A DNA stretch of 32,000 bases, from the NCBI RefSeq assembly GCF_045862395.1, contig NZ_AP023087.1:4282450-4314449 (forward strand). Reading direction: 5' to 3'. The stretch is from Marinicellulosiphila megalodicopiae (GTDB taxonomy: Bacteria > Pseudomonadota > Gammaproteobacteria > Pseudomonadales > Natronospirillaceae). The notes beneath the pieces were generated by a model. That model had not been told where the DNA came from and searched no databases. It worked only from the letters and a program-made list of their open reading frames with translations. The position numbers were made by a program, and so were the translations under genes. Of this stretch, positions 1-32,000 are shown piece after piece (within the stretch, counting starts at the first letter, position 1; the number at the start of each line of letters is the position of its first letter).

Positions 1-158
1 ATACTTACATCCGATAATTTCGGGTACACTTTTAATTCGAGTTGAATGCCATTACCAGTAACATTGAAAATATATAAATTACCAACAAGCTCATCTACTA
101 TTTCCTCTGGAATAGATTCCAAACATTCTATAAATTCAGTTTCATCCCACTTTAACAT
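1..158 (-). CDS. Partial hypothetical protein (MLKWDETEFIECLESIPEEIVDELVGNLYIFNVTGNGIQLELKVYPKLSDVS...), running off the left edge; first ORF after an attC-like site in array orientation
   Basis: Manual translation of the reverse strand from ATG at 158 stays open to position 1; not in the ORF track because it is truncated by the window edge. Starts ~17 bp past the attC-like site. Confidence 0.6.
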   Translation of the reverse strand, partial: MLKWDETEFIECLESIPEEIVDELVGNLYIFNVTGNGIQLELKVYPKLSDVS

Positions 159-174
159 CTATAGTAATCCCGAT

Positions 175-280
175 AGGCATATAACGCCGCAATAAGCGGT
201 GAGTAACAGTTGGCTAAAATGCAGCGAAGCGGAACGAGCCCACTGTTACGAATCCGACTTGATTGCCTTGTTAAATGCCT
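175..280 (-). other. Integron attC-like recombination site 1
   Basis: Reverse strand reads AGGCATTTAACAAGGCAATCAAGTCGGATTCGTAACAGTGGGCT...AGCCAACTGTTACTCACCGCTTATTGCGGCGTTATATGCCT: R'' TTTAACA, R' GCGTTAT, paired L boxes, and an imperfect inner stem AACAGTGGGCT/AGCCAACTGTT. Confidence 0.8.
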
Positions 281-323
281 GTATAAATCATGCATAGTAT
301 AAATTTTTCACGGGCACATAAAA

Positions 324-614
324 ATGACAGATATGACAGATTTAGAAGCAAGAATTACTGTATTAGAAGGTCAAATGCAGCAAGTGCTATCAAGCTTATC
401 ACTAATGGATAATTCATTAAATACTTTCGGTGATTACAAAAACCGAACAGGTGAAGAGTTAACCTTCATTGACAATCAAATCCAGATAATGATGAATACT
501 CTGGAATCTATCTTATCAAGCAATATGCATCAAACAGATCTTGTTAGAGCTAAGGCGTTAAAAAAACGACTTAAAAACAATCAAACTAGAGCAAGAAAAG
601 CTAAGGCATCCTAA
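324..614 (+). CDS. Small coiled-coil-like hypothetical protein (96 aa) upstream of an HNH gene
   Basis: ORF track; heptad-like N-terminus and basic C-terminus; ends 2 bp before the HNH ORF, suggesting co-expression. Confidence 0.6.
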   Translation: MTDMTDLEARITVLEGQMQQVLSSLSLMDNSLNTFGDYKNRTGEELTFIDNQIQIMMNTLESILSSNMHQTDLVRAKALKKRLKNNQTRARKAKAS

Positions 615-616
615 AA

Positions 617-1006
617 ATGGTAAACAAAGCTGATCGCTTAGAGCGCTTAAAAGTATTACAGGAACAAGCAAGAAACCAAGAGCAGACGAGCTATTACGGC
701 GTGTTCAGCGAAGTTAGCGATTGTGCGAATATTCTGAATACTCTCGATCCTCAAAAACGCAAACCTTGGTTAACTGATGTACTTAATGACATGTATGTTA
801 AGCAACAAGGTATTTGTCCTGAATGTGGTCTAAAAATGGATCATAACGACTATGAAGTAGATCACAAAGTCCCTCATAAATTTGGTGGTGGAAACGAATC
901 ATCAAATATTCAATTAGTTCACCCCAAATGTAATCGACTTAAAGGTTCAAGTGTTGATACTTCTGTTTTGCTTCGATATTTGGAAGATCGATATCAAAAT
1001 TTATAG
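617..1006 (+). CDS. HNH endonuclease domain protein (129 aa)
   Basis: CPECGLKMDHNDYEVDHKVPHKFGGGNESSNIQLVHPKCNRLKG matches the HNH pattern with two paired-Cys motifs (CxxC, DH, HxxCN). Confidence 0.85.
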   Translation: MVNKADRLERLKVLQEQARNQEQTSYYGVFSEVSDCANILNTLDPQKRKPWLTDVLNDMYVKQQGICPECGLKMDHNDYEVDHKVPHKFGGGNESSNIQLVHPKCNRLKGSSVDTSVLLRYLEDRYQNL

Positions 1007-1020
1007 CCGGATACTACGGA

Positions 1021-1129
1021 AGGCATTTAACGCCGCAATAAGCGGCAAGATAAATGTTGGCTATAATTGTTGTGAGGAACGAACAGCAGCCAACGTTTAG
1101 CTGTCCGGTTTAATTGCATTTGTTAGACT
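1021..1129 (-). other. Integron attC-like recombination site 2
   Basis: Reverse strand: GTCTAACAAATGCAATTAAACCGGACAGCTAAACGTTGGCTGCTG...TAGCCAACATTTATCTTGCCGCTTATTGCGGCGTTAAATGCCT; R'' YCTAACA, R' GCGTTAAA, L'/L'' pairing and inner stem TAAACGTTGGCT/AGCCAACATTTA. Confidence 0.85.
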
Positions 1130-1133
1130 TACA

Positions 1134-1658
1134 TTACTCTGGACTTTTGAGTAATCCACTTTTGTATAATTCTCGCCACACGTTAATATACATTTGTTGA
1201 CCATCAAGATTATCTAAACAAACTGCAACTGTATCTCCTAAATTCCCAAGGAATACACTACTACCCTCTGTTTTATCAGATTCTAAATCAGCTAGCAAAG
1301 TAGTACGGATTGTTTGAGGTATTTGATCACCAAGAAACTTTGAAAACTCCCAAATTCTTTCAAATTTTTCTGGGCTGATATCTTCAGTTAACTCGCTGAC
1401 AACCATTGACATTGTTACTGCTAATTCTGCTCCATTTGAATAATCTGAAAACTGTTTGGATTTTGCTGGTGCGGCTTTTTCAATGATTTCAGATATTAAC
1501 TTTAAACTAGCTGCACAAACTCCCCATGCATGTGACTCTTCATCAGTAACGTTAATATTTATAAATTTTATAGAATCATCAACATAGCTTTCGCTGTTTG
1601 CATTTAATATCAAAGAAAACCCAATGGATAAAGTTAGTAATATTTTTTTCATAATCAT
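1134..1658 (-). CDS. Hypothetical secreted/periplasmic protein with N-terminal signal peptide (174 aa), cassette-borne
   Basis: ORF track; MKKILLTLSIGFSLILNANS signal-like start; lies between two attC-like sites in array orientation. Confidence 0.6.
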   Translation of the reverse strand: MIMKKILLTLSIGFSLILNANSESYVDDSIKFININVTDEESHAWGVCAASLKLISEIIEKAAPAKSKQFSDYSNGAELAVTMSMVVSELTEDISPEKFERIWEFSKFLGDQIPQTIRTTLLADLESDKTEGSSVFLGNLGDTVAVCLDNLDGQQMYINVWRELYKSGLLKSPE

Positions 1659-1690
1659 CCTAATTTTAGTTGATTAATGTAGATATGAAG

Positions 1691-1806
1691 TCTAACGCTC
1701 TAATAAACCGCGCAACAACGCGGAGCTTTCATTGTGTAAACTTCGCGAAGCGAAACACAATGAAAGCGGAGTGTTTTGCGTCGGTTTTAATTAGCTTTGT
1801 TATATT
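1691..1806 (-). other. Integron attC-like recombination site 3
   Basis: Reverse strand: TATAACAAAGCTAATTAAAACCGACGC...CTTTCATTGTGTTTCGCTTCGCGAAGTTTACACAATGAAAG...GCGCGGTTTATTAGAGCGTTAGA; R''/R' and L boxes plus a 13-bp inner stem CTTTCATTGTGTT / ACACAATGAAAG. Confidence 0.8.
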
Positions 1807-2387
1807 TTTAGTTGTTTATATGCAACATTTAAGGATAAATAAAGATCTAAACGACCTTGAAGTATTTTATCTCGCCACTCTTCAGTCTGTTTAATTTCCA
1901 TTTCTTTATTTTCTCTCGATGCGTATCTATAAAAGTTAGATATGATATCGCCATAATTTCTAAGCGCCAATTGTTGATCTACGCAACCCAATAATAATAG
2001 GCGACCTTCAGAATTAGTGACACCCTTAAATAAAGTAAATATCTCTTCACGTAACAATGTTATTTTGTCATTTTTATCATAAGGTGCTTTAGGGTTTTTT
2101 GACCATTCAATTATGAATGCCCAATACTTCAAAAGAGCATGAGTCATTTCTTCAATTTCAGATGTAACAGATTCAAGAGTTTCTCTATGTTTTGTAATAT
2201 ATTCTTTTTCAATCGATTTTGAATGGTTATGCTTAGCAAGTGAATATGCTGAGACACCACTAATTAAAGCACCAAAACCAATTTTAATAGCAGTATCTGC
2301 AATTTCTATCCATGTGGTTGCCACAATTCTATCCTCTAAAATATAACATGTTATTAGACGGATTTTTTCTTCATTTCGCATTTTCAA
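1800..2387 (-). CDS. Hypothetical protein with one predicted transmembrane segment (195 aa), cassette-borne
   Basis: ORF track; IADTAIKIGFGALISGVSAYSLA hydrophobic stretch; stop codon overlaps the R'' side of attC-like site 3. Confidence 0.55.
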   Translation of the reverse strand: MKMRNEEKIRLITCYILEDRIVATTWIEIADTAIKIGFGALISGVSAYSLAKHNHSKSIEKEYITKHRETLESVTSEIEEMTHALLKYWAFIIEWSKNPKAPYDKNDKITLLREEIFTLFKGVTNSEGRLLLLGCVDQQLALRNYGDIISNFYRYASRENKEMEIKQTEEWRDKILQGRLDLYLSLNVAYKQLKI

Positions 2388-2849
2388 TAGTTACCGTCGA
2401 TTTATTTGAATAACACAATATACATGAGCTCAAACACAATTAAAATTACTAAAACAACTATTTTTTTGAAGTAAATACGGAATATGTCTTTGCTATTTTA
2501 GAGTCTTGATATAAAAACATAGCAAATTGCAGAAACACGGAAAAATAGATAGCAAAAAGAAATAGGGAAAAATTCTGTCTATCTGATAATTAACATCCCA
2601 TGGGTTATGGGAGTTTTCTAAAATTTAAATGAAAATCGAGTAATTAAAGTGATATTACAACGTATTTAGTAACAACTCCCTGTACATTCAAATTTTGAAT
2701 TTTGAGAAATATGGATATTTTCCATATTTCTTGTCCGCCTATTTTTTTTTACTATTTTTCTGTCTTTGAGCTGGATTTACTATTTTTTTGGCTAAATCTG
2801 GATATCCAGTCAGCAATAATAGGGAAAATATGTAACTCCTTTTTTATAG

Positions 2850-3165
2850 ATTTGGATAGTTTTTTCGTAATGAATCACGAACCTACAGTGAGATTAATTT
2901 CTATATCGAGGTCTACGTGTGGGTGATATTTTCGTGTTGATTTGGATTGTTTTTTCCGAATAAATCCGGAACCTACAGGTGAGATTAATTTCTGCATTGA
3001 GGACGACGTGTGGATGGTGTTTTTCGTTTTGTTTTGGATAGTTTTTCCGAATAAATCCGGAACCTACAGGTGAGATTAATTTCTGCATTGAGGACGACGT
3101 GTGGATGGTGTTTTTTTCGTTTTGTTTTGGATAGTGTTTTCGTAATGAATCACGAACCTACAAAA
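2850..3165. repeat. Imperfect tandem repeat, ~90-94 bp period, about 3.4 copies
   Basis: ACCTACA anchors at 2881, 2971, 3062 and 3156; shared GAGATTAATTTCT...GAGG...ACGTGTGG...TTTTCGT...TTTGGAT blocks. Confidence 0.9.
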
Positions 3166-3541
3166 GCTTATCCTGTTAGTTAAATTTTCGGTAACGTCTT
3201 ACGGCTTGCCCCCTTCGTTTCTTCTATATAGATTAACCTATATTTTCGTTTGGTATTGTATACATCGAGTCGCTCAATTGGCCTATAAATCTATTCAGCG
3301 ATGGTATTAAATTTTTTATTTTTTGAAGAATTATGATGTGAGTAATATTTGGACCACAAAGGCTTTTAAGGGTTTGCTTTTTGATTGCTGCTTTGTTTGT
3401 CTATGGTTATGAAAATCGAGCGAATGCTGAATCAGCTTCGGCTTTGATTTTCCTGCGGAGCAATTTCAAATAAAAAGAGAGTTTCTAGCTGTCCCCCACG
3501 CACTTTATTACAAAAGAAACACATCACTTTCAATTTGAGTG

Positions 3542-3580
3542 TCTGACTATACCGTCTGACTAAACCTTCTGACTATGCCG
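3542..3580. repeat. Three tandem 13-bp units (TCTGACTATACCG / TCTGACTAAACCT / TCTGACTATGCCG)
   Basis: Read directly. Confidence 0.85.
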
Positions 3581-3755
3581 ATTCAGGTCAACCAAATAGC
3601 CAGCCACTTTAATTGTTGAAACATCGATTATTGCTAATTTATATTTAGTAATGTCCGTTGAACAAAGATACCCAAACAGCTGACGTAAAACTCATAATTC
3701 TTCCATTAGCGCGACAAGTCTAATAAATAATAATGATATTTTTTAACAAAATTAT

Positions 3756-4403
3756 TTATACACTGTTTACTTTTTTTGCCACAATAAATAATGCTGCTTT
3801 TTCATGTGGCTGCCATTTATATTCTATTTTAAATCCCACTTTTTCAAATTGCTCAACTAACTCATCACAAGAAAACTTCATAACCAAAGGTGCTACCCCA
3901 AGTTTTGTCATAATAGGTAATATCCATTGCAATATCTTGGACTGCTGCTTTAAACAAGTTGTACTACTAATAAGCACTGCATCTTTGGGAAGGGAATGAT
4001 ATATTTTTTGTATCACTTCAGTGTAATTAGGCAATAAATGAAAGACACTCAATGCCAATACCATTTCATACTGATCTTTTTTTATTTCAAAATCATCTAT
4101 ACCCGTTTGAACAAATTGAATATTGTCGATGCCTTTTTGTTTTGCTTGCTGTATACCTACATTCAATAACGGTTCGCAGTAATCAATCGCCGTATAATGC
4201 TTTACATTGGGCGCATGTTTAATTGCCGTGCCGCCAGTTGCACATCCTATTTCTAAAATCGATGTATTTTTATCGTAGTATTTTTTTGTTTCCTCTAATT
4301 TGTGTTGATAAGCAGCTTCATCTGCAATGGGTTGACTTGCATATTTACTGGACATTTTATTCCAAAATTTAAGACCTTGATTCATGACATCTCCTAATTG
4401 CAC
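3756..4403 (-). CDS. Class I SAM-dependent methyltransferase (215 aa)
   Basis: ILEIGCATGGTAIKHAPNVKHYTAIDYCEPLL (motif I and post-I), FEIKKDQYEMVLALSVFHLLPN. Confidence 0.85.
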   Translation of the reverse strand: MQLGDVMNQGLKFWNKMSSKYASQPIADEAAYQHKLEETKKYYDKNTSILEIGCATGGTAIKHAPNVKHYTAIDYCEPLLNVGIQQAKQKGIDNIQFVQTGIDDFEIKKDQYEMVLALSVFHLLPNYTEVIQKIYHSLPKDAVLISSTTCLKQQSKILQWILPIMTKLGVAPLVMKFSCDELVEQFEKVGFKIEYKWQPHEKAALFIVAKKVNSV

Positions 4404-4478
4404 TGGTTACTTGAAAGAGCATATCAAAAAAAATTTGAAATACACTATGACCATTGGATATAAATCACACACAAATAA

Positions 4479-4512
4479 AAAAAGTCACAAAGATTACTCT
4501 TTGTGACTTTTT
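4479..4512 (-). terminator. Rho-independent terminator after the GH16 gene (possibly bidirectional)
   Basis: Perfect 14-bp inverted repeat AAAAAGTCACAAAG-ATTACT-CTTTGTGACTTTTT. Confidence 0.9.
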
Positions 4513-4537
4513 AATTAAGCGTTAAATTTTATAAAAA

Positions 4538-7348
4538 TTATTCGCCTCTATAATGATCTAATGTAATTTTCAAAATACCACCACTTGCGCTGACTTGATT
4601 TGGACTAAATTTCGCATCGTTTTCACCAAAAGTCCAATTCGCTAGACTCCAACGGTTAGTATCAAGAGTATTAAAATCATCAGTCCACTGCAATACAAAA
4701 TTACCTGTGTTTTGATCAAGTGATGAGTATGACAAGTAATCTAATTCCATAGAAACTGGATACACAGAATCATCAATCGCTCCCACCCACTCTGCAATAT
4801 TTGCAGGCCAAAGGTTTAAACGTATTCCTTGCAGACTTGTTAAACTTGCGTATTGATCAACTGTCATATTTTCTTTTCCTGCTCTAGACAAAAATTGTCC
4901 ATCTAAGAAAAATTCAACACGATCTGGATACCAATCCATACGGTACAAATGAAAATCATCTGCTAAAGATTGTACTTGTGTATGCAGTGCATCACTTGTA
5001 ATACGCTCTGACGCTTTACCAGTAATAATATTCGTTTGTAAATCAACGGCATTATTTTTACCTAACACCTCCATATCAATTTCTTCCCAAGGCTCAGGAT
5101 CGACTTCACTGCCATTTTTGTAAGTAAAATAACCATTAACAATACCACTACCTTTTGCCGCTTTCATTCTTAATTCAATACTACCGTATAGATATAGATC
5201 TTCGGAGTAGATTTCGCCGGATGAATATAGCTTGTCATCGTTTAACGAATAATCAACTTCTTTAGGTGGCGTTACAATAACCGAACCGTCCGATTTTGAA
5301 ATTTCTAAATATTTAATTCTGATCGCTTCTTCTTTATATAGTTTTGGAAGATTTAAAGCAGCAAACTGATTATTATCACTTTGTTGTGTACCAGTTAAAT
5401 AATTACGGTAAGTATTTCGCGATTTTGTTTCAGCAACAAAACTCATGTCCGATGGAACCAAATCTTTTACATCATTAAAAGAAACAGTTTGTACACCCCA
5501 GTTTGCAACTTCTTCACGATAAATTAAACTGCTCACTGGCACGCTAACTCTTAGCCATTGATCATGGTAATCACGATCAATCGTTAAATTAATTGTGCCA
5601 TGAACATCACCTTGCGTCGCATAATCATCACCAGGAATAGGATCAACGCCGTCGTAGTTTAATTGGATATCTAAGTAAAATTCACCATCGTCAAATTCAT
5701 CAAGTTGCGCTGAGGTTAAACCACTATATGCACTGCGAACTTCTGTATTAGTTGGTAATACTGAGTTTGCAGAATCGATATAAATATCCATTGTGATCGT
5801 ACCTAAATCTGCAAACGATGCATTATCATTTGAAACTGGGAATTTAAATCCATTACCATGCTGTGAATCCCAATCTGTATATTTTTTCACTAGAATATTG
5901 TTGATTGATTGTGCACCGTTACAGTTAGCATTCGCGGTATAGCCTTTATCAATCACGTAGTCAGCCGTTGATTGAGCGATACCATCCCATTCTGTTGCAT
6001 TAGAATTCACATGACTCCAATCGTTATTGATGTTTGACATAGAGCCATCAACCAATAAATATCCGTCATGATCAATTACAGGATTTAAACCACATGTATT
6101 TATTGCATACAGTTTATGTTGAGCGCCTGCTGGAAGTGCAATTAACGAATAACTTTCATCTCCAGTTGTGACTGCAGCTTCTACTGTAATCATCACAGGT
6201 GTTTCAATTGTATTAATGCTATCTTTGACAGTAAACGTAGCAGTATACACACCTTCATTTACAATTGTGGTAGTTGCAGTTTCGCTATTAAATGCTTCAT
6301 CATTTATTAACCATGAATAGCTTAAATTTGCATCATCTGCATCGGTTGCTGTTCCAGAAACAGTAAATGACTGTCCTGCTGTAACTGTGTAACTTGAATT
6401 AACGCTCACAACGGGTGCCACATTTAATTCAACTAACACGCTGATTGTTTTTATAGTTGGCTGATTTATTGAATCATCTGCCGTTAACTCAACTAAAAAA
6501 GTTTGGCTTGGTTGAGTTAAAGAAAAAATATGAGTTGGATTTTCTAAAGTTGAATCTCCTCCATCTTTAAAATCCCAATAATAGGTTATGCCATCACTTT
6601 CAGGATCAGAGGCATTTGCCATAAAATCCACCGAAACGGTATCAATAGTTTTTACACCAATTTGAAATGAAGGATTAGCAACAGGCGGATAATTTACTCC
6701 AACTTGTTTAGCAGGTACTGTAACTTCAACCATTTTAGTAGCTTTATTATTATCAGTGTCTGTTACGCTTAGTTCGACATTATGCACTACTATTGAATCA
6801 CCTAATACATAGTCATGAATTGGGTTTTCTAAACTTGAATCATTACCATCTTTAAAGTCCCAAAAATAAGTTAATTGATCGCCATCTGCATCTGCAGCAT
6901 TTGCTGTAAACGTAGCAGAGCCAGTCGAGGAAATTTGAACAACCGGATCAAGTGTAGGTGTCCTATTTTCACTTGAAGTAACAGCAGGAACAAATACATT
7001 TACAATTTTAGATTTAAATTCTCCTTTACTGTCATACACAGTTAATTCAACTTCATAAGTTGCATCCTCATTCAATTCAGGAAATTTATGTTCAAATGAT
7101 GTTGCGCTTGATGATGTCGGTGAACCATCTTTAAAATTCCAGACATAAATTAAACTGTCGCCATCAGCATCGAATACTGTTGGGTTAAGTGTCACTGTAT
7201 TATTTACTGCTGTTGTTGTGTTAAAACTAACCACAGGGGCTGCGTTATCTTCAGTATTTGTATTATTTGATGTTGACTCAGGATCAACACAACCTACGCC
7301 TGCAAAAATTGCAATGCTGCTGGCCGCACAAAGCGCTTTAAAGTTCAT
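4538..7348 (-). CDS. Lipoprotein with about four PKD/Ig-like repeats, an uncharacterised (possibly carbohydrate-binding) middle region, and a C-terminal circularly permuted GH16 domain (lichenase-type 1,3-1,4-beta-glucanase candidate; 936 aa)
   Basis: Lipobox-like FAGVGC; repeated YxWDFKDG PKD motifs; PWEEIDMEVLGK catalytic motif; GEIYSEDLYLYGSIELRMKA...FTYKNGSEV; N-terminal-type GH16 strand FVLQWTDDFNTLDTNRWSLANWTF is at the C-terminus. Confidence 0.85.
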   Translation of the reverse strand: MNFKALCAASSIAIFAGVGCVDPESTSNNTNTEDNAAPVVSFNTTTAVNNTVTLNPTVFDADGDSLIYVWNFKDGSPTSSSATSFEHKFPELNEDATYEVELTVYDSKGEFKSKIVNVFVPAVTSSENRTPTLDPVVQISSTGSATFTANAADADGDQLTYFWDFKDGNDSSLENPIHDYVLGDSIVVHNVELSVTDTDNNKATKMVEVTVPAKQVGVNYPPVANPSFQIGVKTIDTVSVDFMANASDPESDGITYYWDFKDGGDSTLENPTHIFSLTQPSQTFLVELTADDSINQPTIKTISVLVELNVAPVVSVNSSYTVTAGQSFTVSGTATDADDANLSYSWLINDEAFNSETATTTIVNEGVYTATFTVKDSINTIETPVMITVEAAVTTGDESYSLIALPAGAQHKLYAINTCGLNPVIDHDGYLLVDGSMSNINNDWSHVNSNATEWDGIAQSTADYVIDKGYTANANCNGAQSINNILVKKYTDWDSQHGNGFKFPVSNDNASFADLGTITMDIYIDSANSVLPTNTEVRSAYSGLTSAQLDEFDDGEFYLDIQLNYDGVDPIPGDDYATQGDVHGTINLTIDRDYHDQWLRVSVPVSSLIYREEVANWGVQTVSFNDVKDLVPSDMSFVAETKSRNTYRNYLTGTQQSDNNQFAALNLPKLYKEEAIRIKYLEISKSDGSVIVTPPKEVDYSLNDDKLYSSGEIYSEDLYLYGSIELRMKAAKGSGIVNGYFTYKNGSEVDPEPWEEIDMEVLGKNNAVDLQTNIITGKASERITSDALHTQVQSLADDFHLYRMDWYPDRVEFFLDGQFLSRAGKENMTVDQYASLTSLQGIRLNLWPANIAEWVGAIDDSVYPVSMELDYLSYSSLDQNTGNFVLQWTDDFNTLDTNRWSLANWTFGENDAKFSPNQVSASGGILKITLDHYRGE

Positions 7349-7860
7349 TTATCTTCCTCTTCTCATAGAATGAGAATGTAAATTAATAGTGATGAAATAT
7401 GTTTAAATTTTTATTATAAAAAATTAATAAATTGCTTATAAAATTTTAGGTCAAATATAGTCAACCTTTTAAAATTACAAATCAATGTCACTATATTTTG
7501 ATATATAAATTGTGAGACCTAATAGACATAAAATCGCCTACTAATTTACAAAACATTACATAAAGGTATACTTTAAATACATTATAGTTATGTGACACAG
7601 TGTCACATAACTCGAAAATACCCTTTAAAATAAGACCTTTTAACAGACAAAATTTCTAAAAAAATCCAAAACTTCATACAAAACATAACATTAATTTTGT
7701 ATTTTCTTATTAATTAAGCAATTGGAGTGATTATAGAATTTGTTTAAATTTAATGATAAAAACCTTTGTACTGAGTCATTATTTTTTCATACTCAGTTCA
7801 TCCTTTATTAAAAAATCTTCCTTGATTTTATATTGTTAAGTAGCTTTTAAATAACTATGT

Positions 7861-7917
7861 TTAGTACTTTTTTTTAGCAGCTTTTTCAGCAGCTTTTTCA
7901 GCAGCTTGTTTCTGCAT
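7861..7917 (-). CDS. Possible 18-aa Ala/Lys/Glu-rich mini-ORF (MQKQAAEKAAEKAAKKKY)
   Basis: Manual translation; internally repeated GCTGCTGAAAAA; 24 bp downstream of the SDR stop. Confidence 0.2.
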   Translation of the reverse strand: MQKQAAEKAAEKAAKKKY

Positions 7918-7941
7918 TTAAGTCATTATTTTTTAATTAAA

Positions 7942-8679
7942 TTAAATATGAAATTCTTTAAAAGTTTGAGCCAATTTATTTGGATGCTCCTCTAATAAAG
8001 TAAACATTGCCTTTGCAAAATCATCAGGATAGATATCTAACTGGCCCTGATTTATGCCTTCAAATGTATTTATAGCCACACTTTGCCTTGTTGCTTTTGG
8101 CATTTGCTCACCAGGGGCTAAACGGGTATCTGTAGGTCCAGGATACACACAAACTGCTTTTATATTATCTCCAGCTAGTTCTATTCTTAATCCTTGTGTT
8201 AAAGACATCAACGCAGCTTTAGTCGCACTGTAAGGCCCTAATGATGGGAAGTTACTTAAGGCGGCAATGGACGCAATATTAATAATAAACGCTTGCTTAG
8301 ACTGTTTGAGCAGTGGTAAACATTGATGAATTATTTTAAGCGGCCCAAAATAATGGGTGTCCATTTCTAACTTAGCTATTTCAACTGCATTTGGGGCAGT
8401 ATTAAAACAACCATTTGCTATACCTGCATTATTAATTAGCACATCTAAAGATTCGATCTTTTGAGTTAGACTTTGGATATCGCTATCATCAAGCACATCT
8501 AATTTAATAGCTTTGATTATTTCTGGATTAAGTGCAACTACTTCCTCTAATGCATTTTTATCACGCCCGGCCGCATAAATTGTACTTGCCCCGTTTGCCA
8601 ATAATGCTTCTATAAACCCCAAACCTATCCCGCGATTTGCCCCAGTCACCAATACCGACTTACCTTTTAAATTAAACAT
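7942..8679 (-). CDS. Short-chain dehydrogenase/reductase family oxidoreductase (245 aa)
   Basis: TGANRGIG, NNAG, S..(12)..YSATK motifs. Confidence 0.95.
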   Translation of the reverse strand: MFNLKGKSVLVTGANRGIGLGFIEALLANGASTIYAAGRDKNALEEVVALNPEIIKAIKLDVLDDSDIQSLTQKIESLDVLINNAGIANGCFNTAPNAVEIAKLEMDTHYFGPLKIIHQCLPLLKQSKQAFIINIASIAALSNFPSLGPYSATKAALMSLTQGLRIELAGDNIKAVCVYPGPTDTRLAPGEQMPKATRQSVAINTFEGINQGQLDIYPDDFAKAMFTLLEEHPNKLAQTFKEFHI

Positions 8680-8859
8680 ATTTACCTCTTTTATCTATAT
8701 GTATTGCATTCGTTTATCAGTAATTTGATAAACAGCTTTCTCGATAAACAACTTTCTCGATAAAAAGCAGTTTTATTTATTCATGATCAATTGACAATAT
8801 AGCAAAATGGAATAACATTTATCCACCTTGCAAATAAATCAACCTTATAAGGCATTTAA

Positions 8860-9765
8860 ATGGATCAGAAGCAGTTATTCCCAATGATGAATGCATTTAT
8901 TGCAGTTGCTACGATTGGCAGTTTTTCTCAAGCAGCCAAGCAACTCGGTTCATCGCAACCTTCTATATCTCGATTAGTTAATGATTTAGAAGCACATTTA
9001 GGTGTGCGCTTATTGCAACGTAGCACCCGAAAGTTAAGCCTTACTGAAGCTGGTACTATTTATTTTGAAAAGGCCCATAAAATTCAACAGGATATTCTAG
9101 ATGCCCAGCAATCGGTCAACGCATTTAAACAAACCCCTTCGGGACTATTAAGAATAGGTGCACCATTGCATTGGATTGATTTAATGATTGCCCCCTATTT
9201 GGCCGAATTTTTACAGCGCTATACTCAAATCAAACTTGAAATCATTGCAACGGATCAGCATCAAGATATTGTACAAGACAGCCTTGACGTGGTTTTGCGT
9301 GTCGGCGATCCTAAACATTCAACCTATATTGCTGTTGCCATTAAACCTGTAAAGCTTACATTGTGCGCAAGTGCCAAATACCTTAATAGATTCGGCACAC
9401 CCAAGAGCATCACTGAGCTGACTCAACACAATTGCTTAATTTATAATAAGTTAAATGAATGGCAATCATTAACAAACAACCAATTAACTCAAATAAAAGC
9501 ACAGGGTAATTTAGATTCAAATTTAGTCACTGTTTTAATTTCATCTGCGATACAGGGTATGGGAGTCACGCTATTGCCAAACCTACTTTTAAAATCATAT
9601 TTTGATTCAAATGAATTAATTGAAGTACTTCCAAATGAAAATTGGTCAATTAAACACGCAACGGTAGAAAACGTTTACGCTTTATATTCCGATCGAAATC
9701 ACCTTGCGGCCAAAACCCGTGCATTTATTGATTTTTTTAAACAAAAAATTCAAGATGATTTTTAG
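8860..9765 (+). CDS. LysR family transcriptional regulator (301 aa)
   Basis: N-terminal HTH FIAVATIGSFSQAAKQLGSSQPSISRLVNDLEAHLGVRLLQRSTRKLSLTEAG; divergent from the SDR gene. Confidence 0.95.
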   Translation: MDQKQLFPMMNAFIAVATIGSFSQAAKQLGSSQPSISRLVNDLEAHLGVRLLQRSTRKLSLTEAGTIYFEKAHKIQQDILDAQQSVNAFKQTPSGLLRIGAPLHWIDLMIAPYLAEFLQRYTQIKLEIIATDQHQDIVQDSLDVVLRVGDPKHSTYIAVAIKPVKLTLCASAKYLNRFGTPKSITELTQHNCLIYNKLNEWQSLTNNQLTQIKAQGNLDSNLVTVLISSAIQGMGVTLLPNLLLKSYFDSNELIEVLPNENWSIKHATVENVYALYSDRNHLAAKTRAFIDFFKQKIQDDF

Positions 9766-9839
9766 AAAAACTCTATTAACCAATCTTTAAATTACTGTTA
9801 CACTCAGTGTTTATAGGGTAATTACAATAAAAATTATAA

Positions 9840-10922
9840 ATGGGAATCACTATGTTTAATATCACTAAAAACAAGCAGCCTCACTTGCTCAACCAATATA
9901 AAACGCATCTTAGTGCATTACTAGATCGTACACTACTTCGAACAGACTTAAGTGACACGCAAAAAGAATTATTAATAGAGTTATGCAAAACATTAGACAA
10001 CGCAAATAACTGGCAAGTCGCTTACGATATTGAACTGCAAATAATCGAACATTTAGATGAAGATGAACTCCAAGCTTGTTGGTCTAGAAAACTGGCTGAC
10101 AAAGAAGATTTAACAGAATCATTGCAAAAATTTTATAAAACGCAAAGTGAATTGAAATTAGAAGGATCGAAGCTTAAATCCATGCTTGCTAAATTAGTTT
10201 GCGATTTGCAGTGGCGCTTTGAGGTAATTAGAGTGCGCTCTAATTTTGCAGCAAGAACTCGTTTTTTAATTGCCTGTATGTTTTTACTGTCCTTTTTTAT
10301 TTTCTTCACTCCAACATTAACAAACACATTTTTAAATATAGAATTATTTAAAGATAACTTACGTTTGTATTATTTATTTACAGCGGCAAGTGCTGGATTA
10401 TTAGGCGCCTCTTTTTCACAGCTCACATCAATGCGGACCAATTTATCACATGCCACAATCGAACAAATTCGAACCATGAGCCATTTTAGTTATGTGGTAG
10501 CAAGGGGGGTAATTGGTGCAGGGGCAGGATTAATTATGTTTTACATTATTCAATCTGGTTTATTTGATTCAGTAATTTTCCCCAAATTTATTGTAGACCA
10601 AAGTCAACTATTAGATATTTTACAAACTCAACAGGCCGAGCAAACTCGCTTTACTGAAGCTGGTGGAAAATTACCTATGGTGGCGCACGACGTGATGAAT
10701 GCTAAAACAAAAATGTTGGAAAGTTCGAAAACCGTTCAAGTAATGGCAACAGCTCACAGCAATGAGAACCTTTTGCAAGTAGGCAGTTTGCAAAAACCGT
10801 CTCAAGGTATTTCTCTTTTAATAGTTTGGTGTATTGTTGCCGGTTTCTCTGAAAAATTAATTCCTGGTTTATTAAACAATGCAGAAAAAAAAGCATTAGC
10901 AGAATCGGAAAAAGCTAATTAA
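9840..10922 (+). CDS. Hypothetical membrane protein (360 aa; start may be the inner ATG at 9852)
   Basis: ORF track; hydrophobic segments FLIACMFLLSFFIFF, YYLFTAASAGLLGASF, VIGAGAGLIMFYIIQ; cytosolic N-terminal helical region. Confidence 0.7.
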   Translation: MGITMFNITKNKQPHLLNQYKTHLSALLDRTLLRTDLSDTQKELLIELCKTLDNANNWQVAYDIELQIIEHLDEDELQACWSRKLADKEDLTESLQKFYKTQSELKLEGSKLKSMLAKLVCDLQWRFEVIRVRSNFAARTRFLIACMFLLSFFIFFTPTLTNTFLNIELFKDNLRLYYLFTAASAGLLGASFSQLTSMRTNLSHATIEQIRTMSHFSYVVARGVIGAGAGLIMFYIIQSGLFDSVIFPKFIVDQSQLLDILQTQQAEQTRFTEAGGKLPMVAHDVMNAKTKMLESSKTVQVMATAHSNENLLQVGSLQKPSQGISLLIVWCIVAGFSEKLIPGLLNNAEKKALAESEKAN

Positions 10923-10945
10923 TATTCAACTATCAAATATTTAAG

Positions 10946-10990
10946 AACCAAAAATTAAATAACCAAAAATTAAAGAACCGAAAATTAAAA
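10946..10990. repeat. Three exact-period 15-bp units (AACCAAAAATTAAAT / AACCAAAAATTAAAG / AACCGAAAATTAAAA)
   Basis: Read directly. Confidence 0.9.
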
Positions 10991-11020
10991 AGCCCAAACT
11001 TTAAAAGTCTGGGCTTTTTT
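10987..11020. terminator. Bidirectional rho-independent terminator between convergent genes
   Basis: AAAAAGCCCA-AACTTTAAAAGTC-TGGGCTTTTTT. Confidence 0.85.
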
Positions 11021-11024
11021 GGGT

Positions 11025-11600
11025 TTATGGCCAATTACGAATAATAATTTCCTCTATTATTAAATTGGCTGATTGTTGTTTATATGTAGCCCTAATTTTA
11101 TCTTTAAGTTTATGTTTTGCTTGCAGATAGTATAATGAGTCTGCTTGTAATAATTGTTTTTGTAATTCATCCAACTGGTTATTCACGCTTTTTTTAGCCT
11201 CATCAAACATTCTTGCGTTTCGTTCATCGTTGGTTGCATCTAATTGTTTTTGTTCAATTAAGGTTGCCTCATGTTTGGTTAGCATTATCTCAGGTGCGTC
11301 CAAATAAATTGTATTGTTTTTATATTCGCTATTAAAATTCCAATCTTTTGCATCAACTGACATTTCAAACTCTAAACTCCATTTGTATTGAACAATGCCT
11401 TTTCCAAGGCCCAGCCCTTTAGTATCTTTAATCGTGTCATTAAATAAAATATCAAATTCAATCAGGTTAAGCGTTTGAATTTGATTAATAGTGTTTGGAT
11501 CAAAATATTTTGAACTGACTTGTTTGGGAATATTTGCACCGATGATCATGCCGATTTCAATAATTAAAATTAAAAATACAACTTTCAAAAAATTATTCAT
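11025..11600 (-). CDS. Hypothetical membrane-anchored protein (191 aa), end of the diheme/P450 cluster; DUF4230-like at low confidence
   Basis: ORF track; N-terminal hydrophobic anchor FLKVVFLILIIEIGMIIG; overlaps the upstream gene by 8 bp. Confidence 0.6.
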   Translation of the reverse strand: MNNFLKVVFLILIIEIGMIIGANIPKQVSSKYFDPNTINQIQTLNLIEFDILFNDTIKDTKGLGLGKGIVQYKWSLEFEMSVDAKDWNFNSEYKNNTIYLDAPEIMLTKHEATLIEQKQLDATNDERNARMFDEAKKSVNNQLDELQKQLLQADSLYYLQAKHKLKDKIRATYKQQSANLIIEEIIIRNWP

Positions 11601-12240
11601 GATCGTGATCCTTTGCTTCTAAACCTTGCTCTGTATCTTGAAGGCTTTGCTCATCTTTAGTGAATCGTTTTACTACAAAATACACAATGGTCGATACAAT
11701 CATTACCGCCACAACATACGAAGTTAATATTTCAAATGCAGACACTGTAAAATTCAAACCTTTTGAAGCACCTAATAAAACAGGAAAACCCCAAGACACT
11801 AATGACACAGACCCAATTAATGTCATGATTATTTTTTGCTTATGGGTAATTGAATAGAATAATGTTTTCCCTTCATTATTATTTAATATCGGCAAAATAA
11901 ATCGATGCAATAAATAGCCATTAAATGACAACACAACCACAATGCTCACCTTTGACCACACTTTTGGATTTAGGACATTTTCAGGTTCAAAAATAGAATA
12001 ATGAATGATAAACCCAAGACCCGTTACCCATAAGATACACAAACCAATCGTGACTAGATTTGTTAAAAAATGCACCAATTTTAATTTTTCACTGCTTATC
12101 GGTTCAAATTGCAAAAATCGGATAATGATTAAATCGGATATCCAAGCACCACCCGCTCCAAAAGCCAGCCCAATAAAATGAAAAATAATTAATAATGTTT
12201 TGATATCTAATGCTTCGAAAATATTCACTGTATTAACCAC
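11593..12240 (-). CDS. Integral membrane protein (215 aa), probably four or five transmembrane helices
   Basis: LLIIFHFIGLAFGAGGAW, NLVTIGLCILWVTGLGFII, VSIVVVLSFNGYLLHRF, IMTLIGSVSLVSWGFPVLLG, YVVAVMIVSTIVYFVV. Confidence 0.7.
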   Translation of the reverse strand: MVNTVNIFEALDIKTLLIIFHFIGLAFGAGGAWISDLIIIRFLQFEPISSEKLKLVHFLTNLVTIGLCILWVTGLGFIIHYSIFEPENVLNPKVWSKVSIVVVLSFNGYLLHRFILPILNNNEGKTLFYSITHKQKIIMTLIGSVSLVSWGFPVLLGASKGLNFTVSAFEILTSYVVAVMIVSTIVYFVVKRFTKDEQSLQDTEQGLEAKDHDHE

Positions 12241-12466
12241 TGTTAAACGATAATAATCTCAATACTACGCAATCACTTAAAAATTACCAGAGCAAGTTTG
12301 TTGCTATTTTATTGAATTTTGACGAGTTTCAAATTGACATCATTCTTTCAGGCATAAAAAAACGGATTAAGATCACTCTTAACCCGTCATTTAAAAATAA
12401 AATCCTTTTATTGCTTTCTCACCTTAAAGAAACTGTTTGACTCATTAAATAAATCAGGCGCTTATT

Positions 12467-14302
12467 CTACAACGTTTTTAGATACTCAAGCAATGCCCAA
12501 ACACTTTGTTTATCATCACTCCAATCTAATTTATAAGTTTTACCATCTAAAGTAATGTCTTTATCATGTCCTGCATTACTAATTGATGGAGAACTTTGGG
12601 TATCAAATACATACCCTTCTTGTTCATCCCAATTATCCAATTCCCACTTAAACCCTACTAATTGAGTGTCGAAATCTAATTGGCTTTTTACAAATACATC
12701 AGGACGCTCATTTGGCACTAGCATATGATAAAGCGTAGGCACTGAACCATTATGCAAATAAGGCGCTTGCGCCCAAAGCCCAGGAAACGGCAATGCGTTA
12801 TATCCATTTTGCACTCTTGGTGGCAACATGACCTGTTTACTTTGCCCAACTAACGAAACCCCTTTATATTCTGCACAAGGCTGAACTTGCTTTCCTTCCA
12901 TTTCAATGGTGGTAGTTGGAGAACAATTTGCGTCACCTGCAAAACTTGCTTGCGCGCCGACTGTAATCACAGTGCCTGCCACTTTTGCACGCCCCATATC
13001 AGTTCCCATAATCGAATATACACGACCATTATTTGGTTGATGACAATCCGCACAGTTATCTTTGAATAATTGCTGTCCTGTTTTTGCTAGATCCACATCA
13101 ACGTCAAATGGATAAATAGCAGGTGGTAGTTTTTGCAATACTTTTTCAGCATGGGCTGAAACACTGATATCAATATTATCAAATCCTAGTGTAATTTGAG
13201 CAGCAATGTTTTTATACATTGGTAACGGGATATGACCATTCCATTGACCGCCACCATTTATTAATCGTGTTTCATCTTCATTCCAAACTGGATCGTGAGA
13301 GTCTTGATCCCATACAACCATTATGTCTGTCACACCATGACTGGCTGGCATAACTAATGGTGCAATTAACTTAGTTGTCATCTTTTCATCAAAGGTTTGA
13401 AATGCTGTGGCCGCATTAAACCCAATGGCATCTTCCATGCCGGCGAATCCAGAATTAATTCTATCTTTAATATTTGGATACAGTTTTTCGGTTAATGTCA
13501 CCCAACTTGCATACACGTTTTCTTGGTGTGTCACAAATTCAGCGATAATATCTGTCGCATCATTTTTAAATAATTGAATTTGAGCTGCCTCATAATTTGC
13601 ATCAAATACTCTTCCGTCGTATTGATAATTATTGTAAAAATAATTTGGATCTTGAGCCTCTACTTTATCTAGCGCGGTTAAAAATGCATCCACTACTAAT
13701 TGTTTTTTGGCAGACTCGTCAGTTTCATTGCCATAAATTTTATTTAAAGATTGGACAATACGCTCCCGATAACCAATCACGTTAAATTCAGAATTGATAC
13801 CGCCATCTAAATATTCAAACTCACCACTTGGTAATCTAACTCGACCAATATGACACCCTCCACAGGTAAACGAGGCGTAATCAATATCTGCAGTTAAATC
13901 TTTTCTCACTAAACCAGTAAAGCCAATTCCACGTGGAAATGGATACCCTACTAAGCGCTCATCATGAAACAATCCCATAACCGATAAAAAATTATCTTCA
14001 TCACCCCAATATTCAGGTGCAACTTCAGGCAATAATTTTAAGACAATCAAGGGAATACCATTGGTTTCGCTCACTGGAAAGTTTGCAAAATGATCATAGT
14101 TTACTTGGAATGTATCAATATGATCGGCAATATCCGCACGACGCTTTGCTTGAGCAAGCACCCAATCTTTAGGTACTGGTTTTACATAAGTGGATTTAGG
14201 TGCTTCTAACCGACTATCAAATAAACCACTTACTTTACCGTAAGCGAGTAATCCAATAATAGGCAATACAACAGCCGAAATTTTAAACAGAGGGTGATTC
14301 AT
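12467..14302 (-). CDS. Diheme c-type cytochrome (611 aa), RoxA/MauG-like superfamily, paralog A
   Basis: Two CxxCH motifs (FTCGGCHIGR, DNCADCHQPNNG); C-terminal GLWAQAPYLHNGSVPTLYHML...ALLEYLKTL; single N-terminal hydrophobic anchor. Confidence 0.85.
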   Translation of the reverse strand: MNHPLFKISAVVLPIIGLLAYGKVSGLFDSRLEAPKSTYVKPVPKDWVLAQAKRRADIADHIDTFQVNYDHFANFPVSETNGIPLIVLKLLPEVAPEYWGDEDNFLSVMGLFHDERLVGYPFPRGIGFTGLVRKDLTADIDYASFTCGGCHIGRVRLPSGEFEYLDGGINSEFNVIGYRERIVQSLNKIYGNETDESAKKQLVVDAFLTALDKVEAQDPNYFYNNYQYDGRVFDANYEAAQIQLFKNDATDIIAEFVTHQENVYASWVTLTEKLYPNIKDRINSGFAGMEDAIGFNAATAFQTFDEKMTTKLIAPLVMPASHGVTDIMVVWDQDSHDPVWNEDETRLINGGGQWNGHIPLPMYKNIAAQITLGFDNIDISVSAHAEKVLQKLPPAIYPFDVDVDLAKTGQQLFKDNCADCHQPNNGRVYSIMGTDMGRAKVAGTVITVGAQASFAGDANCSPTTTIEMEGKQVQPCAEYKGVSLVGQSKQVMLPPRVQNGYNALPFPGLWAQAPYLHNGSVPTLYHMLVPNERPDVFVKSQLDFDTQLVGFKWELDNWDEQEGYVFDTQSSPSISNAGHDKDITLDGKTYKLDWSDDKQSVWALLEYLKTL

Positions 14303-14312
14303 AATTTATACC

Positions 14313-16136
14313 TTAAAGTGTTTTTAAATATTCAATAATAGCCATTGCACCTGGCTTATCATCGGACCAATTTAATTTGTATTCAATACCATTTTCATTC
14401 ACATCTTGGTCGTGACCTTTATTTGAAAATGTTTCAAAACTTTTTGTATCAAAAACATAACTATGCTCTGCTGATACGGTTTGATGATTGTCTTGTACCC
14501 ACTGATAGCCTAAATATGTTTGATCATAGGTTAACTGACTTTTGATAAACGTAGTTGGTCGCTCATTAGGCACTAATAAATGATAAATAGTTGGCACCGA
14601 TCCGTTATGTAAATATGGAGCTTGAGCCCAAATTCCACTTAATGGTCTTGCGTTATAACCATGATGTTGATTATTAGGTGACATAATTAAATCTTCTTTT
14701 CCTTCTAAAGACACGCCACCAAATTGCGCACAGGGTTTCACTTGTTCACCATATAACTCAACCTTTGTTTGAGTAGAACATTCTTTAAAAAAACCACTGA
14801 TGCCGCCTTTTCTAATTAATGTATTTACAACATAACTACGGTCAAGATTCACACCAAGGTTACTATAAACCTTACCGTTAAATGGTTGATGACATTGCGC
14901 ACAGTTGTCTGCAAATAATGCTTCGCCTTTTTTAGCAAGTTCAACATTCACATCAAATGGATACACAGACGCAGGAAGTTTATCCAATAATTCGACAGAA
15001 AATGCAGACACTCTTAAATCATTATCATCTAAGCCAATTGTTAACTGTGCCGCCATATTACGATACATAGGAATAGGGATATTACCATTGTATTGCCCGC
15101 CACCATTAATTAACGTTTGATGAGAATTATCCCAATGCGCTTTTCTTTCATCTTGGCGCCATACAGTCATAAAATCCGTTATACCTGGAGAGCTCGGTAA
15201 AATGTGTTTGGAAAATAATTTTCCAAAAAAAGTCGAATGGGCATCATTATATGAATTAACTGTAAATATTCCGGTTGCATCTGCCATGCCGGGAAACCCT
15301 TCTAAAGAACGTGTCTGGAATCCCTTGTAATTTTTATCTAGTAACGCAGCATAACCGGTATAATCTTGCGTGGTAGTTTTATAAAAATCACCAATTAACG
15401 ATCCAGATTTCTCAATAAAAAGTTTAATTTGATTTTTTTCATATGCCAAATCAAAGTTAACTACATCATTTTTATATTCATTATAAAAGTAACTATCACT
15501 TACGGATATTGCTTTTTCAAGTGCTGTTAAAAATGCATTTTCTAGTAATTGTTGCTGTTTAATCGGATCAGATTCATCTCCTATTATTTTTTGAAGGGTT
15601 TGATAAGTTTTCACTCGATAAGCAACAATATTAAATTCAGTATTCACGCCGCCATCAATATAATGAATTTTATTATTTTGATCTATCACGCGCCCAATAT
15701 GACAAGCGCCACAAGTAAAGGATGTATAATCTATTTTGCCCATAGGCTCAATTCTAGCTAAGCCACTTATTCCTATACCACGAGCTATTGGATAATTTTC
15801 CTGCCTTGTATCTTTAAATAACCCTACGACATCTAAAAAGTTTTCTTCACTGCCCCATAATTCTGGTGCAATAATAGGTAATAATTTTAAAATAATGAAA
15901 GGTGTTCCATCTGTTTGGCTAAAAGCATAATCGGCAAACCAATCAAATGCTTCTTGATTATCTGCAATATATGATTCTTTTTGCTGTATTTTTTGTTGCT
16001 GAAATTCAGACCAATTTTGTGTAACAGGTATTACAAATGGTTTACCTGTTGGGGATGCTAATTGTTTTGTGGGAATTGCTTTATATATTGTGATGCCTAC
16101 CAATAAAAACATGGCAATTAATAATATTTTTTTCAT
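14313..16136 (-). CDS. Diheme c-type cytochrome (607 aa), close paralog of the 611-aa protein
   Basis: FTCGACHIGR, DNCAQCHQPFNG, GIWAQAPYLHNGSVPTIYHLL...AIIEYLKTL; 10 bp from the next gene. Confidence 0.85.
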   Translation of the reverse strand: MKKILLIAMFLLVGITIYKAIPTKQLASPTGKPFVIPVTQNWSEFQQQKIQQKESYIADNQEAFDWFADYAFSQTDGTPFIILKLLPIIAPELWGSEENFLDVVGLFKDTRQENYPIARGIGISGLARIEPMGKIDYTSFTCGACHIGRVIDQNNKIHYIDGGVNTEFNIVAYRVKTYQTLQKIIGDESDPIKQQQLLENAFLTALEKAISVSDSYFYNEYKNDVVNFDLAYEKNQIKLFIEKSGSLIGDFYKTTTQDYTGYAALLDKNYKGFQTRSLEGFPGMADATGIFTVNSYNDAHSTFFGKLFSKHILPSSPGITDFMTVWRQDERKAHWDNSHQTLINGGGQYNGNIPIPMYRNMAAQLTIGLDDNDLRVSAFSVELLDKLPASVYPFDVNVELAKKGEALFADNCAQCHQPFNGKVYSNLGVNLDRSYVVNTLIRKGGISGFFKECSTQTKVELYGEQVKPCAQFGGVSLEGKEDLIMSPNNQHHGYNARPLSGIWAQAPYLHNGSVPTIYHLLVPNERPTTFIKSQLTYDQTYLGYQWVQDNHQTVSAEHSYVFDTKSFETFSNKGHDQDVNENGIEYKLNWSDDKPGAMAIIEYLKTL

Positions 16137-16168
16137 TTTATTTTTCTTATCGTTATTATTAAATAAAA

Positions 16169-16190
16169 AAGCCTCTCATAAGAAAGGCTT
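16169..16190 (-). terminator. Intra-cluster terminator or attenuator after the P450 gene
   Basis: Reverse strand AAGCCTTTCTTATGAGAGGCTTTTTTATTT: stem plus T-tract between 16203 and 16136. Confidence 0.65.
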
Positions 16191-16202
16191 AATAGGGTTA
16201 TC

Positions 16203-17534
16203 CTATTTCCATTTTAATTTGTAATCTTCTGGGAAAGGCCCATCTTTATAATCCATCTCAGATGCAGATTGAATATCTTTTCGCATTAAAACCTGCTTTA
16301 CCATTTCAGGAATCATTGCCATTCCTATGTATTTACCCACACAGTCGTGAGATGCAAATCCATAGTTAAAATTATGATACCAATTACGATTTGCATTAAA
16401 TTCTTCAGGATTTTCATAAGAATAATCATCAAACATTGCAGACTGAGTTAACGTTAAAACATTGGTTCCTGATGGAATTTTTGTTTCACGATCCGTGCCT
16501 TTTGCTATGGTGTAATCCATTGATGTTTGACGAAATAGATATGGGCTAATCGGTACAAATCGTAAAGCCTCCCAGACCATCGCATCAATTTTATCTGTAT
16601 TAGAATCAAGAGATGCCGCTTTGGCTTGTTCAAATAATTCAGGACGTTCAATAAAAAAGTTAATCACTTGCGCAACGGCTTGTGAGGTAGTTTCTACGGC
16701 ACCAATTAATAAGCCACCAGCGTTTGTACCAATACGCGTTAATGGAAAATCAACTTGAGGAGCGAATGAGCTACGCAACATACGTTTTACAATATCATCT
16801 TTAAATTCATATGCTGGCTTTTTAGCGATGGCTCTAAATATATTTAAAACTTGTACAGCACGACCCAATAACCGATCTTTGATTTGTACCGTTAGAATTT
16901 TACGAATCATTAACACAGTAACATAATCGACTAATTCTTTAGAACACTGTGCATGAATGTCTACAATTTCATCAAATCGCTCTTTAGAATTTAAGTCAAA
17001 TGGCTGATTATGGAATGTATTATATTGATTCCAATATGACCATTTTAATAATTTTTTACGACTAATTCCGTCCAAACCAAAATATTCTTGAACTAATATC
17101 GCAGGAACCATACGACAATATTCATTTACAATTTCAATTTCTCCGTCGGCATCATCCAAAATTTTCTTAGATGAATCACGAATTAATTTTCTAATTCTTG
17201 GAATATCTTCGCGATTTAACATACCTTGCATAATTGATTTTTCACGATAATGTAGCGCATCATCATCGTGTGCCATTAAATATCCAGGTTCAGTATCAGT
17301 GACACCCATCTTTGGTTTATATAACGCGTTGGTAAAAATCGTCGGCATTTGTAATGCATCACGAACATCTGTAAATAATGCAAGTAACGTACATTCAGGC
17401 GTCACCAATACTGGACGTTCCTCTCGTAACTGTTTAAAAAATGGAAGCGGTTCATCATGCATCCATTTTTTCACTAATGGAAATTTGTCCGCATCAGCAG
17501 CGGCATCAAATAACTCAAGATAATTTGTAGTCAT
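16203..17534 (-). CDS. Cytochrome P450 (443 aa) with variant heme-binding loop
   Basis: I-helix LLIGAVETTSQAV, EALR (ExxR), NPEEFNANR, Cys-ligand loop YGFASHDCVGKYIG. Confidence 0.85.
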   Translation of the reverse strand: MTTNYLELFDAAADADKFPLVKKWMHDEPLPFFKQLREERPVLVTPECTLLALFTDVRDALQMPTIFTNALYKPKMGVTDTEPGYLMAHDDDALHYREKSIMQGMLNREDIPRIRKLIRDSSKKILDDADGEIEIVNEYCRMVPAILVQEYFGLDGISRKKLLKWSYWNQYNTFHNQPFDLNSKERFDEIVDIHAQCSKELVDYVTVLMIRKILTVQIKDRLLGRAVQVLNIFRAIAKKPAYEFKDDIVKRMLRSSFAPQVDFPLTRIGTNAGGLLIGAVETTSQAVAQVINFFIERPELFEQAKAASLDSNTDKIDAMVWEALRFVPISPYLFRQTSMDYTIAKGTDRETKIPSGTNVLTLTQSAMFDDYSYENPEEFNANRNWYHNFNYGFASHDCVGKYIGMAMIPEMVKQVLMRKDIQSASEMDYKDGPFPEDYKLKWK

Positions 17535-17544
17535 GATTCACCCC

Positions 17545-19692
17545 TTATAATGTTTTCAAATATTCAATTAAATCCCAGCGCTCTTTTTCAGATAACGCAG
17601 GTAATACTTCACCATTGTTTTGAGCAGTTTTTCCAGCACCGTATTCGTGCCCTGTGTTCATGTCACCAACACGAGTGGTAATAAATGCACTGCCATCATA
17701 ATCTTTTGATTTAAATCCAACTCGATTAGCGTCAAACTCACGACTGCCAACTACAAATTCATCTGGTCGATATTCACCCTCAGCAGGATCAGTGTCTAGT
17801 TTTTTAGGTAATAATAAATCGTATAAAGTTGGAACCGAACCATTATGTAGATAAGGAGCAGTAGCCCAAATTCCATTTAAGGCACGACCTTTATAAGCCA
17901 ATAATGAACTGTATGGGTTAGAAGTTGTATCAGCAACATAATTACCTTTTTTAACGGTTTCTGGCATTTTATTTTCAAAAAATGAAGACCCCAAAACATA
18001 CAAACGATCTAACCAACGACGTATAAAGAACTTATCAGGGTCGGGTGTTGCAATCACTCCTTTTGTTGCAGAAGTTAATATTTGCAATACAGGTGCGTCC
18101 TCACTAATAAATACATCACCAACTCCTGTTATAGATTGAACAGTGTGCTGAAAATTACCAGATTTACCTGTTGCCATCACACCATTTATAGCAGCTGCTT
18201 TATCAGTACCGACTAAGTTTATATCCATCATATTTGCGATGATGATTCTGTCCGCATTATTTCGATCGACCACTTCGTGACATGATTGACAGTATTGAGC
18301 ATAAACTAGCTGTCCACGTTCTGCTTTAACTTGATCGATTTCACCTAATATTTCTTGTGGCCAAACTGGTGACTGCAAGCGTTTAAGTTGAGCTTCTAAA
18401 CGGCGTAAATTTGTGACATCGATTGAAGATTTAAAATTAACTACTTCGTTTTTATTTTTTTGATCGGTTATTAAAGTAGATAATTCAAATCCATTAGGCT
18501 CATGTGATGTCCAATCTAAAATGCCAAACACACCAATCACTTCTCCGGTATTACGACCAAGCGGCCCAACACCTGCATTATTTGCTACACCATTCCACTG
18601 AGTATAATCTGCCTGTCCTATATCCCATAAAAATGGATAGCTCACTGGAGCATTTGGTTCATTAAAAATACTATTACGTACTCGTAATAAATCACGTTGA
18701 TTTAAACCTGGGTATCCTGGTTCTGTAGATGCTAATCGATCAAGTACCAATCCAAACTGTTTATCCACAATAATATTTTCATTTACGCCTTCAAGTACTA
18801 AATCGATTTGATCACGAGTTAAAACTCTACGACGTTCGCCGTTAGTTCCTGGTGCCGTGACCATTTCCATGGTATTGGCCAACTGCTGTTTGTTAATCAT
18901 ATGCTGTAATACACGGTTATAAATTCGTCCAAATGCATCTAGGCGACCATAACCATAATCGATATGACTGTGGTTTACTGTATTGTATAAACTGATTGTT
19001 TTTAGCCATTGCTCAGTTGACTCAATAACTTTAGCTTCTTTTTTAAAGTCATTATTACGTGCTAAAACAGTTTCAACATAACGTGTTTTTTTAGCTTCAT
19101 CTGCTAACGTGGCACGCATTGATTTTTCAATTGCAGTTAAAAAGCCAACCATATCGGCCATTGCTGGACCGCCATCAATACGAATTGCCGATGTGATACC
19201 ATCTTTTGTGAAATTAACTTGGTTAGTATGACAAGCAGCACAGGTGTAACCGATGTAGTCATTTCCCTGATATGTATCTTTAACTAAACCTACTGGTAAA
19301 CCATCTGGGTTTAAGAATGTTTCTTTTTGCGGTAAATACCGATACTTATCAATATTGTGGTTGTCACGTAACAATTTATTTGAATTTTCTTGCTCTAATG
19401 ACATAAATAAATCATATGGCATTAATGCTGAACCTTGAGTGGTATTATAAAACCAAAGGCTTTCTGCTTCTGTCCAACCTTGATCTAAATATACAGGGGT
19501 TGTAAAACTTTCCCCAAATTCACCATTTTCAAGTGCAATTGCACCTCGGTCGGGATCATCATCCCAGTTTTGGTAGGTTTTACCTGCAATTAATGCGATC
19601 ACCATTAATAAAATAATGACACCAACAATGCGCCCTGAGTATTTCAATAGGTAAAAAATTGCTGCGAAAATGGATTGGAAAAATGTAGCCAT
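17545..19692 (-). CDS. Diheme c-type cytochrome (715 aa), RoxA (rubber oxygenase)-like
   Basis: YTCAACHTNQVNF, QYCQSCHEVVDR, ESLWFYNTTQGSALMPYDLFMSLEQ, GIWATAPYLHNGSVPTLYDLLLP, LIEYLKTL; N-terminal transmembrane segment. Confidence 0.8.
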   Translation of the reverse strand: MATFFQSIFAAIFYLLKYSGRIVGVIILLMVIALIAGKTYQNWDDDPDRGAIALENGEFGESFTTPVYLDQGWTEAESLWFYNTTQGSALMPYDLFMSLEQENSNKLLRDNHNIDKYRYLPQKETFLNPDGLPVGLVKDTYQGNDYIGYTCAACHTNQVNFTKDGITSAIRIDGGPAMADMVGFLTAIEKSMRATLADEAKKTRYVETVLARNNDFKKEAKVIESTEQWLKTISLYNTVNHSHIDYGYGRLDAFGRIYNRVLQHMINKQQLANTMEMVTAPGTNGERRRVLTRDQIDLVLEGVNENIIVDKQFGLVLDRLASTEPGYPGLNQRDLLRVRNSIFNEPNAPVSYPFLWDIGQADYTQWNGVANNAGVGPLGRNTGEVIGVFGILDWTSHEPNGFELSTLITDQKNKNEVVNFKSSIDVTNLRRLEAQLKRLQSPVWPQEILGEIDQVKAERGQLVYAQYCQSCHEVVDRNNADRIIIANMMDINLVGTDKAAAINGVMATGKSGNFQHTVQSITGVGDVFISEDAPVLQILTSATKGVIATPDPDKFFIRRWLDRLYVLGSSFFENKMPETVKKGNYVADTTSNPYSSLLAYKGRALNGIWATAPYLHNGSVPTLYDLLLPKKLDTDPAEGEYRPDEFVVGSREFDANRVGFKSKDYDGSAFITTRVGDMNTGHEYGAGKTAQNNGEVLPALSEKERWDLIEYLKTL

Positions 19693-20394
19693 ATCAATAT
19701 CCCTGTCATGCTTACCTGCACGAATTTATTGTTATTGTTTTAAGAAAGTCACTAGGTCTCGGACTTTGTTTGCGGTTCTACTGGCACCAGCGCTTTACTT
19801 TTACCAAGCAGATTAATAAATATACAAGCCGTATAATTATTTAGCTAAAATAACCGATTAGGCTTCTGAAATCTAGCACTTTTTGAATGGCGTTAAATAG
19901 AAAGGGGGATACTTAAAATCATTAATAAACTCAATCTATTCAGCTCAAATGTTGATCAAATATAAAGCATATAACAATTTAGTTACTTCATAGTTTTAAG
20001 ATCATATAATTTATCAACCACTGTAATCACCCGCATTAAATCATCCGTTTTAAACTCTATATATAGATAAGTATCCACATATCGTAATGTTTTGAAATTA
20101 ATTCCATTACTCACTCTACTTTGATAGTAATCAAATAACAGGATAACAGGCCTTTATTTTTAAATTTCATTCATGTGTAAACTTCAATTATTTCTAAATT
20201 TTCATTACCTATCCAAAAAAATATATGCAATTAATACATTCTCCTAATATCTTAAAATGCTTGATTGAGCTAAAAGATACAAAACTTTATTAGAATAAAG
20301 TGCATTAAATGATTGTTTCATATTAGAACCACAACTAACTAAATTCAAAAAAGCTCAATTGTGGATATCTGTTTTTACAAACATACAAATAAAA

Positions 20395-20606
20395 GTGACC
20401 AACAAAATATTCAACATCGGACGCGACGGATTTGATGCAGGTCAAGATGCGTTTTCTTTTGGTATTAGTGCAAAACAATATGTGTCGATGGCACTTGTTT
20501 AAAAGCAACAACTACTCGTGATTTGACGGACATAGTTGGATTAGGTTGTTTGATTAAACTGGAAGGTGGCGGACGCAATGTTCGGTATCAGTTAAGTTTG
20601 GATTAG
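20395..20606 (+). pseudogene. Remnant of the C-terminal region of a Fic-family protein, frameshifted
   Basis: Manual translation: NIGRDGFDAGQDAFSFGISAKQYVSMALV* then, in another frame, KATTTRDLTDIVGLGCLIKLEGGGRNVRYQLSLD*, resembling the winged-helix tail of DUF4172/Fic proteins. Confidence 0.6.
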
Positions 20607-21034
20607 GTTTGATTTGGTTTAGTGGATTTGATTTAGTAAATAAAGTTTTATTAGAAAAGTATTGTGAAGCAAGCGATTTGACCTAGAATCGAATCTCTTT
20701 TTTGTAGGTCGTATGCTTTCACACAGGGATGTGTGCAAGGGGCGTGAGCATGCTTAAAGGGATTTAAGTAGTAGAGCAATGTCTGGAACTAATTGCCGAG
20801 AACGCGGTAGCTTTGCTGCGAAAAACTAATCAGGGTTTTTGAGTGTCCATACCACACTAGTGACCCAAGCCCGAGCAGGTTTGTTTTGCGGATTTTAGAT
20901 GACAGATGGGCGCGCGACCCTTTGGCTCTTAATTATATAATGTATAATGGCGTTTATGAAAACAGCTAACTTATATTTTTATGTAATATGTTTTAAATGC
21001 ATATTGCATTACCACACCAAAATAAGAATTAATA

Positions 21035-21711
21035 ATGAGTAAGAAAAAAGATAAAAACGCCCGAAAAAAATAGTTCAAAAAAAAGCACTAAAACAAAAAA
21101 ATAAATCCATTTCGTTTCAAGCAAGTCAGGCTGTAAAAGAGAAAACAGCCGTTGAAAAATTAAATTACCGCATCACCGAGGATCCATTTTCAGTATCAAC
21201 GAAACAAACACTACCCGAAGAAATAGAAAAAAGGAAACAATATCTTTTTGATAACTTAGAAGAGCGCCCAGAAGATTTAATAGAAGAGCTCGAACTTTTA
21301 GTGACTCAATATCCTCAAAATAATATCCTCTCGAACTTTCTTTCTAATGCCTATCTATTAACTAAACAAATGGAAAAACATGAAGCATTATCAGAAAAGA
21401 CTTTTTCAGAGTGTCCAGAATACCTATATGGACGTGTTCATTGGGCAAAAATATTAATGGATCGCAACGATTACAAACAAGCCAATGAAGTATTTAACAA
21501 TACATGGGATTTAAAGAAACTGTACCCACAACGTAAAGTATTTCACATAACAGAGGTACTAGCATTTTATAGTACAGCTATTACCTACCATGAAAATATG
21601 CAAGAAGAGAGTGAATTTTTATTTGCCTTTGATGTATTAAGAGAGCTTGATGTTGAAGAAGATATATTATTACAATATTCCCCATCAGTTATGAAATGGC
21701 GTTTTCTTTGA
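21035..21711 (+). CDS. TPR-like protein (~225 aa) interrupted near its start by an A7-run frameshift; the ORF track shows only 21301..21711
   Basis: ATG at 21035 reads MSKKKDKNARKK* ; the -1 frame after CGAAAAAAATAG continues IVQKKALKQKNKSISFQASQAVKEK...LEERPEDLIEELELLVTQYPQNN... without a stop into the 136-aa ORF. Confidence 0.6.
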
Positions 21712-21948
21712 TGTGTGTTTAGTCGATAAATAGAAGGCTTTTATCTTTAAAGGGTCGGTTGTTTCGTAATACTTTTTGAGTGTCTATGTCAAAATAAAGG
21801 CCTGACCCCAAGGACTCCAGCACAGTCAGCTATTATATTTAACTTAAAACCAAGAAAAATTAGTTTCAAACATTGCCTGCAAGTATGGCTGTCATATACA
21901 CAATCAAATCGGCAGCCTGATGATCATATATTTAAATTAATATCAAAA

Positions 21949-22089
21949 CGGCAAGTAGGTAATCGACCCGGAAGAATAGAGCCAAGAGCGATTAAACGAA
22001 GGCCAAAACCTTATAAATTATTGACCGTTACACGCGAAGTTGCAAGAGAGGATATTAGAAGAAATGGCCACCCAAAGAAACAGAAATAG
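21949..22089 (+). pseudogene. C-terminal remnant of an IS4-family-like transposase
   Basis: Manual translation RQVGNRPGRIEPRAIKRRPKPYKLLTVTREVAREDIRRNGHPKKQK*. Confidence 0.75.
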
Positions 22090-22188
22090 TACTTTATTAA
22101 AAGACTTTATCTCTTAACTTAGTGCCATTCAACTCTGACCCTCTTGATTTTTTTACTCATTCATAGCGAAATATCAGAATTCAATAGT

Positions 22189-23907
22189 TTATCCAAACGC
22201 TTCACCAAATAACCAATTAATAGGGTCTTTATCATACAACTCTAATATTACATTATTTTGAATGTATTGTTTTTCTTCTTTATTTAAAATATTTAATTTA
22301 TTGTCTTTGTCAAGAATCTCATCCAATGTGGATTGCCCCAAATTCACAAAATATTGTAATTCACTGCTTTTTATAATTTCAATAATAACTTTAAATATCA
22401 TTGATTTTTGTCTAGGGTCCATCTCGGAAAAAATACAACCATCATGTGCAATAAAACTTAGTAAGCTGGGATTTAATTGATAAAGAAGTAGATCGTAGCA
22501 GAAAATTTTAACCTCATTAATCCCTTGTGATCCATCTCGTGGAATTTGAGCATCAATATTAAACAAATATTTTGCGTCGTTGGTTTCACTTATCTCTAAT
22601 GAACCTCCGTGGTTTAAATAAAACTTCTTAACCAGTGCCCTGAACATATTCTCAATTGTCTCAAGAAAAATTTTAGAATCAACTAGATATTTTACAGCTT
22701 CAGCTTTTATATTTGCATTTTCCAAATCATATTGGCTTTTATCTTCTTTAAAACTTTGTAAAATCTGGCGATATTTATCCAACTCGCCAATTTCACTTTC
22801 AAAACTTCTTATTCTTTCGTTAATTGAGTTGTATTCTTCTAGCGCCCCTTTTGAATCTAGATCTTTTAAAATAGAATCTCTAATTCGCTCATTGTCTTTT
22901 AAATTAACATTCAAAGTATTCAATTGATCTTCTAATTCTAGTATTTCAGAATTAATTCTACTAGCTCTATTTTTTAATAAATTTTTATGGAAATCTGTAG
23001 CCTGATCTAATCGAATAGAGATTTTATCCCCAAAGAAAAACGATGCTTCTTCATAAATCTTCTTCACTTTTACAAGATCTATTTCTTTTACCCCCGCTTC
23101 ATCAAGGCTTTGTTTTTTCCGCCCCATACTTTTAATTACTTCATATATTTCATTTCTAATTTTGTTTATAATTTCAGTTTTAGCGTCAGCTTCTCTTTTA
23201 TATTTATCATAATTTTCAGCTATCACAAAATCTTGTTTATTCTTAATTAAAGTCTTTAACTCATCCTTTAAGTCATTTATATTACTCTCCCCTAACAAGC
23301 TTTCATAATTTTCTATAACACTTTTAGCTTTTTTTAACTTATTTAATTTTTCTTTTACAATTGATTTCTTAGTTACTAGATTAGTATTAATGCCTAGTAA
23401 TGCTAAGTTGGTATACATTTGATGATAATCTTGCTCTGGTCTACCTTGCTGGGCAATTATACTAGAATAGTAAGTCCCGCCATATCGCCTAGCAAATACA
23501 TTTAATATCTGCTTAAAGCTAACACCATTATAAAGCTCATTTTTAATGAATATTTTTTTAAGTTCAGATGGGTAATTTGATTTAACTATTTTTTCACCGT
23601 TTAAAATATGGTGTGATTGGCCGAAGTCTTTTTCAACCTTATAAGGCTTACCTTCATGCTCAAATTCTAAATAAAAAACACCATAACCAGAAAGGAAATT
23701 TTGAATTTTTTTCTCTGTAGGTTTCGTTGGGTCAAGATACGAGCCAAGCATTAAATGAATTAAGTTAAGTGAAAAACTTTTCCCTACTCCATTATATGTT
23801 TTTTTATCGGCACTCGTAAGTTGCAATCCTGCCAATATATTAAGTCCGCTTTCAAATTTTAACGTCTTAAATTTAGAATTATTAGAACTTAATTTTAATA
23901 ATTTCAT
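22189..23907 (-). CDS. DUF2326 / RecN-SMC-like ABC ATPase, ABC-3C system component (572 aa)
   Basis: Walker A-like TYNGVGKSFSLNL, central coiled coil, Walker B/C-terminal region LLSFIAHDGCIFSEMDPRQK. Confidence 0.85.
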   Translation of the reverse strand: MKLLKLSSNNSKFKTLKFESGLNILAGLQLTSADKKTYNGVGKSFSLNLIHLMLGSYLDPTKPTEKKIQNFLSGYGVFYLEFEHEGKPYKVEKDFGQSHHILNGEKIVKSNYPSELKKIFIKNELYNGVSFKQILNVFARRYGGTYYSSIIAQQGRPEQDYHQMYTNLALLGINTNLVTKKSIVKEKLNKLKKAKSVIENYESLLGESNINDLKDELKTLIKNKQDFVIAENYDKYKREADAKTEIINKIRNEIYEVIKSMGRKKQSLDEAGVKEIDLVKVKKIYEEASFFFGDKISIRLDQATDFHKNLLKNRASRINSEILELEDQLNTLNVNLKDNERIRDSILKDLDSKGALEEYNSINERIRSFESEIGELDKYRQILQSFKEDKSQYDLENANIKAEAVKYLVDSKIFLETIENMFRALVKKFYLNHGGSLEISETNDAKYLFNIDAQIPRDGSQGINEVKIFCYDLLLYQLNPSLLSFIAHDGCIFSEMDPRQKSMIFKVIIEIIKSSELQYFVNLGQSTLDEILDKDNKLNILNKEEKQYIQNNVILELYDKDPINWLFGEAFG

Positions 23908-24115
23908 CTTGCACCTCCAATTTACCGATTATGTACAAATAATTTATACAATGTATTATTGTTTCAATGCTTATCTTTTTTGGGTAAGTTTTTAATAGCT
24001 CTGAATGAATACAATCAACAGTGAAATCTTTATGCTTTGCCAAATCTATAATGTATGAAGAAATACAAAATAAAGAATCTATTGGCTGTATGGATTTATT
24101 TGGAAGTATCATCAA
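23882..24115 (-). CDS. Small ABC-3C middle-component-like protein (77 aa; true start may be the second Met)
   Basis: MILPNKSIQPIDSLFCISSYIIDL...CINYLYIIGKLEV; overlaps both neighbours (26 bp and 20 bp), consistent with a middle component. Confidence 0.7.
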   Translation of the reverse strand: MMILPNKSIQPIDSLFCISSYIIDLAKHKDFTVDCIHSELLKTYPKKISIETIIHCINYLYIIGKLEVQDEIIKIKF

Positions 24116-25109
24116 TTTTCACTCCCACTTCGCATATTTCAAAAAAATATGATATTAATATCCAAGAGATAATCATGCTATTAAAGTCTTTTACGTCCAT
24201 TAGGCTTTCAAGAGCGTTATTAAGTCTAATTATTATTTTATTGAAGTCTAAATTATACTCAGAAGCTTTGACGTGTAATTGCGTTACGCTAATTCTATTT
24301 AAAATACTTTTAGCCTCTTTACTGCTGAGCATTTCCACTAATATATTTTTATATAAATCTCCAATTACAAATTCTTGTAAATCGCTAGCTAAGTTGCCGT
24401 CATCAATCCCTTTTATAATAGTGGTATAATCTAAGCTTTTTTTAATTTCAAACGAAATTCTCTCATTTAATTTGTTTAGCTTAATTTTAGGATCAACTTC
24501 TATTGAGTTAAAGTCTTCATCATATGATGGTTGCGGTAAGTTATTTTTTGCTTTTAAAAGCTTTTTATATGTTAGGTTTAACACTATATGGTCAGTGTAT
24601 TTATCAGATTTATTCCTGAAGTATAATTCGCATAAATTTACCAGTCTATTTGTTTCTAAATTTTCTATAGATTTTATTAAATCACTCGAGTCATTTAATA
24701 TACTAATTAAATCTAGTTTATAAACTTCAAGTATAGAGTCTATTGTCTCTTTTTTTGGTCTGGATTTTTCTAATAAATAGTATATTGAAATATTATAGTC
24801 TTTATATTTTTTATCAGATAATGCCTTAAGAGAGTGAAGTATTTTTTCTTTAGACCTAGTCGTTGTGACTTGAATAAGCTCTTTTTTGGTAGTATCTATT
24901 AAGTCAATATATGGGGCATTATTGCACCCAAAATTTGCATTTTCGAACTTCCTGTCAAAAACCAAATTAAAAACATCTCTAAAATAATTTTCACCATGAA
25001 TATTTAAGCACTGATCATTTACAAATTGATGATGCTCAATATCTAGCCTAGTAATAGCCAGAATCCTGCTGATTGTATTAAAGGCCTCAATTCTATCCTG
25101 CACCATCAT
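24096..25109 (-). CDS. SMEK-domain-like effector of an ABC-3C system (337 aa)
   Basis: YFRDVFNLVFDRKFENANFGCNNAPYIDLIDTTKKELIQVTTTRSKEKILHSLKAL resembles the SMEK REase-like signature (IDLID...QVTxTxSxxKI). Confidence 0.75.
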   Translation of the reverse strand: MMVQDRIEAFNTISRILAITRLDIEHHQFVNDQCLNIHGENYFRDVFNLVFDRKFENANFGCNNAPYIDLIDTTKKELIQVTTTRSKEKILHSLKALSDKKYKDYNISIYYLLEKSRPKKETIDSILEVYKLDLISILNDSSDLIKSIENLETNRLVNLCELYFRNKSDKYTDHIVLNLTYKKLLKAKNNLPQPSYDEDFNSIEVDPKIKLNKLNERISFEIKKSLDYTTIIKGIDDGNLASDLQEFVIGDLYKNILVEMLSSKEAKSILNRISVTQLHVKASEYNLDFNKIIIRLNNALESLMDVKDFNSMIISWILISYFFEICEVGVKIDDTSK

Positions 25110-25184
25110 TTAATCACTCTTTCATTTTTATGGTTTCTAAATTAAAGCCATTTTAAAAACAGCTTTAATTTAACTGTAAAGCTA

Positions 25185-27029
25185 TCAGTCCAGCAAATCC
25201 AAGTTACGAACCGCCCCCTTATCAGCAGAAGTCGCCAACAAAGCATAAGCCTTCAAAGCGCCCGTTACTTTACGAGCTCTTACTTCCGTCGGTTTCCAAG
25301 CGTCTTTGCCTTTTGCTTCCATCGCATCACGACGAGTTTGTAATTCTGCATCGGTTAAGTCGACGTTGATTGAACGCGCTGGTATGTTGATTAAAATCGT
25401 ATCGCCTTCTTCTAGCAATGCAATTGCACCGCCTTGCGCGCCTTCTGGTGAAGCGTGTCCGATGCTTAGTCCAGATGTGCCGCCTGAGAAACGTCCGTCT
25501 GTTAATAATGCACAGTCTTTACCTAACCCTTTTGATTTAAGATAGGTGGTTGGGTATAACATTTCTTGCATGCCTGGTCCGCCTTTAGGACCTTCGTAAC
25601 GGATGATGACGACATCACCTTTTACAATTTTGTCGGCTAAGATGGCTTTTACTGCGCTGTCTTGAGATTCAAAAATACGTGCACGACCTGTAAATACGTG
25701 AATACTTTCGTCTACACCTGCTGTTTTAACCACACAACCATCAAGGGCGATGTTGCCTTTTAATACAGCCAAACCACCTTCTAATGAATACGCATGTTCT
25801 AAAGAACGGATACAACCATTTGCACGATCTCCGTCTAACGTCGGGAAACGTGTTGACTGGCTAAATGCAGTTTGAGTTGGAATACCTGCTGGGCCTGCAC
25901 GATAAAACTCTTTCACTTTAGGGTCAGTAGTTTGCATGATGTCGTATTTAGCTAACGCGTCTTTCATGGTTTTGCTGTGCACAGTAGATACGTCGGTGTG
26001 TAAAAATCCACCACGATCTAGCTCGCCCAATATCGCCATGATGCCGCCGGCGCGATGCACGTCTTCCATGTGATAAAGTGGAGAGTTTGGTGCAACTTTA
26101 CATAACTGTGGCACTTTACGTGACAACTCGTCCATGTGAGACAAGTCAAAATCGATGCCGCCTTCTTGTGCGATGGCTAATAAATGCAAGATGGTGTTGG
26201 TTGATCCGCCCATTGCAATGTCTAGTGTCATTGCGTTTTCAAATGCTTTGCGGTTTGCGATGTTACGCGGTAAAACTGACTCGTCATCTTGCTCGTAATA
26301 TTTACGAGTGATATCCACAATCGTACGACCAGCCTCTAAAAATAACTGTTCACGATCTGAGTGAGTGGCTAATGCTGATCCGTTACCAGGCAGCGCAAGG
26401 CCTATCGCCTCTGCTAAACAGTTCATTGAGTTAGCAGTGAACATTCCCGAACATGAACCACATGTTGGACAGGCTGAGCGCTCGTATTCGGCTACTTTTT
26501 CATCACTTGCTGAATCATCAGCAGCAATGACCATTGCGTCTACTAAGTCTAATTTGTTTTCTGAAAGCTTAGTTTTACCGGCTTCCATTGGACCGCCTGA
26601 CACAAAAATAACAGGGATATTTAAGCGCATTCCCGCCATCAACATGCCCGGTGTGATTTTGTCACAGTTTGAAATACATACAATCGCATCGGCACAATGT
26701 GCGTTAACCATGTATTCAACAGAGTCAGCGATGATTTCACGCGATGGCAAAGAGTACAACATACCGTCGTGACCCATTGCGATGCCGTCATCTACTGCGA
26801 TGGTGTTAAATTCTTTTGCTACGCCGCCTGCTTTTTCAACTTCGCGGGCTACTAGTTGCCCCATATCTTTTAAATGAACGTGCCCTGGTACAAATTGAGT
26901 GAACGAGTTTGCAATGGCAATAATTGGCTTTTGAAAATCGTCATCTTTCATGCCAGTGGCGCGCCACAATGCACGAGCACCCGCCATATTACGGCCTTCG
27001 GTTGAGGTTTTAGAACGATACTTTGGCAT
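25185..27029 (-). CDS. ilvD: Dihydroxy-acid dehydratase (614 aa)
   Basis: [81 protein letters not shown]. Confidence 0.98.
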
Positions 27030-27273
27030 AACTTTGCACCTTTATATGTAATTAAATAATAAGCCGGGGGTCGGATCCATTTCTTGATGGATCACCTTAA
27101 ATTGTGCCTCTAGTTTTTTGGATCTGACCCCAACCTTGTTGCATTGATAATAAAAAACGAGCAAAAAATTGGATCCGACCCTAAGCTAAACGCATTGATT
27201 AAAACAACGGCTTGTAATGAGTTGAATTTGGTGGGTATTTAACACTATTTTGCGAATTTTTTATACCGCATTT

Positions 27274-27741
27274 TTAATGAGATAAGTCTTTTTCATTTGT
27301 TTGAAAAGTTAACGCTGAAAGTATCCAAGGCAAAATAACTAAGCTAAAGATCGCTAGACTTAAATATAAGTATTCTGCAAATATTAAAATATTCAAACAA
27401 GACAGGATGCTAAACCCTAATAATCCAGCGAGCTTTCTTTTTAGAACAAGAAAACCTAAGTAAACCAAAAGTATATTAAGTGCCATATAAACAATGGAAA
27501 GCATCAAAAAGAACACAACGACCGATGCCAATTCTTTTAACCAATGCAACTCTAATGAAGCAAAAAAATCAGCAAACAGAAAACTGACTCCAAAAATATT
27601 TAAAATTAGGAGCATCACCCCCACCACTATCAATGTATTTAAGGCCATCGAAATTCGTACGATCATGTCTGAAATTAAAAATAATACTTTAATTGTTCTG
27701 TCCATAATAAACTCTTCGACGATTAGAATATTTCTTGGCAA
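27274..27741 (-). CDS. Small multi-spanning membrane protein of unknown function (start possibly 27705)
   Basis: ORF track; several hydrophobic helices; internal Met at MDRTIKVLFLI. Confidence 0.55.
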   Translation of the reverse strand: MPRNILIVEEFIMDRTIKVLFLISDMIVRISMALNTLIVVGVMLLILNIFGVSFLFADFFASLELHWLKELASVVVFFLMLSIVYMALNILLVYLGFLVLKRKLAGLLGFSILSCLNILIFAEYLYLSLAIFSLVILPWILSALTFQTNEKDLSH

Positions 27742-27837
27742 TTGGATCTGACCCTAGGTTATTTCTAGGTTATTTTTTTGCTGGAAGTGTCAGGGGCGAT
27801 CAAAAATGGATCCGCCCCCTGGATTAAAATCTTTGGG

Positions 27838-28827
27838 TTAGATTTCTGAAATGTTGATTTCGCGAACGTCGTTCATTACTGCTTGGTTGGCTTCATCACG
27901 AAACATTAATGCTTCTTTTGCTCCGGTTTTTGAAATCACTGATTCGCAATTGATCATGCCTAAGCGTAAAGAATATAACGTGTCTTTACCCTGTGCTAAC
28001 CCTGCTACAAAACCAGATGCTAATGAATCGCCTGCGCCTGTAGTCTCTACTACTTGTACGTTATTTGATGGACGTGCGTGGTATAGTTTTTCACGATCCC
28101 ATACGTATGAGCCGTCTTTTCCGTTTGTGATCACTAAATATTTAGGTGGTAGATGACGCATCATGTCCATTAATTCAGGTACGGATTTTACGGCACCGGA
28201 ATTTAAGCCAAGAAACTCGCAAGCTTCTTCTTTGTTCATGATTAATACTTCTAGATTATCAATTAATGGCTTTAATTTTTCATAGCCTTGCACGGCTTGG
28301 TATGACGATGGGTTGAAGGCAAATTTTGCTTCGGTCATCTGTGCAATTTTAACGATGGTTTCAAATGACTCGTGCATCATTGACGATGAGTAAATCCACT
28401 TAGTGTCTAATTCACCCACTTCGTCGATGTGTAATGTGTCGTTCACACCTTTATAAGTCAAAATGGTACGGTCGCCGCTCATTGAGTCCATTACAAAAGA
28501 AAAACCCGAGGTTAAGCCTTTTGCACGCGGGCCTAAGAATTGGACTTTTTCTTCTTTAAGCATATCAACAATGAATTCGCCGTTTGAATCGTCGCCGATT
28601 TTACCTAAAAAACCTGTATTTAAACCTAAACGCGCAAAGGATACGGCTGTGTTGGTTCCGCCGCCGCCTGTGGTTTGGTTCATTTTGTTAATTAGGACTT
28701 TTGAGCCTAACGGGAATGCGATGAATTCTTCTTTATGGTGACGCGTATCAATACGCACTAAATCCGAATCGGTTGAAACAAACGTGTCCACTAGCGCACT
28801 GCCAATGGTGATGACATCAAAACTCAT
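27838..28827 (-). CDS. PfkB-family carbohydrate kinase (329 aa)
   Basis: GGGGTNTAVSFARLGLNTGFLGKIGDD and VVETTGAGDSLASGFVAGL. Confidence 0.95.
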   Translation of the reverse strand: MSFDVITIGSALVDTFVSTDSDLVRIDTRHHKEEFIAFPLGSKVLINKMNQTTGGGGTNTAVSFARLGLNTGFLGKIGDDSNGEFIVDMLKEEKVQFLGPRAKGLTSGFSFVMDSMSGDRTILTYKGVNDTLHIDEVGELDTKWIYSSSMMHESFETIVKIAQMTEAKFAFNPSSYQAVQGYEKLKPLIDNLEVLIMNKEEACEFLGLNSGAVKSVPELMDMMRHLPPKYLVITNGKDGSYVWDREKLYHARPSNNVQVVETTGAGDSLASGFVAGLAQGKDTLYSLRLGMINCESVISKTGAKEALMFRDEANQAVMNDVREINISEI

Positions 28828-28939
28828 AAGTAACCTTCTTATTATCGATCGCTGTTGCGATATGGCTATAAAATATGGAGGCTATTCTGCCTGATTTTGG
28901 GGCTTTATTGTAGTTCTATTTGAGCTAACTGAAAGTACA

Positions 28940-29482
28940 TTAAATTTGCTTTTTATTAATGAGATAACCACTTTGCACAATTTCATTAGAGAACACGTTT
29001 GAATATTGAATTTCGCATTTAATTGGTTGCTCTAATGATCCAAACAAAGAGATGCCACCCCCCAATAATACAGGAATAGTGGTGATGATTAATTCGTCGA
29101 TTAGGTTGGCTTGTAAAAATTGTTGAATGGTATTTCCGCCGTCTATGTAAGCGTTTTTAAATCCTAACGTTTTGATTTGCTGCATGATTTGTTGTGGGTT
29201 GCCTGACATTATTTGGATTTTGTCTTCACAACCATTTGGTATGGTTTTCATGGATTGACTTAATACTACGACGGGTTTTGTGTAAGGCCAGTCGCCGTCA
29301 AAACTCGCCACTAAATCAAAGGTGTTTTTGCCCATCACTATCACGTCGATTCGATCCATTAGATCGGCATACCCCATGTCACTGCCGTCTTTGTTTTGGA
29401 TGTCGTGTAACCAATCGACTTGGTTATTTTTATCGGCTATGTATCCGTCTAGGCTGGTGGCGATGTATACGATGTTTGTCAT
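28940..29482 (-). CDS. Dihydrofolate reductase / RibD C-terminal-like family protein (180 aa from the inner Met; ORF track extends to 29581)
   Basis: MTNIVYIATSLDGYIADKNNQVDWLHD, VIVMGKNTFDLV, FKNAYIDGGNTIQQFLQANLIDELIITTIPVLLGGGISLF. Confidence 0.9.
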   Translation of the reverse strand: MTNIVYIATSLDGYIADKNNQVDWLHDIQNKDGSDMGYADLMDRIDVIVMGKNTFDLVASFDGDWPYTKPVVVLSQSMKTIPNGCEDKIQIMSGNPQQIMQQIKTLGFKNAYIDGGNTIQQFLQANLIDELIITTIPVLLGGGISLFGSLEQPIKCEIQYSNVFSNEIVQSGYLINKKQI

Positions 29483-29571
29483 GGCATGCTCTATGGTTTT
29501 ATTTTGGAGGTGATTGTATGTGGGTTGGAATGGCACTGTCACGTGTTCATTATTTAAAATGCAGATACAAA

Positions 29572-29597
29572 AAAGGCCCACTTAAAAGTGAGCCTTT
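29572..29597 (-). terminator. Rho-independent terminator after the GH3 gene
   Basis: Reverse strand AAAGGCTCACTTTTAAGTGGGCCTTTTTTTG. Confidence 0.8.
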
Positions 29598-29613
29598 GAG
29601 AATAAAAAATCAA

Positions 29614-31554
29614 TTATTCGTAAGTTAAGCCATATCCAAAATCGTATAATGGACTGTAAGATGGATCGCCAAAATTAAACGCATCACCTATACTTTCAGG
29701 CCATGAAAATGACAATTTGCCTTTAAAGTCATAATTGATTTCATCGGCGTCATTTTTAAATAATACCTCTGCAATACCGTCACCTTCACTGCCTGGTAAC
29801 CATGCGGCTACAAATGCATCCGATTGTGCAATTTCGTCTGTGATGACTCTTGGTCGACCTGATACAAAAATACCGACAACTGGAATGCCTGCTTCTTTAA
29901 ATTGCTGTATTGCAAGTAGGTCTTTTTTGGTGGCTGCTTGATATTCTAATGTGACTCCATCTTGCTCATAGTCGGTAACGGCTTCAATGTCACGATCCCC
30001 GAAAAACTCTGCGTAAGGGGTTTCACCAAATACATACACCACGACATCGGGCTTGTTCATTTCATCAAACTCACCGACTTCACTAAATGTGATATTTTCT
30101 GCTGATACTGTATTTTGAATGCCTTCTAAAATACTGGTTGCACCGACGTAGGCATCGTTATCGAAACCTGTTCCCTGCCAAGACAAGGTCCAACCGCCGT
30201 GCTGATTTGCCATGTTGTCGGCACTTAACCCTGCTACTAATACTTTTTGATTTCTGCTTAGTGGTAATAAATGGTTGTCGTTTTTAAGTAACACTAATGA
30301 TTCACGAACGGCTTGACGGGCAACGTCTCTGCTTTCTTGTGAGCCTAATAATGTTGATTGACCCGCTAACGCTCGATCTGATGGTTGAACTTGATCAAAC
30401 AAACCCATGTTCTTTTTAACGGTTAAGATGCGCTTTACTGCGTCGTTGATTCGATCTTCGCTGATCTCGCCCGCCTTTACTTCTGCAATGGTATTGGTGA
30501 TAAAGTCTTTCCATGCCCAAGGCACCATAAACATATCAATGCCTGCATTCACTGCTTGTGGGCAGGATTCTCTTATACAGTTTTCTACTTCTGCATGTCC
30601 GTCCCAGTCACCAATGACAAACCCTTCAAAGCCCATATCACCGCGTAACACATCGGTTAATAGGTATTTATTGCCATGCATTTTTTCGCCCAGTGCACTT
30701 GAGTAAGACACCATGACTGTTTGTACGCCAGCATCAATGGCAACAGGGTAACCCGCGCCATGAATGGCAAGTAACTCTTCTAATGTGGATTTATTTTCAG
30801 CACGATCGTCGCCGTTTACTGTTCCGCCGTCGCCAATGAAATGTTTGGCTGTGGCAATAATATGATTTGAATTTAAAAACTCGTCAGAATCTGTGACATC
30901 ACCCTGTAAACCTCGAACGATGTCGTCAGCTAAATTAGCCACAATAGATGGATCTTCGGAATAACTTTCGTAGGTTCTGCCCCATTTATCATCACGTGTC
31001 ACTGCAAGTGTGGGTGCAAATGTCCAGTCTACGCCGGTTACACGTACTTCTTGTGCGGTGATTTCGCCTATTTTTTGCATGAGTTCTGGGTTGTTTGCCG
31101 CGCCTAAACCAATGTTATGAGGAAATACTGTCGCGCCAATGGCATTACTATGACCGTGCACCGCATCAGTTCCCCACATAATTGGAATCCCAATTCGGCC
31201 GTTGGCATCGGATATAGACTCGTTGAAGTATTGGTTTGCATAGTACAACCAATTACCTACGGTGAATTCCTCAACGACAAAAGGAATGCCTCCTCCATTT
31301 AAGACACTGCCTAGGTGGTATTTTTCAATGTCACCTTCTTCTATATAACGTATTTCAGCTTGTACCATTTGGCCGACTTTTTCTTCTAGTGTCATTAGCG
31401 AGACAATGTCATCGATTGTCGTTACGCTAATATCTACCATGCTGTTATCAACCAAGTCTTCAGTCATGGTTTCAGAATCATTATTTGAATCATCGGAACA
31501 CGCACTCATTGTGGTTACGACTGCTAAAGCAATCATCCCTTTAGTTAAGCTCAT
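29614..31554 (-). CDS. Glycoside hydrolase family 3 (beta-glucosidase-like) lipoprotein (646 aa)
   Basis: Lipobox-like VTTMSACS; KHFIGDGGT, GFVIGDWDGH (nucleophile region), RESLVLLKNDNHLLPL, WLPGSEGDGIAEVLF, PLYDFGYGLTY. Confidence 0.95.
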   Translation of the reverse strand: MSLTKGMIALAVVTTMSACSDDSNNDSETMTEDLVDNSMVDISVTTIDDIVSLMTLEEKVGQMVQAEIRYIEEGDIEKYHLGSVLNGGGIPFVVEEFTVGNWLYYANQYFNESISDANGRIGIPIMWGTDAVHGHSNAIGATVFPHNIGLGAANNPELMQKIGEITAQEVRVTGVDWTFAPTLAVTRDDKWGRTYESYSEDPSIVANLADDIVRGLQGDVTDSDEFLNSNHIIATAKHFIGDGGTVNGDDRAENKSTLEELLAIHGAGYPVAIDAGVQTVMVSYSSALGEKMHGNKYLLTDVLRGDMGFEGFVIGDWDGHAEVENCIRESCPQAVNAGIDMFMVPWAWKDFITNTIAEVKAGEISEDRINDAVKRILTVKKNMGLFDQVQPSDRALAGQSTLLGSQESRDVARQAVRESLVLLKNDNHLLPLSRNQKVLVAGLSADNMANQHGGWTLSWQGTGFDNDAYVGATSILEGIQNTVSAENITFSEVGEFDEMNKPDVVVYVFGETPYAEFFGDRDIEAVTDYEQDGVTLEYQAATKKDLLAIQQFKEAGIPVVGIFVSGRPRVITDEIAQSDAFVAAWLPGSEGDGIAEVLFKNDADEINYDFKGKLSFSWPESIGDAFNFGDPSYSPLYDFGYGLTYE

Positions 31555-31671
31555 TTTCTTTATCCTATTGAAAGTGGGTTTTATTTTTATGAAGCTGGCT
31601 TTGTGATACGTAATCCTTCATAAAGTTCTTGTTTATTACTGCCATAAAACTTTACCGCCTTTTATGTTTAC

Positions 31672-31983
31672 CTAAAGTTGATTGGCTTTACGTATCTTAC
31701 CTTGATAATGATAAATACGATGCTGAATTTCTATGCCGTATTTTGTTTTTTTACAAATGATGAAATCAGGTTTGGGAATGTCTGACTCATTAATTTGATC
31801 GATAAATTTTATATCATCCACTTTTGGCTGAATATGACTTGTGATGTTTTTATTAAATTCCGTTTTGGCTTTTGGGTATTTAAAGTCGTAACTGTCTTTA
31901 ATTTTTTGGCCGTCTTCATCAAAATAATTCAGCGTAACTTTCGTGCCTTCTTTTTCAAGTTGAACATCTTGTACTCTGTACAC
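31672..31983 (-). CDS. Hypothetical protein (103 aa)
   Basis: ORF track; hydrophilic, plausible codon use; no family recognised. Confidence 0.4.
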   Translation of the reverse strand: MYRVQDVQLEKEGTKVTLNYFDEDGQKIKDSYDFKYPKAKTEFNKNITSHIQPKVDDIKFIDQINESDIPKPDFIICKKTKYGIEIQHRIYHYQGKIRKANQL

Positions 31984-32000
31984 TAAATGGTCTTTTAAAT

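Follow-up and report, generated by a model that had tools for sequence, protein, structure and literature searches.

The 1,3-1,4-β-D-glucanase of Fibrobacter succinogenes (PDB 1MVE, 1ZM1, 3AXD) is usually cited as "the" natural circular permutant of a jelly-roll glycanase; in that protein the catalytic domain comes first, at the N-terminus, and a Ser-rich repeat tail follows. The reference for this enzyme (Fsβ-glucanase) is Tsai et al. 2003 (J Mol Biol 330:607), as cited in PMC4606783. The Bacillus and Paenibacillus lichenases of subfamily GH16_21 (1GBG, 1BYH, 3O5S, 1MAC) are single-domain secreted enzymes with the conventional strand order, and permutants of a Bacillus hybrid glucanase have been engineered in the laboratory (cpA16M-59 and relatives; 1CPM, 1CPN, 1AJK, 1AJO and GluXyn-1, 1AXK), with new termini at approximately residue 59 in 1CPM and 1CPN. 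A further point of comparison is Bacteroides ovatus BoGH16MLG (PDB 7KR6), a lipid-anchored outer-membrane endo-MLGase that provides oligosaccharides for import. The corresponding MLG utilisation locus is described in PMC7974029 and PMC8612152. Beyond Fibrobacter, a literature search for natural GH16 permutants yielded only fungal TOS1, in the form of a citation, and the GH16 subfamily paper (PMC6827312) does not mention permutation.

We analysed a window of 32,000 nucleotides from the complete 4.65-Mb genome of Marinicellulosiphila megalodicopiae, a bacterium that lives in the deep sea, degrades cellulose, and secretes many CAZymes (PMC11966569); the host strain is TOYAMA8, and its genome and transcriptome paper is reference 7 of PMC11966569. 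The setting given for the host is a deep-sea ascidian. A minus-strand open reading frame (4538..7348) is intact, with a single unbroken run of 936 codons, and encodes a 936-aa protein (WP_422380619.1) that NCBI names only "PKD domain-containing protein." From N- to C-terminus, the protein consists of a lipobox, four PKD domains, a 291-aa orphan domain, and a permuted GH16 domain (Table 1), such that 75% of its length is non-catalytic. An original prediction, made from the DNA letters before the source was disclosed, had suggested a marine gammaproteobacterium, as proved to be the case. It had also placed the GH16 domain at 4538-5240, which correctly spans aa 704-936 together with the stop codon, and the EEIDMEV motif at 5066-5086, which are exactly the codons for E755-V761; all of the peptides that it cited occur in WP_422380619.1.

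The flanking genes encode a methyltransferase, an SDR protein, and a LysR regulator. No glucan-utilisation cluster was found among the neighbours; a GH3 gene is present at a distance of 22 kb. Neither an Rfam nor a tRNA scan of the whole window gave a hit. The perfect palindrome upstream of the start codon occurs once in the window, against a chance expectation of 0.01 matches, and is a candidate operator.

Table 1. Features of the WP_422380619.1 gene and its flanks, with positions in the window
Feature	Position	Strand	Remarks
Perfect 13-1-13 palindrome, AGTTATGTGACAC-N-GTGTCACATAACT	7586..7612		~240 nt 5' of start codon
Shine-Dalgarno-like GAGGAAG	7353..7359	-	5-11 nt 5' of ATG, read from sequence
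Start codon with predicted type II (lipoprotein) signal peptide, aa 1-20	7289..7348	-	MNFKALCAASSIAIFAGVG-C20, V at +2
Four tandem PKD domains	6176..7243	-	aa ~36-120, 128-212, 222-306, 310-391; boundaries approximate
Orphan beta-rich domain, aa 393-683	5300..6172	-	two conserved Cys, C419 and C476
Linker, aa 684-703	5240..5299	-	low confidence: pLDDT ~50, first 20 residues of GH16 model
GH16 core, aa 704-879	4712..5239	-	residues ~59-212 of conventional lichenase; Pfam, 1mve and 1gbg alignments
Catalytic motif E756-I-D758-M-E760 (EXDXE, no beta-bulge)	5069..5083	-	aligns to 1mve E56/D58/E60
Transposed strand block, aa 880-933 (FVLQWTDDFNTLDTNRWSLANWTF...ILKITLDH)	4550..4711	-	N-terminal ~58 residues of conventional lichenase
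Intrinsic-terminator-like hairpin	4479..4512	-	15-bp stem then T run, 26 nt past stop codon

Pfam identified the C-terminal region as a GH16 domain (PF00722; aa 696-853, 87.8 bits against a cut-off of 22, E 7.7e-25). Owing to the permutation, this match covers the 175-position profile only from 20 to 161; when the sequence is re-permuted, it extends to positions 8-161. Searches with the full-length protein were dominated by PKD matches and were redone with the GH16 domain alone. Using phmmer to search the PDB with aa 684-936, we obtained one collinear Fibrobacter match (1mve/1zm1, E 3.7e-44) that spans query residues 23-247 and chain residues 5-228, whereas the Bacillus lichenases matched only query residues 24-191 against chain residues 58-211. 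When aa 880-933 were placed before aa 704-879, this pattern was reversed: 1gbg matched over residues 8-211 and 3wvj over residues 12-213, and the Fibrobacter match shrank to chain residues 5-165. The transposed block itself is collinear with 1mve residues ~180-228, and it aligns to 1gbg residues 7-58 once re-permuted; the permutation break lies between old residues ~58 and 59. BglS and ExoK, two NCBIfam equivalog models, scored well below their cut-offs on WP_422380619.1 (98.7 against 300 bits and 97.1 against 350 bits), as expected for models built on the conventional order.

The structure predicted by AlphaFold agrees with these alignments. The GH16 model has a pLDDT of 91 overall and >95 around the cleft, and the transposed block, modelled at pLDDT >90, lies inside the GH16 sandwich, to which it contributes strands. 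Based on Foldseek analysis, the best matches are 1zm1 and 1mve (236 sequential columns, rmsd 1.6-2.2 Å; TM 0.85 query-normalised and 0.92 target-normalised). The engineered permutants 1cpm and 1cpn also align sequentially, over 228-230 columns, since their termini at ~59 coincide with the site of the natural permutation, whereas the conventional lichenases align over 165-182 columns. Every one of the 50 best fold matches in the PDB is a GH16 structure.

We are therefore as good as certain that this is a Fibrobacter-type permuted GH16 domain, and chance is far from able to account for the domain order. The original prediction had called it a natural permutant on the strength of its strand order and of motif likeness, and this claim is confirmed by the shared F. 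succinogenes breakpoint, the collinear 1mve match, and the full-length Bacillus matches restored by re-permutation; the motifs in question (FxYxNGSE, EVLGKN, and NIITGKA) are visible in the 1mve alignment. Strand order, breakpoint, and EXDXE triad are common to both proteins, which are collinear over ~225 residues (E 4e-44, TM 0.92). The domain differs from the Fibrobacter enzyme in its 36% identity, its separate deep branch, two substitutions (Q81 is R and E85 is D), and its C-terminal location behind a lipobox, four PKD domains, and the orphan domain. Identity is ~25-30% to the Bacillus and Paenibacillus lichenases, for which full-length alignment requires aa 880-933 in front, and 24-26% to the engineered permutants.

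The active site is well conserved. E756, D758, and E760 align to E105, D107, and E109 of 1gbg (E105-I-D107-I-E109), and the EXDXE motif is invariant in 41 permuted homologues. Based on sequence alignment, 17 of the 19 known catalytic and binding residues of the Fibrobacter enzyme are identical in WP_422380619.1 (E712=E11, F741=F40, Y743=Y42, N745=N44, E748=E47, W754=W54, E756=E56, D758=D58, E760=E60, Q771=Q70, N773=N72, R843=R137, N845=N139, W847=W141, W854=W148, W905=W203, and T906=T204), and most of the 17 are invariant among the 41 homologues. The remaining two, at the +1/+2 subsites, are changed (Q81 to R782 and E85 to D786), so fine specificity could differ from that of the Fibrobacter enzyme. 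Hallmarks of GH16_21 are EXDXE without a beta-bulge, Phe rather than Trp as the platform at -1, Trp at +1, and short loops, whereas GH16_3 laminarinases carry EXDXXE (PMC6827312). The fold, the uninterrupted EXDXE motif, the Phe platform, and the conserved Trp are all shared with the Bacillus and Paenibacillus lichenases: F92, Y94, W103, and W192 map to F741, Y743, W754, and W854, and the domain, at ~230 aa, is of GH16_21 size (~210-230 aa). The equivalent of Tyr24 is replaced by the neighbouring W905, as it is by W203 in the Fibrobacter enzyme. The chemistry of EC 3.2.1.73 is presumably shared as well.

The closest characterised enzyme is only 36% identical to the GH16 domain; its alignment suggests that the most likely function is that of a retaining lichenase specific for mixed-linkage glucan, and we consider it likely, judging from the conserved residues, that the domain is an active and strict lichenase. 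The domain could instead have another specificity, as a broad β-1,3(4)-glucanase, a laminarinase, or a transglycosylase acting on marine glucans. Laminarin is the dominant marine β-glucan, two distal subsite residues are unlike those of the Fibrobacter enzyme, laminarinases give weaker matches (E 1e-8 to 1e-9), and the branch is long and deep in the tree. However, strict lichenases match far better (E 1e-44 to 1e-18, versus 1e-9), and the domain carries the GH16_21 hallmarks of short loops, Phe as the platform at -1, and EXDXE without a beta-bulge (PMC6827312). Together with the 17 of 19 residues shared with the Fibrobacter enzyme, these features make a different specificity unlikely.

The permuted order is not rare, being common among bacteria that degrade fibre. 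Of the 147 nearest cluster representatives (50% identity), at least 121 have it, and it occurs in Cellvibrio, Sorangium/Polyangiaceae, Cytophagales, Flavobacteriales, Pelagicoccus, and Fibrobacter. The permuted clade is scattered over Fibrobacterota, Gammaproteobacteria, Myxococcota, Bacteroidota, and Verrucomicrobiota, in genomes from at least five phyla. A neighbor-joining tree, which is a rough method, groups the permuted sequences in a single clade apart from the conventional ones (216 columns; support 96 in 100 bootstraps). Within it, WP_422380619.1 and the metagenomic protein P0211 share a deep branch of their own (bootstrap 100), separate from the Fibrobacter and Cellvibrio groups, although the position of this branch within the permuted clade is weakly supported (47). 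The nearest relatives outside the genus, which are uncharacterised proteins from Cellvibrio, other Cellvibrionaceae, Sorangium/Polyangiaceae, Cytophagales, Flavobacteriales, and Pelagicoccus, have the same strand order and 44-50% identity, with 44-49% for Cellvibrio/Polyangiaceae. In 228 of 242 such proteins, the GH16 domain directly follows the signal peptide, and CBM6/CBM35-like modules or a T9SS sorting domain come after it; a PKD Pfam domain was present in 0 of the 120 proteins listed, and the orphan domain in 0 of 242.

This distribution bears on whether a recent horizontal transfer brought the gene in from Fibrobacter or some other fibrolytic bacterium. The scatter of the permuted clade over five groups implies transfers at some time in its history, and the gene is isolated, lacking flanking carbohydrate genes. 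On the other hand, the GC content is 36.1% in all three parts of the gene, identical to the genome value of 36.1% (PMC11966569), and no mobile-element genes are adjacent. Identity is low both to the closest relatives outside the genus (44-50%) and to the Fibrobacter structures (36%), and a 72%-identical protein of similar architecture lies on a separate metagenome contig. Given the deep branch and the GC content, nothing indicates a recent transfer; we regard one as very improbable and, based on GC content, identity, and tree position, reject Fibrobacter as a recent source. The original prediction had inferred horizontal spread of the permuted fold; neither rarity of this fold nor a recent acquisition is supported. 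Instead, the GH16 domain of WP_422380619.1 belongs to one large permuted clade, as a deep lineage within it.

The modules attached to the domain are less common. PKD domains combined with a permuted GH16 domain were seen only in WP_422380619.1 and one relative, which is 72% identical. The original prediction of a new domain context for this fold stands to that extent, but it overlooked the 291-aa orphan domain between the PKD and GH16 regions. P0211 shares the lipobox, the orphan domain, and the C-terminal GH16 domain with WP_422380619.1, and it has only one PKD domain. Pfam assigned four stretches of WP_422380619.1 to PKD_4 (PF18911, E 2.1e-36) and to PKD (PF00801, E 1.4e-22), in agreement with the PKD lipoprotein of the original prediction, and these domains are a probable stalk or spacer.

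The predicted lipobox (A-G-V-G-C20), in keeping with the lipoprotein of the original prediction, fits a PROSITE-style pattern, which we wrote as a regular expression for this analysis, and its Gly at -3 is atypical. A cysteine at the end of the hydrophobic segment is retained in P0211 (FAGTSC) and in the stand-alone orphan-domain protein P0358 (LSAC). The Val at +2, with no Asp there, predicts sorting to the outer membrane, and we lean towards the view that the protein would be lipid-anchored to that membrane.

The orphan domain had no match in Pfam (E up to 10), NCBIfam, or the PDB, the last searched by sequence and by profile. Nor does it resemble GH16 (hhalign probability 0.1); on that basis we rejected the idea that this middle region, upstream of the core, is a decayed GH16 copy or holds a conventional N-terminal strand block. 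We identified two relatives, in P0211 (57% identity) and in P0358 (38% identity in the alignment, 37% by BLASTP), and two metagenome scans found none further. P0358 is a stand-alone lipoprotein of 324 aa whose gene adjoins a GH43 gene. AlphaFold modelled the orphan domain poorly from the three-sequence alignment (pLDDT 51), and Foldseek searches of the PDB with this low-confidence model returned weak, non-significant matches confined to jelly-roll, CBM28, and lectin folds, the best being CBM28 and lectin-like jelly rolls (E ~0.01, TM 0.25-0.39). Together with the GH43 neighbour of P0358, these matches hint at a putative glycan-binding module. Whether it is the founding member of a new family of carbohydrate- or surface-binding modules is doubtful, and we suggest this only tentatively.

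With so much of the protein non-catalytic and its NCBI name referring to PKD domains alone, the GH16 module might be dead, or a glycan-binding lectin on a surface adhesin, with the PKD and orphan domains carrying the main function; inactive GH16-like proteins do exist, for example Rv0315 (PMC4606783). The intact E-D-E triad and aromatic platform, which are invariant across the homologues, and the high model confidence at the cleft leave this hardly credible. The tandem GH16 relatives P0212, P0323, and P0269 have a core-block-core arrangement that can be read either way, but an artefact of assembly, frameshift, or truncated tandem GH16 duplication has a negligible chance of explaining the permutation and is rejected as far as sequence data allow, given the intact frame in a complete genome, the lack of GH16-like sequence upstream of aa 704, the stop three residues past the block with the terminator-like hairpin next, and the same order in the independent P0211 and 240 other proteins.

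We therefore favor, with a probability of roughly 75%, a cell-envelope-anchored modular endo-β-glucanase whose catalytic module is a GH16 jelly roll of the lichenase type, with the permuted order that was first reported from F. succinogenes. Such a protein would be exported by Sec, lipidated at C20, and sorted to the outer membrane, where the four PKD domains may form a stalk and the orphan domain may bind glycan or another surface. The protein would cleave β-1,4 bonds beside 3-O-substituted glucose in mixed-linkage β-1,3-1,4-glucan and release tri- and tetrasaccharides, through a retaining double displacement in which E756 would be the nucleophile and E760 the acid/base, assisted by D758. The oligosaccharides would then be imported and finished by β-glucosidases encoded elsewhere. 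The likeness to BoGH16MLG may be one of functional analogy, as a tethered endo-MLGase; that enzyme is non-permuted, belongs to another GH16 subfamily, and is encoded in a SusC/D locus, whereas the gene described here stands alone.

For the family, these results indicate that the permuted order is no curiosity of one rumen bacterium; it characterises a large clade, apparently of single origin, in at least five bacterial phyla. The GH16 domain of WP_422380619.1 is an ordinary divergent member of this common permuted form, and the rare part is the attached modules. The protein opens no new biological question. For annotation, permuted GH16 proteins score too low against profile models that assume the conventional order; for enzyme discovery, a predicted alkaliphilic deep-sea lichenase with a stalk and a 291-aa orphan module could merit expression. 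If the orphan module does found a new binding family, it would bring the glycanases that deep-sea bacteria anchor in their envelope to one particular glycan of marine origin, for example tunicate or algal β-glucan or cellulose surfaces.

The GH16 gene is a single, intact open reading frame on the minus strand (window 4538..7348), and its 936-aa product is identical to BCE03544.1 / WP_422380619.1, which NCBI labels only as "PKD domain-containing protein" from Marinicellulosiphila megalodicopiae (order Oceanospirillales, Gammaproteobacteria). The original prediction gave exact coordinates: aa 704-936 and the stop codon span positions 4538-5240, and the EEIDMEV codons occupy 5066-5086.

Features of the GH16 gene and its protein product
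Feature	Location	Basis
Shine-Dalgarno sequence GAGGAAG	upstream of the ATG	
Type II signal peptide, ending A-G-V-G-C20, V at +2	aa 1-20	sequence/lipobox pattern
Four PKD domains	aa ~36-391	Pfam PKD_4, E 2e-36, four stretches
Orphan region, no library match	aa 393-683	
Linker, low confidence	aa 684-703	structure model
GH16 domain	aa 704-933	Pfam and PDB sequence matches
Terminator-like hairpin, 15-bp stem	3' of the stop codon	

The GH16 domain is circularly permuted, and four independent tests agree on this. We used phmmer to align aa 684-936 against all PDB sequences; this analysis returned the Fibrobacter succinogenes 1,3-1,4-beta-glucanase (1mve, 1zm1 and mutants) in one collinear alignment (E 3.7e-44; query 23-247, chain 5-228). 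Bacillus and Paenibacillus lichenases matched query 24-191 only, through their residues ~58-211, and matches to the engineered permutants 1cpm and 1axk reached query residues 222-223. For the second test, aa 880-933 (the block equivalent to the N-terminus of a conventional lichenase) were placed ahead of aa 704-879. With this re-permuted sequence, an alignment to Bacillus lichenase that the original prediction had proposed as a check, conventional lichenases aligned end to end with better E-values (1gbg 8-211, 3wvj 12-213), the Fibrobacter match shortened to chain residues 5-165, and coverage of Pfam profile PF00722 grew toward the profile N-terminus.

An AlphaFold2 model of the domain, built from an alignment of 41 homologues, had a mean pLDDT of 91, with the C-terminal block above 90. 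Foldseek against the PDB ranked 1zm1/1mve first (TM 0.92, 236 sequential columns, rmsd ~2 A), followed by the engineered permutants 1cpm/1cpn (228-230 columns), and conventional lichenases aligned across 165-182 columns only. Based on these alignments, the C-terminal block is predicted to belong to the sandwich, rather than lying outside it. Finally, hhalign detected no GH16 similarity (probability 0.1), and thus no ordinary N-terminal block, in the 291 residues upstream of the domain. The breakpoint falls between old residues ~58 and 59 (1GBG numbering), a position shared with the Fibrobacter enzyme and cpA16M-59; the permutation in Fibrobacter order that was originally proposed is therefore borne out by all four tests.

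At the active site, E712, F741, Y743, N745, E748, W754, E756, D758 and E760 are identical to E11, F40, Y42, N44, E47, W54, E56, D58 and E60 of 1mve, as are Q771, N773, R843, N845, W847, W854, W905 and T906 to Q70, N72, R137, N139, W141, W148, W203 and T204; the only listed positions that differ are Q81 (R782) and E85 (D786). Fibrobacter E56 is taken to be the nucleophile and E60 the acid/base, in line with the Fibrobacter and Bacillus literature. The importance of several aligned positions is reflected in the F40I, E85I and V18Y/W203Y mutants named in PDB titles, and most of the identical residues are invariant across the 41 permuted homologues. Viborg et al. (PMC6827312) characterize the licheninase subfamily GH16_21 by short loops, EXDXE lacking a beta-bulge, Phe as the platform at -1 and conservation of Trp at +1; each of these hallmarks maps onto this GH16 domain. 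Together with these hallmarks, the active-site identities point to a putative retaining endo-1,3-1,4-beta-glucanase (EC 3.2.1.73) as the function with the best support, based on conservation.

The GH16 gene stands alone, outside any polysaccharide-utilization cluster: its neighbors encode a SAM methyltransferase, an SDR and a LysR regulator. Genes for a GH3 enzyme, a PfkB kinase and an Edd-type dehydratase lie 20-27 kb away, and the GH3 enzyme could act on the products of the GH16 enzyme, but its gene is 22 kb off. This region (25185-31554) comprises the Edd/IlvD-type dehydratase, PfkB sugar kinase, a RibD_C-domain protein and the GH3 beta-glucosidase-like gene; GC content of the dehydratase (46%) and GH3 (43%) genes is notably higher than the window average (35%). 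A perfect 13-1-13 palindrome, AGTTATGTGACAC-N-GTGTCACATAACT (7586-7612), sits some 240 nt ahead of the GH16 start codon and occurs only once in the window (chance expectation, 0.01 matches). Its TGTGA...TCACA half-sites are CRP-like, with spacing one base longer than in a CRP-type site, and the palindrome is a candidate operator. Three tandem 12-nt units (GCTGCTGAAAAA, minus strand; 7870-7910) sit just downstream of the SDR stop codon, within the AT-rich, 593-nt intergenic region that precedes the GH16 gene.

Elsewhere in the window, an operon-like run on the minus strand (12467-19692) encodes three large RoxA-like dihaem cytochrome c domain proteins (611, 607 and 715 aa) and includes a cytochrome P450 (16203-17534), an unusual grouping suggestive of an oxidative pathway. 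At 22189-25109 (minus strand), a DUF2326 protein (572 aa) adjoins a SMEK-domain protein (337 aa), a pair that resembles a phage-defence or abortive-infection module; an HNH endonuclease is encoded at 617-1006. Three ORFs in 9840-12240 (360, 191 and 215 aa) had no Pfam matches; long ORFs are almost absent from 19700-22189, which had no Rfam or tRNA matches.

Although the original prediction implied that the permuted order is rare, the permutation itself is not very unusual. We searched 1.84 billion cluster representatives exhaustively with HMMER and identified 2272 relatives; among the representatives listed, 121 of 147 have the permuted order and nine the conventional order, the remainder being truncated or tandem (the 147 leave out the window's protein and two relatives already returned by a word-indexed search). 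The word-indexed search found the permuted order in all 120 matches listed and added Flavobacteriales as carriers. Scanning GTDB species-representative genomes identified 205 relatives, and the best 76 of these loci are all collinear; they belong to Cellvibrio (C. mixtus, C. fibrivorans, C. fontiphilus and others), Cellvibrionaceae, Sorangium cellulosum, other Polyangiaceae, Cytophagales and Pelagicoccus.

After rearranging conventional sequences into permuted order, we built a rough NJ tree; it groups the permuted sequences in a single clade (bootstrap 96), a pattern that fits one permutation event. The window's protein and P0211, a metagenomic relative with 72% identity, make up a separate deep branch (bootstrap 100) whose placement within the clade is weakly supported (47). 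The suggested horizontal spread is not borne out: besides this deep branch, gene GC (36.1%; three parts 35.6-36.6%) equals the genome value, and identity to the Fibrobacter structures is only 36%, leaving no sign of recent transfer, above all from Fibrobacter.

Three tandem GH16 proteins from the exhaustive search, P0212 (440 aa), P0323 (511 aa) and P0269 (279 aa), have a core-block-core layout readable as either order, as would be expected of duplication intermediates if circular permutation proceeds by duplication and deletion. P0212 comprises two nearly identical permuted copies and is apparently truncated at a contig end.

Among single-domain permuted relatives, the GH16 module directly follows the signal peptide in 228 of 242, succeeded by CBM6/CBM35-like modules or a T9SS sorting domain; in only seven is it C-terminal behind >100 residues, and most of these also bear a lipobox. 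No PKD Pfam domain was found in the 120 relatives listed by the word-indexed search, and among relatives examined only the window's protein and P0211 combine PKD with permuted GH16. P0211 shares the lipobox, the middle domain and the C-terminal GH16 domain with the window's protein, and it carries one PKD domain.

The middle (orphan) domain had no Pfam matches, even at E = 10, no NCBIfam matches, and no PDB sequence matches with a single sequence or profile. Searching 5.8 billion proteins identified one relative (37% identity, 98% coverage), P0358, a 324-aa stand-alone predicted lipoprotein (…LSAC-GGGG) consisting of the orphan domain alone; scans of JGI metagenome contigs identified none. P0358 (L077:928-1902) is encoded on a Logan contig of 2 kb (SRR23983634), and the gene immediately upstream (L077:1-759) encodes a GH43 protein whose C-terminal domain is ConA-like. 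The three orphan domains share many aromatics, two Cys, VKKYGDWD and FVAETK.R..YR.Y. From this shallow three-sequence alignment, AlphaFold produced a poor model (pLDDT 51, pTM 0.54), with the C-terminal ~180 residues forming a beta-sandwich at moderate confidence. Foldseek returned only weak jelly-roll matches (E ~0.01, TM 0.25-0.39), to CBM28, the HCN domain of botulinum toxin and lectin-like domains; glycan binding is a reasonable guess.

The observation of the original prediction and its core interpretation were thus correct. The module combination is rare and includes one truly uncharacterized domain, and the protein is a divergent addition to a known clade of permuted GH16 enzymes, here shown to be large.

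What the first reader, a model, noticed from the sequence alone, without database searches (positions are those of the whole stretch)
11025..19692. Candidate novel oxygenase operon: three RoxA-like diheme proteins plus a P450
Six minus-strand genes are nearly contiguous: 715-aa diheme protein, P450 (10-bp gap), 607-aa diheme, 611-aa diheme (10-bp gap), 4-5 TM protein, and anchored 191-aa protein (8-bp overlap). All three diheme proteins have two CxxCH sites, an N-terminal membrane anchor, the common G(I/L)WAxAPYLHNGSVPTxYxxL block and an identical ending, EYLKTL. The 715-aa member looks closest to rubber oxygenase RoxA/RoxB, which cleaves isoprenoid C=C bonds with two c-type hemes. Co-occurrence with a P450, without ferredoxin or reductase, suggests periplasmic oxidative attack on a hydrophobic polyene, terpenoid or fatty-acid substrate coupled to intracellular P450 chemistry. 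I know of no described pathway with this composition.
Basis: partly seen in the sequence, partly recalled or inferred. Interest (0 to 1): 0.8.

Follow-up and report, generated by a model that had tools for sequence, protein, structure and literature searches.

The report
Conserved dihaem oxygenase–P450 gene pair
This marine bacterium carries an uncharacterised but very widely conserved gene pair, a periplasmic RoxA-like two-haem enzyme plus a new kind of cytochrome P450 (here with two extra two-haem paralogues), and its relatives' gene neighbourhoods suggest it oxygenates unsaturated fatty acids or other lipids.

Summary
The window is from Marinicellulosiphila megalodicopiae.

The conserved unit is smaller than six genes. 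The core is the 715-aa dihaem protein (NCBIfam NF040606) plus the P450, 10 bp apart. The 607- and 611-aa paralogues are accessory. The last two genes are never found with the others.

In a metagenome scan anchored on the P450, 47 of 47 informative loci had a RoxA-like dihaem gene next to it. No other neighbour was conserved. Identities of the two proteins co-vary (r = 0.89).

The dihaem proteins are not canonical cytochrome c peroxidases or MauG. RoxA is their only solved relative, but it is remote, and they fail the RoxA/B/C family cut-offs.

On alphaproteobacterial plasmids, distant homologues of the dihaem genes and of the P450 lie beside COX-like haem dioxygenases, mini-catalases, patatin-like phospholipases and an oleate hydratase.

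My best reading (confidence about 0.45) is a bacterial fatty-acid/oxylipin-type oxygenation module. It resembles Pseudomonas aeruginosa oleate-diol synthase and the eukaryotic pairing of a dioxygenase with a P450 companion. It is probably not polyisoprene cleavage. No biochemistry exists for it.

The parts
17545..19692 (-). D715: a 715-aa membrane-anchored periplasmic dihaem c-type protein of NCBIfam NF040606 ('di-heme-cytochrome C peroxidase'). It is the core partner of the P450.
   Evidence: It scores 573.6 bits on NF040606 against a cut-off of 150 and hits PF21419. It is 100% identical to a M. megalodicopiae protein, and more than 5000 homologues exist. It sits directly upstream of the P450 in 41 of 47 P450-anchored loci. 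The AF2 model has pLDDT 83.
19228..19242 (-). D715 haem-1 attachment site, CAACH (C151-H155).
   Evidence: The site is invariant in 82 orthologues.
18277..18291 (-). D715 haem-2 attachment site, CQSCH (C468-H472).
17836..17856 (-). D715 'MauG motif', PYLHNGS (P613-S619). This is the motif RoxA and RoxB also carry.
   Evidence: and Table 1 of PMC6311187.
16203..17534 (-). A 443-aa cytochrome P450 of an unassigned family with no signal peptide, so it is inferred to be cytoplasmic. It starts 10 bp after the D715 stop codon and has its own GGGGTGA ribosome-binding site.
   Evidence: PF00067 scores 51.5 bits. No NCBIfam P450 model comes near its cut-off. The best PDB hit is YjiB at only 55 bits. 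The junction sequence is shown. E281/T282, E322/R325 and C398 are invariant in 64 of 64 orthologues.
16683..16703 (-). P450 I-helix GAVETTS (G278-S284), carrying the acid-alcohol pair E281-T282.
16341..16343 (-). Codon for the P450 proximal haem ligand, Cys398.
16169..16190 (-). Terminator-like hairpin in the 66-bp spacer between the P450 and D607. It could be an internal attenuator. It is not conserved in related four-gene loci.
   Evidence: It is absent from the sense strand in L001, L019 and L010.
14313..16136 (-). D607: a 607-aa periplasmic RoxA-like dihaem paralogue and an accessory member of the cluster.
   Evidence: PF21419 scores 71 bits. NF040606 scores 127 bits, below the cut-off of 150. 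The AF2 model has pLDDT 88, and its only significant Foldseek PDB hit is RoxA 4b2n (E 4e-6, TM 0.44). It is present in only 4 of the D715-P450 loci examined.
12467..14302 (-). D611: a 611-aa periplasmic RoxA-like dihaem paralogue, 45.6% identical to D607. This type sits directly downstream of the P450 in genomes that lack D715.
   Evidence: The order P450-D611 without D715 occurs in L099, L100, L103, L104, L107, L109, L113 and L160.
12361..12388 (-). Terminator-like hairpin 80 bp after the D611 stop codon. It probably marks the end of the conserved unit.
11025..12240 (-). Two overlapping genes for small membrane proteins (215 aa with five TM segments, and 191 aa with an anchor). They are adjacent to the module but not part of it.
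   Evidence: Neither has a Pfam, NCBIfam or PADLOC family. Neither gives a tblastn hit in any related locus.

Best explanation
The locus encodes a lipid-oxygenation module that spans the inner membrane. D715 is anchored in the inner membrane with its two c-type haems in the periplasm. It is proposed to use O2, or a lipid hydroperoxide, to oxygenate a C=C-containing lipid, most likely an unsaturated fatty acid released from phospholipid. The two characterised branches of large RoxA-like dihaem enzymes do chemistry of this kind: RoxA/RoxB, and the Pseudomonas aeruginosa 10S-dioxygenase/7,10-diol synthase pair PA2077/PA2078. The lipophilic product would cross the membrane and be further oxidised or rearranged by the co-translated cytoplasmic P450. 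This would be the bacterial counterpart of the 'dioxygenase plus P450 companion' logic seen in COX with PGIS/TXAS, in fungal DOX-CYP fusions and in plant LOX with CYP74. D607 and D611 are a tandem paralogue pair, 45.6% identical. They would add further periplasmic oxygenation or hydroperoxide-isomerisation steps, as PA2077 and PA2078 do.

What is shown: gene structure, haem motifs, family assignments, the near-obligate adjacency of the P450 to a dihaem gene, and the recurrent neighbourhoods. What is inferred: the topology, from signal and anchor sequences and from the fact that c-type haem is attached in the periplasm. The substrate class, the reaction and the order of steps are also inferred.
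For: (1) Family. All three proteins carry PF21419. RoxA is the only solved relative by phmmer, by family profile (E about 5e-10) and by Foldseek for D607. They share RoxA's C-terminal ...ERWxLIEY(I/L)KTL ending.

(2) Functional coupling. In the P450-anchored metagenome scan, 41 of the 47 loci with at least 2.3 kb upstream have a D715-type gene directly upstream, and the other 6 have a D611-type gene directly downstream. No other gene family is shared by more than 7 of 106 loci. Pairwise identities of D715 and the P450 correlate at r = 0.89, against a permutation maximum of 0.12. The pair persists at 25-36% and 30-32% identity on Methylobacterium and Bradyrhizobium plasmids.

(3) Swaps among the neighbouring haem enzymes. 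The nearest plasmid relatives of this P450 that lack a dihaem neighbour are instead joined to an animal-haem-peroxidase-family protein whose best PDB hits are COX-2 (E 5e-53). This occurs in Sinorhizobium medicae, Rhizobium etli and R. gallicum. In Paracoccus yeei and on pNGR234a, a D607-like gene is followed by a catalase-related protein and, in P. yeei, by a homologue of that COX-like protein. In Oceaniserpentilla, the slot between D715 and D607 holds a second D715-like gene and a lipoprotein mini-catalase instead of the P450.

(4) Lipid neighbours. Patatin-like phospholipases lie beside the dihaem genes in NGR234, R. leguminosarum, M. radiotolerans and R. etli IE4803. A Zn phospholipase C follows the P450 in six metagenome loci. 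A bona fide oleate hydratase (881 bits against a cut-off of 567) lies 3 kb upstream in B. barranii. fabA-fabB lie directly downstream in Oceaniserpentilla.

(5) Precedent. PA2077/PA2078 are periplasmic tandem dihaem paralogues (43% identical) with the same PY(F/L)HNGSVP motif, and they oxygenate oleate (PMC4496055). Dioxygenases with P450 companions are reviewed in PMC13049297.
Against: No biochemical or genetic data exist for any member of these families. The similarity to RoxA is confined to about 40 residues plus the C-terminus. The D715 model has no significant structural match. I could not compare the proteins directly with PA2077/PA2078 because their sequences were not obtainable, and the spacing of haem and motif residues differs (178 aa against 94 aa between the haem-2 His and the motif His).

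The P450 keeps the acid-alcohol pair in 64 of 64 orthologues. That is typical of reductase-dependent monooxygenases and atypical of CYP74, PGIS or TXAS. The P450 is cytoplasmic while the dihaem enzymes are periplasmic, so an intermediate must cross the membrane.

The lipid-related neighbours come from distant homologues (25-36% identity) on alphaproteobacterial plasmids. In the less selective sample of six further dihaem plasmid loci, only one has an annotated phospholipase neighbour and none a second haem enzyme; the rest show proteases, IS elements or nothing informative. Many D715 orthologues in Cellvibrionaceae lack the P450 altogether and sit beside a beta-lactamase-family gene and an Rce1-like protease.
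Confidence: 0.45

Rival explanations
1. This is the first reader's reading: isoprenoid or polyene cleavage. The dihaem enzymes would cleave C=C bonds of a polyisoprenoid (rubber-like polyprenol, carotenoid, squalene or a quinone tail) as RoxA and RoxB do. The P450 would then hydroxylate the resulting oligo-isoprenoid aldehydes or ketones after uptake.
For: RoxA is the only solved structure with significant similarity. The MauG motif is the exact RoxB variant, PYLHNGSVP (PMC6311187 Table 1). The substrate is hydrophobic, which is compatible with the membrane-tethered location.
Against: The RoxA, RoxB and RoxC equivalog models score 40-48 bits against cut-offs of 900-1000. RoxA and RoxB are secreted, whereas these proteins are anchored or lipoproteins. 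No isoprenoid, carotenoid or rubber-catabolic gene appears in any of about 180 neighbourhoods. The recurrent neighbours are phospholipases, an oleate hydratase, COX-like dioxygenases and mini-catalases. The host is a deep-sea cellulolytic bacterium (PMC11966569).
Confidence: 0.12
2. This is the reading implied by the NCBI name: a peroxidase or detoxification function. D715, D607 and D611 would be periplasmic peroxidases that reduce H2O2 or membrane-lipid hydroperoxides with electrons from the respiratory chain. The P450 would act independently or repair oxidised lipid on the cytoplasmic side.
For: NCBIfam NF040606 is named 'di-heme-cytochrome C peroxidase'. The proteins have two c-type haems and the MauG/CCP-like motif. 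Catalase-related proteins recur as neighbours. The genes sit in housekeeping-type contexts in many Gammaproteobacteria.
Against: There is no PF03150 (CCP_MauG) hit at E <= 0.1. No CCP or MauG structure is found even with family profiles at E <= 10. The proteins are twice the size of bacterial CCPs. A pure H2O2 scavenger gives no reason for the near-obligate adjacency and co-variation with a P450. The name comes from a subfamily model and not from an experiment.
Confidence: 0.15
3. This is a MauG/MbnH-like protein-modifying function. The dihaem enzymes would oxidise residues of a periplasmic protein substrate through a bis-Fe(IV)-type intermediate, and the P450 link would be indirect.
For: The MauG motif is present. 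The D715 profile gives a marginal hit to the MbnH structure 6e1c (E 0.11). MbnH family TIGR04039 scores E 0.0018.
Against: Both hits are far below any threshold. No conserved candidate substrate protein is encoded next to the genes in 106 loci. The partner that is conserved is a cytoplasmic P450, which cannot meet a periplasmic protein substrate.
Confidence: 0.05
4. On this reading the two genes are neighbours without a shared pathway. The adjacency would be inherited synteny, and the dihaem proteins would be electron-transfer cytochromes.
For: D715 occurs without the P450 in most of the 80 best genome hits (only 20 of them have it), for example in Cellvibrio, Marinimicrobium and Colwellia. 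A Bacteroidota P450 orthologue at 64% identity has no dihaem neighbour.
Against: The flanking genes differ completely among loci while the pair stays together at spacings of 10-130 bp. This holds across P450 identities of 51-79% and across marine, soil and sludge samples, and again on alphaproteobacterial plasmids at about 30% identity. D715 invariant residues cluster around haem 1, far beyond what an electron carrier needs.
Confidence: 0.08

Closest known systems
Rubber oxygenases RoxA/RoxB (Steroidobacter cummioxidans; PDB 4B2N)
   Same: They are large (over 60 kDa) monomer-sized dihaem c-type proteins with two CxxCH sites, the PY(F/L/M)HNGSVP 'MauG motif' and the C-terminal ...LIEY(I/L)KTL ending. 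They share Pfam PF21419. RoxA is the only significant PDB relative by sequence, by profile and, for D607, by fold.
   Different: Similarity is limited to about 40 residues plus the C-terminus. Scores on the RoxA/B/C models are 40-48 bits against cut-offs of 900-1000. Foldseek gives TM 0.44 and 14% identity for D607 and no hit for D715. The window proteins are anchored or lipoprotein-type rather than secreted. They pair with a P450, which RoxA and RoxB do not. No rubber- or isoprenoid-related genes lie nearby.
Pseudomonas aeruginosa oleate-diol synthase PA2077 (10S-dioxygenase) and PA2078 (7,10-diol synthase), the 'FadCcp' subfamily (PMC4496055)
   Same: They are periplasmic tandem dihaem paralogues of about 620-634 aa, 43% identical to each other (D607 and D611: 607 and 611 aa, 45.6%). 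They have two CxxCH sites, PY(F/L)HNGSVP and a C-terminal Leu, were modelled on RoxA, and act on an unsaturated fatty acid.
   Different: I could not make a direct sequence comparison. The spacing between the haem-2 His and the motif His is 178 aa in PA2077 and 94 aa in D607. The P. aeruginosa operon has no P450 and no D715-type member. Its LysR regulator OdsR is adjacent, whereas the window's LysR gene (8860-9765) pairs divergently with an SDR gene instead.
Fatty-acid dioxygenases with P450 companions: COX with PGIS/TXAS, fungal DOX-CYP fusions (LDS, AOS, EAS), plant LOX with CYP74 (PMC13049297)
   Same: A haem dioxygenase gene is coupled to a P450 gene. Rhizobial relatives of the window's P450 (28-30% identity, full length) are directly joined to COX-like animal-haem-peroxidase genes.
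   Different: The dioxygenase partner here has an unrelated dihaem c-type fold and sits in a different compartment. The P450 retains the acid-alcohol pair, unlike CYP74, CYP8A or CYP5A. It is not in the CYP74 clan: there is no Cys-loop insertion and no CYP74 structure among the PDB hits.
Catalase-related allene oxide synthase/hydroperoxide lyase fused to lipoxygenase (coral cAOS-LOX; PMC5617202)
   Same: A small catalase-related haemoprotein sits next to a fatty-acid oxygenase. Mini-catalases follow D607-like genes in P. yeei and NGR234 and replace the P450 slot in Oceaniserpentilla.
   Different: The window itself has no mini-catalase. Only one of the four mini-catalases has the Thr-His distal pair, which I recall from memory as typical of hydroperoxide-reacting catalase relatives.
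Canonical bacterial dihaem cytochrome c peroxidases and MauG/MbnH/BthA (PF03150)
   Same: They have two c-type haems and a related PYxHxGS motif region, and they are periplasmic.
   Different: They are half the size. There is no PF03150 hit and no hit to a CCP or MauG structure. The NCBI product name 'di-heme-cytochrome C peroxidase' is therefore only a family label.

Membership tests
NCBIfam NF040606 'di-heme-cytochrome C peroxidase' subfamily | Whole-protein HMM score at or above the curated cut-off of 150 bits. | tested here: met
   D715 scores 573.6 bits over model positions 1-524 of 524. D607 and D611 score 126.8 and 121.6 bits on the C-terminal part only, so those two do not meet the cut-off.
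RoxA/RoxB/RoxC rubber dioxygenases (NF050033, NF050034, NF051462) | Full-length similarity reaching the equivalog cut-offs of 900-1000 bits. | tested here: not met
   All three proteins score 39.6-48.0 bits, matching only about 35-65 residues around the motif.
RoxA/RoxB/RoxC rubber dioxygenases | Two CxxCH haem sites plus the MauG motif PY(F/L/M)HNGSVP (PMC6311187 Table 1). | tested here: met
   Each protein has two CxxCH sites and PYLHNGSVP.
RoxA/RoxB/RoxC rubber dioxygenases | RoxA fold (PDB 4B2N). | tested here: inconclusive
RoxA/RoxB/RoxC rubber dioxygenases | A distal-pocket Phe (the F317 equivalent) stabilising haem-bound O2, and an open distal site at haem 1. | not testable with these tools
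   Neither the full RoxA sequence nor model coordinates were accessible. HMMER aligned only RoxA residues 168-221, 331-369, 497-539 and 642-662.
RoxA/RoxB/RoxC rubber dioxygenases | The second axial His of haem 2 lies about 21 residues from the C-terminus (H641 of 662). | tested here: inconclusive
   At that spacing D715 has G694 and D607 has Y586. An invariant GH(E/D) His lies 32-33 residues from the end (H682, H575, H579) and may be the ligand.
RoxA/RoxB/RoxC rubber dioxygenases | A secreted, soluble extracellular enzyme. | tested here: inconclusive
   D715 has a conserved N-terminal hydrophobic helix that is predicted helical over residues 2-41 with no obvious cleavage site. D607 orthologues mostly carry a lipobox LxAC. 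No signal-peptide predictor was available.
FadCcp (P. aeruginosa PA2077/PA2078 fatty-acid dihaem enzymes) | Direct sequence or phylogenetic grouping with Q9I238 and Q9I237. | not testable with these tools
   The sequences could not be fetched.
FadCcp (P. aeruginosa PA2077/PA2078 fatty-acid dihaem enzymes) | The descriptive features in PMC4496055 Table 1: two CxxCH sites, PYFHNGSVP-type motif, tandem paralogues about 43% identical, export signal, C-terminal Leu. | tested here: met
   D607 and D611 each have two CxxCH sites, PYLHNGSVP, hydrophobic N-termini and a C-terminal Leu, and are 45.6% identical. However, the motif spacing differs (94 aa against 178 aa).
Canonical bacterial CCP/MauG (Pfam PF03150) | A match to the CCP_MauG domain or to CCP/MauG structures. 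| tested here: not met
   There is no PF03150 hit at E <= 0.1. No CCP or MauG chain is found with the family profiles at E <= 10; only MbnH 6e1c appears, at E 0.11.
Cytochrome P450 superfamily (PF00067) | Domain score above the cut-off, the Cys-ligand loop FxxGxHxCxG, the ExxR motif and the I-helix (A/G)GxETT. | tested here: met
   The domain scores 51.5 bits against 22.8. The Cys loop YGFASHDC398VG, E322xxR325 and GAVE281T282T are invariant or conservative in 64 orthologues.
Named bacterial P450 families in NCBIfam (for example CYP119, cyclodipeptide-associated, CYP152) | A score reaching a family cut-off. | tested here: not met
   The best score is 59 bits against a cut-off of 500. The best PDB relative scores 55.6 bits.
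Self-sufficient hydroperoxide-converting P450s (CYP74, CYP8A1, CYP5A1, most fungal DOX-fused CYPs) | Loss of the I-helix acid-alcohol pair, or an Asn or non-polar residue over the haem. | tested here: not met
   E281-T282-T283 is invariant in 64 of 64 orthologues and E-T is kept in the rhizobial COX-linked relatives. According to PMC13049297, some self-sufficient AOSs keep a Thr, so this lowers but does not exclude the mechanism.

The most novel reading that the evidence does not exclude
The NF040606 dihaem protein and this P450 clade would form a previously unrecognised and very widespread bacterial oxylipin pathway, found in marine Gammaproteobacteria, soil bacteria and rhizobial plasmids. 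A periplasmic dihaem enzyme of the same broad class as P. aeruginosa 10S-dioxygenase would make a fatty-acid hydroperoxide, and a dedicated P450 would convert it to a diol, epoxy-alcohol or allene-oxide-type product. That product could serve as a signal or in envelope remodelling. In different lineages the same logic would be built with interchangeable parts (dihaem or COX-like dioxygenase; P450 or mini-catalase), mirroring eukaryotic eicosanoid and octadecanoid pathways and perhaps pre-dating them.
Probability: 0.3. Interest if true: 0.8.

Novelty: new variant of a known kind. Interest (0 to 1): 0.62.

Why it matters
Bacterial oxylipin biosynthesis is known in detail essentially only from P. 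aeruginosa. Its dihaem diol synthase was described as almost without homologues (PMC4496055). This locus points to a much larger set of related dihaem enzymes: more than 5000 sequence clusters for D715 alone. It also gives them a specific, testable partner, a new P450 family that is nearly always encoded beside them.

If the module oxygenates fatty acids, it would supply new regio- and stereospecific oxygenases for hydroxy-fatty-acid production. It would identify candidate lipid signals in marine symbionts such as Endozoicomonas and Endobugula and in rhizobia. It would also provide a prokaryotic counterpart to the dioxygenase-plus-P450 architecture of eicosanoid pathways.

Even if the substrate proves different, the product name 'di-heme-cytochrome C peroxidase', and 'ribonuclease E' in some records, is probably misleading for thousands of genes.

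Tried and rejected
(1) Hydroperoxide isomerase. I first thought the P450 was a CYP74- or PGIS-like self-sufficient hydroperoxide isomerase, which would explain the missing redox partners. I downgraded this because the acid-alcohol pair is invariant and no CYP74-type structure appears among the PDB hits.

(2) LysR regulator. I considered the LysR gene at 8860-9765 as an OdsR-like regulator. I rejected this: it lies 1.3 kb beyond the 3' end of the gene run, is divergent from an SDR gene (7942-8679), and no LysR gene is conserved in related loci.

(3) The last two genes. I tested the 215-aa and 191-aa genes as part of the system and found no homologue in any related locus and no family hit.

(4) Bacteroidota neighbour. 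I tested the 548-aa T9SS-tail protein upstream of the Bacteroidota P450 as a cryptic D715 analogue. hhalign gave a probability of 0.1%.

(5) Internal terminator. The terminator-like hairpin between the P450 and D607 is not found in L001, L019 or L010.

(7) Literature. Searches for a described dihaem-plus-P450 system found nothing relevant. The T. oleivorans proteomics paper does not mention these genes.

(8) RNA elements. The Rfam and tRNA scans of the window were empty.

(9) Thr-His hallmark. This distal-pair hallmark of hydroperoxide-reacting mini-catalases is present in only one of four neighbouring mini-catalases, so I did not use it as evidence.

Full report
WHAT IS THERE

The window comes from Marinicellulosiphila megalodicopiae, a deep-sea cellulolytic gammaproteobacterium. 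The 715-aa and P450 proteins are 100% identical to proteins of that species, which is described in PMC11966569.

- D715: 17545-19692
- P450: 16203-17534
- D607: 14313-16136
- D611: 12467-14302
- a 215-aa protein with five TM segments: 11593-12240
- an anchored 191-aa protein: 11025-11600

The junctions, in order, are a 10-bp gap, a 66-bp gap, a 10-bp gap, a 226-bp gap and an 8-bp overlap.

Each of the three large proteins has two CxxCH sites, the block G(I/L)WAxAPYLHNGSVPTxYxxL and the ending EYLKTL. Pfam assigns RoxA-like_Cyt-c (PF21419) to all three and p450 (PF00067) to the 443-aa protein. The sequence-level observation is confirmed.

FAMILY PLACEMENT

D715 is a full-length member of NCBIfam NF040606, 'di-heme-cytochrome C peroxidase' (573.6 bits against a cut-off of 150). 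D607 and D611 fall below that cut-off at 127 and 122 bits and match only its C-terminal part.

None of the three is a RoxA, RoxB or RoxC orthologue. They score 40-48 bits on models whose cut-offs are 900-1000.

They are not canonical cytochrome c peroxidases or MauG either. There is no PF03150 hit. With single sequences or with family profiles, RoxA (4b2n) is the only significant PDB match (E 1e-6 to 5e-10). It covers the motif region and the shared C-terminal '...ERWxLIEY(I/L)KTL'.

The AlphaFold2 models are confident: D607 has pLDDT 88 and pTM 0.89, and D715 has pLDDT 83 and pTM 0.86. Foldseek matches D607 to RoxA only (E 4e-6, TM 0.44, 14% identity). It matches D715 to nothing significant.

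D607 and D611 are 45.6% identical. D715 is 24-26% identical to them over the C-terminal 300 residues, with hhalign probability 99.5%.

The P450 belongs to no named family. Its best NCBIfam score is 59 bits against a cut-off of 500, and its best PDB hit, YjiB, scores 55 bits. It has no signal peptide. It keeps every canonical motif, and the I-helix E281-T282, E322xxR325 and Cys398 are invariant in 64 of 64 orthologues.

WHAT THE CONSERVED UNIT IS

I ran two independent scans.

The first was anchored on D715 and searched one genome per GTDB species. It returned 80 loci. Twenty of them have the P450 directly downstream, mostly those with D715 at 62% identity or more: Algibacillus, Endobugula, Paraglaciecola, Thalassolituus, Zhongshania, Endozoicomonas and Neptuniibacter. 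Twenty-nine loci, from Cellvibrio, Marinimicrobium, Agarilytica and relatives, have a beta-lactamase-family gene there instead, often followed by an Rce1-like protease. The full four-gene order D715-P450-D607-D611 occurs in only a few uncultured gammaproteobacteria (L001, L002, L009, L019). D715-P450-D611 is more common (L006, L010, L023, L024).

The second scan was anchored on the P450 and searched metagenomes. It returned 80 loci with P450 identities of 51-79% from marine, soil, sludge and freshwater samples. Of the 47 loci with at least 2.3 kb of upstream sequence:
- 41 have a D715-type gene directly upstream
- the other 6 have a D611-type gene directly downstream
- so all 47 are adjacent to a RoxA-like dihaem gene.

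No other gene family is shared by more than 7 of 106 loci, and there is no ferredoxin or reductase among them. Pairwise identities of D715 and the P450 across 64 pairs correlate at r = 0.89, against a permutation maximum of 0.12.

The 215-aa and 191-aa genes have no counterpart in any related locus. They also follow a terminator-like hairpin at 12361-12388. A second hairpin, at 16169-16190, lies between the P450 and D607, but it is not conserved elsewhere.

The conserved core is therefore D715 plus the P450. The P450 has its own ribosome-binding site 10 bp after the D715 stop codon. D607 and D611 form an accessory paralogue pair, and the last two genes are bystanders.

Two exceptions show the limits of the association. 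Bacteroidota carry a 64%-identical P450 without any dihaem neighbour. Many D715 genes also stand without a P450.

CLUES TO FUNCTION FROM DISTANT RELATIVES

tblastn searches against 72,556 plasmids found homologues at 25-36% identity whose neighbourhoods are informative. Only nine plasmids carry a P450 related to the window's at E <= 1e-20.
- In four Methylobacterium plasmids the P450 lies next to an NF040606 dihaem gene. In the M. radiotolerans locus inspected (L172), a PAS/HTH regulator lies between them and a patatin-like phospholipase is divergent.
- In two Bradyrhizobium plasmids it lies next to an NF040606 dihaem gene. In the one inspected, pB323S2b, the dihaem gene is directly upstream of it and a bona fide oleate hydratase lies 3 kb upstream.
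- In Sinorhizobium medicae, Rhizobium etli and R. gallicum it is directly joined to an animal-haem-peroxidase-family gene whose best PDB matches are cyclooxygenase-2, at E 5e-53.

Other loci add to this picture.
- In Paracoccus yeei, a D607-like gene is followed by a catalase-related gene and by a homologue (43%) of that same COX-like protein.
- On pNGR234a, a disrupted D607-like gene, a catalase-related gene, an NF040606 gene and a patatin-like phospholipase lie in a row.
- In Oceaniserpentilla (L032), the position between D715 and D607 holds a second D715-like lipoprotein and a lipoprotein mini-catalase instead of the P450. fabA and fabB lie immediately downstream.
- A Zn-dependent phospholipase C follows the P450 in six metagenome loci.
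- Further patatin-like neighbours occur in R. leguminosarum and R. etli IE4803.

A less selective sample of six more dihaem plasmid loci gave one with phospholipases. The others showed proteases, IS elements or nothing informative. The signal is therefore recurrent but not universal.

MOST LIKELY MECHANISM

Both characterised branches of large RoxA-like dihaem enzymes oxygenate C=C bonds of hydrophobic substrates. RoxA and RoxB cleave polyisoprene (PMC6311187). P. aeruginosa PA2077 and PA2078 turn oleate into a 10S-hydroperoxide and then a 7,10-diol in the periplasm (PMC4496055).

The haem proteins that recur beside these genes are of the three kinds that elsewhere make or convert fatty-acid peroxides: P450s, mini-catalases and COX-like peroxidases (PMC13049297, PMC5617202). 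The non-haem neighbours release or modify fatty acids.

I therefore propose three steps. D715, anchored in the membrane with its haems in the periplasm, oxygenates an unsaturated fatty acid or a related lipid. The product crosses the membrane and the cytoplasmic P450 processes it. D607 and D611 supply additional periplasmic steps, by analogy with PA2077 and PA2078.

The gene structure, motifs, family placement, adjacency and neighbourhoods are shown. The topology, substrate and chemistry are inferred.

The invariant acid-alcohol pair suggests that the P450 is a conventional O2-activating monooxygenase with redox partners encoded elsewhere. Self-sufficient hydroperoxide chemistry is not excluded, because some such CYPs keep a Thr.

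My confidence is about 0.45. The rivals are:
- isoprenoid cleavage, 0.12
- H2O2 or lipid-hydroperoxide peroxidase, 0.15
- MauG-like protein modification, 0.05
- unrelated neighbours, 0.08.

NOVELTY

Five full-text searches found no paper describing a dihaem-plus-P450 system or any study of NF040606. Public product names are generic ('di-heme-cytochrome C peroxidase', 'cytochrome c') or wrong ('ribonuclease E').

The protein kinds are known, and the logic of a dioxygenase with a P450 companion is known from eukaryotes. What is new is this particular pairing, its breadth, and the apparent interchangeability of parts across bacteria. I rate it a new variant of a known kind, with interest about 0.6. 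It is a well-defined, testable and widespread uncharacterised module, but it rests entirely on comparative genomics.

LIMITS

Noticed in passing
window 22189-25109 (minus strand), within the low-GC stretch 22000-25000: A 572-aa DUF2326 protein matches the PADLOC candidate defence model PDC-M68B over its full length (214 bits). It lies next to a 337-aa SMEK-domain protein that hits the N-terminal part of an 'Aga_REase-PNTD' model. GC drops to 27-29% here, against about 35% nearby. This is probably a small anti-phage defence island.
   Followed up: partly
L032 9932-19269 (Oceaniserpentilla sp. 4NH20-0058): A variant cluster reads D715, then a second D715-like lipoprotein (698 aa), then a lipoprotein mini-catalase (380 aa, distal Thr-His), then D607. 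It has no P450 and is immediately followed by fabA-fabB. It looks like a non-orthologous replacement of the P450 by a catalase-related haemoprotein.
   Followed up: partly
L173 7956-10873; L174 6941-9843; L176 4959-7870 (Sinorhizobium medicae, Rhizobium etli and R. gallicum plasmids): P450 genes 28-30% identical to the window's P450 are joined, overlapping or 20 bp apart, to animal-haem-peroxidase genes whose best PDB hits are cyclooxygenase-2 (E 5e-53). I found no description of such bacterial COX-like plus P450 pairs in the literature searched.
   Followed up: partly
L025-L084 (Cellvibrio, Marinimicrobium, Agarilytica, Teredinibacter loci), about 160 bp and about 2 kb downstream of the D715 orthologue: Where the P450 is absent, D715 is followed in 29 loci by a beta-lactamase-family protein of about 560-650 aa with an N-terminal extension, and in 24 loci by an Rce1-like (CPBP) intramembrane protease. 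An Rce1-like gene also recurs downstream of the P450 in four soil-type loci. This association is unexplained.
   Followed up: partly
window 11025-12240: A 215-aa five-TM protein and a 191-aa anchored coiled-coil-like protein overlap by 8 bp. Neither matches any Pfam, NCBIfam or PADLOC family, and neither has a homologue in about 180 fetched loci. They are orphan membrane proteins of unknown role.
   Followed up: partly
window 19693-21300: A 1.6-kb stretch upstream of D715 has no ORF over 60 aa and no Rfam hit. It is unusually long for an intergenic region and probably holds the promoter and regulatory region, or a decayed gene.
   Followed up: no
alignment A5 (D607 family) compared with window 14313-16136: About 90% of D607 orthologues have a lipoprotein lipobox (LxAC, Cys at alignment position 21). 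The window's D607 and D611 both lack the Cys, so here they are probably soluble or anchored by a signal sequence rather than lipid-anchored.
   Followed up: no
protein hits P0008, P0043, P0049, P0112: Several public records annotate D715 orthologues as 'ribonuclease E' (Saccharobesus litoralis, Thalassolituus oleivorans, Candidatus Endobugula sertula and a Rhodospirillales MAG). This is an evident annotation error that has propagated in the databases.
   Followed up: no
L168 5411-6577; L172 6781-7920; L177 4308-5363; L178 4588-5769: A PAS/LuxR-type HTH regulator of about 350-390 aa lies next to the dihaem gene in four alphaproteobacterial plasmid loci (Paracoccus, Methylobacterium, Ruegeria, Rhizobium sp. 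WL3). It is a candidate ligand-responsive regulator of the system and is absent from the window.
   Followed up: no
window 4538-7348 and 29614-31554: A 936-aa secreted-type protein has four PKD domains and a GH16 catalytic domain, and there is also a GH3 beta-glucosidase-type enzyme. Both fit the polysaccharide-degrading lifestyle of the host.
   Followed up: no

What the first reader, a model, noticed from the sequence alone, without database searches (positions are those of the whole stretch)
22189..25109. Overlapping three-gene ABC-3C conflict system: SMEK-type effector, middle component, DUF2326 ATPase
Gene order on the minus strand is 337-aa SMEK-like protein, 77-aa small protein, 572-aa RecN/SMC-like ATPase, with overlaps of 20 and 26 bp implying translational coupling. 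The ATPase has Walker A (NGVGKS), a long coiled coil and a HDGCIFSEMDPRQK Walker B region. The SMEK-like N-terminus carries a restriction-endonuclease-like IDLID...IQVTTTRS signature; its C-terminal ~200 aa is of unknown function. This matches the ABC-three-component systems predicted computationally (Aravind/Burroughs group) as biological-conflict or anti-invader modules. Most subtypes have little experimental characterisation. The tract is visibly more AT-rich than adjacent ilvD and flanked by IS/Fic debris.
Basis: partly seen in the sequence, partly recalled or inferred. Interest (0 to 1): 0.75.

Follow-up and report, generated by a model that had tools for sequence, protein, structure and literature searches.

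The report
SMEK-nuclease Lamassu (ABC-3C) defence operon
This is an intact three-gene bacterial anti-phage/anti-plasmid cassette of the known Lamassu (ABC-3C) family, in which a small SMC/Rad50-like ATPase and an adaptor protein probably hold a DNA-cutting enzyme in check until foreign DNA is sensed. It is a new member of a catalogued but untested subtype, not a new kind of system.

Summary
Three minus-strand ORFs of 337, 77 (76 from the ATG) and 572 aa lie at 22189-25109 and overlap by 20 (17 from the ATG) and 26 nt. All three pass Pfam's curated cut-offs: SMEK_N, ABC-3C Middle Component 6 and DUF2326.

- **Family.** ABC-3C is now treated as part of the Lamassu family (LmuA/LmuC/LmuB). Cryo-EM structures and a mechanism were published in 2025, and SMEK is listed there as an effector type of "short" Lamassu.
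- **Effector C-terminal half.** The "unknown" C-terminal half is the ABC-3C effector C-terminal domain CTD10, matched in 12 of 36 close homologues. It corresponds by position to the docking/oligomerisation domain of LmuA.
- **Effector N-terminal domain.** The SMEK domain is homologous (E 1.9e-18) to the nuclease domain of the Kordia jejudonensis short-Argonaute partner.
- **ATPase.** Its model matches B. subtilis YydD, then SMC, Rad50 and LmuB structures.

The A-C-B cassette recurs in 27 further loci across distant phyla, with a conserved 26/29-nt C/B overlap and no conserved fourth gene.

The likely mechanism, inferred and not tested here, is DNA sensing by LmuB2-LmuC, release and oligomerisation of LmuA, then indiscriminate DNA cleavage (abortive infection).

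Verdict: new member of a known kind; modest interest.

The parts
24096..25109 (-). lmuA-like effector gene (337 aa): N-terminal SMEK nuclease domain plus C-terminal ABC-3C CTD10-type domain
   Evidence: ORF found. It is 100% identical to an NCBI 'SMEK domain-containing protein' of Marinicellulosiphila megalodicopiae. AF2 model mean pLDDT is 79.6.
24666..25073 (-). SMEK_N domain (residues 13-148), a restriction-endonuclease-fold nuclease. Conserved E25, N36, H38, E40, D69, Q80, T82-84 and K89.
   Evidence: Pfam SMEK_N E 1e-25 and NCBIfam 4.2e-19. PADLOC pAgo-associated REase model 1.1e-16. A profile of 36 homologues hits PDB 26bh_D, the 'Mrr domain from Kordia jejudonensis Mrr-APAZ pAgo', at E 1.9e-18 with the same residues aligned.
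24099..24662 (-). Effector C-terminal all-helical domain (residues ~150-337). Proposed docking/oligomerisation domain (LmuA CTD equivalent; ABC-3C CTD10).
   Evidence: CTD10 (PF20275) is matched by 12 of 36 full-length homologues, best E 1.6e-5, but not by the window protein itself at E<=1. Nine of the 12 best Foldseek PDB hits of the whole model are V. cholerae LmuA chains, though all are weak (best E 0.085, TM 0.23). phmmer over 1.84 billion representatives finds this domain almost only at residues ~150-335 of ~330-aa proteins or fragments of them (one weak hit, E 2e-4, is in a 930-aa protein).
23882..24112 (-). Middle component (MC6; LmuC equivalent), 76 aa from ATG 24112 (77 aa from TTG 24115). 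Probably a single winged-helix-like domain.
   Evidence: Pfam MC6 E 4.3e-9, above the cut-off. It is conserved between A and B in 27 related loci. The only PDB profile hit to a wHTH is marginal (Fur N-terminal wHTH, E 0.66), so the fold is inferred.
22189..23907 (-). lmuB-like SMC/Rad50-type ABC ATPase (572 aa; DUF2326/YydD family)
   Evidence: Pfam DUF2326 3.9e-24. PADLOC PDC-M68B 5.9e-64. PADLOC LmuB models are hit by 17, 9, 4 and 3 of 32 homologues, best E 1.9e-11. AF2 model pLDDT 84.2. Foldseek: YydD 9a6c_A 2.8e-24; LmuB 9ux7_A 2.3e-12, 9uxh_F 6.6e-11 and 9hqu_A 8.5e-10; cohesin and Rad50 score similarly.
23776..23793 (-). Walker A / P-loop N39-G-V-G-K-S44 of LmuB
   Evidence: N39, G42, K43 and S44 are invariant in alignments A2 and A3.
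22618..23382 (-). Antiparallel coiled-coil insertion of LmuB (residues ~176-430). The apex lies near 296-301 and is flanked by conserved A288, F290-F292, F306 and H307. There is no CxxC zinc hook.
   Evidence: AF2 secondary structure. The only Cys residues are at positions 470 and 491.
22441..22530 (-). C-terminal head motifs of LmuB: signature-like S460-Q-G and Walker B F485-I-A-H-D489 followed by G490 (no catalytic Glu); E495 and D497 follow just downstream. Q518 occupies the H-loop position further downstream.
   Evidence: Invariant or near-invariant columns. Motif assignment by position is my inference from standard ABC ATPase architecture.
23882..23907 (-). 26-nt overlap of the MC6 stop and the lmuB start, with GGAGG 7 nt upstream of the lmuB ATG inside MC6 (implies translational coupling)
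   Evidence: Sequence. The overlap is 26 nt in 20 related loci and 29 nt in 7, out of 27.
24096..24112 (-). 17-nt overlap (20 nt if the TTG start is used) of the lmuA stop and the MC6 start
   Evidence: This overlap varies in related loci: 4, 7, 17 or 26 nt.
25110..25184 (-). 75-nt spacer between the ilvD stop and the lmuA start, holding an AT-rich hairpin (TTAAAGC...GCTTTAA) and an AAGAG ribosome-binding site. No consensus promoter or terminator was found, so the source of transcription is unresolved.
   Evidence: Sequence. The consensus scan gave no site in the spacer and 0 terminators.
21874..22089 (+). Flank: C-terminal fragment of an IS4-family transposase (debris 100 nt downstream of lmuB)
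   Evidence: tblastn shows ~50% identity to annotated IS4-family transposases. Translation.
20431..20606 (+). Flank: C-terminal fragment of a Fic-family protein, interrupted by a stop/frameshift
   Evidence: tblastn shows 53-57% identity to annotated Fic family proteins, using a query joined across the frameshift. Raw translation. Pfam gave no hit.

Best explanation
The region is an intact short-type Lamassu (= ABC-3C) defence operon in the order lmuA-lmuC-lmuB, carried by the gammaproteobacterium Marinicellulosiphila megalodicopiae.

Shown here:
- LmuA is an N-terminal SMEK (restriction-endonuclease-fold) nuclease domain joined to a helical C-terminal domain of the ABC-3C CTD10 type.
- The 76-aa middle component belongs to family MC6.
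- LmuB is a 572-aa Rad50/SMC-like ABC ATPase with a ~120-residue-per-arm coiled coil, an intact Walker A, and a Walker B Asp followed by Gly instead of the catalytic Glu.
- The three genes overlap and recur as a self-contained cassette in distant phyla.

Inferred by analogy with the solved V. cholerae and Salmonella Lamassu complexes (PMC12663957; bioRxiv 10.1101/2025.03.14.643221):
1. An LmuB dimer with LmuC holds monomeric LmuA through its C-terminal domain and keeps the nuclease inactive.
2. The complex binds DNA ends or replication intermediates of an invading phage or plasmid, with ATP.
3. LmuA is released and oligomerises through its C-terminal domains.
4. This assembles active SMEK nuclease sites that degrade DNA without sequence discrimination, killing or arresting the infected cell (abortive infection).
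For: - **Family profiles.** All three proteins score above Pfam's curated cut-offs. NCBIfam SMEK_N also matches.
- **Effector C-terminal domain.** CTD10 of ABC-3C is matched in 12 of 36 close homologues.
- **Link to LmuB.** PADLOC LmuB models are matched by up to 17 of 32 close homologues of the ATPase, best E 1.9e-11. The AF2 model (pLDDT 84.2) matches LmuB chains 9ux7_A, 9uxh_F and 9hqu_A/B at E 1e-12 to 1e-9.
- **Link to LmuA.** LmuA chains are 9 of the 12 best PDB matches to the effector model.
- **Nuclease identity.** The SMEK domain is homologous to the K. jejudonensis short-pAgo nuclease domain at E 1.9e-18, with E/N-H-E/D/Q-T/K residues conserved. That SMEK-APAZ/pAgo complex is reported to cleave DNA (PMC10810196; PMC12205087, both citing Kim et al. 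2020).
- **Cassette behaviour.** The A-C-B order is kept in 27 further loci from Alpha- and Gammaproteobacteria, Campylobacterota, Bacteroidota, Saccharibacteria and others. The C/B overlap is conserved at 26 or 29 nt and there is no conserved fourth gene.
- **Literature.** ABC-3C equals Lamassu (PMC10586767). SMEK is listed among short-Lamassu effectors, and short LmuB averages ~600 aa with a divergent Walker B (PMC12663957).
- **Integrity.** All invariant residues of the three families are present in the window proteins.
Against: - No experiment on a SMEK-type Lamassu was found in the searchable literature.
- The window ATPase itself hits PADLOC LmuB only at E 0.039. A 23-sequence profile finds no LmuB chain in the PDB by sequence.
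- By fold, the ATPase is no closer to LmuB than to cohesin or Rad50. Specific LmuB membership therefore rests on transitive homology and on published classifications.
- The LmuA C-terminal match to solved LmuA is below significance (E 0.085, TM 0.23), and CTD10 is not matched by the window protein itself.
- Walker B is hhhhD-G, not one of the D[Q/S/T/E] variants described for short Lamassu, and the H-loop position holds Gln.
- MC6 gives no PADLOC LmuC match.
- The neighbourhood is not a defence island.
- Expression signals were not identified.
Confidence: 0.78

Rival explanations
1. The architecture is the same, but the main role is plasmid elimination or competition between mobile elements rather than phage defence. 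The system would sense small multicopy replicons and kill or cure plasmid-bearing cells, as described for V. cholerae DdmABC.
For: Lamassu/DdmABC is described as both anti-plasmid and anti-phage (PMC10586767). The cassette sits next to IS4 and Fic debris. Its phyletic spread is patchy and cross-phylum.
Against: Nothing in the sequence separates phage targets from plasmid targets. This is a difference in target, not in mechanism, and both may hold.
Confidence: 0.12
2. It is a selfish addiction or toxin-type module. The nuclease would be a toxin restrained by the ATPase and adaptor, and the cassette would persist through post-segregational killing without sensing invaders.
For: The cassette is compact, overlapping and horizontally mobile, has no conserved partners and lies beside transposon debris.
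Against: Relatives with the same architecture that have been tested need ATP binding and DNA sensing and protect against phage (PMC12663957). A 572-aa SMC-like sensor is hard to explain as a mere antitoxin. In this window the cassette is chromosomal and next to housekeeping ilvD.
Confidence: 0.05
3. It is a housekeeping Rad50/SbcCD-like DNA-repair module, or a decaying, non-functional remnant.
For: The ATPase model matches Rad50 and SMC about as well as it matches LmuB. Lamassu is proposed to derive from SbcCD (PMC12663957). The adjacent genes are pseudogenised.
Against: There is no Mre11/SbcD-type phosphoesterase. The distribution is sporadic and not lineage-wide. All three ORFs are intact and keep every family-invariant residue. 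The C/B overlap is conserved.
Confidence: 0.05

Closest known systems
Short (type II) Lamassu LmuA-LmuC-LmuB, e.g. V. cholerae DdmABC / Lamassu Vc-Cap4 (PDB 9NXX, 9NY1, 9NY5, 9NYG; 9UXH/9UXL) and Salmonella LmuACB (9HQU/9HQX)
   Same: Three genes in the order effector, small middle component, SMC-like ATPase. LmuB is ~570-650 aa with a short coiled coil, an intact Walker A and no catalytic Glu after the Walker B Asp. There is no zinc hook, as in Vc LmuB. The effector is an N-terminal PD-(D/E)xK-type nuclease plus a helical C-terminal domain. SMEK is listed as a short-Lamassu effector (PMC12663957).
   Different: The effector domain is SMEK, not Cap4. Sequence similarity to the solved proteins is undetectable by HMM-to-sequence search. 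The residue after the Walker B Asp is Gly. The middle component is only 76 aa and belongs to family MC6. No experimental test of this subtype was found.
ABC-3C systems (Krishnan, Burroughs, Iyer, Aravind 2020), as encoded in Pfam families MC6, CTD10, SMEK_N and DUF2326
   Same: Direct profile matches to SMEK_N, MC6 and DUF2326 above the curated thresholds. CTD10 is matched in homologues.
   Different: No real difference; this is the computational description of the same thing. I could not read the original paper, which is not held, so subtype details come from the Pfam family names only.
Bacillus subtilis YydD (DUF2326), with YydB
   Same: It is the best structural match to the ATPase: 9a6c_A, E 2.8e-24, TM 0.58. 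It has the same Pfam family, and JGI names the homologues 'YydD (DUF2326 family)'.
   Different: Only 19% identity. The partner in that entry is YydB, not a SMEK protein. The entry is an integrative model, not an experimental structure of a defence complex.
SMEK-APAZ (also called Mrr-APAZ; 'SPARMA') partner of the Kordia jejudonensis short Argonaute
   Same: The effector nuclease domain is homologous (E 1.9e-18 over residues ~4-163) with shared conserved residues. In both cases the domain is the output of an invader-DNA sensor. Related SPARDA nucleases are activated by oligomerisation or filament formation (bioRxiv 10.1101/2025.04.08.647717; PMC12205087).
   Different: The sensor is an RNA-guided Argonaute with APAZ, not an SMC-like ATPase. 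The C-terminal partner domain is unrelated.
PADLOC candidate system PDC-M68 (PADLOC-DB v2.0.0)
   Same: The ATPase matches PDC-M68B end to end at E 5.9e-64. Eighteen of 36 effector homologues weakly match PDC-M68A, best E 1.1e-4.
   Different: The window effector itself does not reach E 0.1 for PDC-M68A. PDC-M68 has no middle-component model that matches MC6. PDC systems are candidates, and I found no paper on M68.
Rad50-Mre11 / SbcCD and SMC complexes
   Same: ABC head split by an antiparallel coiled coil, with Foldseek E 1e-12 to 1e-9. Lamassu is proposed to derive from SbcCD (PMC12663957).
   Different: The coiled coil is much shorter. There is no zinc hook or hinge and no Mre11-type nuclease or kleisin/KITE partners. 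It is an accessory, horizontally transferred cassette.

Membership tests
ABC-3C (Pfam-defined components) | Middle component of a recognised MC family encoded between the effector and the ATPase | tested here: met
   PF20293 MC6 scores E 4.3e-9, 36.7 bits against a cut-off of 27.2. The position between A and B is conserved in 27 loci.
ABC-3C (Pfam-defined components) | ABC ATPase with a coiled-coil insertion (DUF2326-type) as the third gene | tested here: met
   PF10088 scores E 3.9e-24. Walker A is invariant. The AF2 model shows a split head plus helical arms 176-430.
ABC-3C (Pfam-defined components) | Effector with an N-terminal enzymatic domain and one of the ABC-3C C-terminal domains (CTD) | tested here: inconclusive
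   SMEK_N is met at E 1e-25. CTD10 is matched by 12 of 36 homologues (43-58% identical over their full length), best E 1.6e-5, but not by the window protein itself at E<=1.
Lamassu (short / type II) | LmuB homologue (the one component shared by all Lamassu systems) | tested here: inconclusive
   The window protein hits PADLOC LmuB at E 0.039 only. Homologues 48-71% identical to it hit four LmuB models, best E 1.9e-11. The fold matches LmuB chains at E 2e-12 to 1e-9, but cohesin and Rad50 match equally well. A profile-versus-PDB sequence search finds no LmuB.
Lamassu (short / type II) | LmuB of ~600 aa with Walker A Gx4GK[S/T] and a divergent Walker B hhhhD[Q/S/T/E] (PMC12663957) | tested here: inconclusive
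   Length 572 aa and Walker A NGVGKS are met. Walker B is F-I-A-H-D-G, with Gly (90% or more) or Ser after the Asp. The catalytic Glu is absent, as in the family, but Gly is not among the listed residues.
Lamassu (short / type II) | LmuA = effector domain + linker + C-terminal domain that docks on LmuB/LmuC and mediates oligomerisation | tested here: inconclusive
   The two-domain layout is met. Solved LmuA chains are the top Foldseek hits but are not significant (E 0.085-3, TM ~0.2). Docking and oligomerisation cannot be tested here.
Lamassu (short / type II) | SMEK listed as a recognised effector type of short Lamassu | tested here: met
   Stated in PMC12663957 and its preprint. The window effector is SMEK_N.
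Lamassu (short / type II) | Protection against phage or plasmids that depends on LmuB ATP binding and the LmuA active site | not testable with these tools
   This needs plaque and plasmid assays. No published test of a SMEK-type system was found.
PD-(D/E)xK (restriction-endonuclease fold) nucleases | alpha-beta-beta-beta-alpha-beta core with an acidic residue on strand 2 and an (E/Q)xK-like motif on strand 3 or the next helix | tested here: met
   In the AF2 model, strands 70-72 and 77-82, helix 87-98 and strand 106-111 carry D69, Q80/T82 and K89. The domain is homologous to a deposited 'Mrr domain' structure. Weak Foldseek hits to EcoO109I, Vsr and T7 endonuclease I were also seen. Catalysis itself was not tested.

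The most novel reading that the evidence does not exclude
This DUF2326/MC6/SMEK clade may be a mechanistic variant of Lamassu rather than a simple effector swap.

The features that suggest this:
- Its LmuB lacks both the catalytic Glu (Walker B D-G) and the H-loop His (an invariant Gln518 sits there). It may therefore act as a non-hydrolysing or single-turnover ATP-binding switch.
- It has no zinc hook but carries a conserved aromatic apex (A288, F290-F292, F306, H307).
- Its middle component is reduced to one 76-aa domain whose reading frame overlaps lmuB by a fixed 26/29 nt across phyla.

The trigger and the release step could then differ from the DNA-end/ATP-hydrolysis model derived from V. 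cholerae. The SMEK effector, shared with short Argonaute systems, might be activated by filament-like assembly as in SPARDA.
Probability: 0.15. Interest if true: 0.5.

Novelty: new member of a known kind. Interest (0 to 1): 0.25.

Why it matters
The locus gives a clean, intact, compact (2.9 kb) example of the SMEK-effector subtype of short Lamassu. I found no experimental test of this subtype. PADLOC-DB v2 profiles tie it to the candidate PDC-M68 far more strongly than to Lamassu.

It also links two defence families through a shared output domain: SMEK serves as the nuclease of both SMC-like (Lamassu) and short-Argonaute sensors.

Testing it would show whether the sequester-release-oligomerise mechanism solved for Cap4-type Lamassu applies to other effectors, and to an LmuB that has Gly after the Walker B Asp.

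It does not open a new category. The value is incremental: annotation, subtype validation and possibly a small programmable-trigger nuclease module.

Tried and rejected
- **Exact-sequence contig look-up** for the ATPase found nothing on record. The source organism came from the homologue search instead.
- **Sequence searches of the PDB.** A single-sequence search and a 23-sequence profile of the ATPase found no LmuB, only marginal coiled-coil, Rad50 and SMC hits. An MC6 profile against the PDB gave only a marginal Fur wHTH hit.
- **Domain swapping of the C-terminal domain.** A full-library phmmer search with the C-terminal domain alone found it almost only in SMEK-type ~330-aa proteins or fragments of them (the one exception is a weak hit, E 2e-4, in a 930-aa protein). 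This gives no evidence for swapping at this sensitivity.
- **Conserved fourth gene.** Flanking ORFs were clustered across 27 loci. Only generic histidine-kinase and response-regulator paralogues recur, so the idea was rejected.
- **Defence-island hypothesis.** Neighbours in the window are ilvD, a pfkB kinase, glycosidases, RoxA-like cytochromes c, a P450 and a LysR regulator, so the idea was rejected.
- **RNA and boundary features.** Rfam (gathering threshold on the whole window; E<=1 on 20400-21100) and tRNA scans found nothing. There is no tRNA-linked integration site, and no clear island-bounding direct repeats were found.
- **Expression signals.** The promoter/terminator scan was uninformative: 21 sites against 19.2 expected, and 0 terminators.
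- **Literature gaps.** Krishnan et al. 2020 could not be read. Nothing was found on DUF2326, YydD defence function or PDC-M68.

Full report
**1. The observation**

The six-frame ORF scan shows three consecutive minus-strand ORFs:
- 24096-25109: 337 aa, ATG start.
- 23882-24115: 77 aa, TTG start.
- 22189-23907: 572 aa, ATG start.

Reading the sequence refines the start of the small gene. One codon after the TTG there is an ATG at 24112, preceded by GGGAG. Homologues align from that Met. The protein is therefore probably 76 aa and the upstream overlap 17 nt. The lmuB ATG at 23907 is preceded by GGAGG, which lies inside the small gene.

The cassette has GC 0.284, against 0.459 for ilvD and 0.360 for the rest of the window. 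However, its GC3 (0.23-0.26) matches that of the neighbouring P450 and cytochrome genes (0.24). The AT-richness mostly reflects Lys/Asn/Ile-rich proteins and is only weak evidence of foreign origin.

The flanking "debris" is real:
- A C-terminal fragment of an IS4-family transposase lies at about 21874-22089.
- A Fic-family C-terminal fragment, broken by a stop/frameshift, lies at about 20431-20606.

**2. What the three proteins are**

Pfam places each protein above its curated threshold:

| Protein | Pfam family | Residues | E-value |
|---|---|---|---|
| 337 aa | SMEK_N | 13-148 | 1e-25 |
| 77 aa | ABC-3C Middle Component 6 (MC6) | 4-71 | 4.3e-9 |
| 572 aa | DUF2326 | 427-568 | 3.9e-24 |

NCBIfam agrees for SMEK_N.

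The proteins are 100% identical to NCBI entries of Marinicellulosiphila megalodicopiae. Those entries are annotated only as "SMEK domain-containing" and "DUF2326 domain-containing".

**3. The effector (337 aa)**

An alignment of 36 full-length homologues at 43-58% identity shows these invariant or near-invariant residues in the N-terminal domain: E25, N36, H38, E40, D69, Q80, T82-T84 and K89.

A profile of that alignment hits one solved structure, PDB 26bh, at E 1.9e-18. That entry is "the Mrr domain from Kordia jejudonensis Mrr-APAZ pAgo", and the same residues align. PADLOC independently matches a pAgo-associated REase model.

Two papers call this Kordia partner protein SMEK-APAZ. They report that its complex with the short Argonaute cleaves DNA (PMC10810196; PMC12205087; both cite Kim et al. 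2020). The domain is therefore an effector nuclease already seen as the output of another invader-sensing system.

The AF2 model (pLDDT 79.6) gives the expected alpha/beta core. Strands 70-72 and 77-82, helix 87-98 and strand 106-111 carry D69, Q80/T82 and K89. An all-helical C-terminal half follows.

Evidence on it:
- It matches Pfam CTD10, "C-terminal domain 10 of the ABC-3C systems", in 12 of 36 homologues (best E 1.6e-5). The window protein itself does not match.
- Foldseek against the PDB puts V. cholerae LmuA chains in nine of the top twelve places. All are individually below significance (best E 0.085, TM about 0.2).
- A phmmer scan of 1.84 billion representatives with the C-terminal half alone finds it almost only at residues ~150-335 of ~330-aa proteins or fragments of them (the one exception is a weak hit, E 2e-4, in a 930-aa protein). 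At this sensitivity it travels with SMEK.

**4. The ATPase (572 aa)**

Conserved motifs:
- Walker A N39-G-x-G-K43-S44 is invariant.
- The signature-like S460-Q-G is conserved.
- The Walker B strand F-I-A-H488-D489 is conserved.
- The residue after the Walker B Asp is Gly (90% or more) or Ser, not Glu.
- The H-loop position holds an invariant Gln518.

The AF2 model (pLDDT 84.2) is a split ABC head with antiparallel helical arms over residues 176-430. The only cysteines are at 470 and 491, so there is no CxxC zinc hook. The apex is flanked by conserved A288, F290-F292, F306 and H307.

Foldseek results:
- Best hit: B. subtilis YydD, the DUF2326 prototype (9a6c_A, E 2.8e-24).
- Next, a band at E 1e-12 to 1e-9 containing cohesin, Rad50 and the solved Lamassu LmuB chains (9ux7_A, 9uxh_F, 9hqu_A/B, 9hqx_B).

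By sequence:
- The window protein matches PADLOC's candidate PDC-M68B end to end (E 5.9e-64) and LmuB only at E 0.039.
- Among 32 homologues 48-71% identical to it, 17, 9, 4 and 3 match four different LmuB models, best E 1.9e-11.
- A profile search of the PDB by sequence finds no LmuB.

The SMC/Rad50-like fold is therefore firmly shown. The specific link to LmuB rests on transitive homology and on the literature.

**5. The middle component**

The MC6 protein is well conserved (P4, K6, P10, D12, D33 and L59 are invariant). It has no PADLOC match and only a marginal profile hit to the winged helix of Fur (E 0.66). This fits, but does not prove, the published remark that short-Lamassu LmuC models resemble HTH regulators (PMC12663957).

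**6. Conservation of the cassette**

A scan of one genome per species found 36 loci encoding relatives of the effector. In 27 further non-duplicate loci the same A-C-B order is present. These come from Alpha- and Gammaproteobacteria, Campylobacterota, Bacteroidota, a Saccharibacteria MAG, Muiribacteria and others. LmuB identity across them is 43-56%.

The MC6/LmuB overlap is 26 nt in 20 loci and 29 nt in 7. The A/C junction varies between 4, 7, 17 and 26 nt.

Clustering of flanking ORFs found no conserved fourth gene. The only recurrent neighbours are generic two-component-system paralogues. The cassette is therefore self-contained and horizontally mobile.

In the window it lies 75 nt downstream of ilvD on the same strand. 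No consensus promoter or terminator was found, so read-through versus own promoter is unresolved. The wider neighbourhood is metabolic, not a defence island. Rfam and tRNA scans found nothing.

**7. How it most likely works**

Shown here:
- The domain identities.
- The intact ATP-binding motif.
- The nuclease-fold residues.
- The overlapping-gene cassette architecture and its conservation.

From the literature:
- ABC-3C, Lamassu and DdmABC are one superfamily: an effector LmuA (N-terminal enzyme plus variable C-terminal docking domain), a "middle component" LmuC, and the Rad50-like LmuB (PMC10586767).
- In V. cholerae an LmuA1B2C1 complex sequesters monomeric LmuA.
- ATP promotes release of LmuA, which tetramerises through its C-terminal domains to build an active nuclease site. 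The outcome is non-specific DNA degradation (PMC12663957).
- That paper lists SMEK among effectors specific to short Lamassu. It describes short LmuB as ~600 aa with a Walker B lacking the usual Glu.

Inference: the window system works the same way, with SMEK as the nuclease. I put about 0.8 on the identity and about 0.6 on the detailed mechanism.

**8. Rivals**

- **Anti-plasmid role.** This is a difference of target, not mechanism, and cannot be separated from phage defence by sequence.
- **Pure addiction module.** Unlikely, given the large sensor ATPase and the behaviour of tested relatives.
- **Housekeeping repair or decayed remnant.** Contradicted by the sporadic distribution, the absence of an Mre11-type partner, and intact ORFs that keep every family-invariant residue.

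**9. Novelty and verdict**

This is a short-type Lamassu (ABC-3C) operon of the SMEK effector subtype. The subtype is already catalogued (2025), but I found no experimental test of it.

Features of modest interest:
- The Walker B "D-G" and the H-loop Gln, which suggest very slow or no ATP hydrolysis.
- The hook-less apex with conserved aromatics.
- The minimal 76-aa middle component.
- The fixed 26/29-nt C/B overlap.
- The sharing of the SMEK output domain with short Argonaute systems.

None of these takes the system outside the known kind. Rating: new member of a known kind; interest about 0.25.

Noticed in passing
window 23882-23907; loci L001-L030: The overlap between the middle-component stop and the lmuB start is fixed at 26 nt (20 loci) or 29 nt (7 loci) across distant phyla. 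The effector/middle-component junction varies (4, 7, 17 or 26 nt). An out-of-frame overlap this long and this conserved constrains both the MC6 C-terminus and the LmuB N-terminus.
   Followed up: partly
L022 and L023 (Campylobacter concisus CCONP22O1, contig positions 1,301,798-1,314,781 and 984,941-997,924): Two loci in one genome are 100% identical over all 12,984 nt fetched, including the whole cassette. This is either a large recent duplication or mobile element, or an assembly artefact.
   Followed up: partly
L031:6001-8946 and L035:5998-7197: SMEK_N-like N-termini occur in other architectures: a 981-aa ORF in a Methylobacter MAG and a 399-aa ORF in a Phycisphaera MAG. Neither has an adjacent LmuB homologue. 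Their C-terminal parts were not examined.
   Followed up: no
L032, L033, L034, L036: Distant cassettes (Bacillota, Hufsiella, Citrobacter, Bacteroides) pair a SMEK-like effector (29-35% identity over the N-terminal domain only) with a DUF2326-like ATPase only 16-19% identical. Their Walker B contexts differ (HDN, or LLND-K). No MC6 was detectable by tblastn.
   Followed up: no
L025:2722-4509: The lmuB homologue in a Paraglaciecola sea-ice MAG contains an internal stop codon. It is either a pseudogene or a sequencing error.
   Followed up: no
window 21036-21711 (+): A ~220-aa ORF with weak TPR-like similarity (TPR_Slam, E 0.016) appears to be broken near its start by a frameshift in an A-rich run at about 21060-21075. 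Only the 136-aa distal part is an intact ORF.
   Followed up: partly
window 20655-20676 / 21755-21776 and 20836-20875 / 21773-21812: A 22-nt inverted repeat (82%) and a 40-nt imperfect direct repeat (70%, sharing TTTTTGAGTGTC) bracket the ~1.1-kb segment that holds the broken TPR-like ORF. They may be ends of a decayed insertion element.
   Followed up: no
window 20650-20930: A locally GC-rich (0.39) patch with strong positive GC skew (+0.29) lies between the Fic fragment and the A-rich region. It has no ORF of note and no Rfam match, even at E<=1. Its nature is unknown.
   Followed up: partly
window 324-1006 (+): A 96-aa ORF with no Pfam match is followed 2 nt later by a 129-aa HNH endonuclease (PF01844, E 5e-10). 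This could be a small two-gene module or a homing-type element.
   Followed up: no
window 12467-19692 (-): A same-strand cluster encodes three paralogous RoxA-like dihaem cytochrome c proteins (611, 607 and 715 aa) and a cytochrome P450 (443 aa). Two unannotated ORFs (215 and 191 aa) lie downstream at 11025-12240.
   Followed up: no
window 25110-25184: The ilvD-lmuA spacer holds an AT-rich hairpin (TTAAAGC-N13-GCTTTAA) but no consensus terminator or sigma-70 promoter. The defence cassette may therefore be transcribed by read-through from a housekeeping amino-acid biosynthesis gene.
   Followed up: partly
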